Numbered from the stretch's first letter, positions 1 to 64,000 are shown. The stretch: 64,000 nt of DNA from Nitrosopumilus sp. (GCA_016125975.1 JAEFCZ010000006.1:4628-68627), one strand, 5' to 3'. Made by a program: numbers and translations. The notes: generated from the sequence alone by a model not told the origin.

Positions 1-28
1 AGCAATACGTGATCTTTTAGGATAAAAA

Positions 29-949
29 TTGAATAATCAAAAATTTGATTCTATAATATTTGATTGTGATGGAGTGTTAGTAGACATAACTCAATCATAT
101 GATAAAACAATTGATAAAACCTGTAGATATATACTAAAAGAATTTGCAGGGATTAATTCCATTATTATTGATCACAAAATAATTGATGGATTCAAAACAT
201 CTGGTGGATTTAATGATGACGTTGATTTAACATATGCTGCAGTGTTATCATTGTATACATCTGACAAACTAAACAAAGAACCATCTGAATTTATCTATCA
301 AGTAATTTCAAATACTGATAAAACTGGAATAGGTTCTGTTCAATCTTATCTTGAATCTATTTGTGATATTTCTGAATTTTTATCTAAATTAGGTTCATTA
401 GATGATAGACATAACAATCTTGTATATTCTATATTTGATCAAATATTTTTTGGACCAGAATTATACAAAAAACTATTTGGAAAGCATTCAAAATTTTCTG
501 AAAAAGGAATGATATCCAACGACAAAGTAATTTTATCTGTATCTCTGTTACAAATACTGCAAAAAGAATTTGGACAAAAACTTGCAGTTGTTACAGGTAG
601 AGGGTTTGAATCCATCCTTTATTCGCTAAAAGATTTGTTAGATTATTTTGATATCAAAAATTCTGCTTTTCTAGAAGATGAATCAAGAAATCTAGCAAAA
701 CCAAATCCTGCAACATTAATTCGTGCTATGCAATCTATGGAGTCAAAAAATTGTCTATACGTAGGTGATTCTATGGAGGATTATATGATGGCAAAGGATG
801 TAAAGCAGGCAGGATATACTACCACATTTTGTGCAATTGTAGGCACAAGTACAAATCCTGAAGATAGACGTAAATTATTTGCAGAATCAGGCGTGGAAAT
901 GATTTTAGAATCAATTAATGATATTCCGAAGGTATTAAATTTAGTTTGA
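29..949 (+). CDS. HAD-superfamily hydrolase, first gene of his cluster (possible histidinol-phosphate phosphatase)
   Basis: HAD motif [14 protein letters not shown] and GDSMED motifs; directly upstream of hisB. Confidence 0.8.
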
Positions 950-977
950 TAAAATAACAGTATTCTCAGGTGATAAG

Positions 978-1565
978 ATGAAAAAACGTTCAAGTAAAAT
1001 CAAACGTGAAACAAAAGAAACTGGTGTCTCAGTTACAGTAAACATCGATGGTACTGGAAACACTAACATTTCAACTGGTGTAAATTTTATTGATCATTTG
1101 ATTACTGCATTTGGAAAACATGCAATGTTAGATTTGACAGTAAAATCAAAATCAAAAGATAATATCGTACACCACTTAATTGAAGATACTGCAATTACAA
1201 TTGGAAACGCAATAGATGAGGCATTAGGAAATAGAATAGGTATTACTAGATTTAGCTATGCATCTGTTCCAATGGATGAATCATTAGCTGAGGCCTCGGT
1301 AGATTTGGTAAAAAGACCATTTTACAAGTTAACTTTATCTATAAAGAGAACAAAGATTGAAGATGTATCAAAAGAAGATCTTGAACACTTTTTCCAATCT
1401 TTACTACAGAATCTAAACAGCTGTATCCATCTTACTGTAAAGTATGGGGATAACGATCATCATAAAGTAGAATCTGCAATGAAATCTCTAGCGGTAGCAT
1501 TTAGAATTGCATGTTCTAAAGATTCAAAACAAAAAGGAATTCCAAGTACCAAAGGTGCAATGTAA
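978..1565 (+). CDS. hisB: imidazoleglycerol-phosphate dehydratase
   Basis: HHLIED, PMDESLA and NDHHKVES motifs; C-terminal PSTKG. Confidence 0.97.
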
Positions 1566-2167
1566 TGACAAAGATTGCAATATTTGATTATGGATCTGGA
1601 AATATTTTCAGTCTCAAAAATGCATTAGAAAAACAGAATGCAATAGTAGAAGTTCAAACTAAAGTTGACAATCTAAAAGGATATGATGGAATTTTTTTAC
1701 CTGGAGTTGGAAATTTTGATCCTGCAATACAAAGTATCAATCGTGATTCGGTAGACTTTCGTCAAATTATAGGTGATACGCCTGTTTTTGGTATATGTCT
1801 AGGTATGGAGATGTTCTTTGAAAAAAGTCAAGAAGGAAATGAAAAAGGTCTTGGAATAATTAATGGTGATGTCATTATTTTGCCTGATACATTAAAAGTT
1901 CCCCACATGGGTTGGAATGCACTTGAAATCAAACAAGAAAATAAACTTCTTGAAGGAATTGAAAATAATTCGTGGGTTTACTTTGTTCATTCGTATAGGG
2001 CTAATCCTACAACACAGGATGTTATAATTGCAGAATCTGATTATGATGTCAAAGTTCCAGCTATTGTTCAAAAAAATAATTATTTTGGAACTCAATTTCA
2101 TCCAGAAAAATCGGGTGATGTTGGTGCACTAATGTTAAAGAATTTTTTACGAGAGTGCTCAAAATGA
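1565..2167 (+). CDS. hisH: imidazole glycerol phosphate synthase glutaminase subunit
   Basis: PGVG, GICLGM, PHMGWN, FVHSY and QFHPEKS motifs. Confidence 0.97.
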   Translation: MTKIAIFDYGSGNIFSLKNALEKQNAIVEVQTKVDNLKGYDGIFLPGVGNFDPAIQSINRDSVDFRQIIGDTPVFGICLGMEMFFEKSQEGNEKGLGIINGDVIILPDTLKVPHMGWNALEIKQENKLLEGIENNSWVYFVHSYRANPTTQDVIIAESDYDVKVPAIVQKNNYFGTQFHPEKSGDVGALMLKNFLRECSK

Positions 2168-2874
2168 AAATAATTCCTGCAATTGATTTAATGAATGGAC
2201 AAGTAGTTCGACTTTACAAGGGAGATCCTAAACAAAAAACCGTATATAGTGATGATCCTGTATCTGTTGCCAAAAAATGGCAAGATGCAGGAGCTGATAT
2301 GTTACACATTGTTGATTTAGATGCTACTATTGGAACTGGTAGCAATTTAGATTTGATTGAAACAATTACTAAAGAACTGTCTATTCCTGTAGAAGTTGCT
2401 GGTGGTTTACGTGATGAAACAATAATTGACAGAGCAAATTCTTTTGCAACTAGAATTGTTATTGGCACTTTAGCATTCAAAGACAAAGAATTGTTACAAC
2501 AAATTGCCAACAAATATGGATTTTCAAAAATTGTAATTTCTGTTGATCATATAGATGGATTCATTGTGACTCATGGTTGGCAAGAGAGTACAAAAACACC
2601 CTTGCTTGATGCGATAAATGAATTTGTAAGTATGGGATTTACTGAATTCCTACTCACAAATGTAAGCAAAGATGGAACCATGGAGGGTCCTGACTTGGAA
2701 TTTTTAGAAAAAGCATGTTCTATACAAAATACAAATGTGATTGCAAGTGGTGGAATATCAAATATTGATGATGTATATAATGTGCAAACAAAAAATGCAT
2801 TTGCAGTAATTTTAGGAAAGGCATTGTATGAAAACAAAGTTTCAATTGAGGAGGCAAAACAACTTGTTAACTAA
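2164..2874 (+). CDS. hisA: ProFAR isomerase
   Basis: Starts MKIIPAIDL (ATG 2164); HIVDLD, GGLR and DGTMEGPD motifs. Confidence 0.96.
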   Translation: MKIIPAIDLMNGQVVRLYKGDPKQKTVYSDDPVSVAKKWQDAGADMLHIVDLDATIGTGSNLDLIETITKELSIPVEVAGGLRDETIIDRANSFATRIVIGTLAFKDKELLQQIANKYGFSKIVISVDHIDGFIVTHGWQESTKTPLLDAINEFVSMGFTEFLLTNVSKDGTMEGPDLEFLEKACSIQNTNVIASGGISNIDDVYNVQTKNAFAVILGKALYENKVSIEEAKQLVN

Positions 2875-3664
2875 ACGAATAATTCCATGTTTGGATGTAG
2901 ATAATGGACGTGTAGTAAAGGGATTAAACTTTGAATCAATAAAGGATGCTGGAGATCCGGTAGAACTTGCAGCCAAGTACAGTAAAGACGGAGCTGATGA
3001 ATTAGTTTTTTTGGATATTACTGCATCCCAAGAAAAAAGAAAGACAATCAAAGGATTAGTGTCTAATGTTGCTAGAGTAATTGATATTCCATTTACTGTA
3101 GGTGGTGGAGTAAATAGTATGGATGATGCAAGAAATATTTTGCTTAATGGTGCAGACAAAGTTGGGGTAAACACAGGCGCTGTAAAGAATCCAACACTAT
3201 TAACAGAACTTATGACGATATTTGGTAAACAATGTGTAGTAATTGCAATAGATGCAAAGAGAAACTATTCTGAGGATTCTACTAAAACAATGTTTGATGA
3301 AGATGGTAAAAAATTCTGGTTTGAGGTCTTCATTTTTGGTGGAAAACAAGAAACTGGACTTGATGCAATTAAGTGGGCAAAAGAAGCAACAGATCTTGGT
3401 GCCGGAGAAGTATTGCTTACCAGTATAGATAAAGATGGAACAAGAGATGGGTATGATATTTTGTTGACCAAAAAAGTAGTAAATGCTGTTTCTGTACCTG
3501 TTATTGCATCTGGAGGATGTGGAAAACCTGAAGATATGTGTGAAATCTTTGAAAAATCTGATGTTGATGCTGCTTTGGCAGCCTCAATTTTCCATTATGA
3601 AGATCAATCAGTAAATCAGGTTAAAGAGATTCTTAGAGACAAAAATGTCTCTGTACGATTATAA
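2864..3664 (+). CDS. hisF: imidazole glycerol phosphate synthase cyclase subunit
   Basis: TTG start giving MLTKRIIPCLD; DAGDPVELA, FLDITAS, DGTRDGYD and ALAASIFH motifs. Confidence 0.97.
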   Translation: MLTKRIIPCLDVDNGRVVKGLNFESIKDAGDPVELAAKYSKDGADELVFLDITASQEKRKTIKGLVSNVARVIDIPFTVGGGVNSMDDARNILLNGADKVGVNTGAVKNPTLLTELMTIFGKQCVVIAIDAKRNYSEDSTKTMFDEDGKKFWFEVFIFGGKQETGLDAIKWAKEATDLGAGEVLLTSIDKDGTRDGYDILLTKKVVNAVSVPVIASGGCGKPEDMCEIFEKSDVDAALAASIFHYEDQSVNQVKEILRDKNVSVRL

Positions 3665-3686
3665 AGAAATTTTGTGATGAATAATC

Positions 3687-4016
3687 ATGAATAAAACAAT
3701 TGAAGATATTGATTTTGAAAAAAGTGGTGGATTAATTCCAATTATTGTACAGGATGCAAATACCAAAGATGTTTTGACTTTGGCGTACTCAAATAAAGAA
3801 TCACTTGAATTAACTAGAAAGACTGGAAACTCGTGGTTTTTTAGTCGTTCAAGAAACAAACTTTGGATGAAAGGAGAAGAATCAGGTAATATACAAAAGG
3901 TAAAAGAAATTCTTGTTGATTGTGATTCTGATGCAATTATTTATCTTGTAGAGCCATCTGGACCAGCTTGTCATACTGGTAAGATGGGTTGTTTTCATAA
4001 TAATTTAGAAAAATAA
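3687..4016 (+). CDS. hisI: phosphoribosyl-AMP cyclohydrolase
   Basis: SRSRNKLWMKGEESG, DCDSD and GPACHTG motifs. Confidence 0.96.
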   Translation: MNKTIEDIDFEKSGGLIPIIVQDANTKDVLTLAYSNKESLELTRKTGNSWFFSRSRNKLWMKGEESGNIQKVKEILVDCDSDAIIYLVEPSGPACHTGKMGCFHNNLEK

Positions 4017-4018
4017 AT

Positions 4019-4588
4019 TTAGCATACTGGTTCAGTAGATGTTCCCGGAACAACTTTGTCTGTAATCTCAAAGTCTAGATTTTGATGATTAGTTCCTCTA
4101 AACACTAATGTCCATTTACCAATTAAATCATCTACTGAACAAATATTTCTGGTTGCAGATATTGATGGTTCTAAATAATAATTGAATGCATCTCTTTGAG
4201 TTCCATCAAATGGAATTGTAAGATACACACTATAATGTGTAGCATTTAAGGGTCTCATTACAGTTACCTGTCCTTTGGCATCATGATCTAATCCTCCAAT
4301 TCTTAGAAATATTTTTTCCCCTATGGCATATTCTTTTCTATCAATTTCAAACGGCCCAGATGATTGCCATTCTCTTGGTAATGGCGTATAATCATTTTCA
4401 TTTTTAATTCTCTCTATCTCATCTAATTTTTCTTGAATTTCCGGAATCTCAACTGGTTGAATCTCTTTATCTAATGTATCTTCTACTTCTGCAATATCTG
4501 ATTCTTGATATGATGCCAAAATTGTTACGACGATAATTACAATTACAGCTATTATTCCTGCAATTATTGGAATTTTCATATGAAGCAA
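4019..4588 (-). CDS. hypothetical membrane-anchored protein
   Basis: N-terminal hydrophobic helix followed by an Ig-like-looking beta region. Confidence 0.7.
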   Translation of the reverse strand: MLHMKIPIIAGIIAVIVIIVVTILASYQESDIAEVEDTLDKEIQPVEIPEIQEKLDEIERIKNENDYTPLPREWQSSGPFEIDRKEYAIGEKIFLRIGGLDHDAKGQVTVMRPLNATHYSVYLTIPFDGTQRDAFNYYLEPSISATRNICSVDDLIGKWTLVFRGTNHQNLDFEITDKVVPGTSTEPVC

Positions 4589-4798
4589 TTCTTTTGAAAA
4601 TCTCTAAAAACCTTGCCATTGTTTAATAATTTACAAAAATCTATTTTTTCAGAAATTCTCTCAATTTTTTTTATTGTTTTTCAAATTTTTTTCTAAATTT
4701 TTGGGTCTATTGTTATTATATTTTTATTAAATAAAATTAAGTATCACTTAACTTGATATTAGGATTTTTTATGTATGTTTTCAAAGGAGAAATTGATC

Positions 4799-6013
4799 TT
4801 GACTAGAACATCACTACAATGCAGAGAATGTAAAAAAGAGTATGAATCCACTTTCAAGTATATCTGTGATGATTGTTTTGGTCCACTTGATGTCAAATAT
4901 AATTTTCCAACAGTCACAAAAGATACTTTTTCAAACCGTGAACATACCTACTGGAGATATTTTGAATTACTTCCAATAGAGGAGAAAAAAAATATTGTGT
5001 CCATTGATGCAGGAATGACTCCTCTTAGTAAAGCTGAAAGATTAGGAGAAAAACTTGGACTAAACAATCTCTATATAAAAAATGATTCAGTTAATCCTAC
5101 ATTTTCATTTAAAGATAGACCTGCAGGTGTTGCAATTTCAAAAGCAAAAGAATTTGGATTAAGTGCAGTTGGTTGTGCATCTACTGGTAATTTGGCATCA
5201 GCTACTGCTGCACATGCTGCAAAAGGAGGATTCCCATGTCATGTATTTGCACCAAGTAATATTGAGATGGCAAAAATTACTCAAGCCTTGTCATATGGTG
5301 CAAATTATATCGCAGTTGATGGAACATATGATGATGCAAACAGAATAGCTGCCCAAATTGGAGATTCTAAAGGAATTGGAATTGTAAATATTAACATGCG
5401 TTCTCACTATGTTGAGGGTTCTAAAACATTAGCATATGAAGTTGCAGAACAACTTGATTGGCAAGTTCCTGATCAATTAATAGTTCCTGTAGGAAGTGGT
5501 GCAATGCTTAATGCAATTTGTAAAGGATTTGAAGAATTACAACAAGTATCATTACTAAATGATGTTTCTAATATGCATATGATTGCAGCTCAACCTCATG
5601 GATGTGCACCTGTATTTGATGCATTTAAGAAAAATAGTAAAGAGGTTATTCCAGTCGAAAACCCAGACACTGTTGCAAAGAGTTTAGCGATAGGTGATCC
5701 TGGGGATGGAAGATATGTGCTTAAACGATTAGAACAGTATAATGGATTTGCAGAAGAATGCAACAACCAAGAGATTTTGGATGCAATTATTCTACTTGCA
5801 AAAACTGAAGGAATATTTACAGAACCTGCAGGAGGTGTATCTCTTGCTGTACTTCAAAAAATGGTAGAACGGGGAAAGATTGACAAAAATGATAAGGTGG
5901 TGTGCTATGTTACTGGAAACGGACTCAAGGCAACTGAATCAATAATGTCTGTATTGCAAAAACCTCAAACAATGAAGGCAGACATTTCAGAAATATCGGC
6001 GGTAGTAAACTAA
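4799..6013 (+). CDS. thrC: threonine synthase-like PLP enzyme
   Basis: N-terminal CxxC...CxxC, NPTFSFKDR PLP lysine, ASTGN and PVGSG motifs; TTG start after AGGAG. Confidence 0.88.
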   Translation: MTRTSLQCRECKKEYESTFKYICDDCFGPLDVKYNFPTVTKDTFSNREHTYWRYFELLPIEEKKNIVSIDAGMTPLSKAERLGEKLGLNNLYIKNDSVNPTFSFKDRPAGVAISKAKEFGLSAVGCASTGNLASATAAHAAKGGFPCHVFAPSNIEMAKITQALSYGANYIAVDGTYDDANRIAAQIGDSKGIGIVNINMRSHYVEGSKTLAYEVAEQLDWQVPDQLIVPVGSGAMLNAICKGFEELQQVSLLNDVSNMHMIAAQPHGCAPVFDAFKKNSKEVIPVENPDTVAKSLAIGDPGDGRYVLKRLEQYNGFAEECNNQEILDAIILLAKTEGIFTEPAGGVSLAVLQKMVERGKIDKNDKVVCYVTGNGLKATESIMSVLQKPQTMKADISEISAVVN

Positions 6014-7344
6014 TGGCAAATATCACATTCACAATTCCTTCTGTCCTAAATCAAGGTGGCGGTGAAAAAAAGACCGAGATTACAGTAACATCTCTTGCTG
6101 AGGCATTTACAAAAATGTCTGAAATTATGGGTGATGACTTTAAGAGACGTGTACTTGAGGGGGATGGAACTCCTCGTTCTCTTATTAACATCTACATTAA
6201 TGGAAAGAATGCAAAATTTGCAGGTGGAATGGAAACTGTACTAAATGACAATGATGAGGTGTATATTTTACCTGCAGTAGCTGGTGGTTCTGATGAACTA
6301 TCTGCAACTGAACTTGATAGATATTCTAGACAGGTAATGCTTGAAGAGATTGGATATCAAGGTCAACTAAATTTGAAAAAATCTAAGATTTGTGTTGTTG
6401 GGACTGGTGGATTAGGAAATCCGATTACTAGCAGATTAGCTGCAATGGGTGTTGGAACTTTACGAATAGTAGATAGAGACGTAATTGAATTATCGAATCT
6501 TCACAGACAGACAATGTTTGATGAAGATGATGTGGGACAAATCAAAGTTGAAGCAGCTTCTAAAAAACTACAAAAACTAAATCCCAATTGTAAGATTGAA
6601 GCACTTGCTATTTCAGTTAATGAATATACTGCACCTGAAGTAGTAGATGGATGTGATGTTGTAATTGATGCATTAGACTCTGTTGATGCAAGATATGCAT
6701 TAAACAAGGCATGTGTGAAATCTGGAATTCCATTTGTTACTGGTGCTGCAGTAGGAGTATCTGGTCAAGTGTTTACTGTGATTCCTAAGGAAAGTGCATG
6801 TTACTTTTGTATGTTCCCAGAACTTGATGAAGATTCAATGCCAACATGCAGTATTGAAGGTGTACATCCATCAATTCTTTCTTTAGTAGGAGGTTTGGAA
6901 GTAGCTGAAGCTGTCAAAATAATTATTGGTAAAAAACCTAGTCTGTATGATAGAATTTTACATATTGATTTGGAGAATGTGGACTTTACTAGTACTAGAA
7001 CTTTTAGAGCAGATGAATGTCCTGTTTGTGGAACTGGAAAACAAGAAGAAATTGTAAAAAAGGAATTACTCTTGGAAGAATTATGTGGTCGAAACCGTGG
7101 CAAGAGAACTTATTCTATCACTCCTACTACTATCTTTGATATTGATGTTGATGCTATTACTGCAGTTGCAAAGAATAAAGGATTTGCAGTAGATAATCAA
7201 GGTGACTTAGGACTATCCATGAGAACTAATGAATTGTCAGTAAGTTTCATGAAAAAGGGCTCTGCTGTTGTAGTTGGACCAAAAGATGAAGATGATGCTA
7301 TCTCTTTATACAAAGAACTTTTGGGCAAAAAACTGGAAGCCTAA
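6013..7344 (+). CDS. MoaD/ThiS ubiquitin-like domain fused to ThiF/MoeB E1-like adenylyltransferase
   Basis: Beta-grasp domain ending PAVAGG, then RYSRQ, GTGGLG, SNLHRQ, CYFC and CPVC motifs. Confidence 0.9.
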   Translation: MANITFTIPSVLNQGGGEKKTEITVTSLAEAFTKMSEIMGDDFKRRVLEGDGTPRSLINIYINGKNAKFAGGMETVLNDNDEVYILPAVAGGSDELSATELDRYSRQVMLEEIGYQGQLNLKKSKICVVGTGGLGNPITSRLAAMGVGTLRIVDRDVIELSNLHRQTMFDEDDVGQIKVEAASKKLQKLNPNCKIEALAISVNEYTAPEVVDGCDVVIDALDSVDARYALNKACVKSGIPFVTGAAVGVSGQVFTVIPKESACYFCMFPELDEDSMPTCSIEGVHPSILSLVGGLEVAEAVKIIIGKKPSLYDRILHIDLENVDFTSTRTFRADECPVCGTGKQEEIVKKELLLEELCGRNRGKRTYSITPTTIFDIDVDAITAVAKNKGFAVDNQGDLGLSMRTNELSVSFMKKGSAVVVGPKDEDDAISLYKELLGKKLEA

Positions 7345-7465
7345 ATTCATTCACATGTATACAGAATATACTGTTTTTTTTAAAATAAATTTTGAGTTTT
7401 TCTAATGATTAATTGAAGCTAATTAATAGAAAGTTTTTATTGTTTTTTAAACTGCAATTTACAAT

Positions 7466-8104
7466 ATGAGTGCAATTTCTCCACAAGCAATTGAAGATTC
7501 ATTAAAACAATGTATGGATCCTGAAGTCCCTCTAAACATTGTAGAAATGGGATTAATCTATGGAATTGATGTGGCAGAAAATAATGATGTAAATATCAAA
7601 ATGACCATGACTACCCAAGGTTGTCCCCTTCATGAAACTCTAGTTTCTGACGCAACAAGGTTTGTCAAAAAAGTTCCTGGTGTAAATAATGTCAATATTG
7701 ACATTGTGTGGGATCCTCCTTGGTCAATGGATAAAATGTCTGAAGAAGCAAAAATCAAAATAAAAAACATGGGTGCTGGAATGAATACTCCTGCACCGAT
7801 TAACTATGAAACAGCTTTACCACAAGGTGTTGGTAAATTGGTTCAACAAGAAGATGGTTCTATGGTATTAGCAAATGAACATGATCAGGGATTTATGGTA
7901 AATCAAGCAATTGTTGATTTTTGGAAATCATGTAATGGACAACGTAAAGTTACAGATTTAGTTGAAATTTTTGCACAACAAACTGGATTGCAAAGAAATC
8001 AAGTTGAAAAAGAAGTAATGCAGTTATTACAACAATTACGTGATGGTGGATTAATTGCAATTGCAGGTCAACCTGATGCTCCAAATGTTGAATTTAAAAA
8101 ATAA
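7466..8104 (+). CDS. DUF59/SufT-like FeS assembly domain with C-terminal PqqD-like domain
   Basis: DPEVPLNIVEMGLIY and TMTTQGCP motifs; C-terminal VNQAIVDFWKSCNGQRKVTDL...LLQQLRDGGLI resembles PqqD/RRE. Confidence 0.8.
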   Translation: MSAISPQAIEDSLKQCMDPEVPLNIVEMGLIYGIDVAENNDVNIKMTMTTQGCPLHETLVSDATRFVKKVPGVNNVNIDIVWDPPWSMDKMSEEAKIKIKNMGAGMNTPAPINYETALPQGVGKLVQQEDGSMVLANEHDQGFMVNQAIVDFWKSCNGQRKVTDLVEIFAQQTGLQRNQVEKEVMQLLQQLRDGGLIAIAGQPDAPNVEFKK

Positions 8105-8106
8105 TT

Positions 8107-8754
8107 TTAAAAAATATAGTTTGAATTTGCGCCATCAAAATTTATTGTAACTCCTGAAAGATATTTTATTTTATTTTGAATTATAGACTTTACAAAGTTT
8201 CCAATTTCATCTGGTTCTCCAAGTCTTTTCATTGGTAGAGATTGTTTGTATTCTTCTACATTTTCTATTAATTCCTGTGTTCTATCCGTGTTTATTGGTC
8301 CTGGTGCAATGTTAATACAGCTGATTTGATTTGTAGCGTAATCCTTGCTCAACACTTTGAATATCTCTGCAAATGCTGCACGGTAAGCTGATGAAATTAT
8401 TAATTTTGAATTTGGTTCTTTAATGACACTTGAACTTATTAGAAATATGTATCCTCCGTCATTAATCTTAATATTTTGTAAAATTGTAACAAATCCCAAG
8501 AATAATTGATTATGATATAATTTCCAATCTTCTTCTGTAATTGTTGCAAATGGTTTTGGGGCTGGTCCTCCTGTATTTAGAACCAAAATATCTGTTTGAT
8601 TGTGATTTTTTACAAATTCATTTACACTGAATAAATCAGATGTATCAATATCTTTTTTTGATGCAGCAAAAACATCAATTTCTAATGATTTTAGTGATTT
8701 TGATATTGCTCTTCCTATCCCTCTTGAACCCCCTAAAATAATTGCACTAGTCAT
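8107..8754 (-). CDS. short-chain dehydrogenase/reductase
   Basis: GGSRGIG, NTGGP and PGPINT motifs. Confidence 0.9.
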   Translation of the reverse strand: MTSAIILGGSRGIGRAISKSLKSLEIDVFAASKKDIDTSDLFSVNEFVKNHNQTDILVLNTGGPAPKPFATITEEDWKLYHNQLFLGFVTILQNIKINDGGYIFLISSSVIKEPNSKLIISSAYRAAFAEIFKVLSKDYATNQISCINIAPGPINTDRTQELIENVEEYKQSLPMKRLGEPDEIGNFVKSIIQNKIKYLSGVTINFDGANSNYIF

Positions 8755-8779
8755 ATTATTTTGAAATATTCTTTGATAA

Positions 8780-9019
8780 TTAAATTTCTTTGATCTTAGT
8801 TATTGTTCCTTGAACTGAATCCATCTGAATTATTGCCTTTTTCTCATTCCAACCTAATGCCACGTACCAATCTCCAGCATCGTCGTGATATTTTGTTTCT
8901 AGAGTTTCAATTGTATCTGGAACCACATTGTATTTTTTTGCAATGCCTGATACTGCAAGAGCAATGGCGTCTTTTTCTTTTTCTAATCTTCTCTTCATTA
9001 ATCCAATTCCAGGACTCAT
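8780..9019 (-). CDS. small hypothetical protein
   Basis: Clean ORF with typical codon usage; true start may be a few codons downstream. Confidence 0.65.
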   Translation of the reverse strand: MSPGIGLMKRRLEKEKDAIALAVSGIAKKYNVVPDTIETLETKYHDDAGDWYVALGWNEKKAIIQMDSVQGTITKIKEI

Positions 9020-9137
9020 AAAATTCTTAGATTGTTTTATCTAATATAGTTAATTCTAAAAATTAGTCACAAAGTTAATTTTTTCAAATTGATATTCTTA
9101 CAATATTTCAAATACTCCTTTCATGAGGTGTGAATAA

Positions 9138-9731
9138 ATGCGATTAATCCAACGAATTTCAAACTCTACACTTGTAAAATCTGATAACCTTGTACATTTC
9201 ATATGTATTCTATCTGTAATTGGTCCTGTCATTACAGTTTCAGCAGGATTTTGGGATGCGATATCTCATCTTCAAAAAGAACCTGAATTTTTCTGGAGTC
9301 CATCTCACATGATTGTTTATACTGGAGTTTCAATGACTGCTGTGGCTGCAATATTTGGTGGTATTTTGATAATTAGAAAATCAATTCATCGTTCTTTAAA
9401 GATAGGAGTTAAACTAGTAATGGTTGGTTCTATTATTCAAATAATTTCAGGATTTGGAGATTCATTATCTCATGAAATATTTGGCATTGATGGATTAGTC
9501 TCTTGGTCTCACCAACCATTAGAATTAGGACTTGTTCTTGGTTCACTTGGTGGTTTGTTAATTTTAAAAAATAGAGAACACACTAAACTCAAATTATTAT
9601 TGCCTTTCTCAATTGTAACATTTTTGTTCTTTACAATATGGTTGGGATTTAATTTAATCTTAATTTTTGGACATACAATACAATGTATTCCTGTTTATGA
9701 GATATTCTCATCAGGTTGTGCCATTTTATAA
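9138..9731 (+). CDS. hypothetical multi-pass membrane protein
   Basis: Several TM helices; WD...H, WSPSH and GDSLSH conserved-looking motifs. Confidence 0.75.
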   Translation: MRLIQRISNSTLVKSDNLVHFICILSVIGPVITVSAGFWDAISHLQKEPEFFWSPSHMIVYTGVSMTAVAAIFGGILIIRKSIHRSLKIGVKLVMVGSIIQIISGFGDSLSHEIFGIDGLVSWSHQPLELGLVLGSLGGLLILKNREHTKLKLLLPFSIVTFLFFTIWLGFNLILIFGHTIQCIPVYEIFSSGCAIL

Positions 9732-10186
9732 TTTTTGATTTTAAGATAAGACATTATTATCATAGCAATAGAACCAACTAGAATCAATATCCCTGGAGGG
9801 GTCATCTCCTTTGAATTTGTATTTCCAAATTCTATATCTAAATTAACTTGATTTTTTGTCAAGTTTGTTATTTTGGCAGTATATGTTCCATCTTCATTAA
9901 AATCAAAATACCCTACTGACATTTTTGTCTGAACAATTTGTTCTTGAATTACATTGTCTTTAACATCTAGAATCTGGATGAATATTTCCTGACCTGAAAA
10001 TTCTGGCATGTGTACTTTGTAAAATCCAATATCTGTGCCTATAAAATGTGATTCTATTTCAAAAGAACTTGACTGTTTTAGAATTGTTTGCTCTTGAATT
10101 TTTTCAATATCTGCAAAAATTATTGAAATCCAAATCATTCCAACAATTACCAAAGTTAATCCAATCTTGAATAATGATATCTTCAT
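9695..10186 (-). CDS. hypothetical membrane protein
   Basis: N- and C-terminal TM helices flanking a beta-rich domain. Confidence 0.7.
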   Translation of the reverse strand: MKISLFKIGLTLVIVGMIWISIIFADIEKIQEQTILKQSSSFEIESHFIGTDIGFYKVHMPEFSGQEIFIQILDVKDNVIQEQIVQTKMSVGYFDFNEDGTYTAKITNLTKNQVNLDIEFGNTNSKEMTPPGILILVGSIAMIIMSYLKIKNYKMAQPDENIS

Positions 10187-10226
10187 TTCGTTTTTGTAAT
10201 TTTTTTTACTTAATAAGATAATCTAA

Positions 10227-10301
10227 AGGGCTCGGAGGGCTTCGATCCCTCGACCTGGCGGTTCGAAGCCGCCCGCACTATCCAGGCTGTGCAACGAGTC
10301 C
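10227..10301 (-). tRNA. tRNA-Arg(TCG)
   Basis: Cloverleaf on minus strand; anticodon arm GGCGG-CTTCGAA-CCGCC; A3:C70 mismatch in acceptor stem. Confidence 0.93.
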
Positions 10302-10345
10302 AAACAAGTAAGAATTTAACAGGCCTAAATATCTGTCTAGATACT

Positions 10346-11518
10346 TTGAAGGTATCAAAAAAAGTAGCCGGTGTGGAGTATGCAATTAGGGATATTGTTC
10401 TTGCTGCAAGAAAAGTACAACAAAAAGGAATGCAAGTAGATTATCTTAACATAGGTGATCCTGTCCAATTTGGTTTTCAACCACCTAATAATGTAAAACA
10501 AGCTTTGATTGATGCTATAAACAATGGTGAAAACTATTATTCTACTTCTGAAGGACTTTTAGAATTAAGACAAGAGATTGCTAAAAAAGAAAATGTAAAA
10601 GGATTATCGATATCTGCTGATGAGATTCTAGTTACAAATGGTGTTTCTGAAGGATTAGACATGGTAATCTCATCAATTGTAGAAGAAGGAGATGAAGTAC
10701 TGCTTCCAGGACCATATTATCCTCCTTATGCTTCATATGTTAGACTACATGGTGGAATGCCTGTAGAATTTGCAGTTGACTTGGATAATTCTACTCCTGA
10801 TATTGATGATATAAAATCTAAAATCACTTCAAAAACTGTTGCTATTTGTTTGATTAGTCCAAATAACCCTACTGGTGTTGTGTTTAATGAAAAATCTCTT
10901 AAAGAATTAGTAGATATTGCAAATGAGCACAATCTCTACATTATCTGTGATGAGATATATGATCAAATCATATTTGATGAAAAATTTGTAGGTATTGGTA
11001 AAGTTGCTGGAGACTCACCCGTAATTGTTCTAAATGGTTTTTCCAAAGTTCATTTGATGTCTGGTTGGCGAATTGGCTATATTGCATTTAACAACTTACC
11101 AAAACTTGATGCAATTAGAGAAAATCTTCCAAAATTAGCTCGAGTGAGAATTGCAACTAGCCTACCTGTACAGTATGCTGCATTAGAGTCCCTACGAGGT
11201 CCACAAGACTACATCTCAAACTTTGTTTCTGAAATTAAAAAACGAAGAGATTTAGTTGTAAAGCGACTAAATGATATGCCAGGACTCTCTTGTCCAAATC
11301 CAAAAGGTGCATTTTATGCATTTCCAAAAATTGAAGACAATAGATTTGGAACAGACAAAGAATTTGTTACAAAATTATTGGAATCAAAAGGAGTTTTAAC
11401 TGTACATGGTTCTGGTTTTGGTGAACAATATGGCAGTGGTCATTTCAGATTGGTTTACCTTCCAAGTCTTGAAGTTTTAGATTCTGCAATGAATAAGATT
11501 GAAGAATTTGTTAGTTAG
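10346..11518 (+). CDS. class I/II PLP aminotransferase (aspartate/alanine type)
   Basis: LNIGDP, ISPNNPTG, DEIYD and GFSKVHLMSGWRIGY motifs; TTG start at 10346 rather than inside the tRNA. Confidence 0.92.
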   Translation: MKVSKKVAGVEYAIRDIVLAARKVQQKGMQVDYLNIGDPVQFGFQPPNNVKQALIDAINNGENYYSTSEGLLELRQEIAKKENVKGLSISADEILVTNGVSEGLDMVISSIVEEGDEVLLPGPYYPPYASYVRLHGGMPVEFAVDLDNSTPDIDDIKSKITSKTVAICLISPNNPTGVVFNEKSLKELVDIANEHNLYIICDEIYDQIIFDEKFVGIGKVAGDSPVIVLNGFSKVHLMSGWRIGYIAFNNLPKLDAIRENLPKLARVRIATSLPVQYAALESLRGPQDYISNFVSEIKKRRDLVVKRLNDMPGLSCPNPKGAFYAFPKIEDNRFGTDKEFVTKLLESKGVLTVHGSGFGEQYGSGHFRLVYLPSLEVLDSAMNKIEEFVS

Positions 11519-11916
11519 TAACTCCACACTGAAATCTTTTCAGGAATAATTTCAATAATACAATCCGTGTCTTCTAGTAATTCTTTTGCCGATTTATTTT
11601 CTAATGTTTTGAAATATCGTAATAGAATTTTTTTTGCAATTGTTTTTACTTTTTTTTCTTCTAAAATCAGATTTGCTTTTCCTTGTCCCATTACACCATA
11701 GATGTTAGGTGCATTAATTCCTGTATCTATACAAAAAGAAACCCCGTGGTTTTTCTTTGTATTTTTTGCCTTTTGTGTTTTGGTGTTTGTACCTATGTAG
11801 AATTTTTTGGCACTATATCTATACCAAACAGGAACAATATGTGGAGTTTTGTTCTTTCCAACCGTAGCTAAACGCAATATTTTTTGCGTTTTAAGGAATT
11901 CATCTTTTTTGTTCAT
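11515..11916 (-). CDS. pyridoxamine 5'-phosphate oxidase-like (probably F420-binding) protein
   Basis: LRLATV...PHIVPVWY and K.KN...N..VSFCID split-barrel motifs. Confidence 0.85.
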   Translation of the reverse strand: MNKKDEFLKTQKILRLATVGKNKTPHIVPVWYRYSAKKFYIGTNTKTQKAKNTKKNHGVSFCIDTGINAPNIYGVMGQGKANLILEEKKVKTIAKKILLRYFKTLENKSAKELLEDTDCIIEIIPEKISVWSY

Positions 11917-12133
11917 GTTTTCTAAATCCTAATGCTATCATAAAAATACCAAATGCTAACATTGCCATTGATACTTTTTCATTAGTGATCTCTCCATTGA
12001 ATAGAAACTCTTCAACAAATTCTGGTCCCCATATTAGTAATTGTCTAACCAAAACAATTCCTGCCATGACTGAAAATAAAACACCAATAGCAGTATACCA
12101 ATTTCTACCTCGCCTATAATATTCGTGGCTCAT
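11900..12133 (-). CDS. small hypothetical membrane protein
   Basis: Two TM helices; co-oriented with neighbours. Confidence 0.65.
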   Translation of the reverse strand: MSHEYYRRGRNWYTAIGVLFSVMAGIVLVRQLLIWGPEFVEEFLFNGEITNEKVSMAMLAFGIFMIALGFRKHEQKR

Positions 12134-12147
12134 GATAAAGAACCAAC

Positions 12148-12819
12148 TTAGATAATTTTTATTCCTGGATTTTTTATTTTGTTTTGAATCATTGCATTAA
12201 GTAGCAATGGTGTTGACATTTCTGCAAGATATGATAATTCTATTGGTCCCAAATAGATTGATCTTAATCCTTTGATTTCATCAATCAAAGTGTTGACCAC
12301 ACCTACTGATTCTTTGTCATCTCCACAAACAAAAATATCATAATCTAACTCTAGAGTTGGATTCACAAGTTTTTTCTCAGAGATTACGTGGAATGCGGAA
12401 ACCAGTTTTGATTTGTCTTTCATGTGATTTGATACCAATTTGTATGAGAATGGTTTGCTATCTTTGATTGAAACACACTCAAATCCAACATCTGTTTTTG
12501 TCATAGGAACAATTGGTGATACTACAATACAATTGTCATTTACTTCTGGTAAAATTCCAGAACAAACTGAATCAATGTTTTCATATGGAATTGATAAAAT
12601 CAATACATCACTTTCTTTTGCAACTGAAACATTATCATTCCCAGAAATACTTCCTTTAATTTCTCCAAACGCTTCTTTTGCTAAATTTGTATATTCTGTA
12701 GCTGATTCTGATGCTCTTGTGGCATCTCTAGAGCCAACTATTACATCATGATTTTGTGACCATCTTAGAGCAAAACCTTTACCCATTCCACCTGTTCCGC
12801 CAATAATTCCTACTTTCAT
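12148..12819 (-). CDS. npdG: NADPH-dependent F420 reductase
   Basis: GGTGGMGKG, VGSR, SPIVP and SAFH motifs. Confidence 0.9.
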   Translation of the reverse strand: MKVGIIGGTGGMGKGFALRWSQNHDVIVGSRDATRASESATEYTNLAKEAFGEIKGSISGNDNVSVAKESDVLILSIPYENIDSVCSGILPEVNDNCIVVSPIVPMTKTDVGFECVSIKDSKPFSYKLVSNHMKDKSKLVSAFHVISEKKLVNPTLELDYDIFVCGDDKESVGVVNTLIDEIKGLRSIYLGPIELSYLAEMSTPLLLNAMIQNKIKNPGIKII

Positions 12820-12869
12820 GATTAACTACAGATAATGTTATTATTATCTCTATTTGAATTTCGATTAGA

Positions 12870-13493
12870 TTGGGCCAAATAATTTTTCTTAGACACGGTC
12901 AGGCAAAAAATAACACTGAACGAATACTAGCTGGTAGAACTGAAGGTGTACCGTTAACTGATGTTGGTGAACAACAAGCACAACATACTGCTGAACTGCT
13001 TGAACATATGAATATCTCTGCAATTTATTCAAGTCCCATTCAAAGAGCAAAACACACTGCAGAAATTGTTGGAAAGCATAACTCACTTGATGTAACCATA
13101 GATGAACGATTGATTGAACTTGACATGGGAAAATTTACTGGTATGGCCTATGATGACATCTTTACTGATCATGGTAATGTCTTTATGAAATTCTATCAAG
13201 GTGATCTTGAAATTGCTCATAATGGAGTTGAAACTTTTGATGAAGTAAAAAAAAGAGTTTTAGGAATTGTAGATCATGTTATTGAAAATCATCCTGATGA
13301 AAATGTTGTACTAGTTACTCATATGGATCCTATCAAAGCAATGCTTTCAACAGTAGTAGATCTATCTCCGACTAATCTTTTTGAACTAATTATAGCAAAT
13401 GCTTCATTGAATCTCTTTAGAGAAAATAAACGAAAGTTCTCCATTTCGGGACTTAATGTAATGCATCCAACTCGTTTCGATCAAGGTTGGTAG
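12870..13493 (+). CDS. histidine phosphatase / phosphoglycerate mutase family
   Basis: RHGQA, SSPIQRA and VTH motifs. Confidence 0.9.
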   Translation: MGQIIFLRHGQAKNNTERILAGRTEGVPLTDVGEQQAQHTAELLEHMNISAIYSSPIQRAKHTAEIVGKHNSLDVTIDERLIELDMGKFTGMAYDDIFTDHGNVFMKFYQGDLEIAHNGVETFDEVKKRVLGIVDHVIENHPDENVVLVTHMDPIKAMLSTVVDLSPTNLFELIIANASLNLFRENKRKFSISGLNVMHPTRFDQGW

Positions 13494-13548
13494 CTAATAA
13501 TCTTGAAAACCCTTAAATAGAAATCAAAGGTCACGACAGTCATTCACT

Positions 13549-13809
13549 ATGAAGGGAATAGTCGGGTTATTCTTAATTTTGGCCGTTATGGTAATAGTTC
13601 CTGCTGTAGAGTACGCATTTGCTGCAGGTGATGAACCTGGTGAATATCTTGATCGTAGAGTGATTATTTGGAATTTATTCTTTAGAATGATGACTATTGC
13701 ATTTGTTGTAGGTGCAGTTGTATCTGGTACTATGATTTGGCAAGTTTGGAGATTCAGAGAATCTCATCCAAAAGCAAAACCAACACCATATGAAGGGACT
13801 GACTGGTAG
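13549..13809 (+). CDS. heme-copper oxidase subunit II N-terminal membrane part (split)
   Basis: TM helices ending WRFRES, as in CoxB N-termini; first gene of cox operon. Confidence 0.75.
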   Translation: MKGIVGLFLILAVMVIVPAVEYAFAAGDEPGEYLDRRVIIWNLFFRMMTIAFVVGAVVSGTMIWQVWRFRESHPKAKPTPYEGTDW

Positions 13810-13811
13810 AA

Positions 13812-14243
13812 ATGGGTGGACATTCTAATTGGCCTGAATGGATTTACGTTGGTGCAGTAGTTGCTATCATGTGTTGGGTAGGTGCTGAAGCATGGGAAGC
13901 AGAAAGACTCGTTGAACATGTTCCAGAAGGTGCTGAAATTATCAAAGTAACAGGACAACAATGGTTCTGGACTTTTGAACATGAAGATGGTACCAAAGAA
14001 ATTGGTGAACTACATGTTGAAAAAGGCAAAGCCTACAAATTTGAAATTCACTCGACAGATGTGAATCACTCTTTTAACATTCACGATTATGTTGTTTTGA
14101 TGGATGCAATTCCTGGTAGAGTTAACACTGTATGGTTTGCACCTGATGCAGTTGGAGAACATGATATTCAATGCAGAGAGTATTGTGGATTAATTCACTA
14201 TAACATGCGTGGAACATTAATTGTGGAGGAGCCACACTCTTGA
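13812..14243 (+). CDS. coxB: heme-copper oxidase subunit II (CuA domain)
   Basis: DVNHSF and CREYCGLIHYNM CuA ligands. Confidence 0.95.
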   Translation: MGGHSNWPEWIYVGAVVAIMCWVGAEAWEAERLVEHVPEGAEIIKVTGQQWFWTFEHEDGTKEIGELHVEKGKAYKFEIHSTDVNHSFNIHDYVVLMDAIPGRVNTVWFAPDAVGEHDIQCREYCGLIHYNMRGTLIVEEPHS

Positions 14244-14280
14244 TAACGCTTTTATCAGAATCACTGGAGGGAATTAACTA

Positions 14281-15807
14281 ATGGTTCTAGAATTACAAAA
14301 GCCACGTCCAATTTGGCAAATAATGTTCTCAACCCATCACACTGATGTTGGTTTACTTTATCTTATCATGTCCCTAGGATTCTTGTTCTTGGGCGGTGCA
14401 TTGGCACTTGCAATTAGAGCTGAATTGTTCTTACCAGGAGCACAAATTATTGGTGATGCAATGACCTTTAACAGAATCTTTACAGTTCACGGAACTACCT
14501 TAATCTTCTTGTTTATCATACCATTTGCATCTGCTGTTGGTAACTACTTTGTTCCAATTATGGTCAGATACAAAGACATGGCTTATCCAAAACTCAATGC
14601 AATTGCATTTTGGATGATTCCTCCTGCAGGTGCTCTCATCTGGTTGGGCTTTGCAGACTTTACTTGGTATGCAACTCCGCCTTATTCCATTATCAGCGCT
14701 CCAGGTCCAGCTGCTGACATGTGGATATTTGGACTAAAGATTTTAGGTGTATCTTCAGTTCTTGGTGCAATCAACTTTGTTGTTACAATTCTTAAATGTA
14801 AACATCCAGACATGTCAATTGGTCAAGTCCCATTATTGGCTTGGTCATTCTTGTCCTCATCATTAATCATCCTTGTTGCAATTCCAACATTTGCAGCAGC
14901 ATTGTTAATGCTCTTAACTGACAGACTTGGTGTTACTGGATTCTTTAACCCTGCAATGGGTGGAGATCCAATTGCATATGCACACTTGTTCTGGTTTACA
15001 TTCCATCCTGAAGTATACGTTCTTGTCATTCCAGCTATTGGTATGATGTATGAAATTATTCCAAGATTCTCAAGAAAACCAATTTACAGTTTCAACTCTG
15101 GTATCTTTGCATTTGTACTGTTATCTATTGTCGGTTTCTCATCATGGGCACACCACATGTATGCAACTGGAATGTCATTTACTGAAAAGACTGTATTCAT
15201 GGTAGGAACTCTTGCAGCAGTTCCAGCATCTGCAATGCACGTCTATAACTTCATTGCAACAATGTGGAATGGTAGAATTAAATTCTCAACACCTATGATG
15301 TGGGCAGTTGGTGGAATCGCATTATTCTTCTCAGCAGGAGCAGGTGGTGTCGCAAATGCCGCCATGCCATTAGACTTTACAACTCACGATACTTACTGGG
15401 TAGTTGGACACTTTCATCTCTTTGTGATGGGAACTATTGCATTTGGTTCAATTGGATTCCTTTACTACATGTACCCATACGTTACAGGAAGAATGTACAA
15501 TGAAGCAATGGGTAAGATTCACTTTATTCTATCCTTCATAGGAACTATCTTGGTATTCTTTACTCAACACGTACTTGGATTATATGGAATGCCAAGAAGA
15601 ATTTTCGATTATCCTCCAATCCCAGAATGGATTGCAATGAACCAAATCGCATCAGTTGGTGCAATGGTAATTGGTGTCAGTATGGTAATCTTTTTGGTAA
15701 ACATGATTCACAGCGCTGGAAAAGGAGAACCTGCAAACCCAGAGGATCCATTTGGTGTTGGAGGCAAATACTATTATCCATTTGAGGCAAAGAACCCATC
15801 ACATTAG
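14281..15807 (+). CDS. coxA: heme-copper oxidase subunit I
   Basis: HGTT, HPEVY, WAHHM and GHFH heme/CuB ligands. Confidence 0.97.
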   Translation: MVLELQKPRPIWQIMFSTHHTDVGLLYLIMSLGFLFLGGALALAIRAELFLPGAQIIGDAMTFNRIFTVHGTTLIFLFIIPFASAVGNYFVPIMVRYKDMAYPKLNAIAFWMIPPAGALIWLGFADFTWYATPPYSIISAPGPAADMWIFGLKILGVSSVLGAINFVVTILKCKHPDMSIGQVPLLAWSFLSSSLIILVAIPTFAAALLMLLTDRLGVTGFFNPAMGGDPIAYAHLFWFTFHPEVYVLVIPAIGMMYEIIPRFSRKPIYSFNSGIFAFVLLSIVGFSSWAHHMYATGMSFTEKTVFMVGTLAAVPASAMHVYNFIATMWNGRIKFSTPMMWAVGGIALFFSAGAGGVANAAMPLDFTTHDTYWVVGHFHLFVMGTIAFGSIGFLYYMYPYVTGRMYNEAMGKIHFILSFIGTILVFFTQHVLGLYGMPRRIFDYPPIPEWIAMNQIASVGAMVIGVSMVIFLVNMIHSAGKGEPANPEDPFGVGGKYYYPFEAKNPSH

Positions 15808-15819
15808 GAGATAAATGAA

Positions 15820-16767
15820 ATGACTGAGAATCAATACTATCTAACAACCCCTGAAAGAACCGGGAAGATGATGGCAATCATGTTAGGAATCTGCATTGTA
15901 GGTGGAGCAATCTTCTTTTCACTTTGGGATTATTGGATTTCAGAACCGGCCCCAGTTGTTGCAATGATGGCAGGAGATTCAGCACCAACTGCAGTTGCAG
16001 TTCACACTGGTGCAACTATCACGTCTGATCTTTCATTTATTGAATCTTCAGACTTTATCACTTTGGCATTTAACGCGTTACCTGGAGATCCTGATAACAA
16101 CCCGACAATCAATATGGAAGTTGGTGACAAAGTAATCTTTAACGTAGTAAACGATGGAGTATCATTCCACTCCTTTGGTGTTACAGCAGACACTGAGGGC
16201 TTTGGTGGAATTGTTCCCGGAAGTGAAGTTGCAAGTCCAGCAAACCCACTAAAATCTGGTGAAGGCGGATCTTCAGAATTCATCGCTGGTGAAGAAGGAG
16301 TTTACTATTACATTTGTACAGTTCCTGGTCACAGAGAACAAGGAATGGTTGGAAAAATCATTGTAGGTGATGCTGAGGTCCCAGAAGAAGTTGTAGAAGC
16401 AGCACCAGAACCAATGGCAACTGAACCAGCCGAAGAAAAGGCTCCTGTTTCAACAGAACCAGTTGCATATGATGGTCCTATATCTATCCTAGAAGGCTCT
16501 GGAGTTCCTGGATGTCAGGAAACTAATGAATGCTATATCCCATATCATGTAACAGCATCAGCAGGTACTGAGATTGTTTGGTCAAATGATGATACAGCTG
16601 CTCACACAGTTACAAGTGGAAGTCCTGCAGATGGTCCTGATGGTATATTTGATAGTAGTATTCTTGCTGGAGGCCTAACATTTTCCGTAACACTTGATGA
16701 ACCAGGCGAGTATCCTTACTATTGTATCGTTCATCCTTGGATGCTCGGTAACATCACAATAGAATAG
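15820..16767 (+). CDS. membrane-anchored protein with two type-1 blue copper domains
   Basis: HSF...CTVPGHREQGM and HTVT...CIVHPWM cupredoxin ligand sets separated by an E/P/A-rich linker. Confidence 0.92.
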   Translation: MTENQYYLTTPERTGKMMAIMLGICIVGGAIFFSLWDYWISEPAPVVAMMAGDSAPTAVAVHTGATITSDLSFIESSDFITLAFNALPGDPDNNPTINMEVGDKVIFNVVNDGVSFHSFGVTADTEGFGGIVPGSEVASPANPLKSGEGGSSEFIAGEEGVYYYICTVPGHREQGMVGKIIVGDAEVPEEVVEAAPEPMATEPAEEKAPVSTEPVAYDGPISILEGSGVPGCQETNECYIPYHVTASAGTEIVWSNDDTAAHTVTSGSPADGPDGIFDSSILAGGLTFSVTLDEPGEYPYYCIVHPWMLGNITIE

Positions 16768-16774
16768 AAAAATT

Positions 16775-17206
16775 TTGGCTATACAATATCTTGCTCTAGC
16801 AACAATGATAGTTTTGTATTCACTTATGTTCTTAGGTGGATATATTTCTGCAGCTGGATTGGGATTAACTTGTCCTGAATGGCCACTTTGTCCAAATGGT
16901 GTAATGCCATCTGAAGAATATCTTATAGAATGGATTCATAGATTGGCAGCTGCTACTACTGGTGTTTTGGTTATTGCAACTATGGTTGCAAGCTTTCTTA
17001 ACAAAAGAGCTGACACCAAAATCAAAGTTACAAGTACGCTTGCAACAGTATTTGTTATTACGCAAATTACACTTGGTGCACTAGTAATTGACACAAAACT
17101 TCATGCGGTTCTAGTTGCTATTCACTTGGGAATTGGAATATTGTTATTCTCAATGGTGTTACTAACTGTATTATTTGCATTTAGAATCTCAAGAGAATCT
17201 CAATAG
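16775..17206 (+). CDS. CtaA/COX15-like heme A synthase (short form)
   Basis: GLTCPEWPLC, EWIHR, QITLG and HLG motifs. Confidence 0.85.
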   Translation: MAIQYLALATMIVLYSLMFLGGYISAAGLGLTCPEWPLCPNGVMPSEEYLIEWIHRLAAATTGVLVIATMVASFLNKRADTKIKVTSTLATVFVITQITLGALVIDTKLHAVLVAIHLGIGILLFSMVLLTVLFAFRISRESQ

Positions 17207-17207
17207 A

Positions 17208-17732
17208 TCAAAGTCTAGATTTTTTGAAAATTTTTGGCATATAGACATACAAAAACACGCCTGTCATAGATAATGCTCCTATGGTGATTGCTATAATAAA
17301 GATCTGTCCAAATGGACTTTGAGTACCCATGTTAAACTTGAAGGAAAGTGGTTCCGGATTATTTGGTGTATCGTACAAGAATACCTCTACAATATGATTT
17401 CCTGAATTTCTCCATACATAGTCAAAGTCCCAATGAGATCCTTCTATTGCTGTAGGTGGTATGGTATCTACTTGTTTTCCATTATAGAATATCTTGATTC
17501 CCATTGTAAATCTGTCAACATCCTCATAATCAAATCCTTCAGTGACTTTAATCAAAAATTGAGATGGTTCATCAATTTGTGGAAATTCAGGAGCTGTTGC
17601 AACTTGAACCCTGTATCCTGCATTAAATTGCTCAGCAGAATTAAACATGGAATGGGCAAACACATCATTTAGTCCTGGAATTGAGAACAGGATCAAAAAA
17701 GATAGAATCAAAACTGATCGCTTTTTTGCCAT
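17208..17732 (-). CDS. hypothetical secreted, membrane-anchored protein
   Basis: Signal peptide ending AH and a C-terminal TM helix. Confidence 0.7.
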   Translation of the reverse strand: MAKKRSVLILSFLILFSIPGLNDVFAHSMFNSAEQFNAGYRVQVATAPEFPQIDEPSQFLIKVTEGFDYEDVDRFTMGIKIFYNGKQVDTIPPTAIEGSHWDFDYVWRNSGNHIVEVFLYDTPNNPEPLSFKFNMGTQSPFGQIFIIAITIGALSMTGVFLYVYMPKIFKKSRL

Positions 17733-17828
17733 ATGGAATAGTACTGGAATTAGACGAATATATTGTAACTAGATTCTTTCCGAAAATCTTCAAAACCTTT
17801 AAATCCTTATTGGCAAGACACTGAATCG

Positions 17829-18425
17829 TTGACCCTCGTAACAAAATCAATCGATATTAAGACACCTGTTGAGAATGTCTTTACCTACTTTGCACGACCA
17901 GAACATGTTTCTGATCAAATCAAAACTGATGCAGTAGGTATGACAGTCGTTCCTATGGATATCAAAGAAGGTATGGGTGTAGGTACAACCTTTAGAATTA
18001 TCGGTGGCTTTAGCGGTAAACGTTTAGAGTGGGATTGTGAGACAATTGAATTTGTTAGAAATGAGAAAATCACAGCACAACAAATCGAAGGCCCATTTAA
18101 GAAATGGCAAATTACTAACGAATTCAAATCATTGGGAAATAACCTCACAAGAGTTACAATGTCAGTAGACTATGAAATGCCATTTGGTCCATTAGGAGCA
18201 ATTATGGATAAAGCAAAATTCGCAAAATCTGCTGAGAGAGGAATGGAAACTGCCCTTTACAACGTTAGAGGTTTGTTAGAAGGAAATGGTTCAATTCCAG
18301 TATACATCACACTAGAAGCATACCAAAAACTTCTTGCTGAAAAGAAAAAGATGAATGATGTTCCAGTTTCAACTGCACTAACTGCAATCATTGAAAAATA
18401 TAACGAAATTGAAGCAAAAGCATAA
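17829..18425 (+). CDS. SRPBCC/START-family protein with possible C-terminal ribbon-helix-helix
   Basis: SIDIKTPVENVF and GPFKKW...EF motifs; C-terminal strand-helix-helix tail. Confidence 0.85.
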   Translation: MTLVTKSIDIKTPVENVFTYFARPEHVSDQIKTDAVGMTVVPMDIKEGMGVGTTFRIIGGFSGKRLEWDCETIEFVRNEKITAQQIEGPFKKWQITNEFKSLGNNLTRVTMSVDYEMPFGPLGAIMDKAKFAKSAERGMETALYNVRGLLEGNGSIPVYITLEAYQKLLAEKKKMNDVPVSTALTAIIEKYNEIEAKA

Positions 18426-18490
18426 AACAAAATTTTCCTTTATTTTAGAATCTTAAGATTAATAACAACTCTAGGCTTAGTCTTTTTGGT

Positions 18491-18564
18491 GGGTCTATGG
18501 CGCAGCCAGGTAGCGCACAGGACTCTTAATCCTGCTGTCGTGGGTTCGAATCCCTCTAGACCCG
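18491..18564 (+). tRNA. tRNA-Lys(CTT)
   Basis: GGGTCTA/TAGACCC acceptor stem; anticodon arm CAGGA-CTCTTAA-TCCTG. Confidence 0.95.
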
Positions 18565-18586
18565 CTTTTAAATTCCAACTAGAAAA

Positions 18587-18964
18587 TTAATCTTCTACTT
18601 GAATTTTAGAATATTTTTCAGCTAGTTCCACTAATTGATTTACCCCTAATGGTTTTGCAATAACTTTTATCAATCCTTTTTTTATTGCCTCTTGATTTTT
18701 TGACTCATATTCTGCAATCCCTGTAACTATTACCACATTTGCATTATTGTCTAATTCCTTAATTTGACTAAAGGCATCATACCCATCAAGTATAGGCATA
18801 TCTCCATCCATTATTACAAGAGATGGATTGACTTCTTTGAATTTTTCAACTCCTTCTTGTCCATTGTCAGCGATATGAACTTCAAAATTTTTCAATTCAA
18901 GAATTTCTTTGTAAATATTGATTAGATCTATATCATCTTCAACAACCAAAACCACTTTTTTCAT
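18587..18964 (-). CDS. single-domain response regulator (receiver)
   Basis: VEDD, phospho-acceptor MDGDMP..DG, VTG and KP motifs. Confidence 0.92.
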   Translation of the reverse strand: MKKVVLVVEDDIDLINIYKEILELKNFEVHIADNGQEGVEKFKEVNPSLVIMDGDMPILDGYDAFSQIKELDNNANVVIVTGIAEYESKNQEAIKKGLIKVIAKPLGVNQLVELAEKYSKIQVED

Positions 18965-19143
18965 GACTAATATTAAGTTCACAAAGTATTATTAATATAT
19001 GTGGATTTTTTTATTGATTTTTCTATGAAAAACTTAATGTTATATCTTCATATACGTTTGAATAATACCTAACATAATCGTGATATAGTTTAAGTAAAAA
19101 TGATAGTTTTAGAAAAATAGATTTTATAAACACCAAATCTATT

Positions 19144-20883
19144 TTGACAACTTTACTTGTAACATTAGTTTCTATTACTTTGATATATCAAGTAAGACCA
19201 TTTGTTGATGATGCCCAATTTGCCTGGATTTCAGTTCCTGCATATCTTTTTTCAACTGCAATTCTTACAGGTTTTGCGTTATTACTTGCAGTAAAATTAT
19301 TCAAACAAAAACACTACCAATCAAAAGCGTTCTTTCTATTTGCAATAGGCTCTATTTTTTGGTTTATAGCTGAATTCATTTGGTTAATGTATGATCATGT
19401 TTGGGAAGGTAGTCCATTTCCATCTGAAGCTGATATTTTTTATCTTGCAGCATACCCACTTATGATTGCATTTTTGTTTATTTCTCTAAAACCAGTACTT
19501 AATTCAGTTAGCAAAAATGTTTGGTTATTTTCAATTGGTCTAGCTGTTGCTTTCTTAATTCCATCTGTTACTGCAGCATATGATGATATGTTGGGTGAAG
19601 ATGTATTTCCTACATCTATAGCTCTTGCATATCCTGTACTGGGTTCAATTCAAGTTATTCCTGCAATTGTCGGCATTATGTATCTTGCAAAGAAAGGTGC
19701 AAACTTTTCTTGGATGTTAATTTTATTTGGATTTATAATATATGGTGTTGCAGATACATTTTTCTTGTTTGCAGAACTTGATGGGACATATTTTGATGGC
19801 TACCCAGTTGATCTGTTTTGGTTGTATACTTACATCCTACTAATTTTTGCATTTCATATTCGCTATAAGGTTTCAAAAATACCTACTCAAGAACAACATG
19901 CTATGTTCTTTTCTGAAAAAGTACAATTTGAAACAATTAGTAAATTTGGAATTCCATTGACCTTAGCTATAATCACCATGATTATTGTAATTTCCCTTGT
20001 ACATTCAATTTTTATGGAAACTGATGAACAAATTACTACTCAAAATATCATGCTTGGAGTTGTTGCAATGTTGGCAGTTTTTGCAGCTATTGTATTAACT
20101 TTGAACAAGAATCTTTCTCGTCTAGTTAAAATCAGAGCAGAAGAACTTGTTGAACAAAAGGAAGGTCTTGAAAAACTTGTAGATGATAAAACAAGAGAGA
20201 TATTAAAATCAGAACGACTTTCTGCAATAGGAGAATTATCTGGAAGATTAGTACATGACTTGAGAAATCCGTTATCTGTAATGAAAATGTCTGTTGACTT
20301 GATAAAACAAAATCCCTCAGAAACAAAAATTTCTGATCCAAATGTAATCAATCGTCTAGATTTAATAGAAAAAAGCATTGATAGAATAGCTCATCAAGTA
20401 GATGAGGTATTGGACTTTGTTAGGCTCTCACCATTAAAGTTAAGTTCAGTTTCTATACGTGAAACTGTACAAAATTCTATAAGTAAAATCAACATTCCAG
20501 ATAACATTCAAATCGATATCTCTGATAAAGATTTGGAAATCAAATGTGATCCAGTCAAATTAGATGCTGTATTTCTAAATCTTCTTGTTAATGCAATCCA
20601 AGCTATACCTGGTGGTGGAAAAATTGAAATTAAAATTTCTCAACAAACCAACTTGGCAGTTTTGGATTTTATTGATTCTGGTGAAGGCGTGTCTGATGAT
20701 AATCTTGAAAAAATATTTGAGCCTTTATTTACCACTAAACAAAAAGGTACAGGTCTTGGCTTGTCTAGTTGTAAAAATATTATAGAACAACATAATGGAA
20801 CAATATCTGTAAAAAATAACCCTTCCACATTTAGCGTAATTTTACCGCTGAATGTTGAAGAACCATCCAAATTCAAGTTATAG
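19144..20883 (+). CDS. membrane sensor histidine kinase
   Basis: Multi-TM N-terminus; H-box HDLRNPL, N-box NAIQA, DSGEG, FEPLFTTK and GTGLGL; divergent from the receiver gene. Confidence 0.93.
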   Translation: MTTLLVTLVSITLIYQVRPFVDDAQFAWISVPAYLFSTAILTGFALLLAVKLFKQKHYQSKAFFLFAIGSIFWFIAEFIWLMYDHVWEGSPFPSEADIFYLAAYPLMIAFLFISLKPVLNSVSKNVWLFSIGLAVAFLIPSVTAAYDDMLGEDVFPTSIALAYPVLGSIQVIPAIVGIMYLAKKGANFSWMLILFGFIIYGVADTFFLFAELDGTYFDGYPVDLFWLYTYILLIFAFHIRYKVSKIPTQEQHAMFFSEKVQFETISKFGIPLTLAIITMIIVISLVHSIFMETDEQITTQNIMLGVVAMLAVFAAIVLTLNKNLSRLVKIRAEELVEQKEGLEKLVDDKTREILKSERLSAIGELSGRLVHDLRNPLSVMKMSVDLIKQNPSETKISDPNVINRLDLIEKSIDRIAHQVDEVLDFVRLSPLKLSSVSIRETVQNSISKINIPDNIQIDISDKDLEIKCDPVKLDAVFLNLLVNAIQAIPGGGKIEIKISQQTNLAVLDFIDSGEGVSDDNLEKIFEPLFTTKQKGTGLGLSSCKNIIEQHNGTISVKNNPSTFSVILPLNVEEPSKFKL

Positions 20884-21432
20884 TTTCTTCAATAGAACAA
20901 ATCGTTTTTTTCCAGGTTCAATGTCTTCATGCATATCTACATCACTTACTAATCGCACTTTGTAATCCATCCAACGTCTTGCCATATTGCGAGATTTCTG
21001 ATTTTCATCAATCTCTTTTTCTACATCATCAAATGTTTCACAATTCATAATATATTTTCCTGCAACTCTGTGCATTTCTGATATTCCTTTCTCTACTATA
21101 TCCTCATCAAGATAATTCAATAATCCATGAGTAAAAACAAAATCTATTGATGAATCTTCAAATGGCAAATCTGAAATATTTCCTTTTTTAAAATTGGCTA
21201 CTGATAATTTTTCTTTTGCAATATCTAATGCATATTCATTTAGATCAACTCCATAAATTTGAAAAGTATCTGGGAATAGTCTTAAATCAATACCAGTTCC
21301 GCAACCAATTTCTAAAACACTTGTACAACGTAATGATATTGCAAGATCTTTTGTAAATTTTGCAAATTCCTCATTATATCTTGCCTCATTCTCATTTGCA
21401 TATTTCTTCCAAAAATCTTCGTTGTAGTCCAT
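20878..21432 (-). CDS. class I SAM-dependent methyltransferase
   Basis: VLEIGCGTG, GVDLN and DFVFT motifs. Confidence 0.9.
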   Translation of the reverse strand: MDYNEDFWKKYANENEARYNEEFAKFTKDLAISLRCTSVLEIGCGTGIDLRLFPDTFQIYGVDLNEYALDIAKEKLSVANFKKGNISDLPFEDSSIDFVFTHGLLNYLDEDIVEKGISEMHRVAGKYIMNCETFDDVEKEIDENQKSRNMARRWMDYKVRLVSDVDMHEDIEPGKKRFVLLKKL

Positions 21433-21469
21433 AGATTTTTTGAGATGTAGCTGTATTTGATATTAATCA

Positions 21470-21631
21470 TTAATGATTACATTTGCATGGGATAAGCTTC
21501 GTATCAAATGTACAGTCATGAGGTCCATCTGATTTTCCTTGTGTTGGAATTTCTTTCATACAATCTTCATGGCGACCTTTTCTACAAAACCAACAAATTT
21601 CTTGCGTGTCTCCAGTAGCACATGAATCCAT
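21470..21631 (-). CDS. small Cys/His-rich protein
   Basis: CWFCRKGRHEDC...HDC...CKCNH; ATG at 21631 avoids overlap with ilvE. Confidence 0.6.
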   Translation of the reverse strand: MDSCATGDTQEICWFCRKGRHEDCMKEIPTQGKSDGPHDCTFDTKLIPCKCNH

Positions 21632-21672
21632 ATTCTCTATGTATTTTTGTGGGTAAAAAACTTCGTGGAAGT

Positions 21673-22587
21673 TTAGATATATGTTAACCAAGGCAAGAAT
21701 CTTTCATCTTTACCCATTACCACATCAGTAAATGATTTTTGTAGTGCTTTTGTAATGTGTCCCATTTTACCATTACCAATTTTTACTTTGTCAATTTGTG
21801 TTACAGATTTTACTTCAGCAGCAGTACCTGTCATAAATATCTCATCTGCTACATAAAGATCATCTCTTTCTAGATCTCGTTCGATTACAAATCCACCATT
21901 TTCTTCAATGATTTGTATTACACTATCTCTTGTTATCCCTTCTAATCCTCCTGCCGATAGTGGAGGAGTTTGAATAATGTCATCTTTTACAACAAAAATA
22001 TTCTCTGCACTACCTTCTGCAATTTTACCATGCCCATTTAACATGATTGCTTCATCGTATCCATTTTCTAATGCCTCCATTCTTGCTAATGCTGCATTTG
22101 TATAGTTAGATGCTGCCTTTGCTTGTGTTGGTTGAGATCTAGAATCAATTTTTATCCAACTTGACACTTTACATTTTGCTCCTGAGAATTTCCCTGCTTT
22201 TGATTCTCCCATTTTCCATTCCCAACATGCAATAGAAGCATCTACTTTATTTTGTGTTGGAGTCAAACCCATTGTTCCATACCCATAATATGCTAATGGT
22301 CTAATGTAGCATTCTTTTAATCCACTTGCTTTTACTGTTTTAATAATTCCATCAGAAATCTCTTTTTTTAAAAATTGCATTTTCATTGAATACAATTTTG
22401 CTGATTTGAAGAATCTATCTACGTGTTCAGGAAGTCTAAAAATGGCAGAACCATTTGGTGTGTTATAACATCTAATTCCTTCAAAAATTGATGTAGAATA
22501 ATGTAATGCATGAGTTAGAACATGAACTTTAGCGTCTTTGAATGGCACTAATTTTCCATTCATCCAGATTTTTCCAACTTCTTTCAT
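21673..22587 (-). CDS. ilvE: branched-chain amino acid aminotransferase
   Basis: HALHY...FEGIR, YIRP, AKAASNY, EGSAEN and GTAAEV motifs. Confidence 0.95.
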   Translation of the reverse strand: MKEVGKIWMNGKLVPFKDAKVHVLTHALHYSTSIFEGIRCYNTPNGSAIFRLPEHVDRFFKSAKLYSMKMQFLKKEISDGIIKTVKASGLKECYIRPLAYYGYGTMGLTPTQNKVDASIACWEWKMGESKAGKFSGAKCKVSSWIKIDSRSQPTQAKAASNYTNAALARMEALENGYDEAIMLNGHGKIAEGSAENIFVVKDDIIQTPPLSAGGLEGITRDSVIQIIEENGGFVIERDLERDDLYVADEIFMTGTAAEVKSVTQIDKVKIGNGKMGHITKALQKSFTDVVMGKDERFLPWLTYI

Positions 22588-22684
22588 AGGAGAGGAAAAA
22601 AACTATGCTAATTTAAAGAATTATCTTTTGACATTATTTTTTGAGCATTGGAAACTACATATCTGACTATATTGAAATTGTAGC

Positions 22685-22891
22685 GTGGAATGGACCTTAG
22701 GATACATTGCAATTGCTCTTCTTGTTATTGGACTAATTGGTCAGGCATTTGAAATGAGAAAAATTCGTCAAACAACTTACAGAGATGAACAAATAGGCTC
22801 GCCAACAATTTTTACAAATAAGAAAAATTTCAAATGGTATGGAATTCTTGGACTTGGAATAATTCTGTGGTATTTTGCTGAGCGTATGTAA
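22685..22891 (+). CDS. small hypothetical membrane protein
   Basis: Two TM helices. Confidence 0.7.
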   Translation: MEWTLGYIAIALLVIGLIGQAFEMRKIRQTTYRDEQIGSPTIFTNKKNFKWYGILGLGIILWYFAERM

Positions 22892-22892
22892 T

Positions 22893-22910
22893 CTGATCTA
22901 TATAGATCAG
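22893..22910. promoter_or_regulatory. perfect 18-bp palindrome CTGATCTATATAGATCAG
   Basis: Self-complementary; lies between a stop codon and a TAAATA box at 22914-22919. Confidence 0.5.
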
Positions 22911-22942
22911 CTCTAAATAGTAGAAACTGCAACATACATTAT

Positions 22943-23039
22943 CGCGTGTTTAGGGTAACGCCGGACTGAATCTAGATAATGGTCCAAGAACAAACCCTTG
23001 ATGGCGCTACTGGTGTAAAAACCCGTACGCCACACTTTT
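22943..23039 (+). ncRNA. candidate structured ncRNA (three-way junction)
   Basis: GC-rich intergenic stretch with stems GTG/CAC, AGGGT/ACCCT, GGAC/GTCC and TGGCG/CGCCA; upstream TATA-like box and downstream TTTT. Confidence 0.5.
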
Positions 23040-23040
23040 A

Positions 23041-24456
23041 CTAAATAAAATTAATTTCTGAAATCTCTTGATGTATTGCACTGATTGCTTTTCTAATGTT
23101 ATCTTTTGTATCTTCTACAACAATAATTATTCGTGAAGTTTCTTCCTGTGCATCCATGTTCAAAATATTTAATCCAGCTTCACCAATCTTTGCACTTGCT
23201 CTAGATGCTACTTGTTGAACTCTCCACATCTCATCTCCAATTAATGTGATAACTCCTCTGTTGTATGTTATTGTTGCAAGAGAATCAAATCCAAGTAAAT
23301 ATTTTTCATTCCTCTTTACATAATCTCCATCCAAGAACAATATTCTTGAAAACTCTATTCCATCTTTTGTAAACGGGGACAAAACAACAAATTCACTGTA
23401 ACGTTTGTCTTTGTCTAATGACGTTAATAATTTCTGTATGGATGCAGTTTCAATTCTAAAAATTGAACAATTTTCTTTTCCTGTAACAATTTTGATGGGG
23501 TGTCCTTTTTGTTCATCTAATGCTCTCTTTATTGTAGTAATTTCACTTGGATTCTTCATATTTGTAACTGTAATTGGCATATCTACTCCATTTTCAACAA
23601 TTTCTTTAATTGCTATTGGATCTAGTATTTTCATTCCAAACATACCTGCGAGCCTTGCTTCGTTGTATGATAATTGATGAACTTCTCTTAGTCCTGATTC
23701 TATGATTTTTGGATCAGCTGAAACTACTGCACTATCCTTTTCAAAGTCTATACTGGTTTCATATTTTTTATGAAATAAAATTCCTAGATCTGCAGCCGTA
23801 CGATCAGAGCCTCCGCGCTCATATGTGGTGGTAACATTATCTACTGTTTTTCCAATAAACCCCCCTATGGTAACCACTTCATTTTGTTCAACTAATTCTT
23901 CGGTTTTTTCCATTTTTGTACGAGATTCTGATGTCAAAAAATTTGTTGATTCTATGTTATTGTCTGTGATTATAGGCCAATCTTCAAAATCTACAGTTTC
24001 AGATTTGATTTCATTGCTTTTTAAGATGTAATTCATTACATGAGACATCAAAATTTCACCTGAGAATGCTAGTGCCCGTGAACGTATCTCATCAACAAAT
24101 TCTTTACTCTCAAGTGCCTCATCTAGTGCTTTTTGGGCTTTTTCAAGATTGACATCAATTACATTTTTACATTTTTCTTTATTTTCTGAATTTACTAATT
24201 CTAAAATTTTTTGATATGTCATTTTTATAATTTCTAATGATGGCAAAGTACCATTTGCAGCATTTCGTCCTTGTTCTAACATTACATCTGTAAGAGAACG
24301 TTTTTTTCCATTATCCATTGTTAGCGGTGCTGAGAAAACTGCAATTACTTTGGAATCATTTTTCAAATTAGTAATTCTTTGAATTATTTCTGGAATAGAT
24401 ACTCCATTAGGACCTATTGCACTACCTCCAAACTTGGCTACTACTAACTTTGTCAT
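23041..24456 (-). CDS. ask: aspartate kinase
   Basis: KFGGS, VFSA, ERGGSD and SADPK motifs; C-terminal ACT-like domains. Confidence 0.9.
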   Translation of the reverse strand: MTKLVVAKFGGSAIGPNGVSIPEIIQRITNLKNDSKVIAVFSAPLTMDNGKKRSLTDVMLEQGRNAANGTLPSLEIIKMTYQKILELVNSENKEKCKNVIDVNLEKAQKALDEALESKEFVDEIRSRALAFSGEILMSHVMNYILKSNEIKSETVDFEDWPIITDNNIESTNFLTSESRTKMEKTEELVEQNEVVTIGGFIGKTVDNVTTTYERGGSDRTAADLGILFHKKYETSIDFEKDSAVVSADPKIIESGLREVHQLSYNEARLAGMFGMKILDPIAIKEIVENGVDMPITVTNMKNPSEITTIKRALDEQKGHPIKIVTGKENCSIFRIETASIQKLLTSLDKDKRYSEFVVLSPFTKDGIEFSRILFLDGDYVKRNEKYLLGFDSLATITYNRGVITLIGDEMWRVQQVASRASAKIGEAGLNILNMDAQEETSRIIIVVEDTKDNIRKAISAIHQEISEINFI

Positions 24457-24472
24457 GGCACTTTATCAAAAA

Positions 24473-25495
24473 TCAATGGTTATCTATTAAGCTTTGAATA
24501 ATTTTAGCAGCTTTTCTTGCACCCTCAGTATTGATTTGGTTTCTTTTTTCCTCTAATTTCTCTAAAATCAGTTTGTCAAGTCTATTAATATCATCAAAAA
24601 CAAATCCTCGTTCTTTTGCATTATCTTCTTGTTCAAAATGACCTTTAATTGGAATGAATATTGCAGGTGTGCCGTAGGCAACGGCCTCATCAATTGTTGA
24701 TTTTCCTGCAAGTGAAATTAAAACATCAGCTGCATAAATTATCTCATGTAAATTATCCACAAATCCTAAGTCTCTTACATTATCAAAATTTTTGTTAATT
24801 GATGGACCAGAAACTAAAATAACTTCTATGTCTAGATTAATTTTTGAAATACTTTCCAACGCTTTTTCAATTAGAAACAATCCTGCATCAGTTCCTCCAA
24901 TAGAAATAACAATAGTTTTTTTATCAAAAGAAAACTTTTCTCGTAATTTTTCTCTTGAATGATTTGTTTGTCTTACTATTGGTCCTACTCTTTGGATGTT
25001 ATCTTTATTATCACCAATTTCTGGAAGTATAACAATTTCACATTTTTTAATAATTTCTTGCATAGATTTATTCATTTTTTTCTCAATAAATGAGGCCAAA
25101 CCTTTTGTGAAATGTGTCCCTAGAATATCCGTAATCAAAATCGTTGGAATTTTTATCTCTTGAGCTACTGATAATGATGCAAAATCTTCATCACTAATCA
25201 CTACATTTGGATTATCTTTTTGTAAAATCTTCTGTGAAATATTTTTACAATCTTTATAGTATTGATAATAATTCCAGAGCCATTTTGCAGGATTTTTTAA
25301 TGTTCCATTTTCAACAATAAATGAAGGTGGATTGTATACATCTTCTACTTGAATATCTAATTTTTTTAGAATTTTTGCAGCACCGCTACCTGTAACAAAA
25401 TTTGTTGTAATATTTTGAAAATTGTTTTCAATTGCAATATCTCTTGTTACATGGCCTAATCCTATTGGACTAGAAAAAAAATCTAAAAGAACCAT
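24473..25495 (-). CDS. GT-B glycosyltransferase (GT28-like)
   Basis: GLGHVTRD, GPIVR, SIGGT, AGKSTIDEA and HFEQEDNA motifs. Confidence 0.85.
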   Translation of the reverse strand: MVLLDFFSSPIGLGHVTRDIAIENNFQNITTNFVTGSGAAKILKKLDIQVEDVYNPPSFIVENGTLKNPAKWLWNYYQYYKDCKNISQKILQKDNPNVVISDEDFASLSVAQEIKIPTILITDILGTHFTKGLASFIEKKMNKSMQEIIKKCEIVILPEIGDNKDNIQRVGPIVRQTNHSREKLREKFSFDKKTIVISIGGTDAGLFLIEKALESISKINLDIEVILVSGPSINKNFDNVRDLGFVDNLHEIIYAADVLISLAGKSTIDEAVAYGTPAIFIPIKGHFEQEDNAKERGFVFDDINRLDKLILEKLEEKRNQINTEGARKAAKIIQSLIDNH

Positions 25496-25574
25496 GGAAT
25501 TACTATTTTTTTATCAAATTTCTAGATTCTGACATTTCTCAAAGTTTAAATGGTTTTTAACTACGTTGGTTTCT

Positions 25575-25649
25575 GGGCTCATAGTCCAGGTCGGTTATGA
25601 CGTCGCCCTTACACGGCGAAGATCCGGGGTTCAAATCCCCGTGGGCCCA
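25575..25649 (+). tRNA. tRNA-Val(TAC), integration target
   Basis: GGGCTCA/TGGGCCC acceptor stem; anticodon arm TCGCC-CTTACAC-GGCGA. Confidence 0.96.
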
Positions 25650-25652
25650 TAC
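25634..25652 (+). repeat. att core copy 1 (tRNA-Val 3' end) AATCCCCGTGGGCCCATAC
   Basis: Identical 19-mer at 40482; 17-mer at 26908. Confidence 0.95.
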
Positions 25653-25692
25653 CATTTTAGTGACTGAAATAGACCCAAGTACTAGGAAGTTC

Positions 25693-26214
25693 ATGAGAAT
25701 AGAGTTGGATGCAACAGAAAATGACGCCTATACGAATTTTACAGAATCCATCAGGGGTGCAGAGACCAGACGTGGTTACATCAGAAACCTGACTCGATTT
25801 CTGGATATGATTCCAGATGATGTCTTTGAGCAATATCTTGGAGAACAACCAAAGAAGAAGTCAAGGGATGTAAAAGAAATGTCCCAGTTATTCATTGACT
25901 TGGCAAGAAAAGACATTGCTGTCACAAAATCCATTCTAAAATCCTATGTCAAAGAGGTAAAACAAGAGGTGGATTCCAATAAAATCTCCCCCAACACAGT
26001 ATCAAACAGACTAAAGCCAATCAAGGCATTGCTTTCTGCAAACGAAGTTGACGTGTCATGGAAACTAATCAACAAGATGCTGCCACGTAGAACAAAAAGT
26101 GAAGACCGTGCATACACAAGAGAAGAAATACACAAGATGATAGAGTGCTGTACCGATGTCACAGACAATCTGAAACTGATTGTAGTACAAACCAAAATGT
26201 ATCAGGCTCTGTAG
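25693..26214 (+). pseudogene. N-terminal fragment of tyrosine integrase
   Basis: Aligns by eye with integrase 2 (DAY..F.ESIR, TVSNRLKPIKALL.AN, DRAYT.EEI.KM); similarity ends near 26166, before any catalytic motif. Confidence 0.85.
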
Positions 26215-26558
26215 TAACTAACTTCAAGTCTTGGACCAATGGTGCAGCAACAATAAGCTCCACATTTAGTTATCCAAGTACATTCTCAGAGAAAGCATTT
26301 CCTTGGTCTGACTGTGTAACATTCAATCACGATAGAACAACTGAGAAACACTATGTTCTTACTAGTTGGTTGCCTGGAATAGATCCTGGTTTAGGTCAAG
26401 CATGTCACACAGAGAAATTATCTCCAACTGGCACTGACAGCACATCATGTTCTAACTTCGGCCCTGGTTTGTGGACTATCATTATCCTAGATAATGAATA
26501 TGGTAACAACACTGGTGTTCAATTAGGTTGGATTAATGGAGGCTTATTAACCAGCTAA
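26166..26558 (+). pseudogene. C-terminal fragment of a probable secreted/surface protein
   Basis: S/T/N/C-rich open frame with no credible start, beginning at the integrase breakpoint. Confidence 0.55.
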
Positions 26559-26572
26559 TCTCTTTTTTTATT

Positions 26573-26815
26573 ATGAAACTAATTAAAAAAATCTTAATTA
26601 CTTTGGGGGTATTTTTCACAATTCCAATTATACTTATAATAAGGTCTGAATTTGGTGGAACATTTTGGACTGTTACTATTAATGATGGTCCACTGAATGC
26701 ATACATTGTATTTTTAAAAACATTTTATTCAATACCAATTATCGTAATTTGTATAATTCTTTCAGTTCATTATTTCAGAAAATTGGTAATTCCTAAATTG
26801 AAACATGATGAGTAA
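26573..26815 (+). CDS. small hypothetical membrane protein
   Basis: Two TM helices. Confidence 0.55.
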   Translation: MKLIKKILITLGVFFTIPIILIIRSEFGGTFWTVTINDGPLNAYIVFLKTFYSIPIIVICIILSVHYFRKLVIPKLKHDE

Positions 26816-26831
26816 ATCATTGTTCATACTA

Positions 26832-26853
26832 CGTAATCTTGTATAGGATTACG
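26832..26853. other. inverted repeat CGTAATC-N8-GATTACG near the right end of element 1
   Basis: 7 bp perfect arms; terminator, operator or arm site not resolved. Confidence 0.4.
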
Positions 26854-26907
26854 AAAAATTAAAATCTAGAAAAACTTTGGGTCTCAAACAGTCATTAAAA
26901 CCCTTAT

Positions 26908-26924
26908 AATCCCCGTGGGCCCAT
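26908..26924 (+). repeat. att core copy 2 AATCCCCGTGGGCCCAT
   Basis: 17 nt identical to the tRNA-Val 3' end, followed 44 nt later by an integrase ATG. Confidence 0.95.
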
Positions 26925-26968
26925 GCTCTATATTGGTACTCAAATAGGACGCACTATATATACAAAAT

Positions 26969-28162
26969 ATGGAACTCACTGTGGATAAAGTAAATTCAAG
27001 AAATGATCCATACCAATTATTCTTAGATTCAATTCGTAGCACTGCAACTCTTAGACGATACAAGAATCTACTTTACACATTTCTCAAACTTATTCCAAAT
27101 CAACTTTACATTGATACTCTTGGAAAGACTCCTAAGAACAGAGATGCAAAAACTCTAGCTAAATTCTTTGTTGAATTGGCAAAAAAAGACATGGATAAAG
27201 CCTCTGATATCATTGCTGCATTCATCAAAGAAGACAGAAAACGTGTAGATTCAGGGGAGATAAGTTCTCAAACTATTCCAAACCACATCAAACCAATCAA
27301 AGTACTTCTTGATGCTAATCGTGTTCCAATTCACTGGAAGTCATTACACAAATTATTGCCACGAAGAGAAGCAAAATCAAAAGATAGAGCATATACTAAA
27401 GAAGAAATTCAAAAAATGCTTCAAGTTACAAATGACATTACTGATAAAGTAATAATTTTGATGTTCTCATCTGGAGGTTTCCGATTAGAATCTTGGGATT
27501 ATTTTACATGGAAAGATGTTATATTTTTCAAAGATGGTGAAAATTACAAAGGTGCAGCATTACGAATCTACAGAGGAGATCCTGAAAGTTATTTTACATT
27601 TATCACTCCAGAAGCTTGCAAAGCTCTAGAGATTTATCGTGAAAACTGGAAAGCCGACATTGGAGATTATCGAAAACCAGATGATCCTCTAATCAAATCT
27701 ATTCGATATCCTGTAGTCCGAAGACTAAACCAAAAAGGAGTGAGAAAGAGAATTGATACAGTTGTTTCAGCCATTGGTCTTTGACCTCCATTACCTCCAA
27801 ATCAAAAAAGACATGAGGTACAGCTTGATCATGGATTTAGAAAGTACTTCAATACAATGCTGAGGCGTGCAAAAGTAGATTTTCTAGACAAAGAAGACAT
27901 GATGGGTCACAAGGTAGGCTTGGAAAAACACTATGAACGATATCAGGAAGATGATTTTGAGAGATTCCCTGAGTATCAAAAGGCAATTCCATTCTTGACT
28001 ATCTCTGATGAGGAAAGAATACGTCTAGAAAATGAGAGGTTGAGAGAGGAAAAATCTGAATTAGAGAAACTAAATGAGACCAATAAGAAATTGATACAAG
28101 ACATGGATGATATGAAGTCCTTTAAGGAAAGAATTGAGGAACGATTGTCCAAGATTAATTAA
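26969..28162 (+). pseudogene. tyrosine recombinase/integrase with in-frame TGA at 27782-27784
   Basis: SSGGFRLE catalytic Arg upstream of the stop; the same frame resumes PPLPPNQKRHEVQLDHGFRKYF...MMGHKVGLEKHY. Confidence 0.9.
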
Positions 28163-28806
28163 ATTTTGAAATATTTTGTAAATGAATACACTGCCTCTCT
28201 ATCAAATTCTAACTCATATTCATACTCAGTTCTACCTAACAACATCTGATTCCCTATGTAATTTTCAAGTTCTATAGGAATGCCATGAGATGATTTAATT
28301 TTATTTCTTTTATTGTGTTCTTTCCAATGATTTTCTTCATCTGTTTTCATTACAATCTCTCCACAAAATTGGCAATACATATTGTTTTTTCCTATTAATA
28401 ATTCTAAATCATTTTTAATTCCTTCATCTGTTTTCTTTGAAGCAATTTTCATATTATCAAAACCAATCTGAATTTGTTGATATAGTTTTTCATCTGATTT
28501 TATAATTTTTAACCAATCTTTTACATTTGGTTTTGTTTTAAATCCTGTTTCACTATAAAAGTCATAAAAACTTGGTTGATATAACTTGAATACTTCTAAA
28601 AAGAATGCAAAGTTAATCATTGCATGAAATCCCTTAAGAAATTCTTCTGATTCAAATATTCCTAAAATTGTATTATTCTTTGAATGTTCTTGACTATTCT
28701 TGATTTCAATAGTGACTACTCTGTAGAATGTTTTGTATTTTAGAACAATGATATCTTTAGCTAGAATCTCCATATTGCTAAATACTTTGGCAAGAAATTC
28801 TATCAA
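28159..28806 (-). CDS. hypothetical protein with C2H2-like zinc finger
   Basis: CQFC-x11-HWKEH. Confidence 0.65.
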   Translation of the reverse strand: MIEFLAKVFSNMEILAKDIIVLKYKTFYRVVTIEIKNSQEHSKNNTILGIFESEEFLKGFHAMINFAFFLEVFKLYQPSFYDFYSETGFKTKPNVKDWLKIIKSDEKLYQQIQIGFDNMKIASKKTDEGIKNDLELLIGKNNMYCQFCGEIVMKTDEENHWKEHNKRNKIKSSHGIPIELENYIGNQMLLGRTEYEYELEFDREAVYSFTKYFKI

Positions 28807-28826
28807 TAATATTTCATCATAGTATT

Positions 28827-29820
28827 TTGTTAATGTATTCCATTTTTTTGAAATTATTGGTAGTACAATACGCCTTTGAGCAAAGTAATTCTACGTTAAG
28901 AAATACACAAGATTTTGTTTCAGAATCTAAATTTCTTACAAATTGGTTAGATGTTGAACATCAAGGATGGAAACTACCTGCAATATCAAAACCACATGAT
29001 TGGTGTGGGTTGTGGAAGACTATTGGATGTAATAGAGTAGATGTTCATGAAAAATTAGGTAAAGGAAGATTAACGTATGTAAAACAGTTTAGGCGATCTT
29101 GTTATCGTGCAAAATGCAAGTCCTGTTTTACTAATTGGATTGCAAGACAAGCTAATGTATCTACAAGAAGGATTGAAGCTTTTGAAAAAAAGTCAAAACA
29201 ACAACCAATTCATCTCATACTTGCAGTTCCTGCATCTCAAAGAAACCTACCAGTGAAACTATTACGTCAAAGAATGAGTCATATTCTAAAGCTTGGAAAC
29301 ATTCATGGAGCCTCTGTAATCTTTCATCCTTTCAAATTCAACAAGACTGAACGTAGATGGTATTCATCTCCACACTTTCATTTGGTGGGTTTTGGAAAAT
29401 CATCAGATATCAAAAATGCATTTGGACGATATAGTTGGTATGTCAAAGAGACAGAAGATCGAAAATCGGTATTTCAAACATTTTGCTATTTATTATCTCA
29501 TTGTGGGATTCAAAAAGGATATCAGACAGTAACTTGGTTTGGAAATCTCTCTTATAGCAAATTGAAGGTTGAAAAAGAGCCTAGAATTACCAAATGTCCT
29601 CTGTAATGGAGAATTTGAGGAAATTTACTATGAAGAGCCAATTCATCCCATAATTCCTCCTGATAAGCACTTTGAAGGAGCGGTAGAAGGAGAGGGATGG
29701 TACACTGTATTCACTGTAGAGTATGAAGAACCAAAGTATGAATATGCTCCAACTAGAGATTTAGATGAATTATTGAAAGGATTGACATTATCTAGGAAAT
29801 CTAATACATCTATTGTATAA
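28827..29820 (+). pseudogene. HUH-superfamily rolling-circle replication initiator (SNJ1/IS91-like), frameshifted near 29600
   Basis: N-terminal SCYRAKCKSC Zn motif; IHLIL, FHPF, PHFHLVG (HUH) and YLLSH motifs; KCPL|CNG split across frames. Confidence 0.75.
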
Positions 29821-29886
29821 CATAAAATATTGTTCTGGTATGATTACACATAACGCTTAAGTTCATACAAATGAACAAGTTATCTA

Positions 29887-30597
29887 ATGCCTATAATGTA
29901 CGTTGATGAATCTGGTTCTTTTCATCATAATGATAAAACAAAATATTTTGTTTTATCTGGTGTAGTTGTTTCAGATGATAAAATTAAACATCTGCAAACT
30001 GCTTCATATCAATACAAACTAAAACATTTCAATAATGAATACATAGATTCAGAAATACATACACATGATATTTACAAAGCAAAAGGTGATTTTACCAGTT
30101 TAACATTATCTCAAAAACAAGAACTATTACATGAATTGTATACTACAATTAATGAATTAGATATTTCTACTGTTTCAGTAATTATTGATAAAGACTCACT
30201 GAAAACTACTTACCCTACATGGAAAGTTTTCAACACTGCGTGGATATTTTTAATTGAAAGATTTGATAAAATTTTAGAAGAAAAATTTGATGATGCAAAA
30301 GGATCTATAAAAATAGATAAGAGCTCAAGTAGATTCCATAAAGATATTTTAGATATATTGAATGATTTACGAAAAAATGGAACTAGTTTTCAAAGAAAAG
30401 CATGCATTGATCATCGTGTATTTGTAGAATCTTCTGCCGTTGAGGGAATTCAAATTGCAGATGCTGTAGCCTATTGTTCATTTATGTATAAACAAAACCA
30501 TACTCCTTTTGCTAATTATTGGAATATGATTTATCCAAAATTCAGAAAAAGTGATTTTGGTACAGTATCGGGTTATGGTTTGAAAGAATTTCCATAA
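29887..30597 (+). CDS. DUF3800 family RNase H-fold protein
   Basis: MYVDESG, EIH, IKID and GIQIADAVA motifs, all intact. Confidence 0.88.
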   Translation: MPIMYVDESGSFHHNDKTKYFVLSGVVVSDDKIKHLQTASYQYKLKHFNNEYIDSEIHTHDIYKAKGDFTSLTLSQKQELLHELYTTINELDISTVSVIIDKDSLKTTYPTWKVFNTAWIFLIERFDKILEEKFDDAKGSIKIDKSSSRFHKDILDILNDLRKNGTSFQRKACIDHRVFVESSAVEGIQIADAVAYCSFMYKQNHTPFANYWNMIYPKFRKSDFGTVSGYGLKEFP

Positions 30598-30598
30598 T

Positions 30599-30669
30599 AA
30601 AAGACAAGAGTATGAACAAGGAACCCCCCGTTAACACACTCTCTCATAATGCGACCCGCATTACTTACC
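30599..30669 (-). ncRNA. candidate DUF3800-associated small RNA (two hairpins, U-tract)
   Basis: TTTATA box at 30693-30688; hairpin UAAUGCG/CGCAUUA; long hairpin AGAGUGUG.../...CAUACUCU whose G-U pairs form only on the minus strand; ends UCUUUU. Confidence 0.65.
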
Positions 30670-30850
30670 ATATAGTACCGTACTCGGTATAAATTATTAT
30701 CGAACCAATAATTCTACATTTGATAGCTAGTTCAATTCATTTTTTACATTTGTTTGTGTCTAAATTACCCTCAAAATCTATTTCTGGAATAGTACATTTA
30801 ACACAAAATCAGATACTATGCTTAAGTTTCAAAATTACATAGAATAATCA

Positions 30851-31324
30851 TTGTCAGATTATAGACCAAAGCATACAATTTTTGATAAAGAAAAATTCTT
30901 AGAAGAAAGGTCAAAGCTTGGAGGGTTAGCTCAAGAAGGTATGAAAACTACTGGAGGAACTGACATTGATTGGGTAATTGAGCATAGAGGCGGTTTTATT
31001 GTAATGGAAAACAAAACTTTCTCAAAAGATTGGATTAGACTCCCAGTAGGACAAATGATAACGTTTGGACAAATGTACAAGAAACTAAATGCAGATGGTA
31101 AATGTCATTTTCTAATTTTTGGGTTTGAATCTGATGTTGATTTTAAGAATCCTGAATCATTAGCTTGGTATTTTGATATGGAAGATTGGAAAAATGGAAA
31201 AATTTGTTCTAATAGAACAATTTCATTCAAAAAATTCGGAGTTCATAGAAGAGAAATGACCAAAATAACCTTGAAAGAATATAGAGAATTAATGGAAAAA
31301 TACTGGAAAGAATTTGAAAAATAA
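30851..31324 (+). CDS. PD-(D/E)XK nuclease-fold protein
   Basis: TDIDWVIEHRGGFIVMENK matches D-x-D...E-x-K. Confidence 0.7.
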   Translation: MSDYRPKHTIFDKEKFLEERSKLGGLAQEGMKTTGGTDIDWVIEHRGGFIVMENKTFSKDWIRLPVGQMITFGQMYKKLNADGKCHFLIFGFESDVDFKNPESLAWYFDMEDWKNGKICSNRTISFKKFGVHRREMTKITLKEYRELMEKYWKEFEK

Positions 31325-31371
31325 AAAATGTAAATCAAAACCTTTTTTCATACATAATTAAAGAAATATCA

Positions 31372-31971
31372 TTGAAAGAAGAAACTGATGATGTGATTGA
31401 TCTAGGTTTTGAGGATTATAAGAAAGCAATGAAAATTTTTAATGATGAAGAATTACCCACAAAAGATCCTCAAGAATTGCATTGGAGAGAACAACAAATT
31501 TTAGCACAAAGAATGTTTGATGATGGCCATACAATACAGGCTGTGATTATTCTTCACGGATTAATTGAAATTGAATTGAATAGAATTTGGATAATGATGT
31601 TAATTTGTAAAAGCAATGGAGATATTGAAAAAGTTGATCTTAAAGAAAGACATTATCTAGATTTAGTTGAATATTTTGAAAAAGAAAAAATTTTGGAGGA
31701 AAAAATGATTATAGACCTTAAGGAGTTTAATCAATTAAGGAACAGATTATCTCATAATCTCTATGGAATTAAACAAAGAACTCCGCATAAAACAGAATTG
31801 AAAAACAAATTTGAGCTTGGATTGTTAGTCTCTGGTTCTCTTCCAGTATTAGAATTGAAATATTTACATGATCAAGGAAAGAATAACGCCTTTGCAAAAA
31901 GATTCTTTGAAGCATTACAGGAAGAATCTGAAAAAGAATTAGAAGAAAAATATGGGGATAAACTTCTGTAA
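31372..31971 (+). CDS. HEPN-like domain protein
   Basis: Helical; AVIILHGLIE and FNQLRNRLSH (RxxxxH) motifs. Confidence 0.65.
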   Translation: MKEETDDVIDLGFEDYKKAMKIFNDEELPTKDPQELHWREQQILAQRMFDDGHTIQAVIILHGLIEIELNRIWIMMLICKSNGDIEKVDLKERHYLDLVEYFEKEKILEEKMIIDLKEFNQLRNRLSHNLYGIKQRTPHKTELKNKFELGLLVSGSLPVLELKYLHDQGKNNAFAKRFFEALQEESEKELEEKYGDKLL

Positions 31972-32072
31972 GCGTCCATTTCTATCCCCAAGAAAGGTTC
32001 AGACCTTTACGGATTCCAATCTATAGATCTTCCAAATTTTCAATCTGATTCATTCTAAAGGAAAATCTATTT

Positions 32073-32972
32073 TTATTTCCTTTTTACTATGTGTAATTCT
32101 TTTACCCTATTACGGATAGTCACAGCACTTATTCCAGAAATTTGAGCAATCCTTGTCTGTGAAACTTTCTCATGGTTATCTTGTATTGCGAGATAAACTG
32201 CAGCAGCTGCCATAGACATTGGATGCTTGCCAGACGTTATCCCTTTTTTCTGACTAAATTCCAGAATCTTTCTTGCATCTCGTTTTGTTTTTTCAGATAT
32301 GCCAGCTTCACTAGATATGCGAGATACAAATTCTTCTGGACTATAAGATGCTGATTGAACCGCATCAAGATTTGCAGATAAGAGGCGATAGACACGTTGA
32401 ATTACTTTCTTTTTTATTCCTGCAGCATCTGAAATGTCCTTTAACGTTCTGGGGGTATCGGTAATTCGACATGCCATGTATACCACTGCACACAACACCG
32501 ACTGGTTTGAACGACCATGTAGCAATCCCTTCTGTTCTACTTTTCTAAATAGATATGCTGATTTTTCTACAACATGCTCAGGTAATCCCAGTTTCGAGCG
32601 TATTCCATCAAGAAATGTAAATGCCTTGATGTATGATTGCTTGGTAAGTGCAGATCTACTATTTCTATCCCACATTCTTAGACGATAAAATGATCTCTTG
32701 TTTTGTCCTGATAGGGATTTTCCAGAAGAATCTCTGTTCTGAGCTTGAATTAAAGTAGACAACCCCATATCTGCCATTTTTAATGACATTTTTTGTCCCG
32801 TCCTTGCATTTTTCTGATATTCATCTGTCGTTTGAGCAGTATTTTCTGGTCCAAAATCAATGGCTTTTTCAAATAATACGACTCCACAATTACCACACAC
32901 TATCTCTCCAGTAATTGCATCTGTAACTTTGAAAAAATGCATACATGTATTATCCAAACGATTTATAGTCAT
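32073..32972 (-). CDS. tfb: transcription initiation factor IIB paralogue on the mobile element
   Basis: TGEIVCGNCG Zn ribbon, B-reader RLRMWD, two cyclin repeats, C-terminal HTH SQTRIAQISGISAVTIRNR. Confidence 0.95.
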   Translation of the reverse strand: MTINRLDNTCMHFFKVTDAITGEIVCGNCGVVLFEKAIDFGPENTAQTTDEYQKNARTGQKMSLKMADMGLSTLIQAQNRDSSGKSLSGQNKRSFYRLRMWDRNSRSALTKQSYIKAFTFLDGIRSKLGLPEHVVEKSAYLFRKVEQKGLLHGRSNQSVLCAVVYMACRITDTPRTLKDISDAAGIKKKVIQRVYRLLSANLDAVQSASYSPEEFVSRISSEAGISEKTKRDARKILEFSQKKGITSGKHPMSMAAAAVYLAIQDNHEKVSQTRIAQISGISAVTIRNRVKELHIVKRK

Positions 32973-33006
32973 ATGATAACAATTGGCATTGATTGAATTT
33001 TAACCA

Positions 33007-33030
33007 TAAGTGATTTTTTGTATAGTGCTA
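33007..33030 (-). promoter_or_regulatory. variant bipartite motif upstream of tfb (TAGCACTAT / AATCACTTA)
   Basis: Followed on the minus strand by TTAAAAT (33003-32997), 25 nt before the ATG. Confidence 0.5.
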
Positions 33031-33089
33031 AATCCAAAAACACAAAATTATTATCACTACTAAAAAAATAAATTTTGAGAATTAACGCC

Positions 33090-33647
33090 CTAATTCTTCA
33101 AATTTATTTTGATCTTCAATTTCTGGTTAATGTTTTCAATTACTTTAGATATTACAGTTGGACTATATGAAAAAAATCCTTTGTACTTTCCATCTCCCAT
33201 ATTTTCTGCAACCAAACCGAATGGACCTTTTGGACCCCGTGTTAGTACAATCCACATATCTGAAATGTTGGTTCCGTCACAACTGACTACATCTGTGGTT
33301 TTTGGAGGTTGAGGTGCTAGATGAGGATTGTTGAAATTGCCAATTATCCATGCCTTTGGAATTTTTTCAAGGATTTCTGTATAATGGTCTTTTACATACT
33401 TGTATCTCTCATCTGTTTCAAATGTGGCAACAAGCGGTGCATTATATTTTACCGCATAGTTTTCAAGCAGGATACTCAGTCGATATAGCTCTTTTCTTCC
33501 TTCTATGAAATTGACATACCCTGCATCAATGTATTCACTTAATTTCCATAAGATGTTGTGATCGGACAAATCAGTTAATTTTGTATCTGCCAGTCCTGAA
33601 AAATTTGACCAAATTTCTTGTATGAAACTACTGTATTGTTGACTCAT
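33090..33647 (-). CDS. DICT sensory-domain protein (paralogue 1)
   Basis: LS.LLE..A......LVATFE...Y..I, W.VLT.GP.G..GL.AE and GFFS.SP pattern. Confidence 0.75.
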   Translation of the reverse strand: MSQQYSSFIQEIWSNFSGLADTKLTDLSDHNILWKLSEYIDAGYVNFIEGRKELYRLSILLENYAVKYNAPLVATFETDERYKYVKDHYTEILEKIPKAWIIGNFNNPHLAPQPPKTTDVVSCDGTNISDMWIVLTRGPKGPFGLVAENMGDGKYKGFFSYSPTVISKVIENINQKLKIKINLKN

Positions 33648-33668
33648 GTGATTGTTTTGTACTTTTGA

Positions 33669-33703
33669 TATTTAACTAGTGATAAAATTATTTTCTAGTG
33701 CTA
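33669..33703 (-). promoter_or_regulatory. bipartite motif TAGCACTAG-N10-TATCACTAG abutting TTAAATA
   Basis: TATA box 22 nt upstream of ATG 33647; same architecture at 36813 and 38906. Confidence 0.75.
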
Positions 33704-33714
33704 ATTTTGTTAGG

Positions 33715-34260
33715 TTACTGAAGTGTAAATTTTGTACCCAAAATTTTACTCATCTTGCTAACTGCATGTCTGCAAACATTAGGATTAAGTGTGAAAAATC
33801 CTCTAAATTTACCACTTTCATATTCTTCAGCTATCAACCCAAATGGGCCGTATGGTCCTCTAGTAATTACACTCCAGACATCAATTAGAGGTGTATTTTT
33901 ACAATTAATCACATCAATTTTTGGTGGGGTGTCAATCTTTGTTTTACCATAATCTGCAACAACAGTAATTTTAGGAATTTGTTCAATCATTCTTTGATAT
34001 CTTTTTTCTACAAATTTGTATCGTGCAATTTTCTCAAAACTTGCTAGCAATGGTTGATTGTTTTCTTGAGCATATTTTTCAATTAGTTTACTAATATGGA
34101 ATAATTGCTTTCTTTTTGCGTGAAAATTATGATACCCTGCTTCGATAAATTTATCCATGCTCCACATTGAAAGAAGTGATGGATCATCATCATGCCATTC
34201 TGCAAGTTGTGGAAAATCTTCCCAAACTTCGCCTACAAAACCTTCATACTTTCCATGCAT
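33715..34260 (-). CDS. DICT sensory-domain protein (paralogue 2)
   Basis: Clear tandem paralogue of 33090-33647 (shared RGP.GPFGL.AE and GFF motifs). Confidence 0.75.
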   Translation of the reverse strand: MHGKYEGFVGEVWEDFPQLAEWHDDDPSLLSMWSMDKFIEAGYHNFHAKRKQLFHISKLIEKYAQENNQPLLASFEKIARYKFVEKRYQRMIEQIPKITVVADYGKTKIDTPPKIDVINCKNTPLIDVWSVITRGPYGPFGLIAEEYESGKFRGFFTLNPNVCRHAVSKMSKILGTKFTLQ

Positions 34261-34359
34261 ATATTTGGAAAGTTTAAAATCAGATATAAGTTAATCTTTC
34301 AATCTTGATGATTTTAATTCTAACAAATTGTTTTTATGTTGTAAAATCACATCTCATAC

Positions 34360-34764
34360 ATGGGACGATATGAAAAAGTTCTCAATATGTTAATGGATTA
34401 TGATGAATCCATTAGACTTGCAATCATTAGTAATACTTCAGGCGACATATTATGGAATTCAAAAAGATCTGCTGCAAAACTTCAAGTCCCAATAACTGAA
34501 ACTAAGAAAGCATTAAAACGTGAATCCGAAGATTGGATTGACAGATGTAAGGCAGCAGACCGCACTGCATTGGGAGCCCCATTATACCATATCACATCTT
34601 TTGAAAAAACAAAAAGAGTAACTCTTCCAATTGATGCATTTCATTTGTTATTTTTGAGTGTCGATAACACACCTATGAAAAATACAAAAAAGAAAAGTTA
34701 TGGGCGAATGGTTGAGATGGGAAAAATTCTATCCATTGTAGATTTTGTAAATACGTTTGAATAG
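34360..34764 (+). CDS. DUF6659-like roadblock/longin-fold protein
   Basis: YEK.L.ML.D.D..IR.A...G...SFEK..R.T.P pattern. Confidence 0.7.
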   Translation: MGRYEKVLNMLMDYDESIRLAIISNTSGDILWNSKRSAAKLQVPITETKKALKRESEDWIDRCKAADRTALGAPLYHITSFEKTKRVTLPIDAFHLLFLSVDNTPMKNTKKKSYGRMVEMGKILSIVDFVNTFE

Positions 34765-34870
34765 AAATTTAAATTTTAATCGTTTCTATCAAGTCTTGTT
34801 TTTTGGAATTAATTTTAACACTAGACTAAAAATTTGCAATATTTATTAACAGAAATGTATCATAATATTT

Positions 34871-35275
34871 GTGGATAAATACGAAAAACTCCTTGACATG
34901 TTAATGGATTTTGATGATATCGTTAGATTTGCAGCCGTAACTGATCAAAATGGGGAAATTTTATGGAACAGCCAGAGAACAGGATTGAAAAACATTGTTC
35001 CAGTTTCTGAAACCAAACAAACTATTTCAAGAGCACTAAATGCTTGGAGAGAAAATGCAGGAGTTAAGAAAAACATAGGTTCAGGATTGTACTCTATTGC
35101 ATCATATGAAAAAATTAAGAGGATTACCGTTCCTTTGGATGATGGCAAATTATTGTTTTGTAGTGTAAGTAACCAACCGTTAAAATCTGCTTTGACTAAA
35201 AGAAAAAGCTATGGCCATCTTGCAGATATGGGCAAAATTCTATCCATAGTAGATTTCATCAAATCCCAAAAATGA
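34871..35275 (+). CDS. DUF6659-like roadblock/longin-fold protein (tandem paralogue)
   Basis: Shares MGKILSIVDF C-terminus and overall pattern with 34360-34764. Confidence 0.7.
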   Translation: MDKYEKLLDMLMDFDDIVRFAAVTDQNGEILWNSQRTGLKNIVPVSETKQTISRALNAWRENAGVKKNIGSGLYSIASYEKIKRITVPLDDGKLLFCSVSNQPLKSALTKRKSYGHLADMGKILSIVDFIKSQK

Positions 35276-35411
35276 GAAAATAAAATTTATTGGTAAAAAC
35301 TTTTTTTAAATATTAAGATGAAAAAACCAATTTGATTGTCTTTTATTTTTCAAGATTTTCAGCATACCTTGTTTCAACAGAGTTGATGCATTTCTCATGC
35401 TGATTTTTCAT

Positions 35412-36194
35412 CTAAGACCAAGTCACAACTTTTTCTCCATGTTTAGAAAAAGCTAAAAACAATCCCAATGTTATACGTCTATTTGCTCTCACAGGAAGTA
35501 TCTCGTGATAATAAATTGGATTAATTATCACCAAATCCCCTTGGTTTGGCTTTATCTTCACAGATTGATTGCAATCTGAAATCACGTCTTTTGAATATCC
35601 AAAATCAATATTACGAAACTTTTCATCTGATTTTTTCCATGATTTTTTGTGCAGTACTAATTCTCCTCCTTTTTGGGATTGTTGAATGTATAATACAGTA
35701 GAAAGTTGTATTGGAAATTTAGAAACATCGAAATTTCTTGCTTCAAAACTTGCATTGTCTCTATGTATTGGAGCAAAATCTCCTAACTCATGCAGTCTGA
35801 TTACTCCGCAAGCATATTTTTTCCCAGTTTCAACTGCAATTGTGACCTGTTTTCCAGGAAAGAACACTTCTAATGTCTTGTGAATTTTTTTCCTTGGGTC
35901 CTCCAATCCTGAAAAAACCTGACGTACTGTTTTTCTTAATGCATCAGCTTGAGTAAAATATTCTGCTTTTCTAGAAATAAATGATACAAGTGAAACACCT
36001 ATTTTTTTCATTTTTTTATTACTTTCAAAAGCCCTTATCTCAATTCTTTTGGATATTGTTTTACATGAATCGTTATTGTAAAAATTTCTAATTATTAATG
36101 CAGGTGAATCTCCCGTAATGATTTTCTCTAATGAATTTTTATTTTGAGTTATATCTTTGTACTCTATTTCTATTGGATTCCATTGTAAATCCAT
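35412..36194 (-). CDS. 2OG-Fe(II) oxygenase superfamily protein
   Basis: HRD...H facial triad, GGEL, PNQGDL...YYHEI and RRIT motifs. Confidence 0.8.
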   Translation of the reverse strand: MDLQWNPIEIEYKDITQNKNSLEKIITGDSPALIIRNFYNNDSCKTISKRIEIRAFESNKKMKKIGVSLVSFISRKAEYFTQADALRKTVRQVFSGLEDPRKKIHKTLEVFFPGKQVTIAVETGKKYACGVIRLHELGDFAPIHRDNASFEARNFDVSKFPIQLSTVLYIQQSQKGGELVLHKKSWKKSDEKFRNIDFGYSKDVISDCNQSVKIKPNQGDLVIINPIYYHEILPVRANRRITLGLFLAFSKHGEKVVTWS

Positions 36195-36479
36195 CTAATA
36201 TCCGCCTTGTCCTGAGTGTGAAACAACTGATGTGAGAGTTCCATCATTTTCTTTGTCTTTAATTTCACATTTCACAAATGTTCCGCCTAAATTTTCTTCT
36301 ATTTGCTCTTTTGTACACTCTTTGGGATCAACAGGGAGACTCATTATGTCTGTTTGAATAATATTTATTTTCTCAATTTCCGAATAGTCGTTTTTGTTTC
36401 CATCTTTTTTGTGTGTTACATTTAACTCAAAAATCTGACCTGACAAAACTTTTCCTACATTTCCCCAAATTATATCCAT
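36195..36479 (-). CDS. hypothetical protein
   Basis: GGAGG upstream of the ATG; abuts the oxygenase gene. Confidence 0.65.
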   Translation of the reverse strand: MDIIWGNVGKVLSGQIFELNVTHKKDGNKNDYSEIEKINIIQTDIMSLPVDPKECTKEQIEENLGGTFVKCEIKDKENDGTLTSVVSHSGQGGY

Positions 36480-36526
36480 AACCTCCTTTGTATTTTCTAA
36501 TATTTATCAAACAAATTTTTTGCAAT

Positions 36527-36555
36527 CTAGTGGTAACTCATTGAACTTAGTGATA
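36527..36555 (-). promoter_or_regulatory. variant direct repeat TATCACTAA / TACCACTAG upstream of the 36479 gene
   Basis: 20-nt spacing; about 19 nt further from the TATA box than the canonical copies. Confidence 0.45.
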
Positions 36556-36631
36556 ACATTTAGAATTCATTATTGGATGATTTTAGGGATTCATAGTGTA
36601 CAACAATAATTTATCACATGAATAGAAATGA

Positions 36632-36763
36632 TCAAACAGTGTATTGATAGATTTTACACGATACATCTAACATCTCACAATCAATTGAACAAAACTGGCT
36701 TTGTCTATCGTGAAATTCCTCTTTACAAGTCGTGCACTTGTTTGCAACTTTAAACTTTATCAA
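36632..36763 (-). CDS. 43-aa TRASH-like zinc-binding protein (missed by ORF track)
   Basis: MIKFKVANKCTTCKEEFHDRQSQFCSIDCEMLDVSCKIYQYTV; CxxC...FCSxxC motif. Confidence 0.55.
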   Translation of the reverse strand: MIKFKVANKCTTCKEEFHDRQSQFCSIDCEMLDVSCKIYQYTV

Positions 36764-36812
36764 AAACAATTATCCTTGTTTGCATATAAGGTGGAGATAA
36801 AAAATCAATTGT

Positions 36813-36847
36813 TAGCACTAGTCTAAATATTATCACTAGGTTAAATA
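36813..36847 (+). promoter_or_regulatory. bipartite motif TAGCACTAG-N9-TATCACTAG-G-TTAAATA
   Basis: TATA box 22 nt upstream of ATG 36869. Confidence 0.75.
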
Positions 36848-36868
36848 TGATAAATAGAAAATCAACAT

Positions 36869-37054
36869 ATGGCTGAAGAACAAGAATGGGCAAATTTGCT
36901 TGCAGAAGTTTTTGACAAACTCACTGAGAAACACGCCACAATCACTTATGATTTTGGAAATCTTGAGATGAAAGGTAAGGTTGAAAGAAATGGCAAAGTA
37001 ATCCCAACAGGAACAGTTACCTTATCAGGGAAACTGACCATTACTGCAAAATAA
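36869..37054 (+). CDS. small hypothetical protein
   Basis: Clean 61-aa ORF downstream of the motif promoter. Confidence 0.7.
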   Translation: MAEEQEWANLLAEVFDKLTEKHATITYDFGNLEMKGKVERNGKVIPTGTVTLSGKLTITAK

Positions 37055-37061
37055 AGAGGAT

Positions 37062-37433
37062 GTGGGAATGAAAGAAACTAATCTCCCCGTCAATTTTTTA
37101 TCTTCTCTTGAAAGCGGAAACTTGACTATACTTGCTGATGACATTCCATCAATTAATTTCACTGCAACAAAAAATATTCGAACAATTGACATCATTGATA
37201 TTCCAATTAAAATTTCAGACAAGCCAGGATTGATAAAACAATTATCAGAAGCAAAGGGACTTGCAAAAAAACTAAAACAACAAAACATTACACTTGAAGT
37301 TAAATTGAAAGGAGAAACTGTTCTTAAACTGGGAGAAAAAGCAAATCCAAAACTTGCAAAGATCATTACACTCAGCAGTGATATAGAAATTACTGATTTG
37401 AAAAAACTAAAAAAATTAAGCGATGCGATTTAA
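37062..37433 (+). CDS. hypothetical protein
   Basis: Operonic with 36869-37054. Confidence 0.7.
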   Translation: MGMKETNLPVNFLSSLESGNLTILADDIPSINFTATKNIRTIDIIDIPIKISDKPGLIKQLSEAKGLAKKLKQQNITLEVKLKGETVLKLGEKANPKLAKIITLSSDIEITDLKKLKKLSDAI

Positions 37434-37486
37434 TTTGAATTATACTCGAATTTAATTATGAGAATAATAGATTAAAAGATTGAAGA

Positions 37487-38866
37487 ATGTCTCAAAAATC
37501 AACCACAAACATTGCTACACAAAATAAACCATATAATATTCTAGTTACGGGTGCGACTGGATTTATCGGAACTCGCCTTATATCATATTTTTCAGATCGT
37601 GGATATAAAATAAAAGGAATGTCTAGAAGAAAAATTTCCGATTCAAATAATGTAAAGTATGTTCAAGCTGATGTTTTTGATCAAAACAAACTTGAAAGAG
37701 CATTGGATGGGATCGAGGTTGCATATTATTTACTCCATTCTATGGAGGGAAGTAAAGAACACTGGAAAGAATTTGCATCTAGGGAAAGAATTCAGGCAAG
37801 GAATTTTCTTCAAGCAGCAACCAAAGTTGGAGTTAAAAGAATAATCTATCTTGGTGGCTTAGTCAATGATAGTCTTGATTTATCTCCACACATGAAGAGT
37901 CGTAAAGAGGTAGGTGAAATTCTAGCATCAGGAAATATTCCAGTAACTGAACTTCGAGCATCATTGATCATTGGAGCTCAAGGAGGATCTTATGCTATGT
38001 TAAGATATTTGGTAGAAAGATTGCCTGTCATGGTTTGTCCTTCATGGGTAAAATCCATTGCACAACCAATAGCAGTTGATGATGTTATATCATATTTGGC
38101 CGGATGCATGGAACATTCAGAGACTACAGGCAAGATCTACGAAATAGGAGGTAAAGACAAAATGACATATGAACAACTCATGAGAGTTTATGCCAAATAC
38201 CTTGACAAGAAACTTTTTGTAATCCAAATTCCTTTTCTTACAACTAGACTTTCCTCATATTGGGTTGATTTGATAACTCCAGTAAAGGCTTCTCTTGCTA
38301 GACCTTTGATTGATAGCCTAGTTCATGATACAGTAGTTACTGATGATTCAATAATTAAGATAATTCCATTACAACTCAAATCAGTTAGGGAATCTATTGA
38401 TATTGCAACAAAAGAAATCAGGAACAATCCTCCAGAAATTCCTCCAAAAGAAGAACGTTCTGGATTCAAAATTAATCAAAATCTTTTATGTGCAGTACTA
38501 ATTGCCATGGCAATAGTTGGAACTACTTATTATTGGCTTGATGACAGGCCAGAAATTTTTGAGCCTCTTTGGATCTTAGGTGGAATATTATGGTATATTA
38601 CAATAATATTTGCAATAATTTTTGTCAGAAACAAAACTCGATTAGGATTTCTCATAGCAGGAATAGTGTCTTGGATAACTTTGGTGTTTTGGTTGTTTGA
38701 TAACTTTTATGTTTTATTTGATGCTTCTTTGATAATTGTTCAACCAAATGAATTGATTACTATTAGAAATTTTATTTGGGCTGCTCTATCTGCACTTGCA
38801 GTAATTGCCTCCCATAATACATTTCACAAGATTATTGATTATCAATACAAAGGAAGACCTGTCTAG
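37487..38866 (+). CDS. atypical SDR (YbjT-like) NAD(P)-binding protein with C-terminal TM helices
   Basis: VTGATGFIG, YYLLHS, IYLGG and QPIAVDDV motifs; four C-terminal TM helices. Confidence 0.85.
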   Translation: MSQKSTTNIATQNKPYNILVTGATGFIGTRLISYFSDRGYKIKGMSRRKISDSNNVKYVQADVFDQNKLERALDGIEVAYYLLHSMEGSKEHWKEFASRERIQARNFLQAATKVGVKRIIYLGGLVNDSLDLSPHMKSRKEVGEILASGNIPVTELRASLIIGAQGGSYAMLRYLVERLPVMVCPSWVKSIAQPIAVDDVISYLAGCMEHSETTGKIYEIGGKDKMTYEQLMRVYAKYLDKKLFVIQIPFLTTRLSSYWVDLITPVKASLARPLIDSLVHDTVVTDDSIIKIIPLQLKSVRESIDIATKEIRNNPPEIPPKEERSGFKINQNLLCAVLIAMAIVGTTYYWLDDRPEIFEPLWILGGILWYITIIFAIIFVRNKTRLGFLIAGIVSWITLVFWLFDNFYVLFDASLIIVQPNELITIRNFIWAALSALAVIASHNTFHKIIDYQYKGRPV

Positions 38867-38905
38867 TGATTTTAGTGAAATTATCTTTTGTACCTAAAGT
38901 AATTT

Positions 38906-38940
38906 TAGCACTAGATAGAAATTTTATCACTAGTTAAATA
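38906..38940 (+). promoter_or_regulatory. bipartite motif TAGCACTAG-N10-TATCACTAG abutting TTAAATA
   Basis: TATA box 21-22 nt upstream of ATG 38962. Confidence 0.75.
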
Positions 38941-38961
38941 ATATTTTGGCCAAGTATAACT

Positions 38962-39138
38962 ATGAATTTACAGTATATCGACAGAAAAGAACTAGTGGCT
39001 GATTGCCCTAATTGTAGGAGACAATCGCTTGTACTGGTGACTACAATGAAATCCAAAGGCAAGGATTTGTTGGCATGTAAAAGTTGTAAAATGGCAATAT
39101 TAGTGCAGGAACTCAAAAAACAACTGTTTACAGTCTAA
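38962..39138 (+). CDS. 58-aa zinc-ribbon protein (missed by ORF track)
   Basis: MNLQYIDRKELVADCPNC...LACKSC...; stop overlaps the next start (TAATG). Confidence 0.75.
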   Translation: MNLQYIDRKELVADCPNCRRQSLVLVTTMKSKGKDLLACKSCKMAILVQELKKQLFTV

Positions 39139-39509
39139 TGGAGGAATTAGTATTGCCACATGTAGTTTTTGACAAAAGAATTAATCTTGAGAATTTTTCA
39201 AACCAATTCTGTATTGTTTTTCAAAAGCAGCCATTTTTGATCAAATTAATGGATGTATTTCTTGATAAAGAAAAAAGGACCGCACTCATTCCAACAGTTG
39301 TAATTGATAAAAAACATCAGCAATTTCTAATTGAACTATCCACAAGAAAAGAAAAGACAACAGTAAGATTGTATCCTGCTACAGATCCAGAAAAAACAAT
39401 TGGTGTTAAAACTGCACTTGGATTAGTGGCAAATAATCTTCTTGAATCTTTCCCTAATCTCAAAATTACTCGAACTAACATAATTGATTTCATTCCTGAA
39501 AGAAAATGA
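39138..39509 (+). CDS. hypothetical protein
   Basis: Translationally coupled on both sides. Confidence 0.7.
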   Translation: MEELVLPHVVFDKRINLENFSNQFCIVFQKQPFLIKLMDVFLDKEKRTALIPTVVIDKKHQQFLIELSTRKEKTTVRLYPATDPEKTIGVKTALGLVANNLLESFPNLKITRTNIIDFIPERK

Positions 39510-39835
39510 GGATTTGGGATATTTCACCTTCAAAATTGTGTCGTAATCATCTGTTGGGAGAACACCGAGAACTTCATGCTATGTGGGTTGTTATTACAGA
39601 AAACAAGAAAGGATATTCATTACATCCTGAAACTTTACGATGGAAAGGTAAACTCAAAGCAATGTATCTTAGACACGAGCAATTAGTTTTTGAAATGACT
39701 AAACGTGGTTATAATCACAAAAGCCCTCTTGACAAGAGAAAAGCAACAGGTAATGAAAAACAATATGATTATGTTGATTCAATAAGGCAACAGATCACTA
39801 TTTTGAAGAAAAAAGACTGTTCATGTAATGTCTAA
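39506..39835 (+). CDS. pyrimidine dimer DNA glycosylase / T4 endonuclease V family
   Basis: MRIW...LCRNHLLGEHRELH and EMTKRGYNH motifs. Confidence 0.8.
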   Translation: MRIWDISPSKLCRNHLLGEHRELHAMWVVITENKKGYSLHPETLRWKGKLKAMYLRHEQLVFEMTKRGYNHKSPLDKRKATGNEKQYDYVDSIRQQITILKKKDCSCNV

Positions 39836-39974
39836 TACCTCTATTTTAAATCCCAAAATGGTAAAGGATCTCATGTGATGTGGAATCTATAAAAATATCT
39901 ACTATTTCTCATAACAGTTCAAGACAATACAAAATTGAATCTAAGGTTATAACTTTGTAATTTGAATACTTTGT

Positions 39975-40444
39975 ATGGTTGATGTAAAGATTACAAACCA
40001 AATACTGGAAAGCATTTTGCAATTGTAGGTGATATTAACAGTATTTTAGCATCAAAAGATGATACTGAGGGAAAATACAGTGTTGTTGAAATTAAAATAT
40101 TTCCAGACGGTGGGCCTATGCCACATATTCAAACTCGAGAACATGAGGGGTTCTACGTTTTAGAAGGTGAAGTGTCATTTACTGTAGATCAAAAAGAGAT
40201 AATTGCACCACAGGGAACTTTTCTTAATATTCCTCCAAATGTAATCCATAGTTTCAAGAATAACACAAACCAATTGGCAAAAATATTGGTGATTTTAGCT
40301 CCAGGAGGTTTAGAAAACTTGTTTGTTGAAGTAGGTGACAGGGTATCTGATCCAACCATTCCTCCTCCTCCGATGTCTGAAGAAAAGATGAAAAAATTTG
40401 TTGATATAATGTCTGATTATGGAGTAGAAATTAAACATCATTAA
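39975..40444 (+). pseudogene. cupin (quercetinase-like) gene with a 1-nt frameshift near 39997
   Basis: ATG 39975 MVDVKIT is out of frame by -1 with KPNTGKHFAIVGD...PHIQTREHEGFYVLEG...IHSF. Confidence 0.7.
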
Positions 40445-40481
40445 TGTTCTGCGTCCATTTTCATCCCCAAAATGGTGGCTG

Positions 40482-40500
40482 AATCCCCGTGGGCCCATAC
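40482..40500 (+). repeat. att core copy 3 (attR) AATCCCCGTGGGCCCATAC
   Basis: 19 nt identical to the tRNA-Val 3' end plus 3 downstream nt. Confidence 0.95.
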
Positions 40501-40537
40501 TTTTCAAAATCTTATTAATGATAATTGATATTAGTAT

Positions 40538-40798
40538 GTGGTTCATTTGGCAAAAAGAAAAATTCGAACTGGCAGAGGTACAAGAATAATTGAAGTCGAT
40601 GACAACGATTCAGCTTGGGCAGGAAATGATTTCAAAAAACTCCAAGAAGAAAGAAAAAAAGCATTTGCAGACAAGTATATCACAGTAGGTCGTGGAACTG
40701 GTAAGATCAAGTTTGGTGATATAGCAAGTACACCAATTAAATCTACTAAAGGAATGTGGGTCAGTTCAGGCCGAGGTACTGGAAAAAGAAAACTCTGA
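40538..40798 (+). CDS. small basic protein with three GRGT repeats
   Basis: TGRGTR, VGRGTG and SGRGTG repeats. Confidence 0.7.
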   Translation: MVHLAKRKIRTGRGTRIIEVDDNDSAWAGNDFKKLQEERKKAFADKYITVGRGTGKIKFGDIASTPIKSTKGMWVSSGRGTGKRKL

Positions 40799-40894
40799 TA
40801 GTCGATACCAACCAATCAATGAATGTACATTTCCTAGGTAATTTTGTAGATTATTTTAAAATAAAAAATTAATTAAAAAAATTTTGATTGTCAG

Positions 40895-41242
40895 TTACTT
40901 AAAAGAACGTACTTTTCTGACAACTTTGTTATGATCTAGAGAAGCAGTGGTAGTGATATACAGAATATGATTTTTTCCTGCAGGAATAACTAGTCTCTTG
41001 ACTTTGTCATATTCTGCAACAACATATTTGCATGGCCCTAGAGTTCTCATCAGTTTTTTTCGTTGTTTCCAATCTTTTGCAGCAGCCTTTAGTGATGCCA
41101 TACTTTGTTTCTTTGACACCAAAAGATTCACCTTCTTAGAACGTGCTGAGAATAGTAAATTGCCTTTGAGATCACAGACACTTACTACTCTTACAGAAGG
41201 ACTGACTTTCAAAATTTTTTCAACAGCGTCCTGAATTTCCAT
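40895..41242 (-). CDS. roadblock/DUF6659-like protein
   Basis: VRVVSVCDLKG...AEYDKVKRLVIP pattern. Confidence 0.7.
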   Translation of the reverse strand: MEIQDAVEKILKVSPSVRVVSVCDLKGNLLFSARSKKVNLLVSKKQSMASLKAAAKDWKQRKKLMRTLGPCKYVVAEYDKVKRLVIPAGKNHILYITTTASLDHNKVVRKVRSFK

Positions 41243-41373
41243 AATTGTAAGAAATCTTTCTAGATGATAAGATTTTCTAAAATCCTTTAAAATAATAAAT
41301 TTGGTTATTCTTTTAAAAAATAGAGCCTATATTGATTTTTTTACTTTAATAATTCATATTCTATAGAACAATA

Positions 41374-41742
41374 TTGGATTACGAAAAATTTTGCTCACAG
41401 ATTTTAGATGCTGATCCCAAAATCCGATTTGCTACTGTTTATGATGAATGGGCAGTTCGTGTAGGCGGTGGTATGAAACCAGGAGTAAAAAACTTACTCT
41501 CTGATCATGCAGAAAAAGAATTAGTAAATCTTTCAATTCTGGATTGGAAAGCACGTAAAGACATGTCAAAATGGCTTGGAAAAACTATCTACACACTTGG
41601 TGAATATGATAAGGTTAAACGATTCTCATTTTATCTTGGTGATGATCACTTACTTCTTGTAAGTTCTGAAAAAGATCATGATACTAATACTGTAGTTGAC
41701 GAAGTCATTCGATTATATTATGAAAATCAAGATAAAAACTGA
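41374..41742 (+). CDS. DUF6659-like protein
   Basis: YEKFC..IL..DPKIRFA...GG...EYDKVKRFSF pattern. Confidence 0.75.
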   Translation: MDYEKFCSQILDADPKIRFATVYDEWAVRVGGGMKPGVKNLLSDHAEKELVNLSILDWKARKDMSKWLGKTIYTLGEYDKVKRFSFYLGDDHLLLVSSEKDHDTNTVVDEVIRLYYENQDKN

Positions 41743-41743
41743 T

Positions 41744-42259
41744 TCATCCTATTTTACAACAGCTTTTACTTTGTAGCCCTCTTACTATCCAATAAATTGA
41801 AAAAATCAACACCGCTACTGATACAAATTTCAATTCTAATCCTTGCATTGGAAATAATGATAATCCTCCAATTGCACCTAAAATTACTGCTAGTGGGGCA
41901 GTACATGCAGGACACCCTGGAGTAAATGCAGCAAATACTCCTCCTAAAACCGCAGATGAATTTGATTTCACAGAATTCATCATCTTTACTCTTTTCATTT
42001 TAAATGCCATAATTGCAAAATTGATTCCAGCTAATGCTGATATTACAACTGTTAATCCTATTGATGTTGCAATGTATGATGGTGATAATTCTATTGCTAC
42101 ATCAAAATGAGTAGGAAGCATTGACATTGTTAAAAAATAATAGATTATTCCCAATCCTATACCGCTAATTATTGCAATTGTAGCATATTTTCTCATATTT
42201 AGTACATTTTGTATTAATTGTAATTTGCTTACCAAACAAGTTAGTTTGTAATTCATCAT
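41744..42259 (-). CDS. membrane protein with GCPAC and C-terminal CC (candidate metal transporter)
   Basis: Four TM helices with GCPACTAP; start could be ATG 42196. Confidence 0.7.
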   Translation of the reverse strand: MMNYKLTCLVSKLQLIQNVLNMRKYATIAIISGIGLGIIYYFLTMSMLPTHFDVAIELSPSYIATSIGLTVVISALAGINFAIMAFKMKRVKMMNSVKSNSSAVLGGVFAAFTPGCPACTAPLAVILGAIGGLSLFPMQGLELKFVSVAVLIFSIYWIVRGLQSKSCCKIG

Positions 42260-42316
42260 ATTTTAACTATATTTCAATAATCAAAGATTTTTAGCCTAAA
42301 ACCTCTTGAAACTATC

Positions 42317-42568
42317 ATGACCGAATTTTCTTCTGAAGAAAAAACAATTTTGGTTCAATATGGGATTAAAAAATATGAAGATGAATCGACTGTTCTTGAA
42401 AAATTGAAAACAATACTTTCAGAAAAGGACATTCAAAGAAATATTGACACTCTAATTGGTACTCAAAGAGTCAGACGTATAGGGCCTGAAATTCTTCAAA
42501 ACAATGAAAGCCATACTGAATTACCTGAATTACCAGACAATCTTAAACCAATAATTGATAATTTGTAA
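42317..42568 (+). CDS. hypothetical protein
   Basis: Clean ORF. Confidence 0.65.
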   Translation: MTEFSSEEKTILVQYGIKKYEDESTVLEKLKTILSEKDIQRNIDTLIGTQRVRRIGPEILQNNESHTELPELPDNLKPIIDNL

Positions 42569-42606
42569 AGTAAAAATCTTAAATTGAACTCTGACTAGAC
42601 TCTGAC

Positions 42607-43059
42607 ATGAATTATGCTATTTTATTTTCAGGTATTTTTGTAATGACAATACTTTTTTCCTTTTCTGCAGATTCTGTATCTGCACATCCTCACTCTGGAC
42701 AAATAATGATTAATGGTCATACTCATGAAACACAAACAGAAATTATTCCATTAGGTGGGATAATAGGACTTGAAAAATCAACAATTGTTTTTCATGCATC
42801 TGAAGATAACACTTTGCCATGGGGATTTGTAGAAGGAAAAATAGCAAATCATGTTGAAGGGTATCCTGTAATAATTCAGATTTTTCAAAATAATGATGCC
42901 GTTCACTTTGCTCAAACTGATGTAAAAGAAGATGGAAAATATGAGTACAAATTCAGAGTTTTGCATTCTGAAAATGGAAATACAAAGAAGATCTTTGATG
43001 GAGATTATTCAGTGAACATATTCAAGGTAGTTTATCTAAATCAAGAAAATTTTGTTTAA
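42607..43059 (+). CDS. hypothetical secreted protein, His-rich N-terminus
   Basis: Signal peptide followed by AHPH...HTH. Confidence 0.7.
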   Translation: MNYAILFSGIFVMTILFSFSADSVSAHPHSGQIMINGHTHETQTEIIPLGGIIGLEKSTIVFHASEDNTLPWGFVEGKIANHVEGYPVIIQIFQNNDAVHFAQTDVKEDGKYEYKFRVLHSENGNTKKIFDGDYSVNIFKVVYLNQENFV

Positions 43060-43937
43060 AATCCTCTCAAGCCCTGAGGACGCATAATTTCTGGATGTTG
43101 TCTCATCCATTCTATCTTATCTAGCATATCTTGTTTGTCTTGAGGAAAAGTTCCTTTGATAGTATATGCGTTTGAGCCATGATTTGCTCTAAACACAATC
43201 TCCTCTTTAGTATCAATTTGTTTGATTAAACTTTGTAATTCTTCTAATGATTCATCATCATCAATTCTAACAAATTCTCCTTCATATTTTTCAATAAATT
43301 CCTGTTTGATTCCATTTTCTAAATAAAGAGTCAAAGCACCTACATAATTTGGAGAACAAGCACTAATCACTTCAGCAGTCCCTCTGATGTGTTCTTTAGA
43401 ATATTTTCTACCACCTAAACCTAAAATTACCATACATGACATAACATAGCCAGCTTCTTTTGCCTTGTTAACTGATTTTATGATAGTTTTTCCAATTGCT
43501 CCTTTTGTTACTTTTTTTAGAACAATGTCTGATCCGCTTTCAATTCCTAAATAAAACATGTCAAGACCAGCTTCATTCATCTTTTTTAATTCTTCAGATG
43601 TTTTCTTTAGAATATTCATTGGCATTGCATAACAAGAAATTCTTTCAATTTTTGAAAATTTTTCTCTAATGTACTTTACAATTTTTATCATATATTCTGA
43701 ATCAAGATTTAATGCATCTCCATCAGCAAGGAAAACTCTTTTAGTTTCAGGCAAATATTTTGCCATCATATCAATTTCTAATTTTACTTCATCCCACGGT
43801 CTTTCAGAATACTCTTTTGATCTATACATATCACAAAAAGAACATTCGTTAAATGAACATCCTAATGTAACTTGAAAAATTAATGATCTTGCTTCTGAAG
43901 GAGGTCTATACAGAGGTGCATCATAATTTAACATCAT
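43056..43937 (-). CDS. radical SAM protein
   Basis: YRPPSE, CSFNECSFC (CxxxCxxC), FLADGD and GIESG motifs. Confidence 0.92.
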   Translation of the reverse strand: MMLNYDAPLYRPPSEARSLIFQVTLGCSFNECSFCDMYRSKEYSERPWDEVKLEIDMMAKYLPETKRVFLADGDALNLDSEYMIKIVKYIREKFSKIERISCYAMPMNILKKTSEELKKMNEAGLDMFYLGIESGSDIVLKKVTKGAIGKTIIKSVNKAKEAGYVMSCMVILGLGGRKYSKEHIRGTAEVISACSPNYVGALTLYLENGIKQEFIEKYEGEFVRIDDDESLEELQSLIKQIDTKEEIVFRANHGSNAYTIKGTFPQDKQDMLDKIEWMRQHPEIMRPQGLRGF

Positions 43938-44036
43938 TTTTGTTTCAGCTTTTTTTGGCTGATTATGTTTTTTATACTTTCATTATCAATGCACAAAATA
44001 CCTTTTAGTGGTAGGCGAGAAGAATCTGCATTAATT

Positions 44037-44339
44037 ATGGCAAATGATCCTGATGCAAAAAGACTACTCTGGTTCATTTTCGCTGGTTCTAGAGGTGGAC
44101 TAAACAGATTAAAAATTGTTTCAAAATTAAAAGAAAATCCATTAAACACTAACCAATTAGCAAACGAATTAGGTCTTGATTACAAAGCAATTCAACATCA
44201 CATCAAAGTGCTTGAAAAAAATAATTTGATAACTAAAGCAGGTGAAAAATACGGTATTATGTTTTTCATCTCTACTTTTCTTGAAGTAAATATGGAGACA
44301 TTTAATGAAATTGAAGGAAAATTGGATAAAAGTAAATAA
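44037..44339 (+). CDS. winged-helix (ArsR-like) transcription regulator
   Basis: GSRGG.NR..I...L...PLNTNQLA..LGLDYKAIQHH...L. Confidence 0.88.
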   Translation: MANDPDAKRLLWFIFAGSRGGLNRLKIVSKLKENPLNTNQLANELGLDYKAIQHHIKVLEKNNLITKAGEKYGIMFFISTFLEVNMETFNEIEGKLDKSK

Positions 44340-44364
44340 AAGCTCAAGAGGTGTTTGTCTCTAA

Positions 44365-44649
44365 ATGGAACCCACATCTTTGATTTTGTCAATTGTGTCA
44401 ATTATCAATATGGGGATATTGGGAATTTTGATTGCCATATTTGGAAATATGTATGGAAAAACAAGAGCGCAACTTCCACTTGGAATGATTGTTGTATCTG
44501 CTATGCTATTCTTACATAATGTAGTTGGTGCCATGGCTTATTTTTCAATGGAACATATTTTCTCTAATGAAATATTTCCATACATGTTAGGTGTTGGTGT
44601 TGCTGAGTTAGTGGGATTGATAATATTCTTAAAAATCACTTTAGATTAA
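44365..44649 (+). CDS. small membrane protein
   Basis: Three TM helices. Confidence 0.7.
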   Translation: MEPTSLILSIVSIINMGILGILIAIFGNMYGKTRAQLPLGMIVVSAMLFLHNVVGAMAYFSMEHIFSNEIFPYMLGVGVAELVGLIIFLKITLD

Positions 44650-44684
44650 TCTTAATTTAATTGTAACAAAACTAATCAAAACAT

Positions 44685-45128
44685 GTGTTACAAGAATATC
44701 TGAAACTTAACAAAAATATTCTAATCGCACTTGCTGCATCAATTACAATCTCGGCAGTTATTGCACAAATTTTATCTGATCAGGCTGACTATCTTAACAC
44801 TACATATACCACAATTGCTGATTATGTCATTTACTTTTCTGTATTTAGTGGATTATTCTATCTTGATAATCGTAGAAAATATCGTCTAGAATCTAGAAAA
44901 ACTGATACAAAAAAACTAAAACATGATCTTAAAAAATTAGTTACTTCTCTTGGTATTGGAGAAATTGTTTATACTATAGTTCGATGGGGATTACAATATT
45001 ATTTCCTTGTATTAAACTATGATCCATACTTGGCATCAATTGTATCACAAGGATTATCTACAATAATTTACATGATAGTAGTAAATCTAAGTGTAAAGAT
45101 AACGAGGTTGTATAAAGATGGGAATTAG
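44685..45128 (+). CDS. hypothetical membrane protein
   Basis: Three to four TM helices. Confidence 0.7.
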   Translation: MLQEYLKLNKNILIALAASITISAVIAQILSDQADYLNTTYTTIADYVIYFSVFSGLFYLDNRRKYRLESRKTDTKKLKHDLKKLVTSLGIGEIVYTIVRWGLQYYFLVLNYDPYLASIVSQGLSTIIYMIVVNLSVKITRLYKDGN

Positions 45129-45474
45129 TGTTTACGTTGATGGTTCAGGAGGTGTTAATGGTGGATATGGTTTTTTTGTAAAAGAAACAGGAGAATCATT
45201 TTATGAGAAAAAACCTGAAATAACAAATAATCAGGCTGAATATTTGGCAATAATTTCTGCATTAAACAAATTCGTTGATTCAAATGATGAAATCACAATT
45301 TATAGTGATTCAAAAAATACTGTCAACCAACTTAATCATGAATTTGCAATAAATAATGAACAATTACGTAACTTGGCAAGAGAAGCTTGGAGTATAATTG
45401 GAAAATTTTCTAATTTGTCAATTATCTGGGTACCTAGAAAAGAGAATTTAGCAGGAAAGATGCTGGGAAGCTAA
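45118..45474 (+). CDS. rnhA: ribonuclease HI
   Basis: YVDGSG, TNNQAEY, SDS and WVPRKEN motifs. Confidence 0.88.
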   Translation: MGISVYVDGSGGVNGGYGFFVKETGESFYEKKPEITNNQAEYLAIISALNKFVDSNDEITIYSDSKNTVNQLNHEFAINNEQLRNLAREAWSIIGKFSNLSIIWVPRKENLAGKMLGS

Positions 45475-45537
45475 ATTCTAGAGATCAGAAATTTCTATGA
45501 ATAACTTTATTATACAAAATATTTTGATCAACGTTAC

Positions 45538-47634
45538 ATGACAGAATCTGTCGTTTTATCTCCAAAATCAATTGCAGTAATCGGTGCATCTGACAAAAGA
45601 GGAAGTGTAGGTGCTACTATCACTTCAAACATTATGAACGGCTTTAAAGGAACAGTTTATCCCATTAGTCCTTCCAGAGAAACCGTATTTTACAAAAAAG
45701 CATACAAGAGTGTTTTAGATGTTCCAAAATCAATTGATCTTGCAGTAATTGTTATCAAAAATACATTGGTTGCACCTGTGTTAGAAGAATGTGGTAAGAA
45801 AAAAATCAAAGGAGTAATTATAATCACAGCTGGCTTCAAAGAAGTCGATGAAGAAGGGGCAAAACGTGAACAACAAATCAAAGATATTGCTAAAAAATAC
45901 AAAATCCAAGTAATTGGGCCCAATTGTCTTGGTGTCATGAATCTTGATCCAAAGACAATGATGAATTCTACTTTTCTTAAAGTTACACCAAAATCTGGAA
46001 AAATTGCACTTGTATCCCAAAGTGGAGCAATTTGTGCTGCATTAGTTGAAGATGCTAGTGCACAAGGAATTGGTTTTTCTGCAGTTGTAAGTCTTGGAAA
46101 CAAAGCTGCAATGAGTGAAGTTGATGTTCTAAAAATCCTTGCAAATCATAAACAAACTAAGGTCATCGTCATGTATCTTGAAGATATGGGTGATGGACAA
46201 GAATTCCTTAAAGTTTGTAAAAATATTACTAAAAAACTCAAAAAACCAGTACTTATTCTTAAATCAGGACGTAGTCCTGAGGGTGCAAAGGCTGCAATGT
46301 CTCATACTGGAGCTTTGATGGGTTCTGATGAAATCTATGATGCTCTCTTAAAACAATCTGGTGCAATCCGAGTTGATACAATGGAAGAGCTATTTGACTA
46401 TGCAACAGCATTCTCAAAACAACCTCTTCCTACAGCTGGTGGTTTAGTTATTGTATCAAATGCAGGTGGACCTGCAATTATTTCCACTGATGCTTGTTCT
46501 AAAGCAGGAATCAGGATGGCTAAAATTGATAGTATTCGTCCAAAGATTGATGAAGTAATTCCTCTTTGGGGAAGTTCTAGAAATCCTGTTGATATTGTAG
46601 GTGATGCAGATTTTAATAGATTCCATAATGTTTTGGATCGTGTTCTCAAACATCCAAAAGTTGGTTCTGTTATCTCAATGTGTACTCCTTCTGGAACACT
46701 AGATTATGATAAACTTGCAGAAGTTATTGTTAGTATGTCAAAGAAATACAAAAAAACAATGCTTGCAAGTTTGATGGGATTAGATGAAGGTATTACAAAT
46801 AGAGAAATTTTATCCAAGGGAGATGTTCCTTATTACACATATGCTGAAGGAGCAATTAGAACTTTAGCTGCAATGATAAAGTTTGCAATTTGGGTAAACA
46901 CCAAAGAAGGAAAAATTACAAAATTCAAAGTAAACAAAGCTAAAGCCAAAAAAATATTTGATAAAGTCAAAAAAGAGAAAAGACCAAATCTCCTAGAAGA
47001 AGAAGGACAAGAAGTTCTAAAAGCGTATGGTCTACCTCTTCCTAAAAGTGCACTTGCTAAAAATGAGGCTGAAGCAGTAAAGATTGCAAAGAAGATTGGC
47101 TATCCTGTTGTAATGAAGATTGCATCTCCACAAATTGTTCACAAATCTGATGCAGGTGGTGTTAAAGTTAACTTGACAAATGATGCAGAAATTAAAGATG
47201 CTTTCAAAACTATAGTTAAGAATGCAAAAAAATACAACAAGAAAGCCGAAATCAAAGGCGTTTTGATTGTAGAGATGGTTAAAGGCGGGAAAGAATTGAT
47301 TATTGGTTCAAAACTAGAACCTGGATTTGGTCCTGTAATCATGCTTGGTATGGGTGGTATCTATGTTGAAGTTCTCAAAGATGTTACCTTCAAACTGGCT
47401 CCAGTAACTAACAAGGAAGCTGATGACATGATTGCATCCATTAAGACTCAAAAACTCCTTCAAGGTGTTAGAGGTGAAAAACCATCAGATATTACAAAAC
47501 TCTCTGAATGTATTCAGAGACTATCACAACTAGTTTCTGACTTCAAAGAGATCAAGGAATTAGATATGAACCCTGTTCTTGTGATGGAAAAAGGAAAGGG
47601 ATGTAGAATCCTAGATGTCAGAATAGGCCTCTGA
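45538..47634 (+). CDS. ADP-forming acyl-CoA ligase, probably 4-hydroxybutyrate-CoA ligase of the 3HP/4HB cycle
   Basis: GPNCLG, SQSG, SHTG and ATP-grasp HKSDAGGV motifs; adjacent to the 4-hydroxybutyryl-CoA dehydratase gene. Confidence 0.88.
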   Translation: MTESVVLSPKSIAVIGASDKRGSVGATITSNIMNGFKGTVYPISPSRETVFYKKAYKSVLDVPKSIDLAVIVIKNTLVAPVLEECGKKKIKGVIIITAGFKEVDEEGAKREQQIKDIAKKYKIQVIGPNCLGVMNLDPKTMMNSTFLKVTPKSGKIALVSQSGAICAALVEDASAQGIGFSAVVSLGNKAAMSEVDVLKILANHKQTKVIVMYLEDMGDGQEFLKVCKNITKKLKKPVLILKSGRSPEGAKAAMSHTGALMGSDEIYDALLKQSGAIRVDTMEELFDYATAFSKQPLPTAGGLVIVSNAGGPAIISTDACSKAGIRMAKIDSIRPKIDEVIPLWGSSRNPVDIVGDADFNRFHNVLDRVLKHPKVGSVISMCTPSGTLDYDKLAEVIVSMSKKYKKTMLASLMGLDEGITNREILSKGDVPYYTYAEGAIRTLAAMIKFAIWVNTKEGKITKFKVNKAKAKKIFDKVKKEKRPNLLEEEGQEVLKAYGLPLPKSALAKNEAEAVKIAKKIGYPVVMKIASPQIVHKSDAGGVKVNLTNDAEIKDAFKTIVKNAKKYNKKAEIKGVLIVEMVKGGKELIIGSKLEPGFGPVIMLGMGGIYVEVLKDVTFKLAPVTNKEADDMIASIKTQKLLQGVRGEKPSDITKLSECIQRLSQLVSDFKEIKELDMNPVLVMEKGKGCRILDVRIGL

Positions 47635-47706
47635 TCGCAATTTATTCCTAAATTTACGCTCATCTAAATCTAGAATATTTATACAACATGGAAATGATAT
47701 TGTTAC

Positions 47707-49233
47707 ATGGCTAATGTCTTAAAGACAATTAGAACTGGTGATGATTATATTGAAAGCCTTAGAGGTAGAGATCTCAAAATTTACCTTTTTGGAGAATTAG
47801 TAGAAAATTATGTTGATCATCCAATTATTAGACCTTCAATTAATGCAGTTGCAGAAACTTATGATCTTGCAGTACGTGAAGAAGCATTAGCTTCTGCTGA
47901 TTCCTCACTTACCGGACTCAAAGTAAATCGATTTTTACACATAGCAGAAAGTGCTGAAGATTTAGTTTTACAAAATAAAATGCAAAGAAAACTCGGTCAA
48001 AACACTGGTACATGTTTCCAAAGATGTGTTGGAATGGATGCACTGAACTCTTTACATTCTACAACTTTTGAAATTGATGAAAAACATGGAACTGATTACC
48101 ATAAAAGATTCTTAGAATTTGTAAAGATGGTTCAAAAAGAAAATCTTGTAATTGGTGGCGCTATGACTGATCCTAAAGGGGATAGAAGTAAAGGACCTTC
48201 AGAACAAGAAGATCCTGATTTATTTACAAGAATTGTTGATACTGATGAAAAAGGAGTTTATGTTTCTGGTGCTAAAGCACATCAAACTGGTTGCATAAAT
48301 TCTCACTGGATAATTTTAATGCCAACTATTAGATTAATGGAATCTGATAAAGATTGGGCAATTGTAGGTGCAATTCCTGCAGATGCAAAGGGAGTTACTT
48401 ACATTTACGGTAGACAATCTTGTGATACTCGAAGTATGGAAGAAGGTGATATTGATGATGGTAACGCAAAATTTGGTGGACAAGAAGCACTAATTATTCT
48501 AGATAGAGTGTTTATTCCATGGGATAAGGTCTTCATGCATGGAGAATATGAGTTTGCATCAATGCTTGTAGAACGTTTCACATGTTATCATAGAAGAAGT
48601 TACGTTTGCAAAACAGGCCTAGGTGATGTTCTAATTGGTGCTGCAGCAACAATTGCAGATTATAATGGTGTACCTAAAGTTTCTCACATTAAAGATAAAA
48701 TTATTGAGATGACTCATCTCAACGAAACAATATTTGCAGCTGGAATCGCATCTTCTCATCAGGGACATAGAATGAAATCAGGTGTTTTTCTTAATGATGA
48801 TATGCTTGCACAAGTTTGTAAACATAATGTTACTCGATTCCCATATGAGATTAGTAGACTAGCACAAGACATTGCAGGTGGATTGGTAGTTACACTTCCA
48901 TCTGAAAAAGACTTTAGACATCCAGAAGCAGGTCCACTACTAAAAAAATATCTTGCTGGAAGAAAAGGTACTGATGTTGAAAACAGAATGAGAATTCTCC
49001 GATTAATTGAAAATATGACTTTGGGTAGAAATGCTGTTGGTTATCTTACTGAATCAATGCATGGTGCAGGTTCTCCACAAGCTCAAAGAATACAAATTCA
49101 AAGACAGATGCAAGTAGGCTACAAAAAGAATTTGGCAAAAAATCTAGCAGGAATTAAAAATGATATTGAAGAACCTAAAGAATCTTCAGAATATTTTAAA
49201 CGAGTTTTTAAAACAAAAGATTCTGTTCTATAA
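47707..49233 (+). CDS. abfD: 4-hydroxybutyryl-CoA dehydratase
   Basis: GTCFQRCVG, AMTDPKGDRS, YHRRSYVCK and HGAGSPQAQ motifs. Confidence 0.95.
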   Translation: MANVLKTIRTGDDYIESLRGRDLKIYLFGELVENYVDHPIIRPSINAVAETYDLAVREEALASADSSLTGLKVNRFLHIAESAEDLVLQNKMQRKLGQNTGTCFQRCVGMDALNSLHSTTFEIDEKHGTDYHKRFLEFVKMVQKENLVIGGAMTDPKGDRSKGPSEQEDPDLFTRIVDTDEKGVYVSGAKAHQTGCINSHWIILMPTIRLMESDKDWAIVGAIPADAKGVTYIYGRQSCDTRSMEEGDIDDGNAKFGGQEALIILDRVFIPWDKVFMHGEYEFASMLVERFTCYHRRSYVCKTGLGDVLIGAAATIADYNGVPKVSHIKDKIIEMTHLNETIFAAGIASSHQGHRMKSGVFLNDDMLAQVCKHNVTRFPYEISRLAQDIAGGLVVTLPSEKDFRHPEAGPLLKKYLAGRKGTDVENRMRILRLIENMTLGRNAVGYLTESMHGAGSPQAQRIQIQRQMQVGYKKNLAKNLAGIKNDIEEPKESSEYFKRVFKTKDSVL

Positions 49234-49330
49234 AATTTAATTTTTGTGTAACATTATGTTCTGACACATTTTTGTTTTGAACTTTTTCCAAGATCATGTA
49301 TATTAACTGCAATTTCTTAAGGTATGAACA

Positions 49331-50275
49331 ATGACATATACGAAAAAAATATTTCGTAAAGCAACTATCTTTCCAGTTCTATTAGCAATAGGATTCATGT
49401 TTACAACACCAATGCTTTTGGATGTTGCAGCAGCTCCTGGCGGTAATGGAAATAGTGGAAATGGTGGAAATGATTTGCCTCCAGTTCCTGACACTGCACT
49501 ACTTCCTGATATCTCACCTGGAGTTCCAAAACATCTCAACATTCACAATCAACAACAAAATGAATTTTTGAGATTCACAAATGTTTGGGGAAATGTAGGT
49601 GTTGGAGATTTAGAATTTGAACCAGATTTTCTAGGTGGTGATCCAGTTGAAGGTGAAATTACTAGAGCATTCCAAAATCTATATGATGATGATGGTGTGT
49701 TTAGACAACCTGAACAAACTGTATGGCGTGAAATTGTAAGTGAATTTGAATTCCATGCAATTCATAATCATTGGCACATTGCAGAAATTGGTGAATTCTC
49801 AGTAAGACACGTTGCTACTGACGAAAATGGAAATGATGTTCCTGGTGATATTGCAGTTCTACCTGGTGGAGAACACGCAACTTCAGTAAAGGTAGGATTT
49901 TGTATTTCTGATGTTTATCAGATTGATGGTGAAAGCCCTGCAACTTCATTGAAGCATTATTGGGAATGTGAAGTCGGATTTCAAGGAATTCAAACTGGTT
50001 GGATTGATCAATATCATCAATCAGTTGAAGGAAATGAAATTAACATCACAGGTCTACCTTCTGGAACATATTTCTTGACACACACATAGAATCCTTCATC
50101 ATTATTTGTAGATGAAGATGATACAAATGATTCATCTTGGATAAAATTTGATCTATCAGATGAAAACCCTGGAAATGGAAACAGAAAGATTACAGAGTTA
50201 GATGCATTTGCTCCTGAATGTAATCCTGATGGTTCTACACCTGGTATGTGTGGAGAATTAGGAAAGAACGCCTAA
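49331..50275 (+). pseudogene. lysyl oxidase family protein interrupted by in-frame TAG at 50087-50089
   Basis: Signal peptide; HAIHNHWH Cu motif, KVGFCISD and GWIDQY (LTQ Lys/Tyr); the frame continues 61 codons past TAG to TAA at 50275. Confidence 0.8.
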
Positions 50276-50390
50276 TCTTTTTTCTTTTTTTCTAAAAATC
50301 AAAAATAACTAATTAAGTGATCCTACTCTTTTGAAACTTAACAATACTTAGGATCCTTTTTTAGTAATTTTCACGTAGTTATACTACCAA

Positions 50391-50440
50391 GCAAACAGGA
50401 CGATCTAATGCTATTTTTGGCATCATGTGAACCTGTTTGC
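50391..50440. other. intergenic hairpin GCAAACAGG/CCTGTTTGC with inner ATGC/GCAT stem
   Basis: 9-bp perfect stem between convergent genes. Confidence 0.4.
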
Positions 50441-50455
50441 CTGAAATTCTACAGT

Positions 50456-51157
50456 TTATTCTTTCCTTTCTTTTTCAGATTTTTCATTAGATTCTACAGG
50501 CTCATCTGATTTAGTTTCAGATGATTCTTCCACATTATCTAATTCCGTAGGCTCTGAATATTCATTATCTTCTTCAATTTTATCGATGTCTGATAATTCT
50601 TCAATTGTATTGGGATTTTCTGAATCTAATGGGTCTGTAAATGATAATTCTTTTTCTTTTTTCCTTTTTGTGAACTGTTTTACAATCATGATTCCAATCA
50701 CAATTGCAATTATGACATAGTTAATGGGTGGTTTTAGTAACTGAGTGATATATCCTACTTGTGGAAGTGTGTATGCTACTTTTCCAATGTATTCTTCTTC
50801 AGTAATTGGAAAGTCCGTTCCAGGCATTGAAGCTGGATTTGCATCTCCTTTTGTTCTAATTGTTCTAGGATCTTCATCTAAGATAGACGCAACTCTATGT
50901 ACGATTACTTTGTTATGATCAGACGGACGATCAAATACAATAATATCACCTACTACAAGTTCATCAAACGGTTCATGTCCTGAAACAATCAAAACATCAT
51001 AAACTTCTAAAACAGGAATCATACTTCCACTTGCAACCACATAAAATGGATTTTGTGTCCCAAATGCAACTTGTAAGCCAATCCAAATTACCAAAACACC
51101 TACTGCAACAATAACAATATCTTTGATAACTCCTTTTGAAACAGATTTTTTGCCCAA
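50456..51157 (-). CDS. signal peptidase I (Sec11-like)
   Basis: VVASGSM.P, GDII, IVHRV and TKGDAN motifs. Confidence 0.92.
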   Translation of the reverse strand: MGKKSVSKGVIKDIVIVAVGVLVIWIGLQVAFGTQNPFYVVASGSMIPVLEVYDVLIVSGHEPFDELVVGDIIVFDRPSDHNKVIVHRVASILDEDPRTIRTKGDANPASMPGTDFPITEEEYIGKVAYTLPQVGYITQLLKPPINYVIIAIVIGIMIVKQFTKRKKEKELSFTDPLDSENPNTIEELSDIDKIEEDNEYSEPTELDNVEESSETKSDEPVESNEKSEKERKE

Positions 51158-51196
51158 TTACATATCACCTATCGTGTCATTGATTAAATTTACTAG

Positions 51197-51952
51197 CTAT
51201 TGAAGTGCTGTTCCACATTCTTCACAGAATTTTGAACCTTCTTTATTTGTGAATTCACAGTTTGAGCATTTTCCTGGTGTGACACTCTCTTCTGGATTTC
51301 CTAGTAAGATGATTTCACCTACTTTTTTGATATTTTTCCATGGGATACTGCCTTCTGTTCCATCATTTTGAGTAATTACTAGAACCATTGATTGTGTTGA
51401 ATCTACTCCAACTTGCTTTGCAATTCCAATTTTGTTGGCATTTTCGTCATATACTGCTCTACCTTCAATTGAGCTTACTGATGTTGCAGGACCTGGTTGG
51501 GTAGTTGTTTCTTTTGTGGATTGTGTCTCATGTTCTTCAATTGGCTGTGGAATGTTTTCTGCTACTTGTTGTGGTGGTTCAACTTGCGGTGCTGCCTCTA
51601 TTGGTTTTGCATTTCCAACATCTCCTGCTTCATCTTGTTTCTTAAATTCTCTATATTCTGCAATTGATGATTCACATGTGTTGCAGATGTATTGTCCTCT
51701 TTCTGCAAGAATTAAATTTTCTGCAACTTCTTCATTTGGATTCTCAAATTCAATTTTTGGTGCTCCCTCAAATTCTTTTTCACAAGTATTGCAAAAATGT
51801 TTAGAAATTTTATCAGCATCTAATCTACCAATTGGTGCTAAAAACAGATCTGGACCACCAAGATTCCCTTTCATTTGTTGTTCATCTGTTACGCGGGCCA
51901 TTACATAACCGCCAGAACCTCTTAATTTTTTTATTCTAAGCTCTGAACTCAT
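51197..51952 (-). CDS. hypothetical protein with zinc ribbons and PRC-barrel-like domain
   Basis: CNTC...CNTC; G.AVYDENANKIG...IPW..IKKVGEIIL; CSNC...FCEECG. Confidence 0.75.
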   Translation of the reverse strand: MSSELRIKKLRGSGGYVMARVTDEQQMKGNLGGPDLFLAPIGRLDADKISKHFCNTCEKEFEGAPKIEFENPNEEVAENLILAERGQYICNTCESSIAEYREFKKQDEAGDVGNAKPIEAAPQVEPPQQVAENIPQPIEEHETQSTKETTTQPGPATSVSSIEGRAVYDENANKIGIAKQVGVDSTQSMVLVITQNDGTEGSIPWKNIKKVGEIILLGNPEESVTPGKCSNCEFTNKEGSKFCEECGTALQ

Positions 51953-52067
51953 AACTGGGCTTTATCAAAACGTCATTTAAGTATATATCAGAATTAATTT
52001 TCCACCCAAAAAATATGGTGTAATTCTGGTGAACGTTTTTAGGCATGAATAATAAATTATCAATACA

Positions 52068-52394
52068 ATGGGAATAACACAAATTTCTGATGCAAAGTCT
52101 TGGGAAGTCGATGTGATAAACTCTGACATTCCTGTATTTGTAGACTTTTGGGCCGAATGGTGTGGTCCATGTAGAATGGTAGGTCCAGTAGTTGAAGAAC
52201 TGGCAAGTGACTATGATGGCAAAGTAAAATTTGTCAAGGTTAACGTTGATGAGGCTAATGAATTAGCATCAAAATACAATGTCTTTAGTATTCCAACCTT
52301 AATTCTCCTTAACAAAGGTGAAATAGTTAGCCAGCAAGTAGGTGCTGCTTCTAAAGAATCATACAAAAATATGATTGATAGAGCACTAGCATAA
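52068..52394 (+). CDS. trxA: thioredoxin
   Basis: WAEWCGPC active site. Confidence 0.96.
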   Translation: MGITQISDAKSWEVDVINSDIPVFVDFWAEWCGPCRMVGPVVEELASDYDGKVKFVKVNVDEANELASKYNVFSIPTLILLNKGEIVSQQVGAASKESYKNMIDRALA

Positions 52395-52527
52395 ATCTCA
52401 AAAAATTTGTTTTTCTTATTTTTTCATACTGATTCTATAATTTTCGAAAAACTATCAATCTCTGTTATTTGTTAATTTAAGAAAAATTTGATAAATGAAT
52501 AAAAACACAACCTCAAGAGTAGTTTAG

Positions 52528-52599
52528 GGGCCGGTGGTTTAGGGGTATAATGCCTCGTTCGCAACGAGGATGTCGAGGGTTCGATTCCCTCCCGGTCCA
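52528..52599 (+). tRNA. tRNA-Ala(CGC)
   Basis: G3:U70 identity pair; anticodon arm CCTCG-TTCGCAA-CGAGG. Confidence 0.96.
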
Positions 52600-52642
52600 C
52601 CTTTCCAGAAACTATTATACATAAACGCTGGATATTATCTTC

Positions 52643-53002
52643 ATGGAAGTATTTGATGGCAAAAAAGCAGCACAAGAATACATGTCAAAACATACTTTGG
52701 CATTTTCAACTCCAGAGTTAACTCTAATGAGGTTTGCATTTTGGTTAGGAGATTCTGTTCCAGATCCAAACAATGATGGAAAGGGTATGCCAAGAATGAT
52801 GACCTTTTTAACAGAACAAGATTTTGAACCTGTTTTGATTGATGATGACAAATACGAACCATCTGGAGCAGTTAAGAGTTCTGGATTAATGGGAAATGCT
52901 TACACTGAACAAAAAACTGATGGCAAGTTTTGTTCAGAATGTGGTACCAGTCTTTCAGCAACAGCAAAGTTTTGTCCTGAATGTGGGACAACTCAAGAAT
53001 AA
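52643..53002 (+). CDS. hypothetical protein with C-terminal zinc ribbon
   Basis: FCSECG...FCPECG. Confidence 0.75.
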   Translation: MEVFDGKKAAQEYMSKHTLAFSTPELTLMRFAFWLGDSVPDPNNDGKGMPRMMTFLTEQDFEPVLIDDDKYEPSGAVKSSGLMGNAYTEQKTDGKFCSECGTSLSATAKFCPECGTTQE

Positions 53003-53023
53003 AATAATTTTTAATTTCTATTT

Positions 53024-53572
53024 TTATGCTTTAGCTCCGCACTTTGTGCAGAATTTAGCGTTTGGTCTTAACTCTGCACCACATGATGAACATCCGTTCC
53101 CATTATTTTGCGGTGCGGTTTGTCTTGGCATTAATGATGGATCTGGTGATGGCAATGTTCCAACATCATTGAATGCTTCTTGTGCAGATACAATTCTTGG
53201 TGGACCTCCACCAACTGGATTTTGTGCAGTTCCTGTTCTTGGTGGGGCACCGCCTGGCATTCCTCCTGCCATCATTCCTGGCTGTCCCATTCCTGGCATC
53301 AAACCAGGTGATTGTGTACCTCCAGAACTTGACCCAATTGATTTTTTTAATTCAAAAATTACTTTGATTGCTAAAAATTCTAATGCAGAATATGCTACTG
53401 TATAATCTCCTAGTTTTTGGAAGAATTCTTTGTCACTGATTTGGCCTTTTTTGTACATGTTATTTGTATCTAGGAATGATTCATAGTATCCTTGAGATTC
53501 ATCAAACAAACTTTGTAGTTTGTCAAATAACATGTTTAATGTATCAACTTCACCAAATGACATATTCTGCAT
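53024..53572 (-). CDS. hypothetical protein with Pro/Gly-rich linker and C-terminal zinc ribbon
   Basis: Helical N-terminus, PGM-rich linker, CSSC...FCTKCG. Confidence 0.75.
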   Translation of the reverse strand: MQNMSFGEVDTLNMLFDKLQSLFDESQGYYESFLDTNNMYKKGQISDKEFFQKLGDYTVAYSALEFLAIKVIFELKKSIGSSSGGTQSPGLMPGMGQPGMMAGGMPGGAPPRTGTAQNPVGGGPPRIVSAQEAFNDVGTLPSPDPSLMPRQTAPQNNGNGCSSCGAELRPNAKFCTKCGAKA

Positions 53573-53884
53573 CGAATTTTGGAATATTAATTACTTTAGG
53601 ATCTAAACTTGGCTAAAAATTGATTTCTCCAGAGAAAAAAACAGTCTCCTTTGCTATGGAGACTCTGTAATGTATTAACTAGTTTATGTGAGCTTTTGGG
53701 CCCCAGCTAACACCGCGAGATGTCTCTGACTCAATGAATACCATACTATCATGTCTTTGTTAAAAAATCAGAGTCAAAAAGAATCACTTTTTACTAAATC
53801 TTTTTTGGTAATTTCTTAATATTCTACTTTGTATTCTACAGATTAATCATAAACAATATTTGTTCTGCTATTCAATGCAACTCA

Positions 53885-54163
53885 GTGATCAAAAGTATAG
53901 TGATAACCATATCTTGTGTTATTTCAGTATCTGCCATGGTGATATTCTTTATTCCATTAGTAGATGAATTTGAAACATTCAATTGTATTACTACGCCTTG
54001 TGAAATGCCAAAAATCACTATTTTTGAATCATTTCAAAAACAATATTTTGTAATTGATAGTTTTGAAGAATGTGCTTCTGCAGGAAATCCTGTAATGGAG
54101 TCTCATCCACGGCAATGTAGAACTGTTGATGGTAAACATTTTGTTGAGAAAATAAATTCTTAA
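53885..54163 (+). CDS. small exported Cys-containing protein
   Basis: TM helix; CITTPC and SFEEC..AGNPVMES.PRQC motifs. Confidence 0.7.
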   Translation: MIKSIVITISCVISVSAMVIFFIPLVDEFETFNCITTPCEMPKITIFESFQKQYFVIDSFEECASAGNPVMESHPRQCRTVDGKHFVEKINS

Positions 54164-54166
54164 TGA

Positions 54167-54430
54167 TTATGTCATAACAGTAACTTCTTTTTCTGACATT
54201 CCACCATAACCTGGATCGATCTTTTGTTTTGGATTAAGTGAGGTGTCGTGATGACATGGTTTGTTACAAACTGGACAAAATTTTCTGTCCATAACTATGC
54301 ATTGACAGATATGATTTTTCACATAAGCTTGTGCAGCTTGATTCCATTCTCCTGTACCGTTACAATATACACATACATTTGAACCGCTAGAACCTACTCC
54401 TTTACAAAAATCACATACATCTTCTGTCAT
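54167..54430 (-). CDS. small Cys-rich protein with DnaJ-type CxxCxGxG repeats
   Basis: CDFCKGVG and CVYCNGTG, then HICQC...CPVC..PCHH. Confidence 0.7.
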   Translation of the reverse strand: MTEDVCDFCKGVGSSGSNVCVYCNGTGEWNQAAQAYVKNHICQCIVMDRKFCPVCNKPCHHDTSLNPKQKIDPGYGGMSEKEVTVMT

Positions 54431-54524
54431 ATCTATTATTGTGGTAGGTTTGTTTTTGAATCAATATATTTGAAAAGATTGACTATCTCAACGCATAATA
54501 GACTGCAGGCAATAAAATTTTCAG

Positions 54525-55916
54525 ATGACGTATGATACTGTAATTGTTGATTCACACGTTATACTACCGCAAGGACTGGTAGATAAAAACATCATAATTG
54601 ATGAGGGAAAAGTAGTTGGTCTTACAAATGATCTTCCTTCATGTGATGTAAAAATTAATGGAAATGGATTGATTTCTGTTCCTGGCCCAATTGATACTCA
54701 CGTTCACTATGGTGTTTATTCTCCAATAAACGAGGCAGCAAAAACTGAATCTCATGCTGCTGCAATTGGTGGTGTGACAACTATGATGAGAATGTTGAGA
54801 TTAGGAGATCCATTTTCTAGTTCCCTACAAGCTCAGTTAGATGCAGCATCTCAAAATCATTATGTTGATTATGCAATACATGCATCCATCTTTACTCCCC
54901 AACAAATTAACGAAATGAATCTTTGTGTAGACAAAGGAATCACCTCATTTAAAATTTACATGAATCTTGGAGGTGAAATTGGTCATGTTTACATGGATAT
55001 GCCACCTAATTCTTCTCAACTTGTTGCAGCCAATGTTGATGTAAATGATGAAATTGTTGAACAGACAGTAAAGACTGCAGCTTCACTTGGTTGTCCTGTT
55101 TTAGTTCATGCAGAAGATTATGAATCCTGTGGATGTGGAATACAAACTGCAAGAGAGAAAAAACAAGATGGATTATCTGCATGGTCTGAAAGTCGTTCTC
55201 CTGAATTTGAAGCAAAAGCAATCAAAACAGTATCAAAATTTGGACGTGATTATGATTGTGTTGTCTATTTTGTTCATATTGGTTCTGAACGAGCTCTTAA
55301 ACAAATTCAAGAAGAAAGAAAACTTGGAACAAAAATTTTCGTTGAGACATGTCCTCATTACTTGACGTTATCTTATGAAAAACAAAATGGATATCTTGCT
55401 AAAGTGATGCCTCCAATTAGAACTGAAAATGATCAAAAGGCAATATGGAATGCACTTTCTACTAATCAAATTGATACTATAGGCACAGATCATGTTGCAA
55501 ATCAACTCAAACTCAAATTGGATGGTGATGATGTTTGGTCTGCATTGGCAGGATTTCCAGGAATTGGAACTGTACTTCCAATATTGCTTAATGATGGAGT
55601 AAATCAAAATAGGATTACCTTGGAACAATTTGTTCGATTTACAAGCCAAAACGCAGCCCAAATTTTTGGAATGTTCCCTCAAAAAGGCACTCTTGAAAAA
55701 AATTCTGATGCCGACGTTACTATGATTGATTTGAAAAAAGAAAAGAAGGTCACATCTGAACTGTTTGGTGGATTTTCAGATTATATCGTTTATGAGGGTA
55801 GAAATCTAAAAGGATGGCCTGTTAAAACAATTGTAAGAGGGGAATTAGTAGCTGAAGACTTTGAAATAATTGGAAAACTTGGGCATGGTAAACTTGTTCC
55901 AAGAAAAATAAACTAA
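54525..55916 (+). CDS. pyrC: cyclic amidohydrolase (dihydroorotase/allantoinase family)
   Basis: DTHVH, SFKIYM, HAED, ETCPHYL and GTDH motifs. Confidence 0.78.
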   Translation: MTYDTVIVDSHVILPQGLVDKNIIIDEGKVVGLTNDLPSCDVKINGNGLISVPGPIDTHVHYGVYSPINEAAKTESHAAAIGGVTTMMRMLRLGDPFSSSLQAQLDAASQNHYVDYAIHASIFTPQQINEMNLCVDKGITSFKIYMNLGGEIGHVYMDMPPNSSQLVAANVDVNDEIVEQTVKTAASLGCPVLVHAEDYESCGCGIQTAREKKQDGLSAWSESRSPEFEAKAIKTVSKFGRDYDCVVYFVHIGSERALKQIQEERKLGTKIFVETCPHYLTLSYEKQNGYLAKVMPPIRTENDQKAIWNALSTNQIDTIGTDHVANQLKLKLDGDDVWSALAGFPGIGTVLPILLNDGVNQNRITLEQFVRFTSQNAAQIFGMFPQKGTLEKNSDADVTMIDLKKEKKVTSELFGGFSDYIVYEGRNLKGWPVKTIVRGELVAEDFEIIGKLGHGKLVPRKIN

Positions 55917-55948
55917 TTGTTTTAACTGTAAAAAATACATTATATTTA

Positions 55949-56611
55949 TTGAAAAAACAAATTGAAAAAAAATATCAGACACAATTAGATAATTTAATAA
56001 CTCTTCTAAAAAATACAAAATTTCTTACCAATGAAAACGTAGAGTCTGCTATTAGAAATGTCCAAAGACATGATTTTGTTCTTATGTCTGATGTGGATAA
56101 AGCATATTACAATGAACCTCTTGCAATTATGAAAAACCAAACGATATCACAACCCGCAGTTGTTTCTAGAATGACTGAGTGGTTAGATGTTAAAAAAGGA
56201 CAAAAAATTCTTGAAGTTGGTACTGGTTCTGGTTGGCAAACTGCAATTCTTTCTTATCTTGTTGGTGATGGAACTATTTTTTCTGTTGAATTACATCCTG
56301 AATTAGTTGAGTTTGCACAAAACAATCTAAAAAAATTAGATATTAACAATGTTAATGTAATTTTAAATGATGGTAGTTTGGGTTATCCTGATGCAGCACC
56401 ATACGATCGAATAATTATAACTGCCGCATGTTCAAAAATTCCATCATTATTGTTTGACCAGCTAAATCAAAATGGATTGTTAATTGCACCTGTTGGTAAT
56501 TCCTCTCAATCTCTTGTACTATTGAAAAAAACATCTCAAGGAATTATTGAAATTAAGAATGAATCTAACTATGTTTTTGTTCCACTACTTGGAAAATTTG
56601 GTAAACGATAA
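55949..56611 (+). CDS. pcm: protein-L-isoaspartate O-methyltransferase
   Basis: QTISQP, LEVGTGSG, APYDRII and FVPL motifs. Confidence 0.93.
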   Translation: MKKQIEKKYQTQLDNLITLLKNTKFLTNENVESAIRNVQRHDFVLMSDVDKAYYNEPLAIMKNQTISQPAVVSRMTEWLDVKKGQKILEVGTGSGWQTAILSYLVGDGTIFSVELHPELVEFAQNNLKKLDINNVNVILNDGSLGYPDAAPYDRIIITAACSKIPSLLFDQLNQNGLLIAPVGNSSQSLVLLKKTSQGIIEIKNESNYVFVPLLGKFGKR

Positions 56612-56614
56612 TAA

Positions 56615-56812
56615 TTATTTCATAGTTCTAAGTTGCCTTTCGGTATCTCTTATGAAATCCTCATATTTCATAATCTGAGTAGTTATACGAAAAGCATTCA
56701 TCTGATCTTCATTATTTTTTGAGCCTAAGAATTGCTTTCTTAACTCCATTAGTCTTTGTTGCTCTTCTGTAGCCTTTAGAATGTCATTTTTGAGATCATT
56801 ACTTGTTGCCAC
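56615..56812 (-). CDS. small coiled-coil hypothetical protein
   Basis: Clean 65-aa ORF. Confidence 0.65.
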   Translation of the reverse strand: MATSNDLKNDILKATEEQQRLMELRKQFLGSKNNEDQMNAFRITTQIMKYEDFIRDTERQLRTMK

Positions 56813-56849
56813 ACATAATATACGTGATTTTTAGATTTAAGAATTTCAT

Positions 56850-57524
56850 CTATAAAATATCGAATTTGCCACCAGTTTTTGCTCTATAGATTACATCTGG
56901 TTTTCTAAGAAAAATACCTGACTCTAAAACACCTGTGGTTCCTTTGATTTTTTGTGTCAATGATTTTGGATTTTTTATTATACCGAAATCACAATCTAGT
57001 ATGATATTTCCATTTTCTGTAAAAAATGGATAACCTCTATCTAATGAACGTAATTGTGTTTTACCGCCCATTTTTTTAATAGAATTTGATACTGAATTTC
57101 TAGCAAGTGGATGCACTTCTACTGGAACAGTTCTTGTAAAGTTTTTAACAAATTTTGTCTTGTCTGCCATCACTACAACTTTTTTTGCAATACTAAACAA
57201 AATATTTTCTCTAAGCAAAGCTCCACCACCACCTTTGATTACAAATTTTTGAGAATCAATTTGATCTGCACCATCAAAGACAACATCAATGTGGTCTACT
57301 TGATCAGCTTCTGCTAATGGAATTCCGACTTTTTCTGCAGTAAGTTTGATTTGTAATGATGTTGGAACTCCTTTGATGTTGTATTTTTTTAATTTGATTA
57401 ATTTCCCAAGTGATTTTACAAGTGTAGTAGCTGCTCTGCCACTACCTAAACCAATTACATAATCATCTTTTACGAATTTTAATGCATTATTTGATAATGC
57501 CATAATGGCATCATCGTAAGACAA
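56850..57524 (-). CDS. rpiA: ribose-5-phosphate isomerase A
   Basis: GLGSG, DGADQ, KGGGGALLRE and TENGN motifs. Confidence 0.95.
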   Translation of the reverse strand: MSYDDAIMALSNNALKFVKDDYVIGLGSGRAATTLVKSLGKLIKLKKYNIKGVPTSLQIKLTAEKVGIPLAEADQVDHIDVVFDGADQIDSQKFVIKGGGGALLRENILFSIAKKVVVMADKTKFVKNFTRTVPVEVHPLARNSVSNSIKKMGGKTQLRSLDRGYPFFTENGNIILDCDFGIIKNPKSLTQKIKGTTGVLESGIFLRKPDVIYRAKTGGKFDIL

Positions 57525-58493
57525 TTACTCTACCTCTGCTTGATCAAGCTTTGATAGAACTTTCATAATATCGCCTTTGATTTTATCTAAATCATCAATG
57601 TCTTCATCAACATCATCTGCTGATGTTGGTTCTGGTTTTTGGATTTCTGGTTCTGGAAGTGCTTTGTGTTCTGTAATTTTAGCAATTTCCTTGTTGATAT
57701 CTGGTTTTGTTTCTATTTTAGGCTCAGGTTTTACTGTAACTTCTTGAATAATCTCTATCTTATCTTCAACTTTTGGCTTTGGTTGAACAATTTCTTTTAC
57801 AATCTCTTCTTTTGGTTTGATTAATTCAGTTTGAATTGTTTTTGGTTGTGGCATTGGTTTTGGAATTTGTTTTTCTTCTTTTTCAAATAATGGGAATTTT
57901 GGTTCTTTTCTTGAAATATTTGTTAAAGTGGTTAATTCAAATGATTGTCGTGACTTTGTAGCGGGAATTGTTACTGGTTCTGTTTTTACTTCTTTTGGTT
58001 TATCAAAATTAAATGTGTTCTTAAATGAATTTGTAGATTGTTTTGTTTCCTTTTTGACTTCTGGTTCCTTTACTTTTGGCGTTTCAACTTTTGGAGTTGC
58101 CATCTTTGATGATAATTCATATAATCTATCATCTAGTTTTGATAATTTTTGATCCATTAATGTAATCAAACCGTCTCCAACAGGACCCAAGTCTGGATGC
58201 TTACTTGCTTGTTCAAGTTTTTCTAATTTTGCTAAAACAATACCAAGTTGATGTTGATATTTTAATAACAATTTGTCTTTTTGAATTTTTGAAAATTCTG
58301 AATCTGCTTGGTATAATCTTGAAATTGTTTTTGTTAGGATATCTTTTTCAATTTTTAATGAGTTAATCTGACTTTTAATATGTGAACTAGCGCTAAGGCT
58401 TAGTAGTTGATTTTTGTCTCTTGGCATTTTTCGTACAGCCGCAGCTGTAGCTACACCGGCTAATGAACTAAGAATAAGAGCAATTTCTTGCAT
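57525..58493 (-). CDS. hypothetical protein: TM anchor, coiled coil, K/P/E-rich low-complexity region
   Basis: Long ORF in the rpl37e-rpiA run. Confidence 0.75.
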   Translation of the reverse strand: MQEIALILSSLAGVATAAAVRKMPRDKNQLLSLSASSHIKSQINSLKIEKDILTKTISRLYQADSEFSKIQKDKLLLKYQHQLGIVLAKLEKLEQASKHPDLGPVGDGLITLMDQKLSKLDDRLYELSSKMATPKVETPKVKEPEVKKETKQSTNSFKNTFNFDKPKEVKTEPVTIPATKSRQSFELTTLTNISRKEPKFPLFEKEEKQIPKPMPQPKTIQTELIKPKEEIVKEIVQPKPKVEDKIEIIQEVTVKPEPKIETKPDINKEIAKITEHKALPEPEIQKPEPTSADDVDEDIDDLDKIKGDIMKVLSKLDQAEVE

Positions 58494-58661
58494 CTATGTA
58501 TACCATTTAATCCAGGAATATTTTCTTCTTTTGGCCTCTGGGAATCCACAACTTGCACATTGGTGATGACGTTTGTGAAGTGAGTTCTTTCCACATCTTC
58601 TGCATCTGATGTGTACTTTCTTCTTTGTAAAACCACCCATAGAAGTTGTACCTTTTACCAT
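58494..58661 (-). CDS. rpl37e: 50S ribosomal protein L37e (missed by ORF track)
   Basis: [10 protein letters not shown]...HIRCRRCG...CASCGFP. Confidence 0.95.
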
Positions 58662-58671
58662 TTCATATCAC

Positions 58672-58908
58672 CTAATTTTGTGCTGGTGGAGGAGAAATCA
58701 TAACCACATTGTCTCCTCTGACTATAATGGTTCCAAGGCCTTTTGAATCGCCTTCAGCAGGAATCTCCTCTGAAGAATCGAGTAGCAGGTTCATGTGTTG
58801 GTCAAAACCGAGTAAATTACCTCTAATGGTTTTGTTTCCTTTGAGTTTTATCAATACAACCTGACTGATACTCTCATCCAATACTTTTACTGCCATATCA
58901 ACGGACAT
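58672..58908 (-). CDS. Sm-like (Lsm) protein
   Basis: [11 protein letters not shown] and IVRGDNV motifs; adjacent to rpl37e. Confidence 0.93.
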
Positions 58909-58965
58909 CTATTTCACTTATTGGCTTTGATATTGAGGGATTATATTAAAATTTCATTGGTGAAA

Positions 58966-59697
58966 CTATGAGCTACGCCCAGTAAGGCAAGTTTGACACT
59001 TTTTTCCAAGATTTCTTACTATTTCATCTAAAATCAACTGTCCGTCTTTTTTTGTAGCTTTTGTTGGATCTCCCCAAATGCCGTTTTTGGTAGCTTTTGG
59101 AAATGATTTATTTGCTAATTTCCCAATTCTCTTAATTTCTTGTTTTGTCATTTTTTCTGTAATGAGGCCTTTTCTTGCTGATTTCATTTTGACATTTTTT
59201 GATATTGCTAACATTAGTGATGTCTCTACAAATCCTGCATGATCAAAATCTCTATTCATAAAATGCCAATAAGAAAATGGAAATACTTTGAGTTTGTTTT
59301 TTAAGATTTTTTTCAATTTAACATCAATGTTTTTAATTGAATTTTGATTTCCGTGGTGTCCATTAATTATGAAAACAGTTTTGATATTATTATCCAAAAG
59401 TGAAGTGCATATATCCAATAAAATAGTCTGCAAGGTGAATTTTCTGATACTCAAATTAAAAAATGGAGCATGTTCAAATGATACTCCATAAGATAAAGTT
59501 GGAAGCAAAAAATATCCATTTTTTTCAGAAATTCTTTTTGCTACTTCTGTTACAATATCTGTATCAGTTGAAATAGGCAAATGTGGACCATGTTGTTCCA
59601 TTGAGCCTATTGGAATAACTGCAATCTGTTTTTTTCTTTTAATAGAACTTCTAAGATTAGGATCAAACTGCGTTTTTATGTCTACCATTTGATTCAC
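58966..59697 (-). CDS. creatininase family amidohydrolase
   Basis: PIGSMEQHGPHLP..TD, NGHHGN, HAG..ETS and G.WGDP motifs. Confidence 0.88.
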   Translation of the reverse strand: MNQMVDIKTQFDPNLRSSIKRKKQIAVIPIGSMEQHGPHLPISTDTDIVTEVAKRISEKNGYFLLPTLSYGVSFEHAPFFNLSIRKFTLQTILLDICTSLLDNNIKTVFIINGHHGNQNSIKNIDVKLKKILKNKLKVFPFSYWHFMNRDFDHAGFVETSLMLAISKNVKMKSARKGLITEKMTKQEIKRIGKLANKSFPKATKNGIWGDPTKATKKDGQLILDEIVRNLGKKCQTCLTGRSS

Positions 59698-60536
59698 TTT
59701 GATTTAACGTGAACCTTTCTCCAACGTACATCTAATTTATTTTCTAGATGCATCTTCATTGCCTTGAATAATGTGTCTGCTTCTAATTTTTGTCCATTTG
59801 CTTTTATTTTTTCTAGAGTATCGTTTGGATCTACCTTGAAAGAATCTTGGAAAATTATTGGTCCTTGATCTAAGTTTTCAGTTACGTAATGTGATGTAAC
59901 TCCTACAATTTTTGTTCCTCTTTCATAAGCTTGTGCATATGCTAGTGCGCCAGGGAATGCAGGCAACAATGATGGATGAATGTTAATGATTCTATTTGGA
60001 TATCTCCAAACAAAGTTAGGACTAAGAATTCTCATATATCTTGCAAGTGAGATTAAGTCAATATTGTATTTTTTACAAATCTGAATAATTTTCTCTTCGG
60101 CTTTTTGTTGATTTTTTTCTTCAATTACAACAAATGGAATTTTTGCTTTCTTTGCTAATGGTTCAAGTGTCTTTTCTGTACCTATTATTACTGAAATTTT
60201 TCCTTTCAGTGATCTTGACTTTGAGAGAATTGTTTGTAAACATAGAGGTTCTTTTGTCACCAATACTGCAATATTTTTTTGAGAATTTGTTTCATGATGA
60301 GTGCTTACATCCATTTTTTCTTTTTTACTCAAAATCTGAATTTCTGAATCAAATTTTTTTACATTAACTGCTTTTGAAAAAGAAACTTCAAGATACATTC
60401 CAAAAAGACCTTTGATTACATTTTGATTTACTTTCTCAATGTTTCCACCTTTTGAGAATGCAAAATTTGTAAATGTAGCTACAATTCCTTCTCTGTCTTT
60501 ACCAACAACTGTTATTCCAACTACAGTTTTTTTCAT
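59694..60536 (-). CDS. purU: formyltetrahydrofolate deformylase
   Basis: N-terminal ACT domain; LARYMRIL, NIHPSLLPAF and LDQGPII motifs. Confidence 0.9.
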   Translation of the reverse strand: MKKTVVGITVVGKDREGIVATFTNFAFSKGGNIEKVNQNVIKGLFGMYLEVSFSKAVNVKKFDSEIQILSKKEKMDVSTHHETNSQKNIAVLVTKEPLCLQTILSKSRSLKGKISVIIGTEKTLEPLAKKAKIPFVVIEEKNQQKAEEKIIQICKKYNIDLISLARYMRILSPNFVWRYPNRIINIHPSLLPAFPGALAYAQAYERGTKIVGVTSHYVTENLDQGPIIFQDSFKVDPNDTLEKIKANGQKLEADTLFKAMKMHLENKLDVRWRKVHVKSK

Positions 60537-60588
60537 GACTTTGTATGTTGAGAATTTTCTCATTATTAATCATTCACAGAAATCAATG

Positions 60589-60676
60589 TGGTGCGGGAGG
60601 TGGGATTTGAACCCACGAACTCCTAAGAGATAGGGTCCTAAGCCCTACGCCTTTGACCAGGCTGGGCGACTCCCGC
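60589..60676 (-). tRNA. tRNA-Leu(TAG), CCA encoded
   Basis: Anticodon arm TAGGG-CTTAGGA-CCCTA; long variable arm. Confidence 0.96.
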
Positions 60677-60723
60677 AACGGATTTGCCATTAAACACAAA
60701 TTTATCTATTATTGAATAACATC

Positions 60724-62073
60724 ATGGCAAAATTTTTTGGTACAAATGGAATTCGTGGTGTCTTTGATGAAGATTTTACATTGGAATTTGTTCATGATAT
60801 GACTCTGGCAATTGGAACTTATTTTGAAAAAGGACCAATATTGATTGGATATGATGGAAGAGATTCTAGTCCCGTTATTTGTAAAGTAGTAACTTCTGCT
60901 CTAAATTCAATAGGTATTGATTGCAATGTTGCAGGAATTGTTCCAACACCTTGTCTTGAATTTGCAGTAAAGAAATTGGGATATTCTGGTGGTATTATGA
61001 TTACTGCATCTCATAATCCTCCACAATACAATGGAATCAAACCTGCAGCATTTGATGGAGTAGAAATTTCGCGTGAAGATGAGTTAATTATTGAGGATAT
61101 CTATCTTCAAAAAAATTGGAACAAAAACACTGACAATTATGGAATTACAAAAAAAGAAGAGCGTGCAATTGATGTTTATCTAAACGGAATCATTTCACAA
61201 GTTAATTCTAAATTAATAGAATCAAAACATTTCAAGGTTGTTTTAGATCTTGGAAATGGTGCACAGGCAGTTTCTGCACCTAACTTTTGTAAATTAATTA
61301 ATTGTGAAACATTTCTTGTAAATGAAAATATTGATGGCACATTTCCAGGACGTGGTTCAGAACCTACGCCTCAAAATCTTTCAGAATTGTCAAAAACTGT
61401 AATTCAAAATAATGCTGATTTAGGAATTGCATTTGATGGCGATGGTGATCGTAGTATTTTTTGTGATAACAAAGGAAATATTTTGACTGGAGATAAATCT
61501 GCACTATTGTTAACTAAACATATCTTAACGAATAATCCAAAATCATTAGTTATTACATGTTTGAATTCTGGTTCTAATATTGAAGTTTTAGCAGAACAAT
61601 TTGATTCTAAAGTAATTCGTACAAAAGTTGGTAGTGTTGAAGTCTCAAGAAAAATGGTTCCAACTGATGCTTTAATTGGTTTTGAAGAAAATGGTGGCTT
61701 TATGTTTGGAAAACATAATCAAGTTCGAGATGGATGTATGACTTTGGCATTAATGCTTGATCTTTTAGCTGCATCTTCTAGTTCACTAAATGATGAAATT
61801 TCCAATATGCCTCCTTCTTTTACTACTAAAGATAAAGTACCATGTTTTCCAGAAAATGTTCCAAAACTAATTTCATCTCTAAAAGATGAGTTTCCAAATT
61901 CTGATACTACTGATGGTATCAAAATCAACATAGATTCAAGAAATTGGGTCATGATCCGACCTAGTGGAACAGAACCAATTGTAAGAGTATATGCAGAATC
62001 TCAAAGTCAGGAAAAATTAGACAATTTGATGTCTGAATATCTCCAAAAAGTTAAGACAATCATTTTCAGATAA
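60724..62073 (+). CDS. glmM: phosphoglucosamine mutase / phosphohexomutase
   Basis: FGTNGIRG, TASHNP, DGDGDR, GFEENGG and RPSGTEP motifs. Confidence 0.88.
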   Translation: MAKFFGTNGIRGVFDEDFTLEFVHDMTLAIGTYFEKGPILIGYDGRDSSPVICKVVTSALNSIGIDCNVAGIVPTPCLEFAVKKLGYSGGIMITASHNPPQYNGIKPAAFDGVEISREDELIIEDIYLQKNWNKNTDNYGITKKEERAIDVYLNGIISQVNSKLIESKHFKVVLDLGNGAQAVSAPNFCKLINCETFLVNENIDGTFPGRGSEPTPQNLSELSKTVIQNNADLGIAFDGDGDRSIFCDNKGNILTGDKSALLLTKHILTNNPKSLVITCLNSGSNIEVLAEQFDSKVIRTKVGSVEVSRKMVPTDALIGFEENGGFMFGKHNQVRDGCMTLALMLDLLAASSSSLNDEISNMPPSFTTKDKVPCFPENVPKLISSLKDEFPNSDTTDGIKINIDSRNWVMIRPSGTEPIVRVYAESQSQEKLDNLMSEYLQKVKTIIFR

Positions 62074-62110
62074 CACTTTTAAAACCAAACGTAACGATGA
62101 TGAGAATGGA

Positions 62111-62130
62111 GAATGAACCCTAAGGGTGAC
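62111..62130 (+). promoter_or_regulatory. K-turn/K-loop-like element in the rpl7ae 5' UTR
   Basis: AAUGA-ACCC-UAA-GGGU-GA overlapping the GGUGA SD-like sequence just upstream of the ATG. Confidence 0.55.
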
Positions 62131-62135
62131 GAAGT

Positions 62136-62522
62136 ATGGGAAAAGCATATTATGTTAAATTTGAGACGCCAGAGGACCTCGTAAATCCAATCTTAGAGGC
62201 TGTTAGAGTTGCATCTACCAGTGGCAAAGTCAAGAAAGGAACTAACGAAGCAACCAAGGCAATCGAACGTGGTACTAGCAAATTAATTGTCATTGCTGAA
62301 GATGTAGAACCTCCTGAGGTAGTTGCACATCTTCCAATTCTATGTGAAGAACAAGGAGCAGCATTTGCATTTGTTCCAAGCAAACAAGAATTAGGCAAAT
62401 CATTAGGTATTGACATTACTTCTGCCGCTGCAGCAATTTTGGATGCTGGTGACGCACAACACATTGTAGACCAAGTTGTCTCATCAATTGCTAAAATTAA
62501 AGGTGGAAAGACTGATCAATGA
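62136..62522 (+). CDS. rpl7ae: 50S ribosomal protein L7Ae
   Basis: [14 protein letters not shown] and [15 protein letters not shown] motifs. Confidence 0.97.
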
Positions 62523-62731
62523 GCGCTACAACTGATGAAGTAGTTCACTCTGAAATTATTCAAATTGTTGGACGAACTGGTATTGCAGGCGAAGTAATTC
62601 AAGTTAGAGTTAAAGTTCTTACTGGAAAAGATAAAGGTAGAATTCTTACAAGAAACGTCAAAGGTTCTGTTAGATTAGGAGAAATTCTGATGCTAAGGGA
62701 AACAGAGAGAGAAGCAAAGAAGATCAAATAG
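62519..62731 (+). CDS. rps28e: 30S ribosomal protein S28e
   Basis: GRTG..GEV.QV and RNVKG.VR.G.IL.L.ETEREA motifs. Confidence 0.97.
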
Positions 62732-62742
62732 GTGTGTGTTGA

Positions 62743-62943
62743 ATGAGTCTTTTAGTTAAACCATGTAATTTCTGTAACAGACCCGTAGCAAAAGGTTCTG
62801 GTACAATGCTTGCAAAAAATGATGGAACTGTATTGTGGTTTTGTTCAGCAAAATGCAAAAAAAATGCACTAGATCTTAAGCGTGATCCAAGAAAATTCAA
62901 GTGGACAAAAAAATACGTTAAAGGCGGAATTAGAAAGAAGTAG
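62743..62943 (+). CDS. rpl24e: 50S ribosomal protein L24e
   Basis: CNFC...G.G...DG...FCSAKC and PRKFKWT motifs. Confidence 0.96.
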
Positions 62944-62945
62944 AA

Positions 62946-63347
62946 TTGACTGAAAAATCATTATTCATTGTAAAACCAGATGCAGTATCTAGAAATCTAA
63001 TTGGCGAAGTTGTCTCTAGATTTGAAAGAAAGGGATTCAAAATTTTGAAATTAAAGATGTTTACATTTACTCAACAACAAGCAGAAAACTTCTATGGTGT
63101 TCACAAAGACAAACCATTCTTTGGTGAACTAACATCATTTATCACATCAGGCCCTGTGGTTGCAGCAATTATTGAAGGAAATAATGCAATTGCAACTACT
63201 AGAATAATGATTGGAGCAACAAAATCTTTTGAAGCAGCACCTGGTTCCATTAGAGGTGACTTTGGATTAGGATTTAGTGAAAATATTATTCATGCATCAG
63301 ATTCACAAGAAAGTTTTGATCACGAATCGAGGGTAGCATTTGAGTGA
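62946..63347 (+). CDS. ndk: nucleoside diphosphate kinase
   Basis: [13 protein letters not shown] and NIIHASDS motifs. Confidence 0.97.
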
Positions 63348-63353
63348 TCTGAT

Positions 63354-64000
63354 TTGCAAATTCGTCAGCCCATAGTGGCAGTTCTTGGTCACGTAGACTC
63401 TGGTAAAACATCCCTTTTAGATAGAATTCGTGGAACTGGTGTTCAAGGTAGAGAAGCTGGGGGAATTACACAACATATTGGTGCAAGTTTTCTTCCTACT
63501 GACACAATCAAAGAAACATGTGGTCCTCTATACAAGAAACTTGAGCAATCAGAAAATAAAGTTCCAGGAATTTTAGTTATTGACACTCCAGGACACGAAG
63601 TTTTTACAAATCTTCGTTCTCGTGGAGGATCTGCTGCTGATATTGCAATTTTAGTAGTTGATGTTAATCGTGGATTTCAACCACAAACAAATGAAAGTTT
63701 GAAAATTTTACAGAGTAGAAAAGTTCCTTTTGTTGTAGCTCTAAACAAATGTGATCAAATTTCTGGATGGCGAAAATCTGAGACGTCTTTTATTTCTCAA
63801 GCCATCAAAGAACAAGATGCATCTATTCAAGCCGATCTTGATCAAAAAATCTATGATGTGGTAGGAACACTTTCTATTTTAGGATATCAATCTGAGGCAT
63901 TTTATCGTGTAAAGGACTTTAAATCTGAAATCGCAATTGTTCCAATATCTGCTCGTTCTGGAGTTGGAATACCTGAATTACTTAGTGTTTTAGTTGGCTT
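63354..64000 (+). CDS. infB: translation initiation factor aIF5B/IF-2, truncated by the window end
   Basis: TTG start MQIRQPIV.VLGHVDSGKT; GGITQHIGA, DTPGHE and NKCD motifs. Confidence 0.95.
   Translation, partial: MQIRQPIVAVLGHVDSGKTSLLDRIRGTGVQGREAGGITQHIGASFLPTDTIKETCGPLYKKLEQSENKVPGILVIDTPGHEVFTNLRSRGGSAADIAILVVDVNRGFQPQTNESLKILQSRKVPFVVALNKCDQISGWRKSETSFISQAIKEQDASIQADLDQKIYDVVGTLSILGYQSEAFYRVKDFKSEIAIVPISARSGVGIPELLSVLVG

Follow-up and report, generated by a model that had tools for sequence, protein, structure and literature searches.

We describe a conserved promoter element of marine ammonia-oxidising archaea, a direct repeat of the 10-bp unit TTRNCACTAG, that is restricted neither to the mobile element on which it was noticed nor to the TFB encoded there. 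Its distribution and the predicted domains of the linked proteins suggest, with a probability that we put at about 0.6, that a light regulon has TTRNCACTAG as its operator and includes the linked TFB clade, possibly as a second-tier factor, and that the imported cargo genes are run in trans by F4, a predicted B12-binding protein of the host (F4, F1, F22 and similar designations are family labels of the present analysis).

A bipartite promoter element on cargo genes

The full pattern, TAGCACTAG-N9/10-TATCACTAG-N0/1-TTAAATA, has three exact matches in the window (the whole 64-kb stretch of DNA that was analysed) and none in 100 dinucleotide-preserving shuffles of it. In all three cases the ATG starts 21 nt past the end of the TATA box, so that the initial annotation was right to describe three cargo promoters with a shared bipartite motif. 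The two copies of the repeat are 18–19 bp apart, and the proximal one adjoins the TATA box, that is, it sits at the BRE position, as had also been claimed. Orthologues of the F6 promoter (site 2) from six genomes keep the repeats and the TATA box around a variable spacer.

Weaker variants had been proposed upstream of tfb, of the gene at 36479 and of the gene at 34871. They are real, since orthologous promoters in other genera retain them. The form upstream of tfb, shared by the window and genomes G091, G030 and G073, reads TTAGCAC(T/C)AT-N17-19-GGTTAAAAT; at the F9-F13 operon, the nearer of the two repeats lies 18 nt upstream of the TATA box. A distal site located ~19–21 bp upstream of the TATA box is the feature common to all promoter classes, and at the promoters of tfb, F8, F19 and F9 the BRE position is free of repeats.

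Coordinates of all features are given in Table 1. tfb begins 117 nt downstream of the F11 gene, the first one behind site 1. The F9-F13 pair is conserved in 7 loci, and F1, an NmrA-like NAD(P)-binding protein with a C-terminal membrane domain, has a 71% identical paralogue directly behind the motif at C25:42929. The cargo of related clusters includes photolyase, PNPOx-like proteins and an amine-oxidase/CrtI-like flavoprotein. Judging by predicted functions, the targets of the motif are UV-repair, redox and photoprotection genes.

Table 1. Features of the window and motif promoters on other contigs (C25, C48) of the same genome
Feature	Position	Strand	Basis or remark
tRNA-Val(TAC), integration target	25574-25650	+	ARAGORN
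Left att copy, tRNA-Val 3′ end, 19 nt, AATCCCCGTGGGCCCATAC	25634-25652	+	repeat search
Second tRNA-Val 3′-end copy, 17 nt; lies between a 1.3-kb remnant and the 13.6-kb element	26908-26924	+	repeat search
271-aa ORF directly after att copy	26969-27784	+	paralogue of 25597-26214 (family F139)
tfb paralogue, 299 aa, 'cluster TFB' clade, subclade X1	32073-32972	-	Pfam, paralogue matrix, alignment, tree
tfb promoter: degenerate distal repeat TTAGCACTAT, 18 nt, weak TATA box TTAAAAT	32997-33030	-	conserved in X1 orthologues G091, G030, G073
185-aa protein, family F11	33090-33647	-	ORF, family clustering
Motif site 1, TAGCACTAG-N10-TATCACTAG-TTAAATA	33669-33703	-	pattern search, shuffle control
Single repeat TAACACTAG, distal position, ~19 nt upstream of TATA-like box of F8 gene	34816-34824	+	G102 orthologue retains CACTAG
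134-aa protein, family F8	34871-35275	+	single-repeat promoter
Operon: 94-aa protein F9, 260-aa 2OG-Fe(II) oxygenase F13 (WelO5-like)	35412-36479	-	Pfam PF22814, 5.6e-37
Two repeats TATCACTAA-N11-TACCACTAG, one unit further upstream than usual	36527-36555	-	F9-F13 operon promoter
Motif site 2, TAGCACTAG-N9-TATCACTAG-G-TTAAATA	36813-36847	+	pattern search, shuffle control
Operon: 61-aa F6, 123-aa F5, 459-aa F1	36869-38866	+	Pfam NmrA/Epimerase for F1
Motif site 3, TAGCACTAG-N10-TATCACTAG-TTAAATA	38906-38940	+	pattern search, shuffle control
Operon: 58-aa F21 (Zn ribbon, by weak matches), 123-aa F2, 109-aa pyrimidine-dimer DNA glycosylase F27	38962-39835	+	Pyr_excise 1.8e-26
Third tRNA-Val 3′-end copy, 19 nt, right border of insert	40482-40500	+	repeat search
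Same promoter architecture	C25:34934	+	genome search
Same promoter architecture	C25:38655	-	genome search
Same promoter architecture	C25:42929	-	genome search
Same promoter architecture	C25:42995	+	genome search
Same promoter architecture	C25:44157	+	genome search
Same promoter architecture	C48:1897	+	genome search

The motif in the genome and across Nitrosopumilaceae

The initial annotation had noticed this architecture only within the element. This is true for the window, but the same genome has at least six further motif promoters on two other contigs. Altogether, 9–10 sites are present in the 1.79-Mb genome, all of them within three gene clusters, which agrees with the earlier idea of a self-contained regulon, probably including tfb.

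For the family survey a strict pattern was used, CACTAG-N12/13-CACTAG-N0/1-TTWWATA. It is present in 38 of 151 Nitrosopumilaceae genomes, representing 13 of 27 genera; the reversed control pattern gave 0 matches in the same 151 genomes. Positions –4/–3 of the hexamers, which the search pattern leaves free, are occupied by TT in 40–45 of the 45 unique sites. When orthologous promoters are compared across genera, the spacers drift and the repeats and TATA box stay constant.

An imported cluster at tRNA-Val

That tfb and the motif-bearing genes belong to an imported element is supported by the borders of the region: they lie on a 13.6-kb insert with copies of the tRNA-Val 3′ end at its edges. In at least 30 members of the genus, homology to the left flank ends at the tRNA end, and in G079 the same two flanks are only 4.8 kb apart, so the site is variable among relatives. 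Two paralogous ORFs located behind att copies seem to be N-terminal fragments and have no match in Pfam; the 271-aa one may be the N-terminal part of a tyrosine recombinase. The cluster in the window was acquired horizontally and is paralogous to that on C25, and in the tree the window TFB groups with another genus. We infer that the element at tRNA-Val brought in a second cluster from another genus, comprising tfb and five operator-bearing transcription units. Homologues of F4, F22 and F15 were searched for in the window and none were found; since the element is without a regulator of its own, the F4 of the host presumably controls the cargo in trans.

The window TFB matches Pfam TFIIB (PF00382, 4.3e-38) in two stretches that correspond to two cyclin repeats, and its recognition helix aligns as SAVTIRNRVKEL with housekeeping TEVTIRNRYKGL. 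The Zn ribbon is degenerate (C-x-H...C-x2-C instead of CxxC...CxxC; Zn_Ribbon_TF scores 25.2 bits at a cut-off of 29), and the B-reader is GPENTAQ instead of GPEWRSF, with no EWRSF motif. The protein is a TFB homologue, though probably a non-standard one. In genomes having its clade, the TFB is located within 7 kb of F4 in 17 of 18 cases. Promoters of F15-TFB operons retain TT[AG][GC]CACTAG 19–21 nt upstream of the TATA box, and because its own promoters bear the repeat at the distal position, the TFB clade is counted as a member of the regulon.

F4 as candidate binder of the repeat

The most likely candidate for binding the repeat, judging from predicted domains and genomic distribution, is not the TFB but F4, which would be a one-component photoreceptor regulator. 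This 280-aa protein is encoded at C25:43050-43883 and C48:961-1797 in the same genome. Its small basic N-terminal domain, a three-stranded beta-sheet, is followed by a CarH/LitR-type adenosylcobalamin module, in which Pfam recognises a helical bundle (B12-binding_2, PF02607, 9.6e-12) and then a Rossmann-type domain (B12-binding, PF02310, 2.8e-11). The Wx9EH motif is present as IGDEWATGKISIATEH and ExHxxG as GEEHHLG. Among 44 diverse homologues with a mean column identity of 34%, residues W128, E138, H139, E173 and H175 are at least 90% conserved, and the glycine of ExHxxG is also highly conserved. In CarH and LitR, the Wx9EH motif covers the upper face of AdoCbl. The AlphaFold2 model has a mean pLDDT of 91, residues 2–39 forming three beta strands with pLDDT ~90. 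When the first model was compared with the PDB by Foldseek, nearly all of the top 50 matches were CarH/LitR cobalamin-binding domains or photocobilins (E ~1e-10), and CarH cobalamin-binding domains were the best ones.

Residues 1–69 of F4 have no match in Pfam at E ≤ 10, the N-terminal domain has none among PDB sequences, and a MerR-type winged helix, sought at the N-terminus by Pfam, PDB sequence and AlphaFold2, is absent. The N-terminal module is nearly invariant; elsewhere it is fused to an HNH nuclease and also occurs as a tandem pair. The fusion, together with its basic and nearly invariant character, fits a nucleic-acid-binding role, and we consider it a so far undescribed, putatively DNA-binding domain.

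A different division of labour, in which another DNA-binding protein (the F22 Zn finger, one of the Zn-ribbon mini-proteins F15 and F21, or an unlinked regulator) reads the repeats and F4 acts only as a B12/light sensor by protein contact, as AerR does with CrtJ, appears unlikely. Partner-dependent stand-alone B12 sensors are known from the literature, AerR is among the matches from the PDB search, and the N-terminal domain of F4 is without a demonstrated DNA-binding homologue. The F22-like small Zn-finger protein is also linked as tightly as F4: its closest orthologues are always found beside F4 or the cluster TFB, and genera g20 and g26 have F22-like genes divergent at a motif promoter. However, 150 of 151 genomes have members of the multi-copy F22 family, which makes mere presence uninformative, and the C48 copy of F22 is frameshifted while the adjoining promoter still has the site. 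The properties of the F4 N-terminal module described above speak against this explanation, as does the retention of CACTAG near distant homologues of F4: in metagenome contigs with 30–69% GC it occurs in intergenic DNA beside F4, and on two of the distant contigs a full bipartite site with a TATA box drives an operon that ends in F4.

The motif tracks F4

F4 is encoded by 36 of the 38 motif genomes versus 30 of 113 motif-less ones (odds ratio ~50, Fisher P-value = 3e-14), though the shared ancestry of the genomes means that Fisher P-values overstate independence. Where the TFB clade is missing, F4 remains a predictor of the motif (odds ratio 88), and in F4-positive genomes the TFB brings no extra prediction (P-value = 0.25). 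F4 usually adjoins the motif, often within a motif-driven operon, and its own promoters contain CACTAG-N13-GCATTAG-TTAWATA in 7 loci. In five genera (g14, g3, g7, g17 and g20) the sole site drives F16(-F22-F4) or F1, with F4 adjacent or at most ~8 kb away; no cluster-clade TFB is found nearby, and the nearest TFB genes, at least 2.5 kb off, are housekeeping-like.

The initial annotation had offered two readers of the motif, the imported TFB or a factor that binds both repeats. The second is better supported; the motif tracks F4 and is not private to the TFB. It is quite unlikely that the C-terminal HTH of the element TFB, or of its clade, recognises the proximal repeat as a specialised BRE and that a private regulon resembling that of a mobile-element sigma factor is run in this way. 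The exact placement of the proximal repeat at the BRE position would suit such a role, and cluster TFBs do form a well-supported separate clade (100/99) with a divergent Zn ribbon and B-reader and with substitutions in the recognition helix that are specific to the clade (TEVTIRNRY to SAVTIRNRV/T); the core VTIRNR of this helix, however, is unaltered. The gene is nearly always inside a motif-bearing cluster, and G091 has two perfect sites and an X1 TFB with no F4 detected in a locus that stops at the contig end. Yet the refuting outcome named beforehand, a motif common at host promoters of genomes without this TFB, is what the family-wide check showed: 24–26 of the 38 motif genomes lack the clade, and their TATA boxes are adjoined by the same proximal repeat (TTATCACTAG/TTAGCACTAG), in several cases with no TFB gene whatever near the site. 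Furthermore, a TFB could not reach anywhere near the distal copy of the 10-mer, which means that the repeat must be more than a BRE, and at the tfb promoters themselves the BRE position lacks a repeat. The cluster TFB is nevertheless present in 13 of 13 genomes that have more than one strict site versus 1 of 25 single-site genomes, and it may therefore contribute to the expanded regulon.

It is highly improbable that the motif is only inherited promoter DNA, copied along with cluster duplication and transfer and having no dedicated regulator: the paralogy between the window and C25 clusters and the occurrence of several sites in orthologous promoters would fit, but the site is carried by non-homologous genes (F6, F7/F1, F16, F17, F11, F21, F4 and F3), its repeats and TATA box are constant across 13 genera while spacers and flanks have diverged, it is found in organisms of 30–69% GC, and the control pattern has no match.

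Discussion

The closest known counterparts of F4 are CarH and class I LitR of Thermus thermophilus, Myxococcus xanthus and Bacillus megaterium (PDB 5C8A/5C8D/5C8E), with which F4, known here from its sequence and predicted structure, shares a four-helix bundle and Rossmann B12 module, Wx9EH and (E/D)xHxxG, the histidine of the latter being the lower ligand. The likeness extends to the candidate operator, direct repeats over the core promoter, to apparent autoregulation, and to a regulon with photolyase, UV-repair and CrtI-like genes. Unlike CarH/LitR, F4 has a 40-aa three-stranded beta-sheet domain and no MerR helix-turn-helix; the repeats are of 10 bp with a spacing of 18–19 bp instead of 11-bp tandem units, and they overlap the archaeal BRE/TATA instead of a –35 box, the host being an archaeon.

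By analogy with CarH, oligomers of B12-loaded F4 would sit on the repeats in the dark and shut out TBP/TFB; in the light, photolysis of the cofactor would disassemble the oligomer and the promoters would become active. The geometry of the distal site would suit either an activator or a repressor, which leaves the sign of regulation uncertain. The cluster TFB may be a light-induced initiation factor of a second tier.

TFB3 of Sulfolobus, which takes part in the crenarchaeal UV response, is also an alternative TFB paralogue tied to UV/light damage and, like the TFB described here, probably itself induced (PMC6101591). TFB3, a truncated co-activator, lacks the cyclin core, whereas the present TFB is full-length (299 aa), with two cyclin repeats and a degenerate ribbon and B-reader. 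We know of no photoreceptor or shared operator for TFB3. Another precedent for a tfb on an element integrated in a tRNA gene is provided by the thaumarchaeal TFIIB homologues reported mainly from conjugative elements, beside parB and with no linked promoter motif (Krupovic et al. 2019, PMC6563490). In contrast, the TFB described here comes from a chromosomal clade of a conserved photoprotection cluster, and it came with operator-bearing cargo. An extra paralogue of a basal factor co-inherited with promoters that look alike is also known for sigma factors of phages and mobile elements that have private promoters; unlike those, the present promoter element also occurs in factor-less genomes, and half of it is beyond the reach of the TFB. 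One light response of Myxococcus combines a B12 photoreceptor with an alternative sigma factor, the ECF factor CarQ.

Since the motif tracks an F4 encoded elsewhere, the element seems to bring UV-repair and stress genes under what is probably the light switch of the host. A tentative and rather unlikely extension is a dedicated light-gated transcription module of Nitrosopumilaceae in which a B12 photoreceptor occupies the distal repeat with a new beta-sheet DNA-binding domain, its own TFB paralogue serves, or is recruited to, promoters without a conventional purine-rich BRE as their initiation factor, and elements spread this TFB and operator-tagged packages of repair genes that come at once under the resident photoreceptor. 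If true, a photoreceptor-TFB pair would be described for the first time, as would an archaeal regulon enlarged by a mobile element through operator matching.

A bipartite motif on a mobile element

The initial annotation described a promoter motif, two CACTAG-type repeats followed by a TATA box, at three cargo promoters of an element encoding its own TFB. Exact matches bear out the three promoters: each carries the full pattern TAGCACTAG-N9/10-TATCACTAG-N0/1-TTAAATA (Table), which had no match in 100 dinucleotide-preserving shuffles. The end of the TATA box lies 21 nt from the ATG at all three sites, and no Shine-Dalgarno sequence was read at the first genes behind them. The TFB assignment also holds (Pfam TFIIB, 4e-38; two cyclin repeats).

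The end of tRNA-Val(TAC) recurs twice downstream, once in full and once in part. In at least 30 same-genus genomes, homology to the left flank breaks off where the tRNA ends. In them the right flank is located elsewhere or, in G079, only 4.8 kb from the left one. Together, the att repeats and variable flanks define an insert at a variable tRNA site, so that calling the TFB element-encoded is reasonable. ORFs behind the att copies resemble recombinase N-terminal fragments; Pfam gave no match for them, an integrase domain included. Two more F8-family members lie just outside the right att, placing this family in both host flank and element.

A relaxed architecture, CACTAG 18–23 nt before TTWWATA, was searched in the whole 1.79-Mb assembly (G000) and gave 11 matches versus 4 in a reversed control. 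Nine of the 11 have a TTNN prefix: three in the window, five on contig C25 and one on contig C48. An ORF follows eight of these nine, with a TATA-to-start distance of 20–22 nt in seven; the C25:42926 site has a 56-nt leader. The half-sites TATCACTAG (37 observed versus ~23 expected) and TAGCACTAG (14 versus ~12) are weakly enriched genome-wide relative to our own composition estimate. Specificity is confined to the bipartite or TATA-anchored arrangement and does not reside in half-sites. Upstream of TATA, 57 leaderless-type promoters of G000 contain almost no information, giving no canonical BRE with which to compare CACTAG.

A gene cluster shared across the family

The motif had been proposed to be private to the element and its TFB. 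This is contradicted by the sites on C25 and C48 and by the strict pattern in 38 of 151 family genomes from 13 genera (control pattern, no matches). The repeat unit derived from 45 unique sites is TT[A/G]NCACTAG, where TT was not part of the search pattern. The motif stands at promoters of the non-homologous units F6, F7/F1, F16, F17, F11, F21, F3 and F4; the repeats are kept while spacers vary. Clustering of ORFs from 14 fetched loci, the window, C25 and C48 yielded one gene cluster conserved across genera (Table).

C25 encodes the nearest paralogue of the window TFB (56% identity, versus 40–44% to housekeeping TFBs) and, directly behind a motif site, an NmrA-like paralogue 71% identical to the window gene. 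The latter is split, probably by a frameshift, and the element copy may have replaced a decaying host gene. The 4.5-kb contig C48 carries the cluster once more, as a third copy that has partly decayed. In another genome, motif sites flanking a broken TFB gene are perfect.

Table. Features and gene families in the window, on contigs C25 and C48 and at fetched loci
Type	Feature	Description	Location
Attachment	tRNA-Val(TAC) end	last 19 nt	window 25634-25652
Attachment	right copy	19 nt	window 40482-40500
Attachment	second copy	17 of the 19 nt	window 26908-26924
Element	insert	13.6 kb	window 26908-40500
Motif	full pattern		window 33669-33703 (-), 36813-36847 (+), 38906-38940 (+)
Cluster family	F0	TFB	window 32073-32972 (-)
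Cluster family	F1	NmrA-like membrane protein	window 37487-38866, intact; C25:41459-42837 (-), 362-aa + 71-aa ORFs
Cluster family	F4	B12 protein, 280 aa	C25:43050-43883
Cluster family	F6-F5	small proteins, 61 and ~123 aa, function unassigned, one operon	
Cluster family	F7	membrane protein, 76 aa	
Cluster family	F9-F13	94-aa protein and 2OG oxygenase	
Cluster family	F10/F20	PNPOx-like proteins	
Cluster family	F11, F17	function unassigned	
Cluster family	F12	amine-oxidase/CrtI-like flavoprotein	
Cluster family	F16	secreted protein	
Cluster family	F18	DNA photolyase	
Cluster family	F21-F2-F27	Zn ribbon, uncharacterised protein, pyrimidine-dimer glycosylase	
Other	F16-like	behind perfect site, without ATG/GTG/TTG start	C48:1897-1960
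Other	F8 family	115–134 aa	window 40895-41242 (-), 41374-41742 (+)
Other	F15	50–54-aa TFIIB-type Zn-ribbon mini-protein (C-x2-C...C-x2-C)	C25:44213-44359; loci L055, L057, L058, L059
Other	F22	60-aa Cys-rich protein	C25:45271-45447; C48:705-883, frameshifted
Other	X1 TFB	broken into 177-aa + 68-aa ORFs	L054 (G073:C1) 7248-8125
Other	G(T/G)GCACTAGGATG	word in flanks of distant F4	L063 2400-2460; L067/L068 ~2941

The motif follows a B12 protein rather than the TFB

Whether the motif tracks with the TFB clade across ammonia-oxidising archaea had been named as a check. A close orthologue of the window TFB (at least 52% identity) is found in 18 genomes, 12 of them with the motif, leaving 26 motif genomes without it, or 24 with a looser cut-off; such motif-bearing genomes lacking the TFB are what the initial annotation had itself named as refuting its proposal. 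In none of them is a cluster-clade TFB close to the site; TFB genes come no nearer than 2.5 kb, and the nearest ones show the housekeeping C25b-type pattern. The proximal repeat is nevertheless still TTATCACTAG or TTAGCACTAG and abuts TATA there. A private promoter code read by the TFB is thus not supported.

The family F4, a B12 protein, is present in 36 of the 38 motif genomes versus 30 of the 113 others (odds ratio ~50; co-occurrence P-values ignore phylogenetic relatedness and are treated as descriptive). When conditioned on either factor, F4 stays informative and TFB does not. A single site in genera without the TFB drives F16-F22-F4, or F1 adjoining F4, and F4's own promoters carry the variant CACTAG-N13-GCATTAG-TATA. 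The window contains no homologue of F4, F22 or F15; the five motif-bearing units of the element would thus have to rely on a factor acting in trans, presumably F4 from its C25 copy.

The small Cys-rich protein F22 was rejected as the discriminating factor because its family occurs in 150 of 151 genomes. A single genome can hold up to 27 members of this multi-copy family, and several of them contain an in-frame TAG; the nearest orthologues of F22 are always found next to F4 or the cluster TFB.

A CarH-type module with a rare N-terminal domain

F4 combines the Pfam domains B12-binding_2 and B12-binding, and Wx9EH and ExHxxG are conserved across 44 homologues. Its annotation varies between sources ('histidine kinase', 'methionine synthase', 'cobalamin-binding'), and a literature search found no paper describing it. 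A first AlphaFold2 model from 26 close homologues was unreliable at the N-terminus (pLDDT 36–64); with 44 diverse homologues pLDDT was 91, and residues 2–39 form a three-stranded antiparallel sheet. Nearly all of the best PDB matches, obtained with the first model, are cobalamin-binding domains of CarH/LitR or photocobilins, and Foldseek against viral models returned flavodoxin-like matches only.

The N-terminal domain itself had no match in a profile search of PDB sequences or a Pfam scan at E ≤ 10. This ~40-aa module is uncommon, with 119 clusters among 1.84 billion representatives, and elsewhere it is found joined to an HNH nuclease or duplicated in tandem, arrangements that fit a nucleic-acid-binding role without proving it. 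It is also found on 170–180-aa proteins with an uncharacterised C-terminal domain in low-GC organisms; P0210, P0217 and P0214 represent these three occurrences.

Five contigs with distant F4 homologues (30–69% GC) were fetched. CACTAG occurs in the intergenic DNA flanking F4 in four of them, representing three distinct homologues; on two contigs full bipartite sites drive F4-terminated operons, and NmrA-like genes are again neighbours. In organisms of 66–69% GC, the flanks of distant F4 share the word G(T/G)GCACTAGGATG, which suggests a recognition core retained far outside Nitrosopumilaceae.

The cluster TFB

Cluster TFBs form a clade apart from housekeeping TFBs (support 100/99), with two subclades, X1 and X2. 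Within it the window TFB groups with a different genus (G091, G030), a placement consistent with import by the element. In these proteins the Zn ribbon is degenerate, the EWRSF B-reader motif is missing, and the recognition helix reads SAVTIRNR(V/T) rather than TEVTIRNRY.

At the promoters of the cluster TFBs a single repeat is retained, in the distal position: TT[AG][GC]CACTAG 19–21 nt before TATA in X2 operons (F15-TFB-F22), and TTAGCAC(T/C)AT-N17-19-GGTTAAAAT in X1 genes, including the window tfb. No more than 7 kb separates the TFB from F4 in 17 of 18 genomes, and the TFB is present in all 13 genomes with at least two strict sites versus 1 of 25 single-site genomes. From these three observations we conclude that the TFB is a member of the regulon and a marker of its expanded form; a second-tier or cooperating role is possible, although it is not required for the motif.

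The mini-protein F15 is encoded directly upstream of X2 TFBs, in which Cys ligands of the Zn ribbon have been lost. F15 may provide the ribbon as a separate polypeptide, the two together making up a split TFB.

A candidate light/UV regulon

We favour a mechanism modelled on CarH, in which B12-loaded F4 oligomers would cover BRE/TATA and repress transcription in the dark, and light would relieve the repression. The geometry of the distal site counts against a simple repressor: that site is the element common to all promoter classes, and several promoters (tfb, F8, F19, F9-F13) lack a repeat at the BRE position. Activation or TFB recruitment would suit this geometry equally. The data point to a candidate family-wide light/UV regulon with a CarH-like regulator, together with a mobile element carrying operator-tagged cargo. 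The proposal of a regulon that is self-contained, probably autoregulated and located on an element-borne cluster encoding a TFB stands; its central mechanism, a private BRE read by that TFB, does not pass the test set out in the initial annotation.

Light inhibits ammonia-oxidising archaea, which rank among the ocean's most abundant microbes. Our literature searches turned up neither a light sensor nor a light regulon described in this group, and nothing relevant on CarH-like proteins or light transcriptomes. The motif outlines a concrete candidate regulon: an operator of 10 bp, some ten promoters in each genome, a B12 photoreceptor as the candidate regulator, and a TFB clade dedicated to it. 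If true, archaea would offer a case of B12-based photoregulation through a DNA-binding domain other than MerR, of a TFB paralogue that forms part of an environmental-response regulon, and of a mobile element that brings cargo already wired to a regulator of the host.
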